Of a stretch of 40,000 bases of DNA, positions 1 to 40,000 are shown piece by piece. Numbering within the stretch: position 1 is the stretch's first letter; each line of letters starts with the position of its first letter. Where the stretch lies: contig CAZJHH010000008.1 in NCBI GenBank assembly GCA_964545875.1, positions 74,840 through 114,839 of the forward strand. The letters are read 5' to 3'. Made by a program: the position numbers and the translations under genes. The notes below the pieces were generated by a model. That model was not told the origin of the DNA, did no database searches, and saw nothing but the letters and a program-made list of their open reading frames with translations. Origin of the DNA: an uncultured Synergistaceae bacterium (lineage in GTDB: Bacteria > Synergistota > Synergistia > Synergistales > Aminiphilaceae).

Positions 1-138
1 TGAGAAATCATGCCTCTTTTCCCGGCGATTCCATGGGGAATCTGGAGCCTCTCGTATAGGAGTTGGAAATATGGAAACACGGCAATTCCTCCGGCATGCG
101 AGGGAAATCTTGAAGAGACAAAGGCGGTGGCGTGATCG

Positions 139-1029
139 ATGAAAGAAGTTCGTATCTACCAGGTGGATGCATTTACGGAAGAGCCCTTCGGCGGCAATCC
201 CGCAGGGGTGGTATTGGAGGCGGATTCTCTGAAAGACGAGGAGATGCTGCATATTGCCCGGGAGATGAATCTGAGCGAAACCGCCTTCGTCACTCCTTCG
301 GACAAGGCGGATTTCCGGGTGCGTTTTTTTACGCCCACGGGAGAGGTGGACCTCTGCGGGCACGCCACGGTGGCCACCTTTCATGCCCTTTCCGAAAAGG
401 GATTTCTCTCTTCGGAAGGTTCCGTCTTTACCCAGGAAACCCGGGCGGGGGTGCTCGAGGTGACCCGCTCCTTCCGGGATGGACGCCCTCTCTTTACCAT
501 GACCCAGGCCCGTCCCCGGTATCGGGAAATGGGAGATCTGGCGGGAGAAATAGCGGAGATTCTGAACCTGAAAATGGAGGATCTCATGGAAGCGGCTCCC
601 CTCAAGGTTTCCACCGGCCTCTGGTGGCTCGTGGCGGGAGTGCGGCGTCTGGAGACGGTGCGCAACCTGGCCCCTGCCATGGAAAACCTCCGGGCTTTCA
701 GCGAACGATACGGTGTGGTGGGGGTGGTCCCTCTCTGCCTGGAGACCCTGAATTCCGAAAGATCCTTTCACATGAGGGCCTTTGCCCCTCTGGTGGGCAT
801 TGCGGAAGATCCCGTTTGCGGAACCTGCAACGGCTGTGCCGGGGCTTTTCTGGCCTATCACGATCTTCTCCCCGGGGGAGACCTGGTGGAGCTGCAAAGC
901 GAGGCGGGATTCGAGGTGGGCCGTCCGGGAAGAGTAACGGTTACGGTTCGGAGAAACCAGGGAGAAGTCGTGCGTATCGAAGTGGGAGGATCCGGAGTGA
1001 CCGTGCTTGAAGGAATTATGCGATTCTAA
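139..1029 (+). CDS. PhzF-family (phenazine-biosynthesis-like) isomerase, DapF-like fold
   Basis: 296-aa ORF. The N-terminus MKEVRIYQVDAFTEEPFGGNPAGVV, the LSETAF motif and the late DPVCGT motif are typical of the PhzF/YddE family. The overlapping +1 and antisense ORFs look like GC artefacts. Confidence 0.85.
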   Translation: MKEVRIYQVDAFTEEPFGGNPAGVVLEADSLKDEEMLHIAREMNLSETAFVTPSDKADFRVRFFTPTGEVDLCGHATVATFHALSEKGFLSSEGSVFTQETRAGVLEVTRSFRDGRPLFTMTQARPRYREMGDLAGEIAEILNLKMEDLMEAAPLKVSTGLWWLVAGVRRLETVRNLAPAMENLRAFSERYGVVGVVPLCLETLNSERSFHMRAFAPLVGIAEDPVCGTCNGCAGAFLAYHDLLPGGDLVELQSEAGFEVGRPGRVTVTVRRNQGEVVRIEVGGSGVTVLEGIMRF

Positions 1030-1051
1030 AGGGGCGAAGGGAGAGAGGTTC

Positions 1052-1747
1052 ATGAAGACTATCGGTTTTATCGGAGGGCTTTGCTGGGAGTCGAGTGTTC
1101 TCTACTACGAAAAAACCAACCGCCTGGTTCGGGAAAAACTCGGAGGGGTGCACTCCGCGGAGTGTGTCATGACTTCCGTGGATTTTACCCCCGTGGCGGA
1201 GGCGCTCCGATCCGGGGAGATGGAAATATTTCGTAGCATCGTGGTGAACTCCGCAAAGAAGCTCCAGCGGGGAGGGGTGGATTTTCTCGTCATATGCTCC
1301 AACACCGCCCATGCCTTTGCGGAGGATGTTCGGCAATGTACGGAATTGCCCCTGCTGCACATCGCGGATGCCATAGGAGAGACGGCGAAGGAGAAGGGGT
1401 ACGAAACTCTGGGCCTTTTGGGAACCAAAACCCTCATGGAATCGGACTACTATCGGGAGCGCCTGGAAAAAAACTGGCATCGCACTGTGCTCATTCCCCA
1501 GGAGAAGGAGCGCCGGGAGGTGGACCGGATCATCGTGGACGAACTCTGCGCGGGGAAGGTTCTGGATTCCTCTAGAGAAACCTATCTGGAGATCATGAAA
1601 AACCTCGAAAGCCGGGGAGCCCAGGCTATTGTTCTCGGCTGTACGGAAATTCCCATTCTTATCCGGCCGGAGCACACCACTCTTCCTCTGCTGGATTCTC
1701 TGGAGCTTCACGTTCAAAAAATCGTTTCCCTGGCCCTGGAAGACTGA
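1052..1747 (+). CDS. Aspartate/glutamate racemase family protein
   Basis: ATG at 1052 follows a GGGAGAGAGG SD. MKTIGFIGGL..., ICSNTAH and LGCTEIP carry the two conserved Cys motifs of Asp/Glu/hydantoin racemases. The longer 1007 start overlaps the upstream gene and lacks an SD. Confidence 0.8.
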   Translation: MKTIGFIGGLCWESSVLYYEKTNRLVREKLGGVHSAECVMTSVDFTPVAEALRSGEMEIFRSIVVNSAKKLQRGGVDFLVICSNTAHAFAEDVRQCTELPLLHIADAIGETAKEKGYETLGLLGTKTLMESDYYRERLEKNWHRTVLIPQEKERREVDRIIVDELCAGKVLDSSRETYLEIMKNLESRGAQAIVLGCTEIPILIRPEHTTLPLLDSLELHVQKIVSLALED

Positions 1748-1817
1748 AGAAGGCGACGTTCGGCAAAAAGCGCCTGTACTCGCGGAACATCGTTTATGAC
1801 GAAGGAGGTTATCCCTC

Positions 1818-3356
1818 ATGTCTTTGAGCCCTTATCTGGGTAGTTCCATTACCAACACGCATCTGCGGCAGCCGGAGCACGTAACGGATATCTCCGGCAT
1901 GTGTGCGGTTTGTACCGCCAACTGTCTCGGCCCCTGTGAAATCGGGCTTTCCGCCGTGCGGGGGGCGGAGGCTATCATGCCCTATCTGGCGGATGTAAAT
2001 CAGTTCGCCTCGGAAAAGCGCTATCCCCTGGATTTCTCCCACTTCAACATCAACGGTCGGGTCTTCGGAGCCTGGGGGGCTTCGGAGGATCCCTATGAGG
2101 CCACCTTTCCCAAGGCGGATACCGCATCATCCTTCGGAAAAATCCAGAAGGTTTCCACCGCGGCTCCCTACATTTTGCCCGCCATGGCGAAGCTTGCCTG
2201 GAGAGAGTACTTCGGGGGAGCCGCTCTCTTCGGGGTTCCCGTGGTCATCGGGGAGGATGTGATAGCAAAAGATCCCGGGCTCGTCATGAAGGGCCACCGA
2301 GTGTCGGAGGCTCCTCTGATTGCGGAAATGGTGGAGGCCTTTCGCCGGTATTACCGAGGCCTGGGAGACGTGGTGCTCCAGGCGAACTTCGACGACGAAT
2401 ATCACGGAGTGCTGGAGTATGCCATGGAAAAACTTGGCATCACTTCGGTGGAACTCAAGTTCGGTCAGGCCGCCAAGGGTATCCAGGGCATGGGGTTGGT
2501 GCCGAAGATCGAGGATGCCCTCCGCTTCAAGAAGATGGGGTACGTGGTTCTGCCGGATCCGGAAGATCCCGTCGTGGCGGAGGCCTATGCCCGGGGAGAG
2601 GGGCAAATCTTCGAAAAGATCGGCAAGCTTCCCTTCTGGACGCCCGAAGAGCTGGTAAAGCGGGTGGCGGAGCTCCGTAACCTGGGAGCGGAGCGGATAT
2701 GCTTTAAAACCGGTCCCTTCGATCCCCGGGATATCGCGGTAATTCTCGAAGTTGCCTCCGAAGCCGGGGTGGACCTGGTAACTCTGGACGGAGCTGGAGG
2801 GGGTACGGGACACAGCCCTGCGAAAATGATGAACGAATGGGGTATCCCCACGGTGATTCTCGAAACGCTCACCTGCCGTATTCTGGAGAAGATGGAAAAG
2901 GCGGGCAAATCTCTGCCTCCCATCGCCATGGCGGGGGGCTTTGCCACGGAGGACCAGGTTTACAAGGGGCTTGCTCTTGGAGCCCCCTACGTGAAAACCA
3001 TCGCCCTGGGCCGGGGAGCCATGGGGGCCGCTTCGGTGGGAAAGCAGGTGGGAGAAGCTCTGAAAAAAGGAGCGGTTCCCAAGGAGTACGCCCGGTTTGG
3101 GAGCAGCGTGGAAGAAGTTTTTGCGGATTTTCGGATTATCAGGGGGTTCTACGGAGACGAGGCTCACTCAATTCCCACGGGAGCCCTGGGAGTTTTCTCC
3201 TATCTCCGCAGGGTGACCGTAGGATTGCAGCACTTCATGGCGCTGAACCGAAAATTCTCTCTTTCCCGCATCCAGCGGGAGGACGTGGTACCTCTTACGG
3301 GATATGCCGCCAAAACCACGGGGCTTGCCACCTACCAGGAGCTTCTGGAACGATAG
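1818..3356 (+). CDS. Glutamate synthase-related FMN-binding protein (GltB domain-2-like) with N-terminal Cys cluster
   Basis: 512-aa ORF with a GGAGG SD upstream. DGAGGGTGHSP...EWGIPT is the hallmark of the GltS FMN domain. The N-terminal CAVCTANCLGPCEIG cluster (C-x2-C-x3-C-x3-C) suggests an Fe-S site. Confidence 0.8.
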   Translation: MSLSPYLGSSITNTHLRQPEHVTDISGMCAVCTANCLGPCEIGLSAVRGAEAIMPYLADVNQFASEKRYPLDFSHFNINGRVFGAWGASEDPYEATFPKADTASSFGKIQKVSTAAPYILPAMAKLAWREYFGGAALFGVPVVIGEDVIAKDPGLVMKGHRVSEAPLIAEMVEAFRRYYRGLGDVVLQANFDDEYHGVLEYAMEKLGITSVELKFGQAAKGIQGMGLVPKIEDALRFKKMGYVVLPDPEDPVVAEAYARGEGQIFEKIGKLPFWTPEELVKRVAELRNLGAERICFKTGPFDPRDIAVILEVASEAGVDLVTLDGAGGGTGHSPAKMMNEWGIPTVILETLTCRILEKMEKAGKSLPPIAMAGGFATEDQVYKGLALGAPYVKTIALGRGAMGAASVGKQVGEALKKGAVPKEYARFGSSVEEVFADFRIIRGFYGDEAHSIPTGALGVFSYLRRVTVGLQHFMALNRKFSLSRIQREDVVPLTGYAAKTTGLATYQELLER

Positions 3357-3388
3357 AACGACAAAAAATCCATGGACAGGGTCGCTCA

Positions 3389-3430
3389 ACACGAGAAATC
3401 CTCCGGTTGTATCGGGGGATTTCTCGTGTT
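3389..3430. terminator. Strong inverted repeat between convergent genes (possible bidirectional terminator)
   Basis: AACACGAGAAATCC ... GGATTTCTCGTGTT forms a roughly 13-bp perfect stem between the glutamate-synthase-like gene (+) and the lrp-like gene (-). No clean U-tract follows, so function is uncertain. Confidence 0.4.
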
Positions 3431-3526
3431 GTATTGCCGGAAAAGAGAACATGGGAGAGAGAAGAGAAAGCCTTGGAGGAATTTTTCCTGAGATTGTTTG
3501 GGGGTACGGGAATCGGGGTGGTATGG

Positions 3527-3973
3527 TTAGAGCCTGGGGCCTCCTCGTTTGCTTTTATAGCGTTTGAGAAGCGTATTGGTTCGCACCGAGAGAATGCCCT
3601 CCTGGGCGTATACCGTTTGGAGAACGAACTCCTCCAGGGCCTTCATGTTCTCCAGAAGTGCGTGCATGTGGAGAGTGCTCGCCCCCGTCATGAGGTAGAG
3701 GCTCTCCACCCTCTCATCCGTGCTGAGAGCTTTGGCCACCTTGTCGAGAAACAGGGGTTCCACATCGATTTCCATGAAAACCGAAACTTTTTTGCCCACC
3801 GCTCCGGGGTTCATGATAATGGTGAACTCTTCGATGATCCCTTCCTGGCGGAGCTTGTCCACCCGCTCCTTGATGCTTGCCCGGGTAAGGTCGAAAAGAC
3901 GTCCCAGGGCGGCATAGCTTATGCGGCTGTCCTTTTGGAGTTGTGCAAGTATTTCTTGATCAATATGGTCCAT
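3527..3973 (-). CDS. Lrp/AsnC family transcriptional regulator
   Basis: 148 aa. The sequence MDHIDQEILAQLQKDSRISYAALGRLFDLTRASIKERVDKLRQEGII is a classic AsnC-type HTH followed by an RAM-like C-terminal domain. Confidence 0.85.
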   Translation of the reverse strand: MDHIDQEILAQLQKDSRISYAALGRLFDLTRASIKERVDKLRQEGIIEEFTIIMNPGAVGKKVSVFMEIDVEPLFLDKVAKALSTDERVESLYLMTGASTLHMHALLENMKALEEFVLQTVYAQEGILSVRTNTLLKRYKSKRGGPRL

Positions 3974-4014
3974 GTGGCATCACCTTCCGGGATCGGATAC
4001 ATGTATTTTTAGAT

Positions 4015-4536
4015 TCAGAAAAAGAGCACTCCCAAAGCGCCTCCTGCGACGATAGCTATGGCGGGATGCACCCCCGTAAAAAGAAGGATGCCGAAGGTGA
4101 GAGCTCCGAGCAGGGCCGTGGCGGGAGAGATTACCGCCTTGGGAAACATTTCCCATACCACGAGGGCGAGAAGGGCCAGAATGACAGGACGTATGCCCTT
4201 GAGCATTCCCTGTACTCTGGGATGGTCTCCGAAATTCGCAAAGGCCAGAAAGAGGAGCATCATCATGAACACGCTCGGAAGAACCACCGCGAGAACCGCC
4301 ACCACCGCTCCGGGAATGCCCAGAACCCGGTATCCCACCACGGCGGACATTTTCGTGACGATGGGGCCCGGCAGGGAATATCCCATGGCCAGGGCATCCA
4401 TGAAATCCGTAAGAGACATCCATTGCCACGTATCCACCACCTCCGCCTGCATGAGCGGAATCATGGAAGGGCCTCCTCCGTAGGCGAGACATCCTATTTT
4501 GGTGAAGGAAAGAAACAGACGCACGAGCAACGACAT
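4015..4536 (-). CDS. chrA: Chromate transporter (CHR) family protein, short single-domain form
   Basis: 173 aa and very hydrophobic. FTKIGCLAYGGGPSMIPLMQAEVV is the CHR-family signature. Confidence 0.75.
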   Translation of the reverse strand: MSLLVRLFLSFTKIGCLAYGGGPSMIPLMQAEVVDTWQWMSLTDFMDALAMGYSLPGPIVTKMSAVVGYRVLGIPGAVVAVLAVVLPSVFMMMLLFLAFANFGDHPRVQGMLKGIRPVILALLALVVWEMFPKAVISPATALLGALTFGILLFTGVHPAIAIVAGGALGVLFF

Positions 4537-4915
4537 GAGTGTACGCCTCCTTGTGTGGTTTTGCCGCGCATTTCATGCCCAAACTCCCTCAATCGATCGT
4601 AAGGGGCTGACAATTCGTATGTATTCCGTTGTTCGGAAACGTCAAAACTTTAGGCCGAAAAAAGCACTGCCAATTATACGAATGGAATTTCGAGAGGAAG
4701 TATATCATAGACGGAGAATGAATGCATCTGCTCTCCTTCTGGAATTGGCATGGTATTACGGTTTTTCGGTTCAGATTCCCGGGAAAGGGCTTCCTCGAAA
4801 TTTTGTGGGTTCACGGACGAGAATGGCTTTACATTTCTTCGATGAAAAGTGTACAATTATTTAGTATTGTCAGGAAGAACTCTATTCCAGTATCACTGCC
4901 GGAAAGGAGACGCCC

Positions 4916-6430
4916 ATGAATCAGAAGGAAAGCGAACTGGTTCAGATCGCCGGTATTTGCAAAGACTTTTCCACCGTAAGGGTGCTTCACAACGTATCCT
5001 TCGCGGTCCGCTCCGGAGAAATTCTGGGCATTATCGGGGAAAACGGAGCCGGCAAGTCCACCCTGATGAAGATCTTGAGCGGTATCTACCAGCCTACTTC
5101 CGGGGAAATTTTCCTGGAGGGCAGGAAGGTGGATATCCGGAACCCCCTTGATGCGAAAAAACTGGGCATCAGCATCATCCCCCAGGAGTTCAACCTCGTG
5201 AACGATCTCACGGTGTACGATAACGTTTTTCTGGGGTCGGAGCTGCGTACAAAGAGGGGGTTTCTCGATAAGAAAACCATGAAAAAAAGAACCGCCGAGC
5301 TTCTGGAGGAGCTGGGAGTTTCCATCTCTCCCGAGGAGAGGATCGAAAACCTGAGCGCCGCGGAAAAACAGATGGTGGAGATCTGCAAGGCCCTGGCCTT
5401 CAAGTGCCGGATTCTCATTATGGATGAACCCACATCGGTGCTCACGCTGCATGAAATTGCCATCCTCTTTCGGCTGATGCGCCGGCTGAGAGCGGAGGGA
5501 ATGACCATTATCTACATCTCCCACAAACTGAAGGAGATCAAGGAGATATGCCATAGGGTTCTTGTTCTGCGGGACGGATATTTCGTGCTGGATAAACCCG
5601 TTTCGGAGGTCTCTCCCGAGGAGATGGCCCAGAGCATGGTGGGACGGGAGCTTTCCCAGATCTTTCCGAAAAAGGGTTCTCCTGAAGGGGTTCCCTTGCT
5701 GGAGGTTCGCCATCTTTCGGTACCCGGAGTGCTCAAGGATGTCAGCTTTACCCTGAAAAAGGGGGAGATCCTCGGTTTCGGGGGCCTTGTGGGGGCGGGA
5801 CGAACCGAAGTGGCGGAGACCCTTATAGGCCTGCGCTCCTTCTCCGAGGGGGAGATCCTTCTCAAAGGGCGCCCGCTGGAGATCCGAACTCCCCGGGATG
5901 CGGTACAGGCGGGGATAAGCTATCTCTCCGAGGATCGCCAGGGGAGCGGCATCCTCACGTCTTTCAGCGTGGTTCACAATACCACCCTCACCTCCCTGCC
6001 CCGGTATTCTTCTTCCCGAGTTCAATGGATCGACAAGAAAGAGGAGCTTGCGGCGGCTCAGCGTTACCGGGAGCTTTTCAATCTGAAAACGCCGTCTCTC
6101 GCTACTCCCCTGGAGTTTTTGAGCGGCGGCAACCAGCAGAAGGTATCCCTTTCGAAAAGTATCGACACGGAGCCGGTGGTGCTCATAGCGGACGAGCCCA
6201 CCCGGGGAGTGGACATCGCGGCCAAGCAGGAGGTCTACTCCTTCATCGGCCAGATTGTGGAGAGGGGCATTTCCTGCATCCTCATCTCTTCGGAGATGGA
6301 GGAGCTTATCGGTATGTGCCACCGGGTGGTGGTGATGCAGGATGGTCGCATTACGGGAATTCTTGAGGGAGAGCAGATCTGTGAGGAAGAAATAATGTTT
6401 TGCGCCACGGGTATAAGGGAGGGAGCCTGA
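4916..6430 (+). CDS. Sugar ABC transporter ATP-binding protein (tandem ATPase, RbsA/MglA type)
   Basis: 504 aa with two NBDs. Walker A GENGAGKST is present, with signature motifs LSAAEKQ and LSGGNQQK and Walker B ILIMDEPT and LIADEPT. Confidence 0.9.
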   Translation: MNQKESELVQIAGICKDFSTVRVLHNVSFAVRSGEILGIIGENGAGKSTLMKILSGIYQPTSGEIFLEGRKVDIRNPLDAKKLGISIIPQEFNLVNDLTVYDNVFLGSELRTKRGFLDKKTMKKRTAELLEELGVSISPEERIENLSAAEKQMVEICKALAFKCRILIMDEPTSVLTLHEIAILFRLMRRLRAEGMTIIYISHKLKEIKEICHRVLVLRDGYFVLDKPVSEVSPEEMAQSMVGRELSQIFPKKGSPEGVPLLEVRHLSVPGVLKDVSFTLKKGEILGFGGLVGAGRTEVAETLIGLRSFSEGEILLKGRPLEIRTPRDAVQAGISYLSEDRQGSGILTSFSVVHNTTLTSLPRYSSSRVQWIDKKEELAAAQRYRELFNLKTPSLATPLEFLSGGNQQKVSLSKSIDTEPVVLIADEPTRGVDIAAKQEVYSFIGQIVERGISCILISSEMEELIGMCHRVVVMQDGRITGILEGEQICEEEIMFCATGIREGA

Positions 6431-7399
6431 TTGAAATCTTTCGTCGAACTGCTGCGTAAACTGCCTTTGCGAAAGCATGCGTCACTGATCGCCCTGATCT
6501 TTCTGATCGTGCTTTCCTCGTTTCTGAGCCCCTATTTTCTGAAGCCCCGTAACCTCATCAACATCATGCGGCAGGTTTCCTATACGGGAATCATCAGTTT
6601 GGGAATGACCTTCGTCATCATCTCCGCGGGAATAGATCTTTCCGTGGGGTCCGTGGTGGCCTTTACCGGGGCCGTGGTGATCATCGCCATGAACAGCCTT
6701 CTTACGGTGCTTCCCAGCGAGCTTATGGTGCTTCTGGCGGGAATTCTTACGGGAATCGTGGTGGGAGGCTGTGCGGGGGCCTTTAACGGCCTCATGATCA
6801 CCCGGGGAAAGATAGCTCCCTTCATCGTCACGCTGGGTTCCATGGCTATTTTCCGTTCTCTTACGCTCTATATCGGCAATGCCGGAGAGATTCAGTCCAA
6901 AAACGCCCTGTACGGAAAGTTCGGCATGGAATCCCTCTTCGGCGTTCCCGTGCCGGTTTTCGTCCTTCTGGGGCTCGCCCTGGCACTGCATCTGGTGCTC
7001 AATAACACCCGGTACGGTCGTTATCTCTGCGCGGTGGGATCGAACCAGAAAGTGGCCCTTTTCTCGGCCATCAACGTGGATCGGGTGAAATTTTACGCCT
7101 ACACCCTCACGGGAATGCTCGTGGGAGTCTCCGCAGTGCTTCTGGGATCCCGGTTCAATGCGGTAAGCACCTCCAACATGGGGCTTGCCTTCGAGCTGGA
7201 TGCCATTGCGGCGGTCATTATCGGAGGCACCGCCATGGCGGGAGGACGGGGTACCATTTGGGGCACCGTGTGGGGAGCGCTTATTCTCGGCATCATCAAC
7301 AACATGATGAACATGGTGGGGGTCTCACCCTACCTTCAGGGCACCGTGAAGGGATTGGTCATCATCATTGCGGTGTATGTGCAGAAACAGAAGCAGTAA
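6431..7399 (+). CDS. Sugar ABC transporter permease (RbsC/BPD_transp_2 type)
   Basis: 322 aa, polytopic. A TTG start lies directly after the ATPase stop. The IDLSVGS motif is typical of ribose-type permeases. Confidence 0.85.
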   Translation: MKSFVELLRKLPLRKHASLIALIFLIVLSSFLSPYFLKPRNLINIMRQVSYTGIISLGMTFVIISAGIDLSVGSVVAFTGAVVIIAMNSLLTVLPSELMVLLAGILTGIVVGGCAGAFNGLMITRGKIAPFIVTLGSMAIFRSLTLYIGNAGEIQSKNALYGKFGMESLFGVPVPVFVLLGLALALHLVLNNTRYGRYLCAVGSNQKVALFSAINVDRVKFYAYTLTGMLVGVSAVLLGSRFNAVSTSNMGLAFELDAIAAVIIGGTAMAGGRGTIWGTVWGALILGIINNMMNMVGVSPYLQGTVKGLVIIIAVYVQKQKQ

Positions 7400-7445
7400 G
7401 GGGATCCATGAGAACGAGCCATAAAAACCGGGGGGAGGGTTTTCG

Positions 7446-8522
7446 GTGACGGAAAAAAGCACGTATTCCGGGGAGAATTTCCAAAAAGGGGAGATCGGAC
7501 GCCCCAAGGTCATTGTCGCTCCGTATCCCAAAAAGCTTCACGTCATCTTTTCCGAAAAGGCCCTGAATGCTTTGAAGGATCTGGTGGATCTCCGTTATCT
7601 CGGAGATCGGGAGGTGGAGAAGGAAGATCTGAATGCCGTGGTCGGCGAGGATGTGGTGGCGGTAATCGGCCAGGTATCCCTTTCGGAAAGAGAACTGGCG
7701 AAAATGCCGAATCTGCGGTGCATCTTCAACGTGGAGGGCAATTTCTACCAGAACATAGATTATTTCGCCTGCTTTCGGAACCATATCCATGTACTGAACT
7801 GCGGGAGCGCCTACGCTCTTCCCGTGGCGGAGATGGCCCTGGGCATGGCCTTGGATCTCGCCCGGGGAATAAGCCGGGAGGATCGCCGGTTTCGTCAGAG
7901 GCAGGAGGGCTTTCTCTCCGACAGCTGTGGGGATTCGGTGCTCCTTTCGGGCTCCGAGGTGGGCATTATCGGGTTCGGCAATTTGGGGAAGGCCCTGGCA
8001 AAATTGCTCCAGCCCTTTCACTGTTCCCTGAGGGTCTATGACCCCTGGCTGCCCGAAAGCGTTTTGAGGGAGTACGGCTGTACGGGGATCTCTTTGGAAG
8101 AGCTTTTGGAAAAGAGCCGGTTTATCTTCGTTATGGCGGGGGTTACCGAAGAAAATCAGGGCTTTTTGAGCCGAAAGCTCCTGGAGCGTATCCGAAAGGA
8201 TGCGTTCTTTCTGCTCATGAGCCGGGCGGCGGTGGTGGATTTTGACGCTCTCTGCGATCTTACCGAGGCGGGGCGCTTTACCGCCGCCACGGATGTCTTT
8301 CCCGAAGAGCCTCTGCCAAAGGATCACCGAGCCCGGAGAAACGAACATCTGCTTCTCTCGGCCCATCGGGCGGGGGGCATTCCCCAGGCGTATACCGCCA
8401 TAGGGGACATGGTGCTGGATGATTTGAGACTTATTCTTCAGGGACTTCCTCCGGTGCGGATGCAAAGGGCGGAACCCGAAACGGTGCGGCGCTTCGCGAG
8501 CAAACCCGCAAAAGGAGTTTGA
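7446..8522 (+). CDS. D-isomer-specific 2-hydroxyacid dehydrogenase family, NAD-binding
   Basis: GTG start with a GGGAGGG SD. The Rossmann motif GIIGFGNLGKALAKLL is present, and the C-terminal part contains the HRAG region typical of the family. Confidence 0.8.
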   Translation: MTEKSTYSGENFQKGEIGRPKVIVAPYPKKLHVIFSEKALNALKDLVDLRYLGDREVEKEDLNAVVGEDVVAVIGQVSLSERELAKMPNLRCIFNVEGNFYQNIDYFACFRNHIHVLNCGSAYALPVAEMALGMALDLARGISREDRRFRQRQEGFLSDSCGDSVLLSGSEVGIIGFGNLGKALAKLLQPFHCSLRVYDPWLPESVLREYGCTGISLEELLEKSRFIFVMAGVTEENQGFLSRKLLERIRKDAFFLLMSRAAVVDFDALCDLTEAGRFTAATDVFPEEPLPKDHRARRNEHLLLSAHRAGGIPQAYTAIGDMVLDDLRLILQGLPPVRMQRAEPETVRRFASKPAKGV

Positions 8523-8676
8523 TCCCGTACATGAAACGGTAGAGCGTAGAGAAAATTCCCGTCCAAGGGGGTGATGCCGTCGAAAAGTGTTTCTATCCGC
8601 TCCGATAATGGAAGCGGACCATGGCGGAGCAGTGAAAGAGGTACGAATTTTTATCTTGAAGGAGGTCTCGTCGGAA

Positions 8677-9663
8677 ATGAAAAAGCTTATCGTATGCACC
8701 CTGGTATGTGTTCTTCTTGCTCTGACCCTTTGCGGGGTCGCTCCGGGGGAATCCAAAAATTATACGGGAAAGATCGGCATCTCCCTTCCCACAGCTACTC
8801 ACGGATACATGGGAAGGGTCAACTGGTGGGTCAAAAAGGCCGTAAGCGACTGGCAGGCGAAATGCCCGGATCTGGAATTCCTGGTGGTTACCGCAGATAG
8901 CGTCACCAAGCAGGCTGCGGATATCGAAGATCTCATGATCAAGGAAATTGACGCCCTGGTCTGCTTCCCCTTCGATTCTTCCCTCACCGCGGTTATCGAG
9001 AAGGCCTACGACAGCGGCATCTATACGGTGGTGCTCGACCGGGGAACCACGAGACCCGTCTATCACGTATATATCAGCAACGATGACGAGGGCTACACCC
9101 GGGAAGGAACCAAGTGGATCGCGGAGCAGCTCGGAGGAAAGGGCAAACTCGTCATCATCGAAGGCATTCCCAGTGTGATCAACACTATCCGGGTGGATAC
9201 CATCAAGGAGACCGCCGCCAAATACGGCCTGGAGGTTCTCGATTCGCAGCCGGGTATGTGGAACCCCGAAAAGGCTCTGGCGGTAATGGAGAACTATCTG
9301 CAAAAGTACCCTCACATCGATGCTGTCTACACTGCGGATGACGACATGCTCAAGGGAGCTCTCCAGGCTTACAAGGAGTCCGGAAGAGACGACATCAAGA
9401 TTTTCCTGGGTGGTGCGGCGGACAAGGAAATTCTCAAGATGATCATGGAAGGATCCAATCCTCTGGTGCAGGCCAACGTAACCTATCCTCCCGACTGTAT
9501 CGCCACCGCCATCAGCCTGGCGATTCTCGGGCATAACGAGCAGGTTCTGGAAGGGTTCTACCAGAAAAAGCTTCCTATCCGCATTATCCTCGCGGCAGAG
9601 CTGATCACCAAGGAAAACGCCGAGCAGTACTACATGGCGGACGAACTGAACTTCGACATGTAG
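8677..9663 (+). CDS. Sugar ABC transporter periplasmic substrate-binding protein (PBP type I)
   Basis: ATG at 8677 follows a GGAGG SD. The signal peptide is MKKLIVCTLVCVLLALTLCG, and the fold is RbsB-like (GISLPTATHGY..., VVLDRG). The 8587 start lacks support. Confidence 0.85.
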   Translation: MKKLIVCTLVCVLLALTLCGVAPGESKNYTGKIGISLPTATHGYMGRVNWWVKKAVSDWQAKCPDLEFLVVTADSVTKQAADIEDLMIKEIDALVCFPFDSSLTAVIEKAYDSGIYTVVLDRGTTRPVYHVYISNDDEGYTREGTKWIAEQLGGKGKLVIIEGIPSVINTIRVDTIKETAAKYGLEVLDSQPGMWNPEKALAVMENYLQKYPHIDAVYTADDDMLKGALQAYKESGRDDIKIFLGGAADKEILKMIMEGSNPLVQANVTYPPDCIATAISLAILGHNEQVLEGFYQKKLPIRIILAAELITKENAEQYYMADELNFDM

Positions 9664-9692
9664 GAATTTTGGACGAAGTAGCTCGGGAACGG

Positions 9693-9728
9693 AAAAAAGC
9701 TGCTGACAGTTTCGTCAGCAGCTTTTTT
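9693..9728 (+). terminator. Rho-independent terminator after the binding-protein gene
   Basis: AAAAAAGCTGCTGAC-loop-GTCAGCAGCTTTTTT forms a 9-bp GC-rich stem flanked by an A-tract and a T-tract, so it may act bidirectionally. Confidence 0.7.
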
Positions 9729-9777
9729 AACCGGTACGAAGCAGTGACCGTCTAGTTTGTGCAAAGGAGATGTGTTC

Positions 9778-10827
9778 ATGAGTCACATACAGGGGCCCGC
9801 TCTTTTTCTGGCTCAGTTCTACGGAACCGAACCTCCCTTCGATACATTGCGGAATCTTACCTCCTGGGCGAAGGATCTGGGATATGAGGGGGTGCAGATT
9901 CCCGCAAACGAAAAAGGGCTTATCGACATCGACCTGGCCGCAGAATCTACCGCTTACTGCGACGAACTCAAAGAAAGCTGCAGCGGCCTGAAAATTACCG
10001 AAATCGCCTCGCACCTCTTCGGGCAGCTCGTGGCGGTACATCCCGCCTACGACGAGCTTTTCGACGTATTTACGGAGCCCTCTCTCAGAAACAATCCCCG
10101 GGAACGCCAGAAATGGGCGGTGGCAAAAATGATACGCACCATAAAGGCCTCCGCCAACCTCGGGTTGAAAGTGGTTCCCACCTTCAGCGGCGCTCTTCTC
10201 TGGCACCTTGTCTATCCCTGGCCTCAGAGACCCGGAGGACTTGTGGAGGAAGGTTTTGCGGAACTCGCCCGGCTGTGGGAGCCCGTTCTCCGCGCCGCCG
10301 AGGAATACGGTATCGATGTGGCCTACGAAATTCACCCCGGAGAGGATTTGCACGACGGAGTCAGCTTCGAGCGTTTTCTCGAGGCCACGGGAAACCATGG
10401 ACGGGTAAACATCCTCTACGATCCATCCCACTTCGTTCTGCAGTGCATGGATTATATCGGCTACATCAAAACCTACGCTCCCTACATCAAAGCTTTCCAC
10501 GTAAAGGATGCGGAGTTTGTTTCCTCTCCCCGGCAGGGAGTCTACGGAGGATACAGCTCGTGGAAGGATCGGGCGGGCCGTTTCCGCAGCCTGGGAGACG
10601 GGGACGTGGACTTTAAAAAAGTCTTTACCGCCCTTACCGAAATCGGATACGATTCTTGGGCGGTGCTCGAATGGGAATGCTGTATCAAGGATTTTCGCCA
10701 GGGTGCCCGGGAGGGAGCCCCCTTTATCCGCTCCATGATCATAGAAACAGCGGAAAAAGCCTTCGACGACTTTGCCGGAGGAGACGGGGACAGGGAAAAA
10801 AATCGAAGAATTCTGGGACTGGATTGA
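9778..10827 (+). CDS. Sugar phosphate isomerase/epimerase (xylose-isomerase-like TIM barrel)
   Basis: ATG at 9778 follows an AAGGAG SD. The sequence resembles AP-endonuclease-2/TIM-barrel family proteins (YEIHPGE, HVKD motifs). Confidence 0.8.
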   Translation: MSHIQGPALFLAQFYGTEPPFDTLRNLTSWAKDLGYEGVQIPANEKGLIDIDLAAESTAYCDELKESCSGLKITEIASHLFGQLVAVHPAYDELFDVFTEPSLRNNPRERQKWAVAKMIRTIKASANLGLKVVPTFSGALLWHLVYPWPQRPGGLVEEGFAELARLWEPVLRAAEEYGIDVAYEIHPGEDLHDGVSFERFLEATGNHGRVNILYDPSHFVLQCMDYIGYIKTYAPYIKAFHVKDAEFVSSPRQGVYGGYSSWKDRAGRFRSLGDGDVDFKKVFTALTEIGYDSWAVLEWECCIKDFRQGAREGAPFIRSMIIETAEKAFDDFAGGDGDREKNRRILGLD

Positions 10828-10870
10828 AAAATCCTCCATAACGATAAGGACAAGAACGGAGGAAATAACC

Positions 10871-12013
10871 ATGCGAAAGCTCCAAGGCGGCATTGTCGGG
10901 GGAGGTAAGGGCTCCTTCATCGGTTATGCCCACATGGGGGCGGCCACCCTTGAAGGGGAGGCTGTCATAGCGGCGGGGGTCTTTTCGTCGGATCCCGAAA
11001 AGGGAAAGGCCCGGGGAGCCGAGCTGGGGATCCATCCGAGCCGGGTTTACGAGGACTATCGAACCATGATACGGCGGGAGAAGACCCTTCCCGAGGGAGA
11101 GCGCATGGATTTCGCCATTCTCGCCACTCCCAATGCCAGCCATTACGAACTTGCCATGGCCTTTCTTCAGGAGGGGTTTCACGTCTTTTCGGATAAACCC
11201 ATGGCGACCTCTCTGGAACAGGCCCGAGAGATCCGGAGGGAGGCGAAAAGGCAAAAACGCCTCTATGCCCTTACCCACGGCTATACGGGATATCCCATGA
11301 TAAAACATGCCCGGCATCTTGTGGAGAGCGGAGCTCTCGGAGACCTGCTGAGGGTGGTGGTGGAGTATACCCAGGGATGGCTCTCTCCCCTGGTGGAGGA
11401 TCCCGAAAACTTCAAGACCTGGCATCTGGACCCTCGCATCTCCGGCCCTTCCTGTACCATGATCGACGTGGGACTCCACGCCATCAACCTGGTGCAGACC
11501 GTTACGGGGCTTATCCCCGAAAAAGTCTGTGCGGATCTGGGCTCTGCCATTCCGGGAAACTCCCTGGACGATAACGGCAGCGTGCTCATCCGGTTTGGCC
11601 GGAATGTGCCGGGGCTTCTCCACGCCTCCCAGATCTCCTCAGGAGAGGGCAACGCCCTTCGGATACGCCTGTACGGAACCCGGGGAGGGCTCTTCTGGGA
11701 TCAGGAAAGCCCGGAGGTGCTCGAACAGATGCACCCCGACGGCACCAGCACGATCTACAAAAAGGGAAGTCCCCGGCTCTGCGAGGAGGCCCGGAAGGCC
11801 GCCCGGCTCCCGGGAGGACATCCCGAGGGAATGCTTCGGGCCTTCGCGAACATCTATCAGGGAGCTTTCCGGGCCATTCGGGGAGAAGAAACTCATCCCG
11901 GCCGGGACTACCCCTGCTCCTTTCAGGGAGCGGTAACCCTGGCCTTTCTGGAAGCGGTGCTTCGGAGCGGAGCCTCGGAGGAAAAGTGGACCCCGGTGGA
12001 GCGGGTGGAGTAG
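10871..12013 (+). CDS. Gfo/Idh/MocA family oxidoreductase
   Basis: ATG at 10871 follows a GGAGGA SD. The N-terminal Rossmann region is LQGGIVGGGKGSFIG, and the EKP-like motif SDKP is present. Confidence 0.85.
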   Translation: MRKLQGGIVGGGKGSFIGYAHMGAATLEGEAVIAAGVFSSDPEKGKARGAELGIHPSRVYEDYRTMIRREKTLPEGERMDFAILATPNASHYELAMAFLQEGFHVFSDKPMATSLEQAREIRREAKRQKRLYALTHGYTGYPMIKHARHLVESGALGDLLRVVVEYTQGWLSPLVEDPENFKTWHLDPRISGPSCTMIDVGLHAINLVQTVTGLIPEKVCADLGSAIPGNSLDDNGSVLIRFGRNVPGLLHASQISSGEGNALRIRLYGTRGGLFWDQESPEVLEQMHPDGTSTIYKKGSPRLCEEARKAARLPGGHPEGMLRAFANIYQGAFRAIRGEETHPGRDYPCSFQGAVTLAFLEAVLRSGASEEKWTPVERVE

Positions 12014-12560
12014 CGGTTCCCTTTCCCTGTCTCCCGACAGGCATCTCCAAATTTTTGGGGTTTTGCGCCGGGAGTAACGTGCATATGGGAATGTCCCGGC
12101 ATGTTCGTTGTCTTGAAGTTTTACGCTTGATGCAACGAGCTGGCGGAATATCGCAAAACCCTCACCATCTTCGCATGAATGGGCAAGCAAGGACGAGATC
12201 CCAGCATACGTGTGAGGCTGATTCCAGGTTTGCGATCATCCAAGATTTTCAGCAACCATAAGATTTAGAGGGGATTCAGGCTTTTGCTTGTCTCCTCTTT
12301 TTTATGCTTACGGACCTTGTCTCAGCCTCAACTTTTTCGACGGGGGAGAGAAGTCCGTTTTTAGAGGGGCATCACTTCAAGATCGGTGCCGGTATAACTG
12401 TTTGTTGGAAGATGAAAATACCCAGAAGGGAGGCGAAGTCTTTGAACTTCTAAAAACAGGAAGTGGTGCGGCATATCATTATTTGTACATGGTAGGTGGT
12501 GTCCTTCTGTTCTCAAAAGGATTGAATCCCCCATCGTGTGCCACGGAAAAGATTTTCCTG

Positions 12561-12589
12561 TTGACAAGCAACGGGAAAGTGTCTAAAGT
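12561..12589 (+). promoter_or_regulatory. Candidate sigma70-type promoter for the yheO-like/ridA genes
   Basis: TTGACA, a 17-nt spacer, then TAAAGT, about 60 nt upstream of the 12651 start. Confidence 0.35.
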
Positions 12590-12650
12590 GCTGAATGAGC
12601 AAAAAATATTTTTACATCAAAAAATTTTTTTAAAGAGGTGTTTTCCCGCT

Positions 12651-13295
12651 ATGCCGAACTCGGATGATTTTATGCTCGAGTCATTTATTCCCTTGGTGGA
12701 GACCGTAGCAACGCAATTTGGAGCAAACTGTGAAGTAGCCTTGCATGATTTACGAAAACCCCAGGAGTCTCTAATCGCAATTTCCGGCAGCTTGACTGGA
12801 AGATCTTTGGGCGCTCCTATCACAAATTACGTATTGAATCTTATCAAAAAGCATGGAGATAGCGTAGAGCAGAGTTGCATTTATGCGAGCAAAACTTCGG
12901 ATGGGCGCAGATTGAAATCTTCTACGACGTTTATCTATAACGCCTCGGGGCACGTGATCGGGTGTTTTTGCATAAATTTTTGTGTGGAAAAGTTTATGTC
13001 TTCCAGTGAAACATTGCAGGAATTCTGTTCCGTGCAGGATGAAAACGAAAATCCTGGAGAGCGGTTCGCCAACGATGTTCATGAAGTTGCCCAGGGAATT
13101 ATCAGCGATGTTATGAACAAACAATCCGTTCCCGTGGAACGAATGGATCGGTCTGAAAAATTGGATATCGTTCGAGAACTCGATGCCCGGGGACTTTTTC
13201 TCGTAAAAGGTACTGTGGAGCATGTCGCTTCCTGTTTGGGAATTTCGAAATACACCCTGTATAGCTACATGGATCAGGTGAAGGAAAGCAAGTAA
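12651..13295 (+). CDS. YheO-like PAS-domain / HTH transcriptional regulator
   Basis: 214 aa from ATG 12651. N-terminal [49 protein letters not shown] matches the YheO-type PAS domain as I recall it. The C-terminal [16 protein letters not shown] is an HTH. The ORF-track extension back to 12288 is not supported. Confidence 0.7.
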
Positions 13296-13323
13296 ATCTG
13301 GAATAGATATGGAGGAAATTGTT

Positions 13324-13713
13324 ATGACAACGCGCAAAACAATTGCTACAACAAAGGCTCCTGCGGCCATAGGCCCGTATTCTCAGGGAATCATGATAGG
13401 GGACATGCTCTTTTCGTCGGGGCAGATTCCCATAGATCCCAGAACCGGAGAAATGCGGGAGAAAGATATTGTGGTGCAGGCCCGGCAAGTTTTTTCCAAC
13501 CTCAAAGCTGTTCTTGAAGAAGCGGGCATGACTTTGGGCGATGTGGTGAAGACCACGGTTTTTCTGGCAAATATGGCGGATTTCCCCGTTCTTAACGAGG
13601 TGTATGCCACCTATTTCGATAAAAGCTATCCTGCCCGTTCCTGCGTTGAAGTGGCTCGTCTTCCGAAGGATAGCCTTGTGGAAATCGAAGTAATCGCTCA
13701 AAAGAAAAAATAA
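13324..13713 (+). CDS. ridA: RidA/YjgF family reactive enamine-imine deaminase
   Basis: ATG at 13324 lies 7 nt after GGAGG. The sequence [12 protein letters not shown]...SGQIPIDP...[11 protein letters not shown]...VEIEVIA is canonical RidA. Confidence 0.9.
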
Positions 13714-13813
13714 CGCAGCAGAAGCCATGTTTTTTCGAGGATACCCGAAGCTCGATTGTTAGATCAAGCCACGCCGTTAGAAAGACTTTCGCGCACCGAG
13801 GCCGAGAAGAGGC

Positions 13814-13960
13814 ATGGCGACGTATACATTAAAAAATGGTTGCATATCTCCGAGGCTTGGAGGAAACAAGGTGCGAAGCCTTGAGTTCTGGATGGGGCAG
13901 GATTTGTCGGGAAATTACGACATGGTGCTGGCGGCGGAAGCTCACTGTATGCCTTGGCAC
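13814..13960 (+). pseudogene. Possible remnant of a D-cysteine desulfhydrase/ACC-deaminase-family gene
   Basis: The translation TLKNGCISPRLGGNKVRSLEFWMGQDLSGNYDMVLAAE parallels FMKRDDLTSLAVGGNKARKLEFLLGEALAEGADTVFTAG of the intact gene at 16497. The shared pattern is GGNK-R-LEF--G--L----D-V--A. The upstream frame is closed by a stop and the downstream part diverges. Confidence 0.3.
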
Positions 13961-14267
13961 GGTTTCATAATTTTTTACATCGTCATGGCTATGGCCGTGT
14001 ATCTTCTTCATGAATTTACTCCTTTCGCTATCATCATTCATAACGACCTTGCCGTTATCGCGGCGCTTTTGATGCTTTTGCTTATCTTTACTGGACTAAA
14101 TCGCTTTATCCCTCTTTTTCGTACTCCTTTGGAACCGGCGGTGTCTCTTGAAGATATGAATAAGCAAATTTTTATGACAAATAAATTTGCTTAAAATTAA
14201 AGTTTGTGATTCGACAAATGTTCCGTTGTTTTGTAGCTCGAATGAAAACACGGCGAAAGGGACGAAA

Positions 14268-15098
14268 ATGATTTCTGGCGTGAAAATGAATAGCAATGGA
14301 AACGATTTTATCGTGCTGGACAACAGTGATTGGCGCTGGAACTCTTCCGAAATGTCGAAAATGGCGCTTGCTCTGTGCCGGCGTCGGGAATCGGTGGGGG
14401 CCGATGGGCTCCTTGCTGTGGAGTCGTCGGAAAAATGCCATTTTATGATGCGGCTTTTCAATCGGGATGGCTCAGAGGGAGAAATGTGCGGCAACGGAGC
14501 GAGGTGTATCGCTCGATACGCCTACGAAAAAGGAATAGCTCCTCAACAAATGACTTTTGAAACCTTGGCCGGTCATATTTCGGCTACGGTTACTCCTCCT
14601 TCGGTAAAGCTCTCTATGAATGAAGTAAACCTTTCCGAGATGATTCTGGATTGTCCTGTAGAGTTCGAAGGATTTCACACGAGGTACTCGTTTTTAACGG
14701 CTGGAGTTCCCCATGCGGTTCTTTTTATTGGCGATCTTCATGAGAAAAGCCTCGCTACATTGGCCTCCTGGGGAAAGACGCTTCGCTACCGCACGGATCT
14801 TTTTCCCCAGGGAGCAAATATAAATTTCGTTTGTCTGAAAGAGAAGGCTCTTTATACCATAACTTACGAAAGGGGGGTAGAGGATATTACCCGTTCGTGC
14901 GGAACCGGAGCGGTGGCAAGCGCTATTGTGGCATATCGTACGGGTAAATGTGATTCTGAGGTGGAAGTAGATAGCCTTGGAGGCAGAAATCATGTCTCTC
15001 TCGTTCTTGGTGAGAAGGGAAGAAGAGTGTTTCCCTTTCTCGCAGGGAGTACCGTTTTTGTCGCCCGGATGGAAATCTTGGAAGAATCTCTTGCGTAA
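14268..15098 (+). CDS. dapF: Diaminopimelate-epimerase-family (DapF-type) two-cysteine epimerase
   Basis: The start is MISGVKMNSNGNDFIVLDN. Both catalytic Cys motifs are present (MCGNGARC and SCGTGAVAS). Substrate is uncertain given the catabolic context. Confidence 0.8.
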   Translation: MISGVKMNSNGNDFIVLDNSDWRWNSSEMSKMALALCRRRESVGADGLLAVESSEKCHFMMRLFNRDGSEGEMCGNGARCIARYAYEKGIAPQQMTFETLAGHISATVTPPSVKLSMNEVNLSEMILDCPVEFEGFHTRYSFLTAGVPHAVLFIGDLHEKSLATLASWGKTLRYRTDLFPQGANINFVCLKEKALYTITYERGVEDITRSCGTGAVASAIVAYRTGKCDSEVEVDSLGGRNHVSLVLGEKGRRVFPFLAGSTVFVARMEILEESLA

Positions 15099-15167
15099 AG
15101 CTTGAGAAAATGCATCGGGGAAACTCTTATGTATCCAAGAGAGATTGAATAAGGAAGGTGTAATCCC

Positions 15168-16427
15168 ATGTCTGGTGAGAAAAGGAATAGTGTATGGAAG
15201 ACGTATCGATTTCCCCTCATTCTCATAGGAGCCATTGCCTTGGGCTGTGTTCTCGGTGTTGTGATGGGAAAAAACGCAGTAATGTTCAAACCCCTTGGAG
15301 ATATTTTCCTCAACGCCATGTTTATGATCGTGGTTCCTCTCGTTTTTACCACCGTATGCAGCGCCGTATCGAACATGTCCTCCATGAAGCGTTTGGGGCG
15401 CGTCATGGGATCTCTCGTCACGGTTTTTCTCGTTACCGGGGCTATTGCTGCCGTTCTTATGTTGGTGGCGGTAAAGCTTTTTCCTCCTGCTGCAGGGGCA
15501 TCGCTTTCTTTTTCAACTCCCGAAAATTTACAGCCTTTGAGTACGGCGGGTCAAATCGTTAAGGCCATTACGGTCAGCGATTTTCAAGATCTTCTTTCCA
15601 GAAGTCATATGTTGCCTCTGATTCTTTTTTCCATTCTTTTCGGTATCAGTCTTCAGATGCTGGGCGAAAAAGCAAAACCCATCGCCAGAGGAATTTCCAT
15701 TCTCGCAGATGCCATGCTGAAAATCGTGAAGATTATCATGTACTACGCTCCTATCGGATTGGCTGCGTACTTTGCCGCTCTTGTGGGTGATTTCGGGCCG
15801 AATCTTCTGGGTACGTATGTGCGTTCCATGGCCGTATACCATGTGGTAACCATTGCCTACTTCTTCGTGGCTTTTACCCTTTATTCCGCATGGGCAGCGG
15901 GAGAAAAAGGAACCAGAGCTTTCTGGAAGCATATTTTGGCTCCGGCGGTAACTGCCCTGGGTACGCAGAGCAGCACAGCCACTCTTCCTGTGAACCTTGA
16001 AGCCGCCCATAACATAGGTATACCCGACGATATCAGTGAAGTTGTTCTTCCCGTAGGGGCTACCGCCCACATGGAAGGCTCCTGTTTAAGTGGAATCCTA
16101 AAAATAGCGTTTCTTTTCGGCATTTTTAATATGCCTTTTACCGGATTGGGTACTTTTGGCAGCGCAATTTTAGTTTCGGTTTTGAGCGGAGTGGTTCTTT
16201 CCGGAGTCCCTGGAGGAGGACTGGTGGGAGAAATGCTTATCGTCAGCCTTTATGGATTTCCTCCCGAAGCCTTTCCCATAATCGCGACTCTGGGCTTTCT
16301 TGTGGATCCTGCGGCAACTATGGTTAACGCTACGGGGGATACCTGCTCTTCCATGATTGTTGCACGTATGGTGGAAGGCAAGGGGTGGTTTGAAGAATCC
16401 CGGAAAGCCCTGGCTGAAGAAGCGTAG
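15168..16427 (+). CDS. Dicarboxylate/amino acid:cation symporter (DAACS) family transporter
   Basis: 419 aa, polytopic, with a sequence typical of the GltP/DctA/TcyP family (PLVFTTV, ...SSTATLPV..., ...NATGD...). Confidence 0.85.
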   Translation: MSGEKRNSVWKTYRFPLILIGAIALGCVLGVVMGKNAVMFKPLGDIFLNAMFMIVVPLVFTTVCSAVSNMSSMKRLGRVMGSLVTVFLVTGAIAAVLMLVAVKLFPPAAGASLSFSTPENLQPLSTAGQIVKAITVSDFQDLLSRSHMLPLILFSILFGISLQMLGEKAKPIARGISILADAMLKIVKIIMYYAPIGLAAYFAALVGDFGPNLLGTYVRSMAVYHVVTIAYFFVAFTLYSAWAAGEKGTRAFWKHILAPAVTALGTQSSTATLPVNLEAAHNIGIPDDISEVVLPVGATAHMEGSCLSGILKIAFLFGIFNMPFTGLGTFGSAILVSVLSGVVLSGVPGGGLVGEMLIVSLYGFPPEAFPIIATLGFLVDPAATMVNATGDTCSSMIVARMVEGKGWFEESRKALAEEA

Positions 16428-16452
16428 GTTTTTCAGAAAAAAATTGATTTTC

Positions 16453-16481
16453 CCCGCAGTTTCCTGACGGGAAGCTGCGGG
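16453..16481 (+). terminator. Intergenic hairpin (attenuator or weak terminator) between the symporter and the PLP-enzyme gene
   Basis: CCCGCAGTTTCC-TGAC-GGGAAGCTGCGGG is a near-perfect stem. A T-run follows only after the downstream SD. Confidence 0.3.
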
Positions 16482-16496
16482 CAGGGAGGTTTTTTT

Positions 16497-17513
16497 ATGT
16501 CAGTTGAAAAAATTAAAAAAAAGCTGGAGAGCTTTCCTCGTTTTTCTTTAATCGCTACGCCCACGCCCCTCATGCCTCTCGAAAATCTCAGCAAGGATTT
16601 GGGAGTTCGGCTTTTCATGAAAAGAGACGATCTTACAAGTCTGGCCGTAGGGGGCAATAAGGCAAGGAAGTTGGAATTTCTTCTTGGGGAGGCCCTTGCG
16701 GAAGGGGCGGACACCGTCTTTACGGCGGGGTGGTATCACTCCAATCATGCGTTGCTTACCGCTGCGGCTGCAGGGAAGGCCAACCTTGATTCGATTCTCT
16801 TTCTTAAAGGAAAGGATCCTCATTACAAGGGAAGCCTTTTTCTCGACGCTTTAACCGGAGCCGAAGTTAGAATTTTCGACGTTTCCGATAGCTCGCTTTT
16901 GTCTTCGTACATGGAAGAAGCAGCTTCGGTTCTTCGAACCCAAGGGAAAAAGCCGTACATAATTCCTGTGGGAGGATCTAATTCCGTTGGTTCTTTGGGA
17001 TATGTAGCGGGGGCAATTGAATTGGCAGAACAGCTCCGCGTATTGGACATGATTCCCGATTACGTGGTTATTCCTACCAGTAGCGGAGGTACCCATGCGG
17101 GAGTGTTGTGCGGATTGAGAGAGGCTTTGCCCGAAACGAAGGTTCTCGGTATCGGAGTTGGAGACGATCCTGAAGAGCTGCAAAAAAAGGTGTTTGATAT
17201 TTCTCAGGATCTTTCAAGAATTCTCGATTTGAGCCCCTGGGATGAAAAAAATTTAAAAGAGGGTTTTTGTTTCGATTACGGATTTGGCCCCTACGGAACT
17301 CTGGATGCTTCGGTTATGAAATTTATTCGCAAAATAGGCTCAAGGGAAGGCCTTTTCCTGGATCCTGTCTATACGGCCAAGGCTTTCTACGGACTTGTGG
17401 ACTTGGTGGAAAAAAAGATTATTCCTCAGGGAGCGAAAATTGTTTTCATTCATACCGGAGGGCTGAGCAGCCTTTTCCAATATGAAGAAGAAGTTATAAA
17501 AATGCTGGAGTAG
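16497..17513 (+). CDS. D-cysteine desulfhydrase / ACC deaminase family PLP-dependent enzyme
   Basis: 338 aa. TPTPL...KRDDLTSLAVGGNKARKLEFLLGEAL contains the PLP-lysine motif of the family, and the glycine-rich SSGGTHAG loop is present. Confidence 0.85.
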   Translation: MSVEKIKKKLESFPRFSLIATPTPLMPLENLSKDLGVRLFMKRDDLTSLAVGGNKARKLEFLLGEALAEGADTVFTAGWYHSNHALLTAAAAGKANLDSILFLKGKDPHYKGSLFLDALTGAEVRIFDVSDSSLLSSYMEEAASVLRTQGKKPYIIPVGGSNSVGSLGYVAGAIELAEQLRVLDMIPDYVVIPTSSGGTHAGVLCGLREALPETKVLGIGVGDDPEELQKKVFDISQDLSRILDLSPWDEKNLKEGFCFDYGFGPYGTLDASVMKFIRKIGSREGLFLDPVYTAKAFYGLVDLVEKKIIPQGAKIVFIHTGGLSSLFQYEEEVIKMLE

Positions 17514-17718
17514 GCATCGATGTTTTGCCTCAGGCTTTGTATGGGCCCCCTTTCTTCATGTTACGAGGAGGGATTGAAAAAATAATCCTGCTACCTCCCC
17601 CCTTAACCCTTCCCCAAGAGATGACAATGTGCGATTTGTCTTTGTTCTTGCGGGGAAGGGTTTTCTATGTGGACAAGGGGGTATGCGGTTTTTTGAAAAC
17701 ACGAGGAGAAGATCCTTT

Positions 17719-18753
17719 ATGAATATAGATTTGAATTATGTAGAAAAACTTCTTTTGGAGATTCTTGCCATTCCTTCAATATCTGGGGAATGTGGTGCAA
17801 TCCTGGCCCGTTTGGAAAAAGAGTTTGAGAAGCTGGAAATACCGGTGATAAGAACGCGAAAAGGAGCTCTTATCGGAAAATGGGAAGGTCGGGAGGAGGG
17901 AGAAGAACGCCTTGTGTCCGCTCATGTCGATACCCTTGGTGCCGTGGTTCGGCAAATTAAGCCTAATGGTCGTTTGCGCCTGCTGCCCATAGGTGGGTTT
18001 GCCTGGGCGTCTTTGGAGGGAGAAAACGTTCTGGTTCGTTCTCTTGACGGCCGGGAATTCACGGGCTCTTTGTTGCCGGAAAAATCTTCGGTTCATATGT
18101 TTTCGGATATCGTTCGGGAAACGCTTCGTGATGAAGAAAGTATGGAAGTTCGCCTAGATGTTGTTTCTTCATCCCGTGAAGAAACGGAAAATCTCGGCAT
18201 TCGCCCTGGGGATTTCGTTTTTTTCGATCCGCGTCCAGTAATCACGCCGGAGGGGTTTCTCAAAGCGCGTTTTTTAGATGATAAGGCTTGCGTTGCCGTG
18301 CTTTTCGGTGTATTACACGCCCTGAAAAGAGACGGGCTTGTTCCCAGTAAAACCGTGCATTTCTACCTTAGCGATAATGAGGAGATCGGTCATGGCATAT
18401 CTTTTATCCCTGAAAGAGTCGAAGAAATTGTCGCCTTGGATATTGGCATTGTAGCAGAGGGAACAGCTTCTTCCGAGCAGTGTGTTTCCATTGCCGCAAG
18501 AGATAGTAAATCTACATATCATCTTGCTTTGCGGCGGCATCTCACCATGCTTGCCGAAAAATATGGTATTGATTATCGAACCGATGTCTATTACCGCTAC
18601 GGCTCCGATGCTACCGCCTGCATACTTCGTGGCGTGGATGCCACGTTTGCGTGTTTTGGCCCGGGGGTAGATGCTACACATCATTATGAGCGCACCCATC
18701 GCAAAGCTCTGGAAGCCACCGCAAAACTACTTATGGCATACGTGACCAGTTAG
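17719..18753 (+). CDS. M42 family metallopeptidase (glutamyl aminopeptidase / FrvX-like)
   Basis: ATG at 17719 follows an AGGAG SD. The sequence LLEILAIPSISGEC...SAHVDTLG...LDDKACV...EEIGHG shows M42-type metal-ligand motifs. Confidence 0.8.
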   Translation: MNIDLNYVEKLLLEILAIPSISGECGAILARLEKEFEKLEIPVIRTRKGALIGKWEGREEGEERLVSAHVDTLGAVVRQIKPNGRLRLLPIGGFAWASLEGENVLVRSLDGREFTGSLLPEKSSVHMFSDIVRETLRDEESMEVRLDVVSSSREETENLGIRPGDFVFFDPRPVITPEGFLKARFLDDKACVAVLFGVLHALKRDGLVPSKTVHFYLSDNEEIGHGISFIPERVEEIVALDIGIVAEGTASSEQCVSIAARDSKSTYHLALRRHLTMLAEKYGIDYRTDVYYRYGSDATACILRGVDATFACFGPGVDATHHYERTHRKALEATAKLLMAYVTS

Positions 18754-18826
18754 TTCTCTCGTTTTGACGCGGGGAGATCTGAGGGGTCTTCCGATTAGAC
18801 AAAAAATTTTTGTTGCACAAAAAAAT

Positions 18827-18855
18827 TTGACATATGTTGTGGTGCCTGATAAGCT
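18827..18855 (+). promoter_or_regulatory. Candidate sigma70-type promoter upstream of the cysteine-desulfidase-like gene
   Basis: TTGACA, a 17-nt spacer, then TAAGCT. This leaves an AT-rich leader of about 140 nt. Confidence 0.3.
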
Positions 18856-18994
18856 TTATTTGAAAATGTCAAAGTGACGATAAATTTTTAATCTTAAAAA
18901 AGTTTCTCCATGCGTGTTGTCCTTTTTTGTGTGTGGTTTTGTGCCGTATTTTTGAAAAAACACAGAGGCTTTTATTTTTGAGAAGGTGAATGTT

Positions 18995-20293
18995 ATGGAT
19001 CTGGATACATTTTTTAAGGAAGAAGTAAAACCTGCTTTGGGCTGTACTGAGCCGGGAGCTGTCGCTCTTGCGGCGGCAGTAGCGGCTAAAGCCTTTCTGG
19101 GGAACTCGGAAAAAATCGAAAGCATTACGTTGTGCCTTTCTGCGAATATTTATAAAAACGGCCATAATGTGGGGATACCAGGTGCCCAGGGACTCAAGGG
19201 CAATTGTTTTGCCGCCGCCTTGGGCGTTCTTGCGGGAGAGCCTGCCAGAGGGCTTCAGGTTTTGGCCGACATTAACGAGGATCATGTCGTGAAAGCTCAA
19301 GAGCTTTTAGATCGCGGGGTCGTGAGAGAACACGTGCAATCCCATGTGCCGGATGTTTATGCAGAGGTTGTAATTCGAGGAGAAAACCATAGTGCGGTCG
19401 CCGTTATATCCGGAAGGCACGACTGCGTTGTGGAGTTGCGAGTGGACGGAAAAGCCGTATCCCTGAAATCCGAAGATGTTACGGAAACCCGAGGGGAATT
19501 TCGTTATTTGGAAGAACTTCGAGAAGAGAAGATGGAAGGCCTATGGAGTCTTTGTTCCGAGATTGACGAAGAAATCGAAACGTTTCTCCTGGAAGGCGTT
19601 TCCATGAATCTCGAAGTCGCTTCCATGGGGCTTACAGAAAGCCTGGGTCTCGGTGTGGGCTATGTTCTTTCCTCCCATGCGAGTTCGGGGGATTTGCTCT
19701 GGAAGATTAAAGCTGTTGCCGGTGCCGCTGCGGATGTGCGGATGTCGGGAGCTCCCTGTCCTGTTATGAGTAGCGCTGGTAGCGGCAATCATGGCATTAC
19801 CGCCATTCTGCCGGTGGCGGTTGTTGCGGAGAATCGTAATTCTTCTCCTCGGGAACTTGCCGAGGCCATCGCTCTGAGTCACCTTGTTACGGGATATATT
19901 AAATGTTTTACCGGAAGGCTTACGCCGGTATGTGGATGTGCCGTAGCTGCGGGAGCCGGTGCAGCGGCGGGAATTGTCCGCCTTCTTGGTGGCACGTCAT
20001 CTCAGGCGGAATCTGCGGTAGCCTCTCTTGTGGCCTCGCTTCTCGGAATGCTTTGCGACGGAGCGAAAGGATCCTGTGCTCTTAAGGTCAGCACCGCCGC
20101 CGGAGAAGCGTATACGAGCGCCTTATTGGCGATGGACAATCATGGTGTTATGCAGCGGGAGGGAATTATAGATCCCCGTCTGGAATTTCTGGCTCCTGCT
20201 GTGGGTATTCTCAGCACCCAAGGTTTTGCTTCCGTAGACTTCACGGTCCTCCAGCTTCTTCAGGAAGGCCATGAGGCTGAGTTTTCAAAGTAA
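18995..20293 (+). CDS. UPF0597 / CyuA(YhaM)-like L-cysteine desulfidase family (serine dehydratase alpha-like)
   Basis: ATG at 18995 follows AGAAGG. The N-terminal EVKPALGCTEPGAVALAAA and the later SSAGSGNHG and CDGAKGSCALK motifs match the UPF0597 family as I recall it. Confidence 0.75.
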   Translation: MDLDTFFKEEVKPALGCTEPGAVALAAAVAAKAFLGNSEKIESITLCLSANIYKNGHNVGIPGAQGLKGNCFAAALGVLAGEPARGLQVLADINEDHVVKAQELLDRGVVREHVQSHVPDVYAEVVIRGENHSAVAVISGRHDCVVELRVDGKAVSLKSEDVTETRGEFRYLEELREEKMEGLWSLCSEIDEEIETFLLEGVSMNLEVASMGLTESLGLGVGYVLSSHASSGDLLWKIKAVAGAAADVRMSGAPCPVMSSAGSGNHGITAILPVAVVAENRNSSPRELAEAIALSHLVTGYIKCFTGRLTPVCGCAVAAGAGAAAGIVRLLGGTSSQAESAVASLVASLLGMLCDGAKGSCALKVSTAAGEAYTSALLAMDNHGVMQREGIIDPRLEFLAPAVGILSTQGFASVDFTVLQLLQEGHEAEFSK

Positions 20294-20505
20294 AAGAGGT
20301 ATTTCTCGACGGGAAAGGGGGCTCGGCTGGCATTTCAGCTTTTAGCAATGTCTTTTAGCACTTGCGAGAATTTTTGAATAGGACGGGGTTTTTGGAAGGT
20401 TCTTTTTTCCTGTTATTTTCATGAAAATTTTGGAATTGCATGAAAAAAGGATTTTTGCGGGCTGATTCAGGTTTTTAGGTTATGTGGGAAAGGAGAGATT
20501 ATGTT

Positions 20506-22203
20506 ATGAATAAAAGGCTGCATACGTTTTTGTCCTCCCTTTGGGTCACAGCATTATTGAGCCTCTTTTTAATAGCGAGCACCATGGCATATGCCGAGGT
20601 GACAGATCGTTATCTTGTCTGGAATCTTGGGGATGAGGCCAAAAGCTGGTCTCCCATTACCAATACTCAAACCGTGGCCGACCATATGGTCAAACAGCTT
20701 TTTGAGGGGCTTACCGTAAGCTCCGCTGCGGGAATTGTTCCCGGAGTGGCGGAGAGCTGGGAAGTTTCTCCGGACGGAAAAACCTACACCTTCCATTTAC
20801 GTAAAAATGCGAAATGGTCCGACGGGTCTCCCGTTACCGCCAAGGATTTTGAATATTCCTGGCGTCAGATTTGCGATCCGAAAATCGCTTCCGAGGCACT
20901 TCAATCCATAACGGATTTTGTTCAGGGAGCAAAGGAATATTTCGAAGGCACCGGATCTTATGAGGATATAAAAGCCACCGCTCTTGACGATTATACCTTT
21001 GAAGTCGTGTTGAGAAATCCCGCCCCCTTTTTCCCTCTTCGTGCCGCTGCGGATGTGTACTGTCCCGTAAAAAAGGAAGTGGTGGAGAAGTACGGCGAGG
21101 GGTGGGAGAAAAACCCTGAAACTTGCGTCAGTAATGGCCCTTTCCGGATGGCGGAATACCACATCGGATCGCATTTTATTTTTGAAAAGAATCCTTACTA
21201 CTGGGATGCCGATGCGGTGAAACTCAAGGGGATAAAGGTCGTCCTCATCAGTGATGCCAATACTTCGCTCCAGGGATATCAGGCGGGGGAAATCGATGTA
21301 ACCGATGTGCTCCCGAGTGAGCAGATTCCCCGGCTGGTGGCCGAGGATCCCAATGTGATTGTTGTTCCGGATACCGGAACTCTTTTTATGAATTTCAATT
21401 GTGACAAGCCTCCTTTTGATAATGTGAATGTACGCAAGGCCATTGCTCACGCCATCGATCGCAAGGCCATCGTTGAACAGGTCACCAAGGGAGGCGAGAT
21501 TCCCGCCTGTGGATATATAGATCCTCACTGTCTCAAGACCGACGGCACCATGTATCGCCCTCTTGAGGACGATGGTTATCCCGCCATAGATGAAAAGTAT
21601 GGCATCGATCCTCGGGGAGCTACTGTGGAAAAAGCTCGTGCTTTTTTGGAAAAAGCCGGATATCCCAACGGTGAAGGTTTTCCCGAAGTCGAATTGGCCT
21701 ATGCAAATACCGAGAAGTACAAAAGAATTTGCGAAGCCATTCAGCAGATGCTCAAGACCAATCTCAATATCAACGTGGTTCTTCGAGGAGAGGAGAGCAG
21801 CGTTTTCATTTCCACCAAAACGTTGGGTAAATACGATATGGCTACTGGAGGATGGACGAATCACCCCATGGATGCCAACGGGCTGGTCAAGCTTTTCCAT
21901 TCTCAGAATGGCAGCAATACCGCTCAGTGGAGATGGCAGGAATATCGCGGTGCTCCCCATGATACCGTGTTGAATCCCGGTAACAAGGCTTTTGACGAGG
22001 CTTTTGACAAAGCCATGGCCTCGGTGGGGGAAGCCCGCGACAACGCCTGGCGTGAAGCGGAAGATGCCTTGGTAGGGGATATGCCCATCACCGCTTTGTA
22101 TCACCCTACGGCGGTTATGCTGATCGACCAGGAGAGGGTTTCCGGTGTAGAGGTAACGCAATCCAATTCTTTTATGTTCAAATATGCGGAGATTATCGAA
22201 TAA
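20506..22203 (+). CDS. Peptide ABC transporter substrate-binding protein (family 5, OppA/DppA type)
   Basis: ATG at 20506 follows an AAGGAGAG SD. A signal peptide is present, and WSDGSPVTAKDFEYSW is typical of SBP_bac_5. Confidence 0.9.
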   Translation: MNKRLHTFLSSLWVTALLSLFLIASTMAYAEVTDRYLVWNLGDEAKSWSPITNTQTVADHMVKQLFEGLTVSSAAGIVPGVAESWEVSPDGKTYTFHLRKNAKWSDGSPVTAKDFEYSWRQICDPKIASEALQSITDFVQGAKEYFEGTGSYEDIKATALDDYTFEVVLRNPAPFFPLRAAADVYCPVKKEVVEKYGEGWEKNPETCVSNGPFRMAEYHIGSHFIFEKNPYYWDADAVKLKGIKVVLISDANTSLQGYQAGEIDVTDVLPSEQIPRLVAEDPNVIVVPDTGTLFMNFNCDKPPFDNVNVRKAIAHAIDRKAIVEQVTKGGEIPACGYIDPHCLKTDGTMYRPLEDDGYPAIDEKYGIDPRGATVEKARAFLEKAGYPNGEGFPEVELAYANTEKYKRICEAIQQMLKTNLNINVVLRGEESSVFISTKTLGKYDMATGGWTNHPMDANGLVKLFHSQNGSNTAQWRWQEYRGAPHDTVLNPGNKAFDEAFDKAMASVGEARDNAWREAEDALVGDMPITALYHPTAVMLIDQERVSGVEVTQSNSFMFKYAEIIE

Positions 22204-22269
22204 GCGGAGAAGAAAAAAGGGGATTGGGAACTTTTTTCTAACATTGCTGGGTAATTCTGAAGATTTGCG

Positions 22270-22320
22270 GAAGGAGACGGCTTTGAAATCTTGCCGTCTC
22301 CTTCTTCCTCCTTTTTGTTT
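22270..22320 (+). terminator. Stem-loop with T-tract between the binding-protein and permease genes (partial terminator or attenuator)
   Basis: GAAGGAGACGGC-11 nt-GCCGTCTCCTTC forms a 12-bp perfect stem followed by a T-rich run. This arrangement is commonly used to uncouple SBP and permease expression. Confidence 0.55.
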
Positions 22321-22374
22321 CGGTAACTTGTCTGACTGTTGGTTTTACAGGGATTGGAGGGGACACGGCCTGCC

Positions 22375-23292
22375 ATGCTTACATATATCGTTAAGAGAGT
22401 GTGCGCCGCCTTAATGACTATCTGGTTTATTATGACGCTGACGTTTTTTCTGATGAATGCCATTCCGGGGGATCCTTTTGCCAGCGAAAAAATGTCCGAT
22501 CCCGTCATCATACAGGCGATAAAAGAAAAATATGGCCTTGATAAGCCATTGATTTCTCGTTATTTCAAATATGTGGGTGAATATCTTCATGGTGATTTCG
22601 GTGTTTCTTTCGCAAAAGTCGGGCTATCTACCAACGATATCATTGCCGCAGGTTTTCCATACTCTCTCCGAATAGGTTTATACGCTTCAGCCATGGTTCT
22701 GGTGCTGGGGGTTTTTTTCGGTATTCTGGCGGCTCTCAGGCAGAATAAATTCGTGGACCGGCTGCTAATGATTTTTTCGACTCTGGGAGCTACGATTCCA
22801 AGCTTTGTTTTTGCTACGGGGTTTTTGCTGCTTTTCAGCAAGATGTTGGGATGGGTGCCCGCATACGGGGTGGGGAATTGGAGAGGATACATTGGACCTA
22901 TCGTTGTGAGCGCTCTTTTTTCGCTTTCCTTCGTGGTCCGGCTCATGCGCTCTTCCATGCTGGACGTACTGAACCAGGATTACATTCGTACTGCCCGGGC
23001 CAAGGGACTTCCCGAGTTCAAGGTGTTAGGCAAGCATGCGCTACGGAACGCCATCCTTCCGGTGGTGACCTATATAGGTCCTATGTTTGCGGCGTTGATT
23101 ACAGGATCTTTCGTGGTTGAAAAGGTCTTTGGCATTCCCGGAATAGGAAATCTTTTTACGGGAAGTATTTTGAATCGTGACTATACCATGATCATGGGGA
23201 TTACCGTTTTTTTCGCGATTCTTCTGGTGTTTTGTGTTTTGGTAGTGGATATCCTTTATGTTCTCATTGACCCTCGCATTAAGTATGAGTAG
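22375..23292 (+). CDS. Peptide ABC transporter permease (OppB/DppB type)
   Basis: The start MLTYIVKRV... is a typical OppB N-terminus. The EAA-like loop DYIRTARAKGL is present. Confidence 0.9.
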   Translation: MLTYIVKRVCAALMTIWFIMTLTFFLMNAIPGDPFASEKMSDPVIIQAIKEKYGLDKPLISRYFKYVGEYLHGDFGVSFAKVGLSTNDIIAAGFPYSLRIGLYASAMVLVLGVFFGILAALRQNKFVDRLLMIFSTLGATIPSFVFATGFLLLFSKMLGWVPAYGVGNWRGYIGPIVVSALFSLSFVVRLMRSSMLDVLNQDYIRTARAKGLPEFKVLGKHALRNAILPVVTYIGPMFAALITGSFVVEKVFGIPGIGNLFTGSILNRDYTMIMGITVFFAILLVFCVLVVDILYVLIDPRIKYE

Positions 23293-23302
23293 GAGACCTC
23301 TT

Positions 23303-24640
23303 ATGGCAAAAGAAGCGAAAATTACGGAAGTCCTTTGGGAACCTCTGGATGTAGAGGAGAAAGATGCGGAAAGGATTGATCGGCCCAGCCTCACTTTCTG
23401 GCAAGATGGCTGGATGCGTCTTTGCCGGAACAAGGTCGCCATGGTTTCCATGTTTTATATTATATTCATTGCCCTGGGATCGATCCTCATTCCTTTCTTC
23501 TGGAAATATTCCTATGAGGAACAGGATCTTGCCATGGCAAATCTACCTCCTTTTATGACGACCTACGTTCTGGATGAGGACACAAATCTGTATGTAACTC
23601 CTCAATACTCTCTGGTAGAGCTCTCTTCGGGGGGAGAATTAAGACGATTGGTAAGTCCTGTGCGGCGTGATATGGTTCAGAAAAAAAATTACTATACTGT
23701 AAATGACAAGAAAGTCGTACTGGATTATAGCCATTACAGCAAAGCCGTTCTTGAATTCCGGCGGTTGGAGAAAGCTGCGGAACGTTCCGGCAAAGAGGAA
23801 GTGGATATAAAAAGCGCGGCTTTTCTCCGGGACTGGTTTTCGAATCAACCCTCCCGGACAACGATCTCTCTTGAAGAGGCCCGTCAAATTCTGGAAAAGA
23901 GGCTGGAGCGCGTTTCTCTTTCCGTTGAGGGAGTGCCCTTGACTCAGCATGAGCGGCTTCGAAACCGTTCCTATCTTTTGGGTACCGATAGCCTGGGAAG
24001 GGATCTTTTTATCCGAATTGTATACGGCGCTCGAATTTCCTTGACCGTAGGAGTTGTAGCGGCTCTCATCAATTTTATGGTGGGTGTTTTCTACGGAGGT
24101 ATAGCGGGATATCTCGGAGGGCGAATCGATAACGTGATGATGCGGATTGTGGATATCATTTCTTCGATTCCCATGGCCTTATACGTCATTCTCATCATGG
24201 TTGTCATCGGTCCCGGCTTGGTTTCGATCATTCTTGCCCTGGGTTTGACCTTCTGGGTGAAAATGGCCCGAATCGTTCGGGGGCAAGTTCTTACGTTGAA
24301 GCAACAGGAATTCGTTAAAGCGGCGATTGTGGTCGGAGCCGATACGAAACGAATAATGAATAAACATTTAATTCCCAACATGATGGGGCCTATCATGGTA
24401 AATATCGCTATGCAGATCCCAAGCGCGATTTTCAACGAGGCCTTTCTCAGTTTCGTGGGGCTCGGCATCTCGGCTCCCATGGCCTCCTGGGGCACTCTTT
24501 GCAATGATGCTCTTGCAGGTATTTATGTGTATCCTTATCAAATGGTCTTTCCTGCCATCGCCATTTCCACGACGATTTTTACGTTCAATATGTTCAGCGA
24601 CGGGCTTCGAGATGCTTTTGATCCAAGGCTCAGAAAGTAA
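23303..24640 (+). CDS. Peptide ABC transporter permease (OppC/DppC type) with enlarged extracytoplasmic loop
   Basis: ATG at 23303 follows an AGGAG SD. The C-terminal 220 aa are a canonical OppC core (LLGTDSLGRDLF, EFVKAA). About 170 hydrophilic residues sit between the first two hydrophobic segments. Confidence 0.85.
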   Translation: MAKEAKITEVLWEPLDVEEKDAERIDRPSLTFWQDGWMRLCRNKVAMVSMFYIIFIALGSILIPFFWKYSYEEQDLAMANLPPFMTTYVLDEDTNLYVTPQYSLVELSSGGELRRLVSPVRRDMVQKKNYYTVNDKKVVLDYSHYSKAVLEFRRLEKAAERSGKEEVDIKSAAFLRDWFSNQPSRTTISLEEARQILEKRLERVSLSVEGVPLTQHERLRNRSYLLGTDSLGRDLFIRIVYGARISLTVGVVAALINFMVGVFYGGIAGYLGGRIDNVMMRIVDIISSIPMALYVILIMVVIGPGLVSIILALGLTFWVKMARIVRGQVLTLKQQEFVKAAIVVGADTKRIMNKHLIPNMMGPIMVNIAMQIPSAIFNEAFLSFVGLGISAPMASWGTLCNDALAGIYVYPYQMVFPAIAISTTIFTFNMFSDGLRDAFDPRLRK

Positions 24641-24656
24641 AAGGAGGAAGTTTGTT

Positions 24657-25697
24657 ATGGGCGACACTCTCTTGCAGATACATCATCTCCATACCTCCTT
24701 TTTCACGCAATTGGGAGAAGTAAAGGCTATTCGCGACGTAAGCTTCCGGCTGGACAAGGGGGAAATTCTGGGAATTGTCGGTGAATCCGGAAGCGGTAAG
24801 AGCGTTACCTCCTTATCTATAATGAAATTGCTTCCCTATCCGGGGAAAATCGTAAGCGGTGAAATCCTGCTTGACGGAGAAAACCTCGTTTCTAAATCGA
24901 GTCGCCAGATGAGAAGGATTCACGGGGATAAAATTGCCATGATTTTTCAAGATCCCATGACATCGCTGAACCCTCTTTTTAGCATAGGGAACCAAATCGT
25001 TGAAGCCATTACGGAGCACCAACGGATTTCCCGCCGCAAGGCCGTGGAAAAGGCCGTCGATATGCTCCGGATTGTGGGTATTCCTTCGCCGGAAAAACGT
25101 ATTCGCAGCTTCCCTTACGAATTTTCCGGCGGTATGCGGCAGAGAGCTATGATTGCCATGGCCCTCTCTTGCGAGCCTGAACTCTTGATTGCGGACGAAC
25201 CTACCACGGCGCTGGACGTCACCATTCAGGCTCAGGTGCTGCGGCTTATCAAGGAGTTGAACGATTCCCTCGGCACTGCCACAATTCTTATCACCCATAA
25301 TTTGGGCTGTGCCGCCAGTACTTGCGATCGCATTCTCGTCATGTACGGAGGGCAAATTATGGAAGAGGCGCCGGTGGATGAAATTTTTTACGATCCCCGC
25401 CATCCCTATACCATGGGGTTGCTGCATTCGATTCCCAAGGCCACGGCAAGAGAGGCCCAAGAGCGTTTGGTCCCTATTTTGGGAACTCCTCCGGATATGC
25501 TGCACCCTCCTACGGGATGCCCTTTTTATCCGCGCTGTGTTTTTGCCATGAAAATCTGCGCTTCCCGAGAAGTTCCTGAGTTTGTCATCAGTGACGGACA
25601 TCGGGCAAAGTGCTGGCTTTGTCATCCCGAAGCGCCTCGAATAGAGAAATATGAAGCCCAGAAGGGAGGAGTGCGGCATGAAGCTGCAAAAGAGTAA
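24657..25697 (+). CDS. Peptide ABC transporter ATP-binding protein (OppD/DppD type)
   Basis: ATG at 24657 follows an AAGGAGG SD. Walker A is GESGSGKS, the signature is FSGGMRQR and Walker B is [12 protein letters not shown]. The C-terminal oligopeptide-ATPase extension HPYT...GCPFYPRC is present. Confidence 0.9.
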
Positions 25698-26664
25698 CTG
25701 CTCTCTTCTTGAAGTCAGAAATTTGAAAATGTATTTTAAGCGGCATACCGGAATTCTTTCTCGCCGTGTGGAATACGTAAAGGCCGTGGACGATGTTTCT
25801 TTCTCTATCGAACGGGGAGAAACCTTTGGCTTGGTTGGGGAATCCGGATGCGGAAAATCCACTACGGGATGTTCCATAGTGCGGCTTTATAAACCTACAT
25901 CGGGGCACATCTTTTATGACGGCCTGGATTTGGCGGAGCTTTCGACAAAGGAAATGTGGCCTTATCGTAGAAAACTTCAGATGATTTTTCAGGATCCCTA
26001 TGCCTCGTTAAACCCTCGCATGACGGTCTCGGACATTATCGGTGAACCTCTCGATATTTTTAATATTTCCAAAGGTCGGGAGCGCCGGGATAGAATTAGT
26101 AAACTGCTTGAAGTGGTGGGTTTGAGTAAAAGCCATGCGAGCCGTTATCCTCACGAGTTCTCGGGAGGGCAGCGTCAAAGGATCGGTATTGCCCGGGCCT
26201 TGGCTGTCAACCCTGAATTTATCGTTTGCGATGAGCCCATTTCAGCGCTTGACGTGTCCATCCAGGCCCAGGTTATAAATATGCTGGAGGAGCTGCAGGA
26301 ACAGTTGGGGCTTACGTATTTATTTATCGCCCATGATCTTTCGGTGGTTCGCCATATTTCCAGGCGCGTGGGGGTAATGTATTTGGGCTCTTTAGTGGAA
26401 ATGGCTTCTACGGAAGATCTTTTTCGCAACACCTTGCATCCCTACACTCAAGCCCTCCTTTCCGCTGTTCCCGTGCCTGACCCGGAACTCAGTCGAAGGA
26501 TGAATGCCCAGGTGTTAGAGGGGGACGTCCCAAGTCCGATCGATACGCCCAGAGGGTGTAAATTTGCCTCTCGCTGCATGAGGGCGCGAAAAAATTGCTT
26601 TGACTCGGCGCCATCCCTCAGAAACGTTGGTTCTGAGCATTATGTGGCGTGTCATTATGTTTGA
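25678..26664 (+). CDS. Peptide ABC transporter ATP-binding protein (OppF/DppF type)
   Basis: ATG at 25678 follows a GGGAGGA SD and overlaps the oppD-like stop by 20 nt. Motifs are GESGCGKST, FSGGQRQR, FIVCDEPISALD and a C-terminal GCKFASRC. Confidence 0.9.
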   Translation: MKLQKSNCSLLEVRNLKMYFKRHTGILSRRVEYVKAVDDVSFSIERGETFGLVGESGCGKSTTGCSIVRLYKPTSGHIFYDGLDLAELSTKEMWPYRRKLQMIFQDPYASLNPRMTVSDIIGEPLDIFNISKGRERRDRISKLLEVVGLSKSHASRYPHEFSGGQRQRIGIARALAVNPEFIVCDEPISALDVSIQAQVINMLEELQEQLGLTYLFIAHDLSVVRHISRRVGVMYLGSLVEMASTEDLFRNTLHPYTQALLSAVPVPDPELSRRMNAQVLEGDVPSPIDTPRGCKFASRCMRARKNCFDSAPSLRNVGSEHYVACHYV

Positions 26665-26724
26665 AAATTTGATCATTCGTTTCTTTGAGTGATAGCGCTT
26701 TGTTATGGAGAAAGGGTGACTCGT

Positions 26725-28104
26725 ATGGCTTTAACTCTTGCGGATTTGGTGTGGCTTACGGTAAATTTGCCCGAAGATGTGGAAAAACTTAAGTGGTTTG
26801 GAGATTTCGACCGCGCTCAGAATGTCATCGATCTTTACTTGAACAGAGATATTCCGGAAGCCCTGAGAAAACGGCTTTCTATAGAAAAAGAGCTGCTTCG
26901 GAGAATGCCTTTGGGCTATCGCTATTCCCATGATGAAGCTCTCCGAATTTTGCGTGATGCCCTTGTGGATTTCAAGGATGAAGAGTTGGAAAGTTTGAGA
27001 GACAACAATGCGGTGGAGTGGATCTATATCCGGGGAGAGGTTCACTATAAGGATAATTTTTTGGAAAATTTGCTTAAAACCAGGAAAGATTATGCGGACC
27101 GGGAGAAGAATCCTTCGCAAAAATCTCAAAGCCGAACCAATGCGGAGTTATTGGATGCCGTTATTGAAAAATTAAAAACAAAGGGCGCCATAACGTACCG
27201 TCATCATATTCGCACGACCCTTACCGTTTCCTCCGAAGCGGAAAGGATAGGTGAACCAGTTCGGATTTATATTCCCATTCCTGCCTCATGTGAGAATGTA
27301 AAAAATTTTACATTGCTGGAGACCGTGCCGCGGCCTCATTTGATTTCTCCGCCGGAGTACCCTCTTCGTACGGTTTGTTTTGAGACCACACTGGAAAAGG
27401 GGCAAAAATTTTCTGTGGAGTACGAGTTTGAAAACCACATGTTCTATCAAAAGCTGGAACCCGCAAAAGTGCTGAAAGCACAGCCCACGTTTTACACGGA
27501 AGAACAGCTTCCTCATATTTGGATGACTCCCTATTTGAAATCTCTTGCCGCGGAGATTACCGCGGGATGTGAAAATAACCCTTTGCAGAAAGCGAGAAGA
27601 ATTTACGACTACATCACTACTCACGTGAAATACTCTTATGTGCGCCCCTATTTCACCATTACAAACATTCCCGATTATGTCGCCACGGGATTCAAAGGAG
27701 ATTGCGGAATCCAGGCGCTTTTGTTCATCACCTTATGCCGTATCTGCGGTATTCCCGCTAGATGGCAGAGCGGACTGTACAGCACTTCTTTGGATGTGGG
27801 GAGCCACGATTGGGCTCAATTTTATGTCGCTCCCTACGGCTGGCTTTTTGCGGACTGTTCTTTCGGCGGTGGGGCGTATCGCCGCGGTGCCATGAATCGT
27901 TGGGACTTCTATTTTGGAAACCTCGATCCCTTCAGGGTTCCCACCTGCTCGGAATTTCAGCACGAGCTCATGCCTCTCTGTCGATTCATGCGCAATGATC
28001 CTTACGACAACCAAGTAGGTGAGGTGGAATTCGAAACTCATGGATTGAATGGCAAGGAATTTGATACTGAACATGCCTTGGTTTCTATTGAGGAGCTGAG
28101 GTAG
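26725..28104 (+). CDS. Transglutaminase-like cysteine-protease-fold protein
   Basis: The Cys-His-Asp core is visible: GDCGIQALLFITLCRICGIPAR, SHDWAQFYV, WLFADCS. The N-terminal 300 aa or so has no recognisable family. Confidence 0.75.
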   Translation: MALTLADLVWLTVNLPEDVEKLKWFGDFDRAQNVIDLYLNRDIPEALRKRLSIEKELLRRMPLGYRYSHDEALRILRDALVDFKDEELESLRDNNAVEWIYIRGEVHYKDNFLENLLKTRKDYADREKNPSQKSQSRTNAELLDAVIEKLKTKGAITYRHHIRTTLTVSSEAERIGEPVRIYIPIPASCENVKNFTLLETVPRPHLISPPEYPLRTVCFETTLEKGQKFSVEYEFENHMFYQKLEPAKVLKAQPTFYTEEQLPHIWMTPYLKSLAAEITAGCENNPLQKARRIYDYITTHVKYSYVRPYFTITNIPDYVATGFKGDCGIQALLFITLCRICGIPARWQSGLYSTSLDVGSHDWAQFYVAPYGWLFADCSFGGGAYRRGAMNRWDFYFGNLDPFRVPTCSEFQHELMPLCRFMRNDPYDNQVGEVEFETHGLNGKEFDTEHALVSIEELR

Positions 28105-28227
28105 CTTCAGGTTTTTCCCAAGAATTTACTGCTATTTTGGCTATACGGCGTGAGGGATGGGATTGTCGCTTCGTATTTTGGGAGAATCCCAAAGAATAGA
28201 AACATGTTCGTTCGGGAGGCGAAGAAA

Positions 28228-29070
28228 ATGAAAATTTTTATTTCTGTGGATATGGAGGGGCTAGCTGGAATTGTTTCCTGGATTCAGGAACAGGAAGACC
28301 GGGAAATGCTTCGAAACGCTATGCATCAGCAGTTGGAATGGATTATAGAAGGTGTCTGCGCCAGCCGACGTAACGGTGAGGTGCAGGAAATCACCGTGGC
28401 AGATTCCCATGGTTTCGGATCAAATTTAATGTATGATCGGATCAGCGACATGGATGAACGCATAAGTTTGATAAACGGCTCTCCGCGACGTCAGTTTATG
28501 ATGGCCGGATTGGATAACTCCTACGACGTTGTTTTTCTCGTGGGATATCATGCCGGAGCCGGACATTTGCTTGGATGTATGGATCATACGTATTCTAGCC
28601 GCACGGTGAGCATTTTACGAGTTAATGGCACGATCATGAACGAGGCCACGGCCAACGCTTCCTATGCGGGGGAGTTGGGAGTTCCCATTGGTCTTGTGGT
28701 GGGCGATAGTGGATTGTACGAAGAATTGCTGACGGAAAAACGGATGCCTTGGGTGGAATTTGTAAAAACCAAAGACTCGTATTCCCGGAAAGCGGCGCGG
28801 TTTGTCCGCCGGAGCGAGCTTAGACGAGAGACGGTAGCCAAAACGGTTAAAGTTTTGGAAAGTGATTTGAAAGGCCTTCCATTACATAGAATAGAGTGCC
28901 CTTGCGTGCTCTCCGTTACCTTCACTACCTCGGCTATGGCCGATACGGTGGCTCAAATTCCGGGATCGGTTCGGGAGGACGGGAGGGCTGTATCCATTCA
29001 ATGTGCTAGTGCCGCCGAAATGCTTGCGGGAATTTCTGCGTTTACCAGCCTGGCAGGAACGGCCGTTTGA
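28228..29070 (+). CDS. dppA: M55 family D-aminopeptidase (DppA type)
   Basis: ATG at 28228 follows a GGGAGG SD. MKIFISVDMEGLAGIVSW is the canonical DppA (Bacillus D-aminopeptidase) N-terminus, and GYHAGAG is present. Confidence 0.85.
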   Translation: MKIFISVDMEGLAGIVSWIQEQEDREMLRNAMHQQLEWIIEGVCASRRNGEVQEITVADSHGFGSNLMYDRISDMDERISLINGSPRRQFMMAGLDNSYDVVFLVGYHAGAGHLLGCMDHTYSSRTVSILRVNGTIMNEATANASYAGELGVPIGLVVGDSGLYEELLTEKRMPWVEFVKTKDSYSRKAARFVRRSELRRETVAKTVKVLESDLKGLPLHRIECPCVLSVTFTTSAMADTVAQIPGSVREDGRAVSIQCASAAEMLAGISAFTSLAGTAV

Positions 29071-29220
29071 TGAAAAGCTGTATCATTTTTTATGGCAATT
29101 ATGTCTTATCCTGCTCAATCAAACGCAACGCCCTTGGTTGTGCTGATGAAGCCTTTCCCGAATTCTGAGAAAAAACTCCCGTTTTTTGCGCTTCCCGGCA
29201 TTCATAGGACACCCAGACAC

Positions 29221-29252
29221 AAAAAAAGCCCCGGAGGGAAAACCTCCGGGGC
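29221..29252 (-). terminator. Rho-independent terminator downstream of the tRNA-like sequence (minus strand)
   Basis: GCCCCGGAGG-GAAAA-CCTCCGGGGC forms a 10-bp perfect stem. On the minus strand it is followed by TTTTTTT, the complement of the A7 at 29221-29227. Confidence 0.8.
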
Positions 29253-29264
29253 CAGTGTTTGTAG

Positions 29265-29341
29265 TGGTGGGCGACACAGGGCTCGAACCTGTGACCTCTT
29301 CCGTGTGAAGGCCGTCAACCCGTATATTTCCACCTGGCTAC
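29265..29341 (-). tRNA. tRNA-Val(CAC)-like sequence with an intact 3' half and a degenerate 5' half; probable att-site remnant
   Basis: The minus strand reads ...TTCACAC-GGAAG-AGGTC-ACAGG-TTCGAGC-CCTGT-GTCGCCC-A-CCA. This gives an anticodon loop with U33 and CAC, a variable loop, a perfect T-arm, the acceptor 3' strand and CCA. The required 5' acceptor GGGCGAC is absent (GGGATGT is found instead). The 5' anticodon stem pairs at only 3 of 5 positions, and the 5' part is about 6 nt too long. Confidence 0.5.
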
Positions 29342-29482
29342 ATCCCAAGCTATACAATAAAAATGCTGTTTTTGCAACGCTTTTCGAGGTTTTTATTTTT
29401 CTTTGATTTGTATTGAATCGTATCGTGTTATACTTTTGCCTGACTCCAAATTGACTCCAAAAACTTTTTGGGAGGCGGCAAA

Positions 29483-30715
29483 GTGCAGATCAAACTTACG
29501 CAAACGCTGGTGCGGCAAACCGTAGCCGAGCCGGGAAAACGAGTGGAGCTGTGGGACACGGTTATACCCGGGCTGCATGTACGAGTGGGGAACCGCACCA
29601 AAAACTATTACCTGCGGTACTCAACCCCAAACGGCCCTCGCCGCAATGCGAAAATAGGTTCTGCGGAAGGGCTTACCCTTGCCCAGGTACGAGACATCGC
29701 TCGGAGTATTATCGGCGATGTGGCCAAGGGGGAAGATCCTGCGGCAAAGGCCCCGACAAAGGACATGCTATTACACAGATACCTCGAAGAGTATTATATC
29801 CCCTGGGTGGTAAAAAACAAAAAAGCCGGGCAGAATACGGCTATCATACTGCGTAATTTTATCGAGTTTTTCGAGCGCAACAAAATGATTTCCGATCTTT
29901 GCCGGCAGGATATAGAAGCGTGGCGGGAGGAAATGCGGACCCGTGGAAATAAGGCCGCCAGTATAAACCGCAAGTATGGCGCTCTGAGGGCGGCTCTTAA
30001 TTGGGGGGTGGAGATGGAGATCCTCCCCTATAACCCTCTGGTAAGCATGCGAGGAATAAAAACTCTGAAAGAAACGGACTCGGAAGAAAAAATCCGCTAC
30101 TTATCGGAAGAGGAAGAAGAGCGTCTTTACAGAGCCCTGAAAGAGCGGGACCTGGAAATTCGTCGGAAAAGACGGAAGCATAACGAATGGTGTTTTTCTC
30201 GGGGGAAAGATCCATGGCCAAACCTGGAGAATGGGGCTTATGCCGACAGCCTGGAACCCATGATTACTGTAAGTCTGAAAACCGGAGTCCGTCGTGGCAC
30301 ACTCTTTCATTTGGAATGGAAAGATGTGGATTTTGGTCATCAGGTGCTTACCGTGAGAGCTGAAATCTGTAAAACCGGAAAATCCCGAAAAATCCCGTTA
30401 AGCCCTACAGCCCTCAAAACTTTGGAAAAGTGGAAAGAGCAGCAAGGCGGAAAAGGGCTTGTTTTCCCCTCACCGAAAACGGGAGGCGTGATGGATAACT
30501 GCAATTCCGCCTGGACAGCCTTGCTAAGGGCTGCGGATATAGAGGGGTTCCGGTGGCACGACCTCAGGCATACTTTTGCAAGTAGGCTGGTGATAAACGG
30601 TGCAGATTTAAATGTGGTCAGGGAATTGCTTGGGCATAGCGACCTCAAAATGACATTGCGCTATGCCCATCTGGCTCCCAATATGAAAAGCAGGACGATA
30701 GAGTTGTTGGGGTAG
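29483..30715 (+). CDS. int: Tyrosine recombinase / phage integrase (P4-like, N-terminal arm-binding DUF4102-type domain)
   Basis: GTG at 29483 lies 7 nt after GGAGG. The N-terminal GKRVELWDTVIPGLHVRVGNRTKNYYLRY is arm-type. The C-terminal catalytic motifs are WHDLRHTFAS and LGHSDLKMTLRYAH (R-H-R-Y). Confidence 0.9.
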   Translation: MQIKLTQTLVRQTVAEPGKRVELWDTVIPGLHVRVGNRTKNYYLRYSTPNGPRRNAKIGSAEGLTLAQVRDIARSIIGDVAKGEDPAAKAPTKDMLLHRYLEEYYIPWVVKNKKAGQNTAIILRNFIEFFERNKMISDLCRQDIEAWREEMRTRGNKAASINRKYGALRAALNWGVEMEILPYNPLVSMRGIKTLKETDSEEKIRYLSEEEEERLYRALKERDLEIRRKRRKHNEWCFSRGKDPWPNLENGAYADSLEPMITVSLKTGVRRGTLFHLEWKDVDFGHQVLTVRAEICKTGKSRKIPLSPTALKTLEKWKEQQGGKGLVFPSPKTGGVMDNCNSAWTALLRAADIEGFRWHDLRHTFASRLVINGADLNVVRELLGHSDLKMTLRYAHLAPNMKSRTIELLG

Positions 30716-30886
30716 TAGGGGGATGGTTTAGAAAAAAAGATATCTCTAGACAATTAGTAAGACATATATGCTTGCACCAATATATTTTTCATCTCTCTTT
30801 TTTAGAGTCCATATGGGGTTTACCGGAAAAGGAGCTTCCACATCGGCAGGCAAGGCATTCAAGGTTATCATAAAACAACAATAGCC

Positions 30887-30931
30887 AAAGAGGGTCTTTT
30901 TCCTGCGCTAGAAAGCCCCTCTTTTTGTTTT
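30887..30931 (+). terminator. Long imperfect hairpin with T-tract downstream of int
   Basis: AAAGAGGG...CCCTCTTT forms the outer stem and CTTT/AAAG an inner stem, followed by TTTGTTTTT. Confidence 0.45.
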
Positions 30932-31167
30932 TCCCTCGATATGAGTAAATTTGATGTCTCTGAGGGCAAAATCAAGGACTATGGAATCCTTTAGTTTTTT
31001 ATAACTCACATTATGCTACGCCAAATTGCGTGAGCTTGGGGACTTTTCAAACACGCTCTTAGTTTTACTGCAGAGTATTTATTTGGCTTAAATCCTTTGG
31101 CCTTCGGCGAAATGGGGAGGATAACATAGATTTTCGCACATATTCAGGAGCGTTGAATATGGAAATC

Positions 31168-31635
31168 CTAATTTTCTTCGCCGCCTTTCCTTACAGACAA
31201 ATTAAATAATATGAAAAAGTCTATCAAAATTAAGGCAAGGCTATTCATGACAAGGGCAAGTAAGATTTTAAGAATAAGGCAGGAAAATGCGGAATTAGAT
31301 AATAGCAAGATAGAAAGAATAAAGGAGAGGGCTAAATAAATGGCGGTAAGGATTAACATGAATTTGTATAAAGAAAGATAGCCAAGCTTTTCGTATCGTT
31401 TCCTGTTGTAATTGGGAGATAGAGAAAATAGTATGGACGCTATGGTAAGCAAAAAACCTAAAAATGTGGAAGAATAGCTTGAAATTATATGCGCAATGCT
31501 TTCTTTAGCGCTGAAAAGGCTGAAAGCGTATTTGGTATTTGCAAAAATTATTTGATAAACACCCCAAAAAAAGAGGCCAGGAAGTAAAGAAAGTACAAAA
31601 ATTATTTTTTTCGATAAACATTTGTTATTTTCCAT
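31168..31635 (-). CDS. RexB-like small four-helix membrane protein (hypothetical)
   Basis: 155 aa with four hydrophobic segments (about aa 11-32, 47-72, 86-112, 116-146). The start overlaps the upstream gene by 11 nt, and a GAAGG SD is present. Size and topology resemble lambda RexB (144 aa, 4 TM). No sequence motif was recognised. Confidence 0.55.
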   Translation of the reverse strand: MENNKCLSKKIIFVLSLLPGLFFWGVYQIIFANTKYAFSLFSAKESIAHIISSYSSTFLGFLLTIASILFSLSPNYNRKRYEKLGYLSLYKFMLILTAIYLALSFILSILLLSNSAFSCLILKILLALVMNSLALILIDFFILFNLSVRKGGEEN

Positions 31636-32575
31636 TGCGCTTAACCTTCAATTTTTTTTGGAACATTTTATTGAACTGTGTTGGGGGAGTTTTTTCGAAT
31701 GCATCTGTTTCAAACTCACTTAGCTTTTTCTCTAAGATTTTGTTTTTATAAAGTCTTTCGGTGATAACTTTATCTACTGCTGGGATGCTGAGTGTTGGTA
31801 TATTCTTCAGTTTGTCTGACACTTTCCCTTGACCAATTACATAAAGATCTGAAAGGATTGGCTGAAGTTCTTGTTTTGCTTGAGCTACAAATTTTACTGT
31901 TTCAGTGTCAATGTGTGTAGCCACATTTGTCACTGTTTTTTTTATGGATTTATTTCGTAAGGGTTTTATTGTCACTTCAATAGAACTTATATTGTCATCG
32001 GTTGCATTCCCTCCTATAAATTCCATGAGAGCCTTACCAAGGGAACCTCTTGAAGAGGCTTCCATTGTTGTTTTTCCAATGAAATCCATAGAAAGAAGTT
32101 CGTTTTTTCCCACACGGTTTATAAGGGGAGTTAGTATTAATTTGTATTTTCTTGAAGAAGAGAATTTTTTTTCAAAATATTGATTGATTAGATCTCCAAG
32201 TAGGGTAATTCTTGGTGATAACATCCTATTTACAAAAGCGATGCAATGAGGTTTTCCAGTATAGAAAAAAGAGGCGAATCCAAGTTCTTCGTTTTCGCTT
32301 AGTTTTGTAGTGATATCTTGTACTGTGACTGTAGATGCATCAATGGCTTTGATTATTTCATTGTTTTTTGTGACAACTAGTAAAAAAGTGTTTTTTTGAC
32401 GAGGGAAATCATCGCTGAAAATGTAGATATGCTCTCCGTTAATCATAAATTTTCTTCGAAACTCTTTTTTTTCCGATAAAAAACAATCTATGATTTTGTT
32501 TATATTAATTAAATATCGATTTTCGCCATCAGGTGTTTCTTCAGAAAGAGAATACGCAGTATAGCATACTCGCAA
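31625..32575 (-). CDS. RexA-like protein (hypothetical phage-exclusion sensor)
   Basis: 316 aa, soluble. A TTG start lies 7 nt after GGGAGGG. The blocks EELGFASFFY, MDFIGKTT and EVTIKPLRNKSIKK resemble lambda RexA blocks ESLGFPSFLF, HFIGRTT and IVIKPKFKRDIKK. The lambda sequence is recalled from memory and not verified. The gene is on the same strand as the CI-like repressor and downstream of it. Confidence 0.6.
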   Translation of the reverse strand: MRVCYTAYSLSEETPDGENRYLININKIIDCFLSEKKEFRRKFMINGEHIYIFSDDFPRQKNTFLLVVTKNNEIIKAIDASTVTVQDITTKLSENEELGFASFFYTGKPHCIAFVNRMLSPRITLLGDLINQYFEKKFSSSRKYKLILTPLINRVGKNELLSMDFIGKTTMEASSRGSLGKALMEFIGGNATDDNISSIEVTIKPLRNKSIKKTVTNVATHIDTETVKFVAQAKQELQPILSDLYVIGQGKVSDKLKNIPTLSIPAVDKVITERLYKNKILEKKLSEFETDAFEKTPPTQFNKMFQKKLKVKRNGK

Positions 32576-32798
32576 AATTGATCCCTCCCGACGATTTTGT
32601 GTAAAAGGATTAGGTTATTCTTTTTTACAGCATGGGATTGTCATCCTATTCTTTCGTTGTTTTTTCCTACGTGCAATGCTTTGCCAATCAATGGTATTTT
32701 TAGCTTTGATGTTTTTCCTATGACCACCTCCAAAATATAAAATCTTGCATTTCACTCAGTAATGAATACAATGCTTTTCCCTGGTTTTTCCCCTCTCT

Positions 32799-33518
32799 CT
32801 ATTTTGATGTACTAATTATTTCTAAGCTCCCATCCCTACTAATCAATATTTCCTTTCCCGATTCTTTCAGATCTGGGCTGATTTGCAATACCAGAGATGT
32901 AATTTTTTGCCCTAACCGTGTCTTTTCCTGCTCAAGTTCGCCGATGGTCTTGAGATACTCTTGATTGGTGGTATGGCGAGCGATGGTGGTGCAGAAGAAT
33001 GTCGCTACGAGCATGCCGAGAACGAAAGCGATAAGAGGGGAGCGTAATTTTTTCATGAAAGTCAACTTTTTGCGCCAAGAGTTTTCCGCTATATGTACAT
33101 GGGGCTCTAAAGGAAGATTTTTAAGAATTTTTCCCCACTGTTCTTGTAGGAATTTTTTTGTGCATTCTCCTTGGTACCAAGTTGCTAAAATTTCTCCCTG
33201 AACTTTTTGAAAAAATCTTATTCTCTTGAGCTCGGGGTCTATTGCTTTTCTAGCGAGAAATGCAATAAAAAAAATCATAAAACCGGATACTATTACTCCA
33301 GCCCAGGTATTGTAAATACTAAAAGTGGATTGGGATGTATTGAGTACAAACAATATAGTTGGGAAACATCCTGCCATTATTATCGAAAGGCCAGTCCATT
33401 TTATGCTATTGGTGCTTTCGTATTTTTGCTCTATTTTTTGATTTATAAATAACAATATTTTTTGAACTTCTTCTTCGGTAGAAAGAAGAGGTGGTTTGCT
33501 TTTGTCTGATTGGATCAT
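32799..33518 (-). CDS. Hypothetical 3-TM membrane protein with C-terminal coiled coil
   Basis: 239 aa with hydrophobic segments at about aa 41-60, 72-89 and 161-180. The heptad-like segment EYLKTIGELEQEKTRLGQKITSL is present. The gene is AT-rich. A TATAAT on the minus strand at 33553-33558 suggests its own promoter. No family was recognised. Confidence 0.65.
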   Translation of the reverse strand: MIQSDKSKPPLLSTEEEVQKILLFINQKIEQKYESTNSIKWTGLSIIMAGCFPTILFVLNTSQSTFSIYNTWAGVIVSGFMIFFIAFLARKAIDPELKRIRFFQKVQGEILATWYQGECTKKFLQEQWGKILKNLPLEPHVHIAENSWRKKLTFMKKLRSPLIAFVLGMLVATFFCTTIARHTTNQEYLKTIGELEQEKTRLGQKITSLVLQISPDLKESGKEILISRDGSLEIISTSK

Positions 33519-33722
33519 TTGTAGTTACGCCTTCCCATTATTTTTCTTTCGCATTATATCTCTTGCCATGTTTTTTAAATTTAAAAATGAGCTTTTTTTA
33601 TCTTCTACGGCTTTTAAAATATTTCACCAATCGGCTGTAGTCCAGGTTTCAACGCTTTTCCCATAACTATCCCGTTTCAACCCACACTCTCATGAAAGAA
33701 CCACGTCTGTTCCTGCTGCCTC

Positions 33723-34451
33723 TTACCACAAGCGTCCTGCTGGTTTCGGCTTCGGGACGATATACAAAACTAACCCCACGATATAGAAGTCGTCTCCTTC
33801 CCTCACCTCCCTTGCCATATAACCCTCGTTTACCGGGCGTAACATCAAGTCTCCGTTCCGCCTATCGATGGCACGCACGAAAAGGCGGTCGTCATGTAAT
33901 ACCACCGCAAACTGCCCATCGGAAACATCGACTCCATGGACGAATAACACGTGATCTCCATCGTTGATTCTGGGAGACATGCTGTCTCCTTCAACCTGGA
34001 TGATCTTGAAGTCTCGCGATTGCCAGGAATAGCCGTCCAGGTCTTTTTTTGCGATCGGCATGGGGATCGTGCTATCCACCTCCCATTCGATACTGTCAGG
34101 ATACATGTTCCCGTTTCCGCAACAAGCCTTTGCCCCGGAGACCACCGGGACAAGCATCATTTTTTTATCCACGTCCACGCCGATTTTCGAGAGATCGGGG
34201 TGGGCTTTTTCATTTTTGAAGGGTGCCGGGTCGTCGGTTTCGCCTGTTAAAAAATCCAGGGGGACTCCCAGAAGCTCTTCTATTTGCTTGGCTGTTCCAT
34301 ACGAAACGCCGGCCTTGCCATTTAAGACATTAGACACATGTTTTTGCGTGATTCCAATAGCTTCAGCAATGTCTTTATTTTTGATGTCTTTTTGTCGCAT
34401 TATATTTCTTGCTCTGTCTTTCTTGAAAACAAGCTTTTTCTCATCTTCCAT
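33723..34451 (-). CDS. CI/LexA-like phage repressor (XRE-type HTH plus S24 peptidase-like domain)
   Basis: The N-terminal HTH is IKNKDIAEAIGITQKHVSNVLNGK. The C-terminal part is an S24 fold (VEGDSMSPRINDGDHVLF...LRPVN). Confidence 0.85.
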   Translation of the reverse strand: MEDEKKLVFKKDRARNIMRQKDIKNKDIAEAIGITQKHVSNVLNGKAGVSYGTAKQIEELLGVPLDFLTGETDDPAPFKNEKAHPDLSKIGVDVDKKMMLVPVVSGAKACCGNGNMYPDSIEWEVDSTIPMPIAKKDLDGYSWQSRDFKIIQVEGDSMSPRINDGDHVLFVHGVDVSDGQFAVVLHDDRLFVRAIDRRNGDLMLRPVNEGYMAREVREGDDFYIVGLVLYIVPKPKPAGRLW

Positions 34452-34477
34452 TTGTCCACCCCTCCCTTCTTTTTCTC

Positions 34478-34600
34478 CATAACCTACAAGGTAAAGCCGT
34501 GTTTCCGCAAAGTCAATCCACAGGGAGTTCTCAAAAATAACCTAAAAGGTTTATTTTGAGTCTTTAGGCCCATTGCGTATAATTACCTATCGGGTTATAT
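34478..34600. promoter_or_regulatory. Divergent switch region with three operator-like sites and a rightward promoter
   Basis: The sites are ATAACCTacaAGGTAAA (core 34482-34492), ATAACCTaaaAGGTTTA (34540-34550) and ATTACCTatcGGGTTAT (34585-34595). A TTGAGT-16 nt-TATAAT promoter (-10 at 34578-34583) lies between sites 2 and 3. Confidence 0.45.
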
Positions 34601-34626
34601 TTTTGATGCGGAAAGGAGGTGGCACA

Positions 34627-34863
34627 GTGAAACTGATTGATTTAGATGAAAAAATGAGGGGCTTTGAGGTGAAAAACATTGATATTGCTAAGGATTTAAG
34701 CGTTACAGAAAAAGCAGTATCTCAATGGAGGCGAGGGCGGGTATTCCCCTCTGACAACGCAATAAGTTACCTGTTAGGTAAATTTGGCGCTTTAAAAGTT
34801 GAGACGGATTCCGGGGAAATTTTTGTTATGAGCGAAAACCCTACCACCCCCGCCCCGGAGTAG
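34627..34863 (+). CDS. Cro-like small HTH protein
   Basis: GTG at 34627 lies 7 nt after GGAGG, giving 78 aa. IDIAKDLSVTEKAVSQWRRG is an HTH-like segment. The gene is divergent from the repressor. Confidence 0.6.
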   Translation: MKLIDLDEKMRGFEVKNIDIAKDLSVTEKAVSQWRRGRVFPSDNAISYLLGKFGALKVETDSGEIFVMSENPTTPAPE

Positions 34864-35123
34864 CGGCATTACCCCAGGGCGGGGAGGAGCAAAGCATCCT
34901 GGGGGCTGTCAACACGGTATCCCGATTTGTTGCAAGCCTCCAAGCCTTGGCCGCCACGTGCGACGAAGCAGGCGAAATAGCGGCAATCACCATGGATGTG
35001 GCGGCGGACGGAAAGCTCAGCGGAGAAGGCACGGTTACGCTCCGGTCAAGGTACAACGAAGCACGCGCGGCGTTTCTGGATCTTGGGGAATTGATTGGAA
35101 CGTAGGGAAGGGGATGTAAAAAA

Positions 35124-35285
35124 ATGCACGATAAAAAGGCCCCCATGAGGGAGCAAAAAGTAGGTGTTCCGCTCGTGGAGGAACCGTATTCCTTCCTCTC
35201 CGAATGCAGACGACGGGTTCTTGCTGTAAACATGGCCACCAGGAAAGACGGTACTTTTGAGTTTTCCTTGAAGCCTAAGGCATGA
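35124..35285 (+). CDS. Hypothetical small protein (53 aa)
   Basis: An ATG follows a GGAAGGGG SD. It is below the ORF-track length cutoff. Its 3' end overlaps the convergent gene by 11 nt. No homology was recognised. Confidence 0.25.
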   Translation: MHDKKAPMREQKVGVPLVEEPYSFLSECRRRVLAVNMATRKDGTFEFSLKPKA

Positions 35286-35520
35286 ATTTCCCCAAAAGAA
35301 GTGGAACCAGGGTTTCCTTGATGGCGGGATGTAGCAGGGTAAGCGCAGTAATAACTGCGAAGAGGGCAAATATGCTGAGGTTGGCGCGAGTGAGTTTCTC
35401 CCGAAGTTCTTTTATTTCTGATTGCAACAGCTGGATATTTTCTTTGTGAGACTCGCTCTCTGCTCCTAGCCTCCCAATAAGAAGAGAAGCTTCATCTAGG
35501 GAAATCAGTTCTTTTGACAT
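35275..35520 (-). CDS. Hypothetical coiled-coil protein with C-terminal TM anchor
   Basis: 81 aa. The coiled-coil segment is ENIQLLQSEIKELREKLTRA, followed by the hydrophobic LSIFALFAVITALTLL. The start is 2 nt after the upstream gene stop, suggesting translational coupling. Confidence 0.5.
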   Translation of the reverse strand: MSKELISLDEASLLIGRLGAESESHKENIQLLQSEIKELREKLTRANLSIFALFAVITALTLLHPAIKETLVPLLLGKFMP

Positions 35521-35522
35521 GG

Positions 35523-35861
35523 TCAGTTAACCTCATCAAGACTTTTCACTTTTGCGGAGAGATTCTTGAGAAGAATATCTGATTGACGAAGCTGCTCTTT
35601 TATCTCGTCTTCAGCATCCTTGTCTACTACGGGCTCTTCGAATGCTTGTCTGGTCAGGCCTCTTTTTTGAGCGGCATCGACCTCCATAAAGGAAATCATT
35701 CCACATTCGGGACACGAAATCATAGCAATAGGCTTAAAGGCGGACCCCCATCGCATCATTGCTACATGTTTACCGTCATCTTCTGAAGGAATTATATAGG
35801 TGCCGGCAAGGGTATAGTGCTTGATTTCTTCGTGTGAACAATACGGACAAACGTAAGCCAT
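35523..35861 (-). CDS. Hypothetical zinc-ribbon protein
   Basis: 112 aa. CPYC (aa 5-8) and CPEC (aa 50-53) form a 4-Cys ribbon. The C-terminus is acidic and coiled. A GGAGG SD is present. Confidence 0.6.
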   Translation of the reverse strand: MAYVCPYCSHEEIKHYTLAGTYIIPSEDDGKHVAMMRWGSAFKPIAMISCPECGMISFMEVDAAQKRGLTRQAFEEPVVDKDAEDEIKEQLRQSDILLKNLSAKVKSLDEVN

Positions 35862-36012
35862 AGCAAATAACCTCCAATATTAGTTTATGAATATTTTAGC
35901 ACACAGTTGTTTTTACGGACCTGCGGGGAAAATATTTGGAGGCCTGGGAAGCTCTTCTCGGGATTGGAGATTTAATTAAAAAATAGAGTTCTTTAGGGTT
36001 CCGAAGTCTAAA

Positions 36013-36681
36013 TCAGATAGCACACGCTTCTAAAAAAGCTAATCCTAAGGGAGTTAAGCGGAAAGACTCAGATTCTTCTACGTCTAAACTAATCATGTCC
36101 ATGACTAATGGCTCTGTTTTATTGATGCCTTTAATGATTCTCAGCCTTTTTAAGTTTTCCAGACTAATGATTAAAGATTCTTCGTTTATTTCTGAATTTT
36201 CTGGGGCCATTAAAAAATCGGAGTGTTCGAATTCACGTTTGTTGTTTTGAGAGCAATATTGAAGAAGCCGAGCTTCCAAAGGTTCTAAGGATTTGATTAT
36301 GTCGATAAAAGCCATACGAATTTTGGATTCTTCAAAGTTGGGGTCCAGTGCATTGGCAAGGAGTTTAGCCCAAAGTTTTTGAAGATCGGGGTCTGTTTCC
36401 AGAGAAGCGGGAGGAATAAACACATAGCCCATTTTGGCACTCATCTCTCGGCAGAGGTTGGGGTCATGAATCCCTCTTTTTTGAAGCACTTCGCTTGTTG
36501 CTTTACAAATATCAATAAGAGAATGAGTTTTTTCAACGGCTTCTTCAACAGGACCTTTTGAGAAAAATTTTTTAATTGAAGAAGAGCATTTTTCTAGAAC
36601 TCCTTGTGTTAGGAGTGTGACTGGAACAGCGGTTACGGCTGCAGTGGCGGAGCTGACTATTACGGGAAGTATTTCAGACAT
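36013..36681 (-). CDS. Abi-alpha / DUF4393-like protein (putative abortive-infection family)
   Basis: 222 aa. IPPASLETDPDLQKLWAKLLANALDP followed by FIDIIKSLEPLEARLLQY matches my recollection of the Abi_alpha/DUF4393 core (PP...L..lfanLLa.a.d...hp.F..il.qLsp.EA.lL). Not verified by search. Confidence 0.55.
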   Translation of the reverse strand: MSEILPVIVSSATAAVTAVPVTLLTQGVLEKCSSSIKKFFSKGPVEEAVEKTHSLIDICKATSEVLQKRGIHDPNLCREMSAKMGYVFIPPASLETDPDLQKLWAKLLANALDPNFEESKIRMAFIDIIKSLEPLEARLLQYCSQNNKREFEHSDFLMAPENSEINEESLIISLENLKRLRIIKGINKTEPLVMDMISLDVEESESFRLTPLGLAFLEACAI

Positions 36682-36712
36682 AAAATCAAATCCTTTCTTT
36701 GGGGGTTTTTAG

Positions 36713-37015
36713 ATGAAAAACTTCTTTGTTCGAATGACTGCTACGCTTTTCATTCTTATTGTTTTTGCAGTTTTGATTCCTCTTCACCTACTTATCATAA
36801 CACTCTGTTTTGTTCCTTGCGTAATAAACGAGCTCCTCTTATATACGGCACGGAAAATTTGGTTTTGTTGTTTTGCACCGAGGCTCATTATTGCAGAGAT
36901 CGATGGTTTGCCAATTCCCAAAACGGAAGAAGCACTTTACAAGCATTTTTTTGTAGTTACAGGTATTAAAAAAATGCAAGAAAGCTTGGAGAAAATCATA
37001 TGCCAAAAATCGTAA
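36713..37015 (+). CDS. Hypothetical small membrane protein
   Basis: 100 aa with two hydrophobic segments. The SD is weak, and only 31 nt separate it from the divergent gene. Confidence 0.35.
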   Translation: MKNFFVRMTATLFILIVFAVLIPLHLLIITLCFVPCVINELLLYTARKIWFCCFAPRLIIAEIDGLPIPKTEEALYKHFFVVTGIKKMQESLEKIICQKS

Positions 37016-37127
37016 CTTTATCATTTTTTGGGAATTTGACTGGGGTATAGCCGATTGGGGGCCTTGAAAACAAAGTAGCGACAATGCGCTAACCGTACTC
37101 GAATCAAGCACGGAAAGGAGGAAAACA

Positions 37128-37562
37128 GTGTCGAAAGCAAACGTGGTGCCTTTCGAACGTCCCCAGGAACAGCTGGGTTTGGATGGAATCATCGGCATGC
37201 TGGTGCAGCAAACCATAGCCAGCCTGCTCGCTGAAATCGATATAGAAAAAGCCTTCCGGGAGGCAATGAAAGAGGTTATTGCCGAAAAGATGCAGCAAAA
37301 AAAGCTGGAAATGGATTATTTGATGGACACGGAAGAAGTGGCCCAGATGATCAGAATGAGTAAGGCCTATCTCGATAAGGCCAGAAGCCAGGGAACCCGG
37401 GGGGGATCCCGTCCTGCTCCGAAAAACGTGGAGGTTGGCAGCAGAGCGTTGTACAAGGCTTCAACAGTACAGCGGTGGATCAAAACGCTACCGGAATATG
37501 GCGGAGAGGAAGCTCCGGTATATAAGAACCAAAAGATAAAAAAGGAGTGTGTAATGCAATGA
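37128..37562 (+). CDS. Phage DNA-binding protein with AlpA/excisionase-type (MerR-superfamily) HTH
   Basis: GTG at 37128 follows an AAGGAGG SD. The segment MDTEEVAQMIRMSKAYLDKARSQG...ALYKASTVQRWI resembles HTH_17/AlpA-type excisionase-regulators. Confidence 0.55.
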   Translation: MSKANVVPFERPQEQLGLDGIIGMLVQQTIASLLAEIDIEKAFREAMKEVIAEKMQQKKLEMDYLMDTEEVAQMIRMSKAYLDKARSQGTRGGSRPAPKNVEVGSRALYKASTVQRWIKTLPEYGGEEAPVYKNQKIKKECVMQ

Positions 37563-37702
37563 AGGCAATGTGGTTGATCCTTGCGGTATGTGGCTGTATG
37601 GGGGGCGTCTGGGGAATTCTGCGGATAGCGGCGGATATTCACGCGGATCGTTGTACTCGTAATCACAAGGGTGTTTCCCGGAAGGGGAGGATCACGGCAT
37701 GA
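37559..37702 (+). CDS. Candidate 47-aa membrane peptide
   Basis: The ATG overlaps the upstream stop (ATGA). The peptide is MKAMWLILAVCGCMGGVWGILRIAADIH..., with one hydrophobic helix. It is below the ORF-track cutoff. Confidence 0.3.
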   Translation: MKAMWLILAVCGCMGGVWGILRIAADIHADRCTRNHKGVSRKGRITA

Positions 37703-37788
37703 GCAAATTGCAGTTTTTGACGGTGGTTGCGGTTTTGGTGTTGCACTTGTATGCCATGGTGATTTCTGCGCGCAGTTGGGAGCGGTAA
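37699..37788 (+). CDS. Candidate 29-aa membrane peptide
   Basis: It has an ATGA overlap with the previous candidate and a GGGGAGG SD 8 nt upstream. The peptide is MSKLQFLTVVAVLVLHLYAMVISARSWER. Confidence 0.25.
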   Translation: MSKLQFLTVVAVLVLHLYAMVISARSWER

Positions 37789-37884
37789 CGATGAAGCTTT
37801 TCAGGCGACGGTGCAAACTAGGCGTCCGTCGAAAGATTTGGACCCTAAAAACTGGAAAACTTGATTACGCAAGGAGATGAGACG

Positions 37885-38127
37885 ATGAAAAATTTTCTGC
37901 AAATGATTTTTGGTTTTTTCCGTAAAAAAAGTGAGCCTCAGCCTTCTTCCGCTCTCTTTTCCCATGGCGGCAATACGAACACCATGAGCCGGACAGCGGA
38001 AGACCTCGAGCTATTGATCGGAGCCGCATGTGATGGAGACCGTATGTGGCAGGGGCTGCGCGGAGCCGTCACCATCGGAGGTATCCAACGGCTGCGGAGC
38101 ATGGCGGACAGGCTGGGAGCGGCGTGA
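37885..38127 (+). CDS. Hypothetical phage protein
   Basis: ATG at 37885 follows an AGGAG SD, giving 80 aa. No family was recognised. Confidence 0.45.
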   Translation: MKNFLQMIFGFFRKKSEPQPSSALFSHGGNTNTMSRTAEDLELLIGAACDGDRMWQGLRGAVTIGGIQRLRSMADRLGAA

Positions 38128-38142
38128 AACGGAGCGGAGTAG

Positions 38143-38182
38143 GGACGATAAAACACGGGATCAGGTGCTCGCAACACCTGAT
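38143..38182 (+). repeat. 40-bp direct repeat, copy 1 (contains internal hairpin)
   Basis: GGACGATAAAACACGGGATCAGGTGCTCGCAACACCTGAT is identical to 39359-39398. The internal inverted repeat is ATCAGGTG-ctcgcaa-CACCTGAT. Confidence 0.95.
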
Positions 38183-38210
38183 AAGCAGGAATGTAAAGGA
38201 GGCATGAGAA

Positions 38211-38576
38211 ATGCTGAATATCCCCCAGGTGCCAGCGAAACTCACCACGATCTGTAACGGTGAACTCGAAGATCGCTTTCAGGACGCCCTGCGTACGGTG
38301 ATCTCATCTTTGAAGCCGGGTGAAAAGGGAAGTATCACCATGACCTTGAATTTTTGCAGGCAAGCGGAGAGCGAAAGCATTATCGACACGAAGTTCAAGG
38401 TGACCAAAAAACTGCCCCCCGCAAGTAAGGCCAGCTTTATCCGGGATTTGGGAGCCAAAGGGCTACAAACGGACGCTCCCATGGAACAACAGAATCTGTC
38501 CTTCCTGGACACCGAGCCGAAGACGAAAGCTCTGGATCCTGATCTGGAAAATAAAGAAAGAACGAAGGAGGCATAA
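38211..38576 (+). CDS. Hypothetical phage protein
   Basis: 121 aa with an AGGAGG SD. No family was recognised. Confidence 0.6.
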   Translation: MLNIPQVPAKLTTICNGELEDRFQDALRTVISSLKPGEKGSITMTLNFCRQAESESIIDTKFKVTKKLPPASKASFIRDLGAKGLQTDAPMEQQNLSFLDTEPKTKALDPDLENKERTKEA

Positions 38577-38614
38577 AGATGATGGAGCAGGGAGGCATAG
38601 AGATGATGGAGCAG
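38567..38614 (+). repeat. Tandem 24-nt duplication spanning SD plus start codon
   Basis: GGAGGCATAAAGATGATGGAGCAG is followed by GGAGGCATAGAGATGATGGAGCAG (23/24 identical). This yields the repeat MMEQGGIE-MMEQ at the N-terminus of the 38579 ORF. Confidence 0.95.
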
Positions 38615-39328
38615 CGAGAGCAGATCAATGTGTGTGCGAAACCGGGAGAAATTGTCATCCGGCATGGTCAAGCAAAGCCCCTTTTCGAGTATCGGGGCAC
38701 GGATTACAAAACCAAGACCGTACAGGGATTTGCGAGCCTCGTAAAGGCCAAGGGGAACCGGGATCATGCCATCGTTTTCTTCGGGATAAACTCGGCAACC
38801 GCCATTCTGGACGATCGGATTCAGGACAGGGAGCAGGACATAGTTTCTTATAACGGGCAACGTTCCGTCCAATACGACGAATGGCTTCCCATTCTCAAGG
38901 GAACGGGTTTTTCCCAAAAAGAGCTGATCGAATTTCTGCAGCGACGGGAAGACGGGGAAGTTCCGGAAAAAGAAGCTCTCATTCAGCAACTGAAAAATTT
39001 CCGCTACGTCACCAACATTACCGGAGATTTCACGTATGACTCGGCGAATAACTACACCTTCTCCGTCAAGGTTGGAGAAGCGGATGGAACGGTGAGAATC
39101 CCCCAGACTCTGACGGCAAATATCGAAGTATTTCTGGATTCGGGATTTACCCAGGAGATGGAAGTGGAAATCGAGATCATAAAGCCTAAGTCGGAATCCG
39201 AGCGGCCGCGATTCGATTTGGGTTGCCCGAAGCTGAACCGGTATTTGAAAAAGGCGAATGATCACGAGCTGGAAAGGCTTCACGAGGAACTGGACGGCTG
39301 GCTGGTAGTTGCGGGGCAGCCCCTCTAA
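38579..39328 (+). CDS. Hypothetical phage protein (alternative start 38603)
   Basis: 249 aa. Two equivalent SD-ATGATG initiation sites arise from the tandem duplication. No family was confidently recognised. Confidence 0.65.
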   Translation: MMEQGGIEMMEQREQINVCAKPGEIVIRHGQAKPLFEYRGTDYKTKTVQGFASLVKAKGNRDHAIVFFGINSATAILDDRIQDREQDIVSYNGQRSVQYDEWLPILKGTGFSQKELIEFLQRREDGEVPEKEALIQQLKNFRYVTNITGDFTYDSANNYTFSVKVGEADGTVRIPQTLTANIEVFLDSGFTQEMEVEIEIIKPKSESERPRFDLGCPKLNRYLKKANDHELERLHEELDGWLVVAGQPL

Positions 39329-39358
39329 ATAAAAAGAGCCCCCCAAGAAAGGGGGGGC

Positions 39359-39398
39359 GGACGATAAAACACGGGATCAGGTGCTCGCAACACCTGAT
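39359..39398 (+). repeat. 40-bp direct repeat, copy 2
   Basis: Identical to 38143-38182. Here the stem extends to 11 bp (GGGATCAGGTG...CACCTGATCCC). It is preceded by a GCCCCCC-aagaaa-GGGGGGGC hairpin. Confidence 0.95.
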
Positions 39399-39433
39399 CC
39401 CGATTATATCACACCTTGAAAGGGGAGGCCAAA

Positions 39434-39631
39434 ATGGAAGCGGAATGTAAGCATGAGGTCGATGTAAATCGGGTGAACCGTGCAAGGGATAGGGCATGCA
39501 TTCTTTCCCAGGAAACCAAAGAGATCCACTATGCCGTTCGGGTGGGAGGAGTTTACGGCCCCACCACAAGGGATAGAGGATGGAGTGAATGCTTCGGAGT
39601 GTTTGAAAACGGAGAGGAAAAAACGGCCTGA
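39434..39631 (+). CDS. Hypothetical phage protein
   Basis: ATG at 39434 follows a GGGGAGG SD, giving 65 aa. No family was recognised. Confidence 0.45.
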   Translation: MEAECKHEVDVNRVNRARDRACILSQETKEIHYAVRVGGVYGPTTRDRGWSECFGVFENGEEKTA

Positions 39632-39724
39632 GGGAAGCCCCCCAGGCGAATGGAAAATAACGCGCCGGGCGTTACAGCGCCCGGCCTCCATTGTAACACG
39701 GCAAGTCAAGAAGGAGGTGTTGGT

Positions 39725-40000
39725 ATGGCGCGAGGATTCAATAAAGCGATTATCATCGGCAACCTTACCAAAGATCCTAAACTCCAATATACCCCCCAGG
39801 GAACCCCCGTTTGTAAGGTGGTCATAGCGACAAACCGCAAATATAAAAACCAGCACGGGGAAACCTGTGAAGAGGTGGATTTCATTCCCGTGGTGATCTG
39901 GGGTAAAAACGCCGAAAACTGCGACACCTACCAACAGAAGGGTAGTGCCCTCCTCGTGGAAGGGCGGATCTCCACTCGAAATTACACGGATAAGGACGGC
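39725..40000 (+). CDS. ssb: Single-stranded DNA-binding protein (5' partial, truncated by window end)
   Basis: An ATG follows an AGGAGG SD. My own translation is MARGFNKAIIIGNLTKDPKLQYTPQGTPVCKVVIATNRKYKNQHGETCEEVDFIPVVIWGKNAENCDTYQQKGSALLVEGRISTRNYTDKDG. This is a canonical SSB OB-fold N-terminus. The ORF is not in the track because no stop lies within the window. Confidence 0.9.
   Translation, partial: MARGFNKAIIIGNLTKDPKLQYTPQGTPVCKVVIATNRKYKNQHGETCEEVDFIPVVIWGKNAENCDTYQQKGSALLVEGRISTRNYTDKDG

Follow-up and report, generated by a model that had tools for sequence, protein, structure and literature searches.

A RexAB-type gene pair in a Synergistaceae prophage: a probable exclusion module

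Experimental work has covered only five Rex-like systems, those of lambda, three actinophages and Pseudomonas putida (PMC12894663). Two genes suffice in the lambda, Sbash, CarolAnn and P. putida systems, and the membrane protein is the effector in four of the five characterised systems (PMC12894663). In the Butters gp30/gp31 pair, the effector polarity is reversed (PMC12894663).

The DNA-binding residues of lambda RexA are R219 and K221 (PMC11077077), and the actinophage RexA homologues are dimeric, non-specific DNA binders (PMC11077077, PMC12894663).

We analysed a window of 40,000 nt from a contig of an uncultured Synergistaceae bacterium, in which a rexA-like and a rexB-like gene lie next to each other on the (-) strand.

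The RexA-like and RexB-like proteins

The rexA-like gene (31625..32575, (-) strand), assigned from Pfam, PADLOC, PHROG, lambda RexA similarity and a fold match, encodes 316 aa from a TTG start, with a GGGAGGG Shine-Dalgarno sequence 7 nt 5' of the TTG. The rexB-like gene (31168..31635, (-) strand), assigned from four predicted transmembrane helices, the PADLOC RexB model and lambda RexB similarity, encodes 155 aa from an ATG start. Its start overlaps the end of the rexA-like gene by 11 nt (ATGGAAAATAA), which suggested translational coupling.

The Pfam alignment of the 316-aa protein began at residue 1 and model position 1, and M1, Y5 and Y8 were invariant or nearly so across the homologues. 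By both observations, the TTG is the correct start. One public gene call (P0002) starts the gene at an internal ATG (M44), giving 273 aa.

The Pfam RexA model PF15969 matched the 316-aa protein with an E-value of 4.6e-42 and 144.6 bits (cut-off 25), aligning residues 1-237 with model positions 1-231 of 235, near the full model. The PADLOC RexA profile gave 7.8e-48, and PHROG 12654 (RexA-like) gave 1.6e-25. Lambda RexA itself was matched at 2.1e-18 by phmmer (PDB 8TWQ, chain 8TWQ_A) and at 3e-22 by BLASTP, with 24% identity over 267 aa. These E-values, from 1e-18 to 1e-48, were well past chance. An NCBIfam replicative-helicase match, at 25.5 bits against a cut-off of 596, was noise.

[quoted passage not shown] Foldseek returned 8TWQ as the top PDB match and the sole strong one (E 9e-14, probability 1.00). 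The global TM-score against 8TWQ was just 0.41-0.50, with an RMSD of ~14 A; this probably reflects a different inter-domain angle in the model.

In the BLASTP alignment, K221 of lambda RexA was kept as K234, R219 corresponded to Q232, and A220 corresponded to A233, which is nearly invariant across the family. In both sequence and predicted fold, the 316-aa protein is homologous to lambda RexA along its full length, and it is predicted to be cytoplasmic, with two domains.

Kyte-Doolittle analysis of the 155-aa protein gave four hydrophobic segments, at about 11-29, 55-73, 94-112 and 120-138, in register with those of lambda RexB (8-26, 48-66, 84-102 and 116-134). The PADLOC RexB model PDLC02340 matched it with an E-value of 3.2e-12 and 45 bits, aligning residues 9-149 with model positions 7-140 of 141. 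With the same model, lambda RexB gave 8.6e-61, and four related partners gave 1.6e-9 to 5.2e-20. With both PADLOC models matched by adjacent genes on one strand, the locus has the two-gene composition of a RexAB system.

Direct similarity to lambda RexB was weak, at 27% identity over 113 aa (BLASTP, E 2e-4 in a single comparison), and hhalign gave an E-value of 2e-4 with a probability of only 46%. The motifs PG, SSYxxT and LLLLS are common to the two proteins. The Pfam RexB model PF15968 gave no match to the 155-aa protein even at E-values up to 10. This model is narrow: of the five RexB-like proteins scanned, only lambda RexB was recognised (8.5e-92). The 155-aa protein falls in the RexB size class (about 145-165 aa) with four predicted helices. 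These comparisons identify it as a distant homologue of lambda RexB, of the same size and predicted four-helix topology.

The two reading frames, their coordinates, the TTG with its Shine-Dalgarno sequence and the 11-nt overlap were all present as given in a first-pass annotation of this DNA. Three motif pairs that it had put forward between the protein and lambda RexA also aligned (ESLGFPSFLF/EELGFASFFY, HFIGRTT/DFIGKTT and IVIKPKFKRDIKK/VTIKPLRNKSIKK). Its proposal of a RexA/RexB homologue pair was borne out by Pfam (RexA only), PADLOC, PHROG, lambda similarity, 8TWQ as the top fold, and a partner with the four helices it had predicted. The Pfam RexB match that it had suggested as a check did not appear, and the broader PADLOC RexB model did match.

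The prophage setting of the pair

The pair lies downstream of a CI-like repressor, on the same strand. The repressor (242 aa; 33723..34451, (-) strand) carries an HTH_3 domain (PF01381, 4.4e-10) and a Peptidase_S24 autocleavage domain (PF00717, 7.3e-16), and matched PHROG 4, transcriptional repressor, at 3.3e-32. Divergent from it is a Cro-like small HTH regulator (34627..34863, (+) strand; PHROG 638, transcriptional regulator, 1.5e-4). In public calls of this gene (L002-L005), it is 78 aa long and begins with a GTG at 34627, and AAGGAGGT precedes it as a Shine-Dalgarno sequence. The cI-cro intergenic region contains three operator-like repeats, ATAACCTAnAAGGT, at 34479-34492, 34537-34550 and 34585-34598 (inverted), found by find_repeats as families D1, I1 and I3. 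We infer that these repeats act as operators.

A tyrosine integrase gene (29468..30715, (+) strand; Pfam Phage_integrase 1.7e-30, Arm-DNA-bind_3 1.3e-12) is convergent with rexB. At 29224..29310 on the (-) strand, reading of the sequence revealed a tRNA 3' fragment (T-arm, acceptor 3' strand and CCA), with a strong hairpin and a U-run after it. The fragment is probably what remains of a displaced attachment site where host and prophage DNA meet. The host was identified from a transglutaminase-like gene in the flank, and synteny with the genome of a related member of the Synergistaceae stops at 29063. No complete tRNA or structured RNA was found in the window by ARAGORN or by Rfam at gathering thresholds, and a permissive Rfam scan of 29150-29450 gave sub-threshold chance matches alone, driven by two hairpins.

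The integrase, the CI-like S24 repressor, the Cro-like gene, the operator-like repeats and the synteny break mark a prophage with an immunity region. These features place the RexAB-like pair in an integrated prophage of the Synergistaceae bacterium, at the prophage end, between the tyrosine integrase and the CI/Cro-type switch. The cassette was identical on 15 metagenome or genome contigs; samples with this prophage include ERZ27252303 and SRR12613930.

The layout had been described at first as that of lambda cI-rexA-rexB. The strand and the downstream order agreed with this, but cI and rexA are set apart by one gene and by gaps of 204 and 223 nt, and the neighbour of rexB is the integrase instead of the OL/PL region. 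The intervening gene, ORF239 (32799..33518, (-) strand, 239 aa), was assigned from its reading frame and hydropathy; it is separated from rexA by the 223-nt gap, whereas rexA and rexB overlap.

Between 30700 and 34900, a scan recovered 12 predicted promoters (10.6 expected) and 4 predicted terminators (4.7 expected), which is the chance level for both. The scan thus gave no support for a PLIT-like internal promoter or for co-transcription with cI, from which rexA is separated by the intervening gene and by two gaps each longer than 200 nt. About 240 nt past the end of rexB (around 30888-30925), a hairpin was no better than shuffled sequence (z = -1.1).

Relatives and comparison with known systems

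Relatives of the RexA-like protein were retrieved by an exhaustive HMMER search, in which the family comprised 239 clusters at 50% identity; a word-indexed search found the query's own cluster alone. The closest relative (P0006) was 41% identical, and the 316-aa protein is a singleton lineage. Single-protein scans found no relatives in GTDB species-representative genomes or in IMG/VR, and among 50,697 sequenced phages none exceeded about 31% identity. Megablast of the prophage part (29400-40000) against the 50,697 phage genomes gave no match. None of the alignment-based locus searches succeeded, no stretch being sufficiently conserved.

The median length of the 149 best RexA relatives was 311 aa, and 107 of them had 300-319 aa. 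A length of 316 aa is thus typical of the family, and lambda RexA, with 279 aa, is a short outlier.

The ORF after rexA was RexB-like in 8 of 11 related loci (L090/L091, L092/L093, L095, L096, L097, L098, L101), and it overlapped the end of rexA in six loci, representing five distinct RexA relatives. In the five loci compared by BLASTP, with full-length or N-terminal calls, the partners were 32-46% identical to the 155-aa protein. All four related partners scanned matched the PADLOC RexB model, and the L101 partner had a weak precomputed Pfam RexB match. L099, L100 and L102 had no demonstrated RexB-like partner. Given the typical length of ~311 aa and the frequent overlap of rexA and rexB, lambda RexA departs from the rest of its family in both length and gene spacing.

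The GC content was 0.325 for rexB, 0.333 for rexA and 0.376 for ORF239; in the surroundings it was 0.483 for cI, 0.509 for the integrase and 0.51 for the host flank. The GC of rexAB was below that of the flanks in all ten related loci (10/10), and that of lambda rexAB (0.40-0.43) is below those of the N gene (0.50) and cI (0.45). In L099 the cassette lies among transposase genes, with no called repressor nearby. From the low GC in 10/10 loci and the transposase setting of L099, the cassette looks horizontally mobile. Placement between repressor and integrase is frequent in the RexA family (e.g. L101).

The locus resembles lambda in its soluble homologue with the same predicted fold and in its four-helix RexB of similar size. 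As in lambda, a temperate phage carries rexA ahead of rexB, both on the strand of a CI-type S24 repressor and downstream of it, and in both phages the GC of rexAB is under that of the neighbouring phage genes. On the other hand, the identities are only 24% (RexA) and 27% (RexB), and RexA is 37 aa longer here, mostly through a lysine-rich C-terminal helix. The equivalent of R219 is Q, and the 11-nt overlap replaces a 15-nt gap. Here cI and rexA are separated by an unrelated membrane gene (239 aa), rexB adjoins the integrase/attachment-site end rather than OL/PL-N, and the host belongs to the Synergistaceae rather than the Enterobacteriaceae.

Compared by description, RexABpp of P. putida prophage P1 (PP_5643/PP_5644; PMC12894663) likewise consists of a distant RexA and a four-TM partner, downstream of a CI-like repressor with additional genes between. 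RexApp is detectable by HHpred or fold comparison alone, and its RexB has no detectable homology (PMC12894663), whereas both proteins here were found by ordinary profile HMMs.

The actinophage systems, Sbash gp30/gp31, CarolAnn gp44/gp43, Toast gp42 and Butters gp30/gp31 (PMC11077077, PMC12894663), were also compared by description. They are similar as two-gene exclusion modules of a soluble and a membrane protein, in or near the immunity region of a temperate phage, and differ in phylum and in their larger RexA homologues (337-372 aa). The uncharacterised majority of the RexA family has the length of ~311 aa, the rexB-like ORF next to rexA (often overlapping) and the low GC in common with this locus; none of its members is above 41% identity to the 316-aa protein.

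Proposed function and its alternatives

The pair is likely to be a prophage-borne RexAB-type abortive-infection/exclusion module in the Synergistaceae bacterium. The steps proposed for it are drawn from lambda, actinophages Sbash and CarolAnn, and P. putida RexAB (PMC11077077, PMC12894663). The lysogen would express the two genes in a constant ratio, aided by translational coupling. RexA would be a cytoplasmic, dimeric DNA-binding sensor, which a DNA or protein-DNA signal from a superinfecting phage would activate, and activated RexA would trigger RexB, the membrane effector. The membrane would then depolarise or leak, ATP would drop and growth would stop, aborting the infection and protecting neighbouring lysogens. 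RexA may additionally bias the CI/Cro switch of its own prophage, as lambda RexA does.

Points counted against the module reading were the weak similarity of RexB to that of lambda, Q232 in place of R219, the low global TM-score against 8TWQ, the separation of the pair from cI, and the three relatives without a demonstrated partner.

[quoted passage not shown] With a polarity like that at work in Butters, the soluble RexA-like protein would be the toxic antiviral effector, and the RexB-like protein would sequester it until infection releases it. We considered this very unlikely, given the membrane effectors of four of the five characterised systems (PMC12894663), the lambda-derived profiles that recognise the 316-aa RexA over its whole length, and the lambda RexB motifs kept in the 155-aa RexB.

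ORF239 has three hydrophobic segments and a C-terminal helical tail, and is a predicted membrane protein. It matched no Pfam, PHROG, PADLOC or NCBIfam family, and its single-sequence AF2 model was of low confidence (pLDDT 57.7, pTM 0.30). Its sole match in a word-indexed search of 5.8 billion proteins, which detects just relatives with exact 5-residue words in common, was itself. The genes 5' of rexA in the relatives were unrelated to ORF239 and to one another: they encode a secreted-type protein of 139 aa, two soluble proteins (274 and 268 aa), and a NERD/UvrD helicase together with DUF6804. Most likely, ORF239 is independent cargo occupying a variable slot between repressor and rexAB; it is probably not a third Rex subunit.

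A three-component variant, in which ORF239 would act alongside RexA and RexB, for example as an additional membrane sensor, an anchor or a RexB regulator, would fit its predicted membrane nature, its position directly upstream of rexA on the same strand, and its GC, which is low like that of the cassette against about 0.5 in the flanks. ORF239 was also present on every contig carrying this 316-aa RexA, but these contigs represent one prophage with 100% identical RexA, and are therefore not independent evidence for such a role. The lack of any relative in the word-indexed search and of any family match, the unrelated proteins in its slot, its distance from rexA and the sufficiency of two genes in four studied systems (PMC12894663) made this variant highly improbable. 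A wider proposal was judged very improbable: that ORF239, as a lineage-specific membrane protein, gates or targets RexB in a three-gene variant or, more broadly, that the uncharacterised clade of ~311-aa RexA proteins with an overlapping rexB, which includes this pair, may use a trigger or effector logic other than that of lambda.

The pair had initially been taken for a new variant, marked by a larger RexA, a very AT-rich cassette and an extra membrane partner. The size of RexA proved normal for the family. The low GC is real, but it is family-wide, extends to lambda and does not distinguish this locus. The supposed partner, ORF239, had no homologue in the word-indexed search of 5.8 billion proteins, and unrelated genes occupy its slot in the relatives. 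The new-variant claim is not supported.

It is extremely improbable that the pair serves mainly to regulate the lysis-lysogeny switch of its own prophage and not to exclude phages: such regulation was shown for lambda RexA (PMC11077077), and rexA lies here in the immunity region beside a CI/Cro pair with three operator-like repeats, but lambda RexA performs both roles, so that a switch role is compatible with exclusion; most relatives conserve an overlapping membrane partner, which argues that selection acts on the function of the two proteins together; and the cassette looks mobile, with the L099 copy lacking a called repressor nearby.

Read as a RexAB-type exclusion module, the pair is a divergent relative of a known system and adds no new mechanism; existing defence-system finders of the PADLOC or DefenseFinder type would label it automatically. 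With it, recognisable RexAB pairs now extend to a Synergistaceae prophage. That lambda RexA is atypical in length and gene spacing is a modest result, useful for the choice of model Rex systems.

Identity of the two proteins

Two overlapping ORFs were found on the minus strand, exactly where the first-pass annotation had placed them. The rexA-like ORF (31625..32575) encodes 316 aa from a TTG preceded at 7 nt by GGGAGGG in the minus-strand sequence, and the rexB-like ORF (31168..31635) encodes 155 aa from an ATG. The first residue aligned with the first position of the Pfam RexA model, and M1, Y5 and Y8 were invariant or nearly so across the homologues. The TTG is the correct start. One public gene call (P0002) begins at an internal ATG (M44), giving 273 aa.

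The 316-aa protein is a RexA homologue. It matched Pfam PF15969 (RexA) at E 4.6e-42 and 144.6 bits (cut-off, 25 bits), over model positions 1-231 of 235. It also matched PADLOC RexA (7.8e-48), PHROG 12654 'RexA-like exclusion protein' (1.6e-25) and the crystallised lambda RexA, 8TWQ (2.1e-18). BLASTP gave 24% identity to lambda RexA over 267 residues (E 3e-22). The motif pairs that the first-pass annotation had cited proved to be true lambda RexA sequence, aligning with the window motifs named there. Only one of the two lambda RexA DNA-binding residues was kept in the alignment: K221 was conserved as K234, and R219 was replaced by Q232.

An AlphaFold2 model, made with an alignment of 45 family members, had a mean pLDDT of 85.7 and a pTM of 0.80. 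Its sole strong matches in the PDB were the two chains of 8TWQ (E 9e-14 and 2e-13, probability 1.00), with the third-ranked match down at E 2.4e-4. The predicted fold agreed with lambda RexA.

The 155-aa protein is a distant RexB homologue. It matched PADLOC RexB over nearly its full length (3.2e-12), and a single comparison with lambda RexB gave 27% identity over 113 residues (E 2e-4). A four-sequence profile aligned to lambda RexB by hhalign gave E 2e-4 with a probability of only 46%. The motifs shared in the RexB multiple alignment were PG (helix 1), SSYxxT (helix 2) and LLLLS(N/S)S (helix 3). The four hydrophobic helices noticed at first pass were seen by Kyte-Doolittle hydropathy at residues 11-29, 55-73, 94-112 and 120-138; the segments of lambda RexB lay at 8-26, 48-66, 84-102 and 116-134.

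Pfam PF15968 (RexB) did not match the 155-aa protein, even with the threshold relaxed to E 10. Among five RexB-like proteins scanned, it recognised only lambda's own; it is therefore a narrow model. Of the two Pfam profiles suggested for checking the pair, the RexA model was matched and the RexB model was not. The RexB partner in L101, a related locus (NCBI GCA_053528715.1), gave a weak Pfam RexB match, bridging the lambda and window-type groups.

Relatives of the pair and the gene upstream

When 1.84 billion cluster representatives were searched exhaustively with HMMER (E up to 1e-3), 239 RexA relatives came back, the closest only 41% identical. No relatives were found in GTDB species-representative genomes or in IMG/VR. 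Among 50,697 sequenced phages, 19 records matched, all lambda-like enterobacterial, at 23-31% identity. The window's own cassette, its RexA identical, was present on 15 metagenome or genome contigs.

The first-pass annotation had taken the large RexA, the AT-rich cassette and an extra membrane partner as marks of a new variant. The median length of the best 149 relatives was 311 aa, with 107 of them at 300-319 aa; the 316-aa protein is therefore ordinary, and the short form is that of lambda (279 aa). The low GC was real (rexB 0.325 and rexA 0.333 vs cI 0.483, integrase 0.509 and host flank 0.51), in a dip from about 30600 to about 33600. Yet rexAB GC fell below the flanks in all ten related loci examined, as well as in lambda (0.40-0.43 vs 0.45 for cI and 0.50 for N).

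Pairing was surveyed in 11 loci carrying ten distinct RexA relatives. A RexB-like ORF lay directly 3' of rexA in eight (L090/L091, L092/L093, L095, L096, L097, L098, L101), and overlapped the end of rexA in six of these eight (five distinct RexA relatives). For the five loci compared by BLASTP whose rexB calls were full-length or N-terminal, the window RexB was matched at 32-46% identity; L096 and L097 had shorter rexB calls and weaker matches, and the L101 partner was assigned via a profile. PADLOC RexB was matched by all four partners scanned. A partner was not demonstrated in the other three loci (L099, L100, L102); RexA genes without a partner were known previously (PMC11077077).

In L099 (8001-8930), the RexA homologue P0012 lies among IS66, IS21 and IS110 transposase genes, with a group II intron reverse transcriptase, a KAP NTPase and a HEPN gene nearby. 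The next gene (202 aa) starts 444 nt downstream, hence there is no overlapping rexB. P0012 is possibly an orphan, or a RexA with a different partner, in an island rich in mobile elements.

In the window, rexA is preceded by ORF239 (32799-33518, minus strand). Its 239-aa product has three hydrophobic segments and, at the C-terminus, a long helix; a perfect TATAAT stands about 35 nt before the start of the gene. No family match was found in Pfam, PHROG, PADLOC or NCBIfam. A word-indexed search of 5.8 billion proteins, which reaches only relatives with exact 5-residue words in common, returned only the protein itself.

The genes upstream of rexA in the relatives were unrelated to ORF239 and to one another: L090 has a 139-aa protein at this position, L096 and L098 have soluble proteins (274 and 268 aa), and L101 has a NERD/UvrD helicase with DUF6804. 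The interval from repressor to rexAB is thus a cargo slot of varying content. These results spoke against ORF239 as an extra Rex partner. A three-gene Rex variant that includes it, for which its position next to rexA and its similar base composition are the sole points in favour, was considered very improbable. As cargo of the slot, ORF239 could be an independent superinfection-exclusion gene or another membrane cargo gene.

The prophage end of L101 (4665-11213) carries an HTH regulator, a 174-aa gene, the helicase (637 aa), DUF6804, RexA, RexB, a 162-aa gene and an integrase. RexAB there is part of a small defence-gene cluster, with the regulator on one side and the integrase on the other.

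Prophage setting

The left 29 kb of the window is host DNA. A transglutaminase-like protein (26689..28104) was 84% identical to its counterpart in L010, a related Synergistaceae MAG; the runners-up (45-56%) were mostly from Bacillota, with one other Synergistaceae MAG at 53%. Nucleotide synteny with L010 was 87% over 16725-28098 and 81% over 28212-29063, and broke off where the M55-peptidase gene ends (29063). The gene content of the flank (1-29000) is in keeping with a Synergistaceae host that ferments amino acids or peptides: a transglutaminase-core protein, an Opp-type oligopeptide ABC transporter, peptidases of the M55 and M42 families and a DctA-like transporter are encoded there.

Just past the break, beside the integrase, the minus strand carries the 3' portion of a tRNA, comprising T-arm, acceptor strand and CCA (about 29265-29310). 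A strong GC hairpin and a U-run come next (29224-29253, minus strand). ARAGORN and Rfam at gathering thresholds found no complete tRNA in the window. We interpreted 29224-29310 as probably a displaced host tRNA 3' end, left over from the attachment site; the intact tRNA would be expected at the other prophage end, beyond the window.

The prophage genes begin with a tyrosine integrase (29468..30715, plus strand), followed by rexB, rexA and ORF239, all on the minus strand, and by a CI-like repressor with HTH_3 and Peptidase_S24 domain matches (33723..34451, minus strand). A small Cro-like HTH gene (34627..34863, plus strand) is divergent from it. Three copies of ATAACCTAnAAGGT, approximately palindromic with the core ACCT-N3-AGGT, occupy 34479-34598, in the cI/cro intergenic region and just before the Cro-like start. 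These putative operators recall a three-operator OR region. Promoter and terminator scans of 30700-34900 stayed at chance level.

The lambda-like layout suggested at first pass stood in part. The pair does lie downstream of the repressor; the order, however, is integrase, cargo, repressor and then divergent cro, rather than the cI-rexA-rexB-OL/PL of lambda. In P. putida as well, the CI-like repressor and RexAB are not adjacent: two genes lie between them (PMC12894663).

To the right of the cro-like gene are phage-type DNA-binding genes. A 222-aa gene (36013-36681, minus strand) has an Abi_alpha domain (precomputed Pfam) and a match to the PADLOC candidate system PDC-S47 (3.1e-10). The gene falls within a further low-GC patch (0.35-0.42), across the CI/Cro switch from rexAB, and could be one more defence gene among the cargo of the same prophage.

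Proposed action and place in the family

The starting points established here are both homologies, the predicted RexA fold, the four-helix RexB topology, the gene overlap and the prophage immunity-region setting; the steps below follow lambda, Sbash, CarolAnn and P. putida (PMC11077077, PMC12894663). The lysogen would make RexA and RexB at a controlled ratio. The rexB ATG lies within the final codons of rexA, in an 11-nt overlap (ATGGAAAATAA), with GAAGG 9 nt before it; this arrangement is consistent with translational coupling. Rex activity depends on stoichiometry (PMC11077077, PMC12894663). A RexA dimer, binding DNA non-specifically, would detect a signal of the superinfecting phage and activate RexB. 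RexB would then depolarise or permeabilise the membrane, leading to growth arrest and aborted infection. RexA might also tilt the CI/Cro switch, as in lambda. A Butters-type reversed polarity between RexA and RexB was given little credence.

Sequence, fold and topology of the window pair, as well as its gene adjacency and context, agreed with RexAB; the sole exception was the narrow Pfam RexB model. PADLOC would label it RexAB automatically, and it therefore belongs to an already known system. It is not a novel RexAB variant; it is a new, quite divergent RexAB in an uncommon host lineage, the Synergistaceae. The most useful by-product is the picture at the family level. A typical RexA is about 311 aa long, usually with a rexB-like ORF directly 3', in a low-GC cassette, and it is lambda RexA whose length and gene spacing are atypical.

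Follow-up and report, generated by a model that had tools for sequence, protein, structure and literature searches.

Gene content of the leftward block

Three contiguous minus-strand genes, encoding proteins of 222, 112, and 81 aa, form a 1.4-kb block within a prophage in the window (the whole 40,000-nucleotide stretch of DNA that was analysed). A cro-like gene (34573–34863, plus strand) flanks the block on one side, and on the other are the rightward early genes (37128 onward, plus strand), against which it is transcribed. We find that its ORFs are genuine genes rather than chance reading frames, as indicated by the Abi profile match of the 222-aa protein, the pN/pS of the 112-aa Zn-ribbon gene, and the recurrence of the small partner gene in 7/8 lineages. 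The ORF sizes, the 2-nt spacing, the quoted motifs, and the placement given by the first-pass annotation were all confirmed in the sequence. The same is true of the low GC content it reported, which is 0.396 for the Abi gene, 0.442 for the Zn-ribbon gene, and 0.455 for the coiled-coil (CC-TM) gene, versus ~0.51 for the phage backbone and host. Promoters in the block were assigned by eye. The features of the locus are as follows.

33723–34451, minus strand: CI-like repressor with HTH_3 and Peptidase_S24 domains, in the same orientation as the block
34573–34863, plus strand: cro-like HTH gene, convergent with the block, with weak P22_Cro and PHROG transcription-regulator matches
35139–35154, minus strand: terminator-like hairpin followed by a T-run (GCTCCCTCATGGGGGC then CTTTTTAT; consensus match only)
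35275–35520, minus strand: coiled-coil-like protein of 81 aa with a C-terminal TM anchor, starting after a 2-nt gap from the Zn-ribbon stop
35523–35861, minus strand: 4-Cys Zn-ribbon protein of 112 aa with a long C-terminal helix (AF2 model) and invariant C5, C8, C50, and C53
35862–35976, minus strand: 115-nt leader of the Zn-ribbon gene, kept in the Abi-less sister prophage within a 94%-identical block (35316–35976)
35966–35976, plus strand: left copy of an imperfect 11-bp direct repeat at the cassette junction (GGAGATTTAAT)
35977–37029, no strand: low-GC (0.376) cassette of 1,053 bp holding Abi_alpha and a 100-aa ORF; an indel relative to the sister prophage
36013–36681, minus strand: AbiAlpha-family gene of 222 aa (Pfam PF14337, PADLOC PDC-S47, subfamily ALDPNF motif)
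36713–37015, plus strand: putative divergent ORF of 100 aa whose hydrophobic N-terminus is 2-TM-like; predicted as a gene on every contig
37030–37040, plus strand: right copy of the imperfect 11-bp direct repeat at the cassette junction (GGGAATTTGAC)

The leftward unit likely ends at the predicted terminator-like hairpin, ~120 nt downstream of the 81-aa gene. Between the Abi and Zn-ribbon genes we detected no convincing intrinsic terminator, as folding yielded only a weak hairpin (z-score 0.1). The three genes may therefore be co-transcribed in the window, and the argument that an intrinsic terminator separates Abi from Zn-ribbon transcription was dropped. Elsewhere, the same prophage carries a RexAB-like pair (31168–32575; PADLOC RexA E=7.8e-48, RexB E=3.2e-12). 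A blastn search of positions 33000–38000 against 50,697 cultured phages returned zero matches.

The AbiAlpha gene and its cassette

The 222-aa protein is, on its profile matches, clearly assigned to the AbiAlpha family and is a candidate for single-gene abortive infection. It matches Pfam Abi_alpha (PF14337, DUF4393) with E=7.8e-21, scoring 75.4 bits where the gathering score is 29. The match spans residues 64–220 of the protein and positions 12–196 of the 196-position profile, and the precomputed PF14337 assignment of an identical protein (P0002) concurs. The family identity that the first-pass annotation had proposed is thus borne out at the profile level, and the motifs it quoted (IPP...LQKLWAKLLANALDP...FIDIIKSLEPLEARLLQY) are present in the translation. 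PADLOC agreed for this gene, with three PDC-S47 models matched at partial coverage (E=3.1e-10, 1.3e-8, and 1.9e-6); the Zn-ribbon and 81-aa proteins matched no PADLOC model. Subfamily relatives share at most 41% identity with the window protein, and the ALDPNF motif is invariant in their alignment. A hydrophobic N-terminus (residues 3–25) was considered as a TM anchor characteristic of the family and rejected, since it is not conserved in the subfamily. The AF2 model of the protein reached a pLDDT of only 52.6 and was left out of the fold search. Profile searches against PDB sequences gave no match for either the Abi_alpha or the Zn-ribbon family.

The family does not take its name from a lactococcal protein, as had been supposed; its founder is ef2833 from prophage-6 of Enterococcus faecalis V583 (Lossouarn 2019, PMC6356687). 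Premature lysis, cell death, and reduced ECOI are documented solely for ef2833 (PMC6356687), and this gene, cloned alone with its own promoter, confers the Abi phenotype. In a phiNM1 lysogen, the DUF4393 protein makes up 42% of the prophage protein. Defence-system surveys list AbiAlpha among the Abi subtypes, and in a survey of cultured phages it is the second most common defence.

Like EF2833, the window protein scores above the PF14337 gathering threshold and is encoded by a prophage-borne, single-gene mobile unit; it also lies in or near the immunity/early region, as do other family members. It differs in being shorter (222 aa versus 272 aa for the founder), in belonging to the divergent ALDPNF-motif subfamily, and in residing in a host that is probably a member of the Synergistota rather than the Firmicutes. 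Furthermore, its cassette also holds a divergent small TM ORF. With this copy, the widespread AbiAlpha family reaches into prophages for which all Zn-ribbon relatives are from Synergistota.

The 1,053-bp cassette is cleanly missing from the sister loci L009/L010, in which the flanks align at 93–94% (blastn). The empty site in L010 retains a single copy of the junction repeat (GGGAATTTGAT). The divergent 100-aa ORF starts 31 nt from the Abi start, has a hydrophobic segment at residues 2–46, and has no family in Pfam, PHROGs, NCBIfam, or PADLOC. A consensus scan placed a promoter-like site for the Abi minus strand at 36914–36887, inside this ORF, and the putative ORF could be nothing more than a reading frame across the Abi promoter. 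L018, L012, and L023 have comparable divergent TM ORFs, with no sequence similarity to the window ORF. As a conserved Abi partner, a divergent ORF recurs by position in 4/8 lineages, while sequence similarity is absent (E=0.39). A weaker variant of our interpretation would have the AbiAlpha subfamily work with this divergent small 2-TM, holin-like putative ORF of the same cassette.

The zinc-ribbon and membrane protein pair

The CPYC...CPEC motif is confirmed in the 112-aa translation, and all family members share C5, C8, C50, and C53, in keeping with the proposed Zn-ribbon architecture. An AF2 model (pLDDT 79.8) shows a sheet of three strands, plus a helix spanning residues 81–111. Foldseek searches with this model returned only generic Zn-ribbons, none of them significant (best E 0.21 in the PDB and 0.049 in BFVD). 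All curated profile matches were below their cut-offs: Zn_ribbon_IS1595 (22.8 bits, cut-off 25.4), Lar_restr_allev (13.4 bits, cut-off 28.6), the YgiT/MqsA finger (14.6 bits, cut-off 20.2), and ECs_2282 (17.3 bits, cut-off 37). A tblastn search of cultured phages found nothing at E<=0.01 for this protein. The family is very rare: a set of 1.84 billion representatives contained only 4 real clusters, clustering at 90% identity gave 7, and all relatives come from Synergistota prophages. With pN/pS values of 0.17 and 0.14 in two sister comparisons, the gene is under purifying selection. Its leader contains a candidate extended -10 (TGCTAAAAT, 35901–35893) and RBS (GGAGG, 35875–35871), both picked out by eye; the consensus scan missed the promoter and RBS.

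The 81-aa protein has a single hydrophobic segment (residues 45–68) after a helical, coiled-coil-like N-terminus, which upholds its annotation as a coiled-coil protein with a C-terminal membrane anchor. Given the 2-nt gap, its gene is predicted to be translationally coupled to the Zn-ribbon gene. A partner of like architecture occupies the same position in 7/8 Zn-ribbon lineages, and in L015, L021, L022, L027, and L030 it lies 1–5 nt downstream of the Zn-ribbon gene or overlaps it. The small partners have no significant pairwise sequence similarity to each other, so their homology is judged from architecture and position. Searches of cultured phages with the CC-TM proteins (tblastn) yielded chance matches only (E of 2 or more).

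We show that the Zn-ribbon and CC-TM genes are a conserved unit. The pair is always oriented with the repressor, opposing the early lytic genes, and belongs to no family in Pfam, PADLOC, or PHROG. An IS element interrupts the TM gene of L010. The pair is rare, possibly a new two-gene accessory (moron) module, and the moron-like nature first proposed for the genes of the block is supported.

Our best guess is that the pair is a lysogen-expressed, membrane-acting module of exclusion or toxin–antitoxin-like type. Its presumed logic resembles that of lambda RexA/RexB, a prophage-encoded, lysogen-expressed cytoplasmic sensor and membrane effector: the Zn-ribbon pair likewise combines a cytoplasmic with a small membrane protein, in repressor orientation. 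The two systems are unrelated in sequence, and the pair has one TM segment versus four in the Rex membrane protein. PADLOC searches for RexA/RexB homology, run at E<=1 for both window proteins and at E<=0.1 for three partner homologs, found none.

It is possible, but on balance unlikely, that the pair instead serves phage development, as an XhlA-like accessory in lysis timing, a cell-envelope effector, or a lysis–lysogeny regulator running leftward to cro/CI in the manner of lambda PRE. Its position beside the genetic switch is conserved in at least 6 lineages, and the structural neighbours of the Zn-ribbon fold are nucleic-acid-binding ribbons, for example NrdR, RPA12, and InsA. XhlA, from the lysis cassette of PBSX and Bacillus phages (PF10779), is a small membrane protein working together with a holin; like the partners, it has its coiled coil at the N-terminus and its TM segment at the C-terminus, and 3/6 partners show weak XhlA/'hemolysin' matches (Pfam XhlA E=0.062; phrog_1193 in 2/6 and phrog_937 in 1/6). 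None of these matches comes near its family threshold, and the likeness is architectural only: the window protein itself has no match to PF10779, and the best in the family, that of L027, reaches 13.9 bits against a cutoff of 34.7. The pair also lies outside any lysis cassette; its neighbours are early or immunity genes, with no adjacent holin or endolysin, and the partner of the membrane protein is a Zn-ribbon protein. Furthermore, its GC is below that of the backbone, and other cargo takes its place in the sister phage L011, as dispensable accessory genes would behave, and not core regulators.

A toxin–antitoxin addiction module, in which a tail-anchored membrane toxin is held in check by the upstream Zn-ribbon antitoxin, seems to us less likely still. 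The antitoxin-first order and the tight translational coupling are conserved, and L018, which lacks the TM gene, has kept a Zn-ribbon gene at pN/pS 0.14, as would fit an orphan antitoxin. The Zn-ribbon protein also resembles the MqsA/YgiT antitoxins and Lar/IS1595 ribbons, which are small phage or prophage CxxC...CxxC ribbons, in sub-threshold matches (YgiT/MqsA-type zinc finger, NCBIfam E=0.03; MqsA in BFVD, E=0.45). These YgiT/MqsA matches are not significant, however, and the window protein has neither the HTH of MqsA, or any DNA-binding domain typical of type II antitoxins, nor the transposase of IS1595. A long C-terminal helix and an obligate TM partner are specific to its family. The disrupted TM gene of L010 is equally compatible with any dispensable function.

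Assortment of the modules and their possible roles

The Abi and Zn-ribbon genes assort independently in three pairs of sister phages. The window prophage carries both, while its 94%-identical sister (L009/L010) keeps the Zn-ribbon/CC-TM pair without Abi. Both genes are present in L018, which has lost the TM partner, while L022, at 83% identity, has the Zn-ribbon gene and its partner without Abi. The third comparison is between L011, which has Abi and no Zn-ribbon gene, and L027, which has the Zn-ribbon pair and no Abi; these are 97% identical over their replication genes. Five lineages have the pair without Abi_alpha, and the Abi profile, searched up to E=10, had no match in any of the Zn-bearing loci L009, L010, L015, L021, L022, and L027–L030. 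Conversely, ~18 loci of the Abi_alpha subfamily are without a Zn-ribbon gene, which was not found in the Abi loci L011–L014, L023–L026, and L031–L043, and Abi_alpha stands alone in L011–L013 and L023–L043. On genomic evidence, namely the three sister-phage comparisons and the solo loci, the window Abi_alpha behaves as a stand-alone single gene.

The first-pass annotation saw the three genes as parts of one functional system with Abi_alpha as its sensor, an arrangement that, as it observed, is absent from described systems. We consider it very improbable that an Abi_alpha sensor, a Zn-ribbon adaptor, and a membrane effector make up a single three-gene defence. The genes do share a strand, are contiguous, and have no strong terminator between Abi and Zn-ribbon; in L018–L020, too, a Zn-ribbon homolog has a same-subfamily Abi_alpha (36% identity) in its vicinity; and the premature lysis caused by Abi-alpha could involve a membrane partner. 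Against this, ef2833 is sufficient alone, the ~18 subfamily loci manage without the Zn-ribbon gene, and the parts are separable in all three sister pairs. The exact trio, whose co-occurrence elsewhere had been proposed as a check, is found only in identical copies of the window prophage; other lineages have one module or a rearranged two-of-three set. In L018, Abi_alpha lies ~570 bp from the Zn-ribbon gene, in reversed order, with two opposite-strand ORFs between them and the TM partner deleted. A shared insertion hotspot fits this arrangement better than an operon does.

The block most probably consists of two accessory (moron) modules, each mobile on its own, stacked in a small early-region island of a temperate phage. 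The island is oriented as the repressor, in a phage integrated in a probable Synergistota host, and the modules would adjoin through an accessory-gene hotspot rather than through mutual need. The first is the AbiAlpha-family gene on its 1,053-bp low-GC cassette. By analogy with its relatives, its own promoter may drive AbiAlpha production in the lysogen, and when a second phage infects, the protein may cause premature lysis or cell death, so that few intruder progeny emerge. The second is the pair, whose genes are predicted to be translationally coupled: its 4-Cys zinc-ribbon protein would be cytoplasmic, as would the coiled coil of the small tail-anchored protein. In the lysogen, with PR repressed, the pair might be expressed, and its products might form a membrane-tethered complex. 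In such a complex the membrane protein could act as effector, by perturbing the membrane or by exclusion, with the Zn-ribbon protein as its sensor or neutraliser, following a RexAB-like or toxin–antitoxin-like logic.

The locus can be described as a defence gene of known type next to a little-known two-gene accessory module that may be new. It illustrates that adjacency of prophage genes can mimic a multi-gene defence system, and that comparison of sister phages can split a known single-gene Abi from a separate module. The Zn-ribbon/CC-TM pair is a very rare, unannotated two-gene family of conserved position; if it is a true defence or toxin module, it offers a small, tractable new system, and if not, it is another accessory gene pair. 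AbiAlpha and a RexAB-like pair occur together in this one prophage, a combination never met in a recent survey of cultured phages.

More tentatively, the pair could be an undescribed prophage module that guards the lysogen through superinfection exclusion or through abortive infection, with a Zn-ribbon sensor that restrains or triggers the membrane effector, so far confined to Synergistota phages and tending to stack with AbiAlpha at one hotspot. Abi_alpha lies within 1 kb of a Zn-ribbon gene in 2/7 assessable lineages, a proportion that is above the ~1% of cultured temperate phages and not clearly above the within-group rate of 3/~9 lineages.

The block and its prophage

The first-pass annotation described three minus-strand genes, and all three are present: an Abi_alpha gene (36013-36681, 222 aa), a zinc-ribbon gene (35523-35861, 112 aa), and a coiled-coil gene (35275-35520, 81 aa), whose product has a C-terminal transmembrane (TM) anchor and which starts 2 nt beyond the stop of the zinc-ribbon gene. 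The last two are hereafter the pair. A profile search places the 222-aa protein in Abi_alpha/DUF4393 (Pfam PF14337, E=7.8e-21; bit score 75.4, gathering score 29); three PADLOC PDC-S47 models match as well (best E=3.1e-10). The 112-aa protein carries the expected CPYC and CPEC knuckles, whose four cysteines are invariant across all homologs found. In the 81-aa protein, the N-terminal half is helical and coiled-coil-like, and a single hydrophobic segment spans residues 45-68. GC content is reduced, as noted earlier, to 0.396, 0.442, and 0.455, respectively, against ~0.51 in the phage backbone and host. The observation of three genes stands; its interpretation as a defence arrangement is supported in part only.

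The block lies in a prophage that occupies the window's right end:

29468-30715, plus strand: integrase
31168-31635, minus strand: RexB-like, 155 aa, 4 TM (PADLOC RexB E=3.2e-12)
31625-32575, minus strand: RexA-like, overlapping the RexB-like gene (PADLOC RexA E=7.8e-48; Pfam PF15969 E=4.6e-42)
32799-33518, minus strand: 239-aa protein with 3 TM segments
33723-34451, minus strand: CI-like HTH/S24 repressor
34573-34863, plus strand: cro-like gene
34947-35285, plus strand: two small ORFs
35275-36681, minus strand: block under study
37128 onward, plus strand: early genes (HTH_17-like, YfdP-like, SSB, HTH_36, IstB/DnaA-like)

As first annotated, the block sits between the cro-like gene and the rightward early genes and is read against them. 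From gene order and strands, its direction is that of the repressor and opposite to that of the lytic early operon. The RexA-like and RexB-like genes (GC ~0.33) adjoin the integrase, so that the same prophage holds both RexAB-like and AbiAlpha genes, a combination never seen in cultured phages according to an INPHARED survey preprint. The 239-aa protein, directly downstream of the repressor (GC 0.376, coiled-coil-like C-terminal tail), matches no Pfam, PHROGs, or PADLOC family; its gene is a candidate for another lysogen-expressed accessory gene. Between the cro-like gene and the block is a stretch of high GC (34864-35285, plus strand, 0.555) with two putative ORFs (52 and 53 aa); the 53-aa one overlaps a terminator-like hairpin at 35139-35154 as well as the 81-aa gene's end.

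Assortment of Abi_alpha and the pair

Abi_alpha and the pair assort independently, since Abi_alpha with the zinc ribbon, the zinc ribbon without Abi_alpha, and Abi_alpha without the zinc ribbon all occur among close relatives. The window's sister prophage (contigs L009 and L010) is 94% identical over 35316-35976, which spans the pair and the zinc-ribbon gene's 115-nt leader, and wholly lacks 35977-37029. These 1,053 bp (GC 0.376) hold Abi_alpha and a divergent 100-aa ORF, and are flanked in the window by an imperfect direct repeat (GGAGATTTAAT at 35966-35976, GGGAATTTGAC at 37030-37040); the empty site in the sister has a single repeat copy.

A second comparison involves loci L018-L020, whose zinc ribbon is 31% identical to the window's. 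Here, an Abi_alpha of the same subfamily (36% identity, E=8e-31) lies ~570 bp downstream of the zinc ribbon, in the opposite gene order and with two opposite-strand ORFs intervening, and the coiled-coil gene is deleted. Their sister L022, an IMG/VR contig with 83% identity across the AlpA-like and zinc-ribbon genes, and whose zinc ribbon closely resembles Dpep_0043 of Dethiosulfovibrio peptidovorans, has the zinc ribbon and a 64-aa coiled-coil/TM partner without Abi_alpha. In a third, L011 has Abi_alpha without the zinc ribbon, and L027 (Pyramidobacter), which shares 97% identity with it across the DnaB and HTH_36 genes, has the pair without Abi_alpha. The pair also occurs without Abi_alpha in lineages L015-L017 and L030, and ~18 loci of the Abi_alpha subfamily lack the zinc ribbon.

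These three sister-phage pairs argue in substance against the proposal that the genes form one three-gene system, which we consider very improbable. Of the 7 lineages that could be assessed, 2 do have Abi_alpha adjoining the zinc-ribbon gene, which is more than its base rate among temperate cultured phages (~1%), and no convincing terminator was found between the two genes, so that read-through transcription of all three is possible in the window prophage. Since Abi_alpha is common within this phage group (3 of about 9 lineages) and inserted at differing sites, we read the adjacency as a shared accessory-gene hotspot.

Beside its empty Abi_alpha site, the sister prophage carries ~750 bp of other cargo, with 72-aa and 66-aa ORFs (L009 7084-7830; L010 2940-3686), which the window (~37089-37097) does not have. 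This cargo is further evidence that accessory genes collect at this spot.

The Abi_alpha gene

The window's Abi_alpha gene adds a divergent new member to a known single-gene system: the family's founder acts alone, relatives of the window's protein stand as lone genes, and no relative found is more than 41% identical to it. The family takes its name from the Enterococcus faecalis gene ef2833 (V583 prophage 6; PMC6356687), not from a lactococcal protein as first annotated. Cloned alone with its own promoter, ef2833 blocks phage Idefix (EOP below 1e-8), with normal adsorption, an ECOI of ~10%, cell death, and lysis ~10 minutes early (PMC6356687). Surveys of defence systems count AbiAlpha as a subtype of Abi, and among cultured phage genomes it is the second commonest defence system (64 genomes). 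In Staphylococcus aureus phiNM1 lysogens, a DUF4393 protein makes up 42% of the prophage protein, the largest share of any.

An identical 222-aa protein is present on 23 contigs; the 8 places listed represent one prophage with the same neighbours. Lone relatives are located in early or immunity regions of prophages. At L013 (5234-7455), a repressor-like HTH gene ends directly before the homolog's start, an arrangement suggesting that the two are co-transcribed in the lysogen; downstream are a DUF3800 gene and an integrase gene.

The AF2 model (pLDDT 52.6) is too poor for mechanism. Only the C-terminal half (residues ~123-221) reaches a pLDDT of about 70-77; its helix-helix-helix-strand-strand order is reminiscent of a winged helix, but the model is too weak to interpret.

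Putative hydrophobic ORFs (74-108 aa) diverge from Abi_alpha in 4 of 8 lineages:

window 36713-37015, plus strand: inside the 1,053-bp cassette
L018 6547-6867, minus strand
L012 5747-5971, minus strand
L023 5525-5851, minus strand

In the window, L018, and L012, the two starts are ~31 nt apart; in L023, the Abi_alpha start is undefined. No sequence similarity was detected among these ORFs across lineages (E=0.39). They could be holin-like partners, or spurious T-rich ORFs over the Abi_alpha promoter.

The zinc-ribbon/coiled-coil pair

The two-gene module beside Abi_alpha is genuine, rare, and as yet uncharacterised. Potential novelty in the block is confined to it; the defence gene itself belongs to a known kind. 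A coiled-coil partner with a C-terminal TM segment, often with an (H/N)P..L..L tail, follows the zinc ribbon in 7 of 8 lineages, at gaps of 2, 4, 5, 1, and 5 nt or with an 11-nt overlap. Pairwise BLAST finds no significant similarity among the partners; the case for the pair therefore rests on position and architecture.

The zinc ribbon has hardly any relatives. Among 5.8 billion clusters, a word-index search returned one (96% identity), exhaustive phmmer over 1.84 billion representatives four real clusters, and a profile search seven clusters at 90% identity. The named members are both from Dethiosulfovibrionaceae (phylum Synergistota): Dpep_0043 and a MAG protein of Pyramidobacter porci. The zinc ribbon is under purifying selection (pN/pS 0.17 for window versus L010, and 0.14 for L018 versus L022, despite partner loss in L018).

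Neither protein of the pair is identified by any of the libraries. No zinc-ribbon family in Pfam or NCBIfam matches the zinc ribbon above its cut-off (IS1595, 22.8 versus 25.4 bits; YgiT/MqsA, 14.6 versus 20.2 bits). Both proteins also lack matches in PADLOC and in cultured phages. The zinc-ribbon model (pLDDT 79.8) has a three-stranded ribbon and a 30-residue C-terminal helix; with this model, Foldseek returns generic ribbons only (E=0.21 or worse in PDB, 0.049 or worse in BFVD). Three of six partners weakly match XhlA/"hemolysin" (E 0.013 to 0.062). XhlA is a small membrane protein working with the PBSX holin; the likeness is one of architecture only.

Our best inference is that the pair may be a lysogen-expressed module at the membrane, comprising a small effector and a zinc-ribbon sensor or neutraliser. 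This is suggested by its orientation, which follows the repressor and opposes the early operon in every case where the genetic switch can be seen, its leader conserved in the Abi_alpha-less sister, its GC below the backbone, the different cargo that replaces it in sister phage L011, and the adjoining defence genes. A candidate extended -10 element (TGCTAAAAT at 35901-35893) was read by eye from the sequence, without tool prediction. The pair might instead be a toxin-antitoxin module or serve phage development.

Two loci have altered partners. In L018, 177 bp of L022 (6341-6518) are reduced to 30 bp (6341-6371), removing the partner; the continued purifying selection on the zinc ribbon there is what an orphan antitoxin, or a protein with a function of its own, would show. 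In L010 (4470-6706), an IS21-like element (IstB-type ATPase and transposase) is inserted in the 3' end of the coiled-coil gene and replaces the protein's C-terminal tail, which suggests that this gene is dispensable there. Near the pair in L030 are a DUF3800 gene and an M78 peptidase gene.
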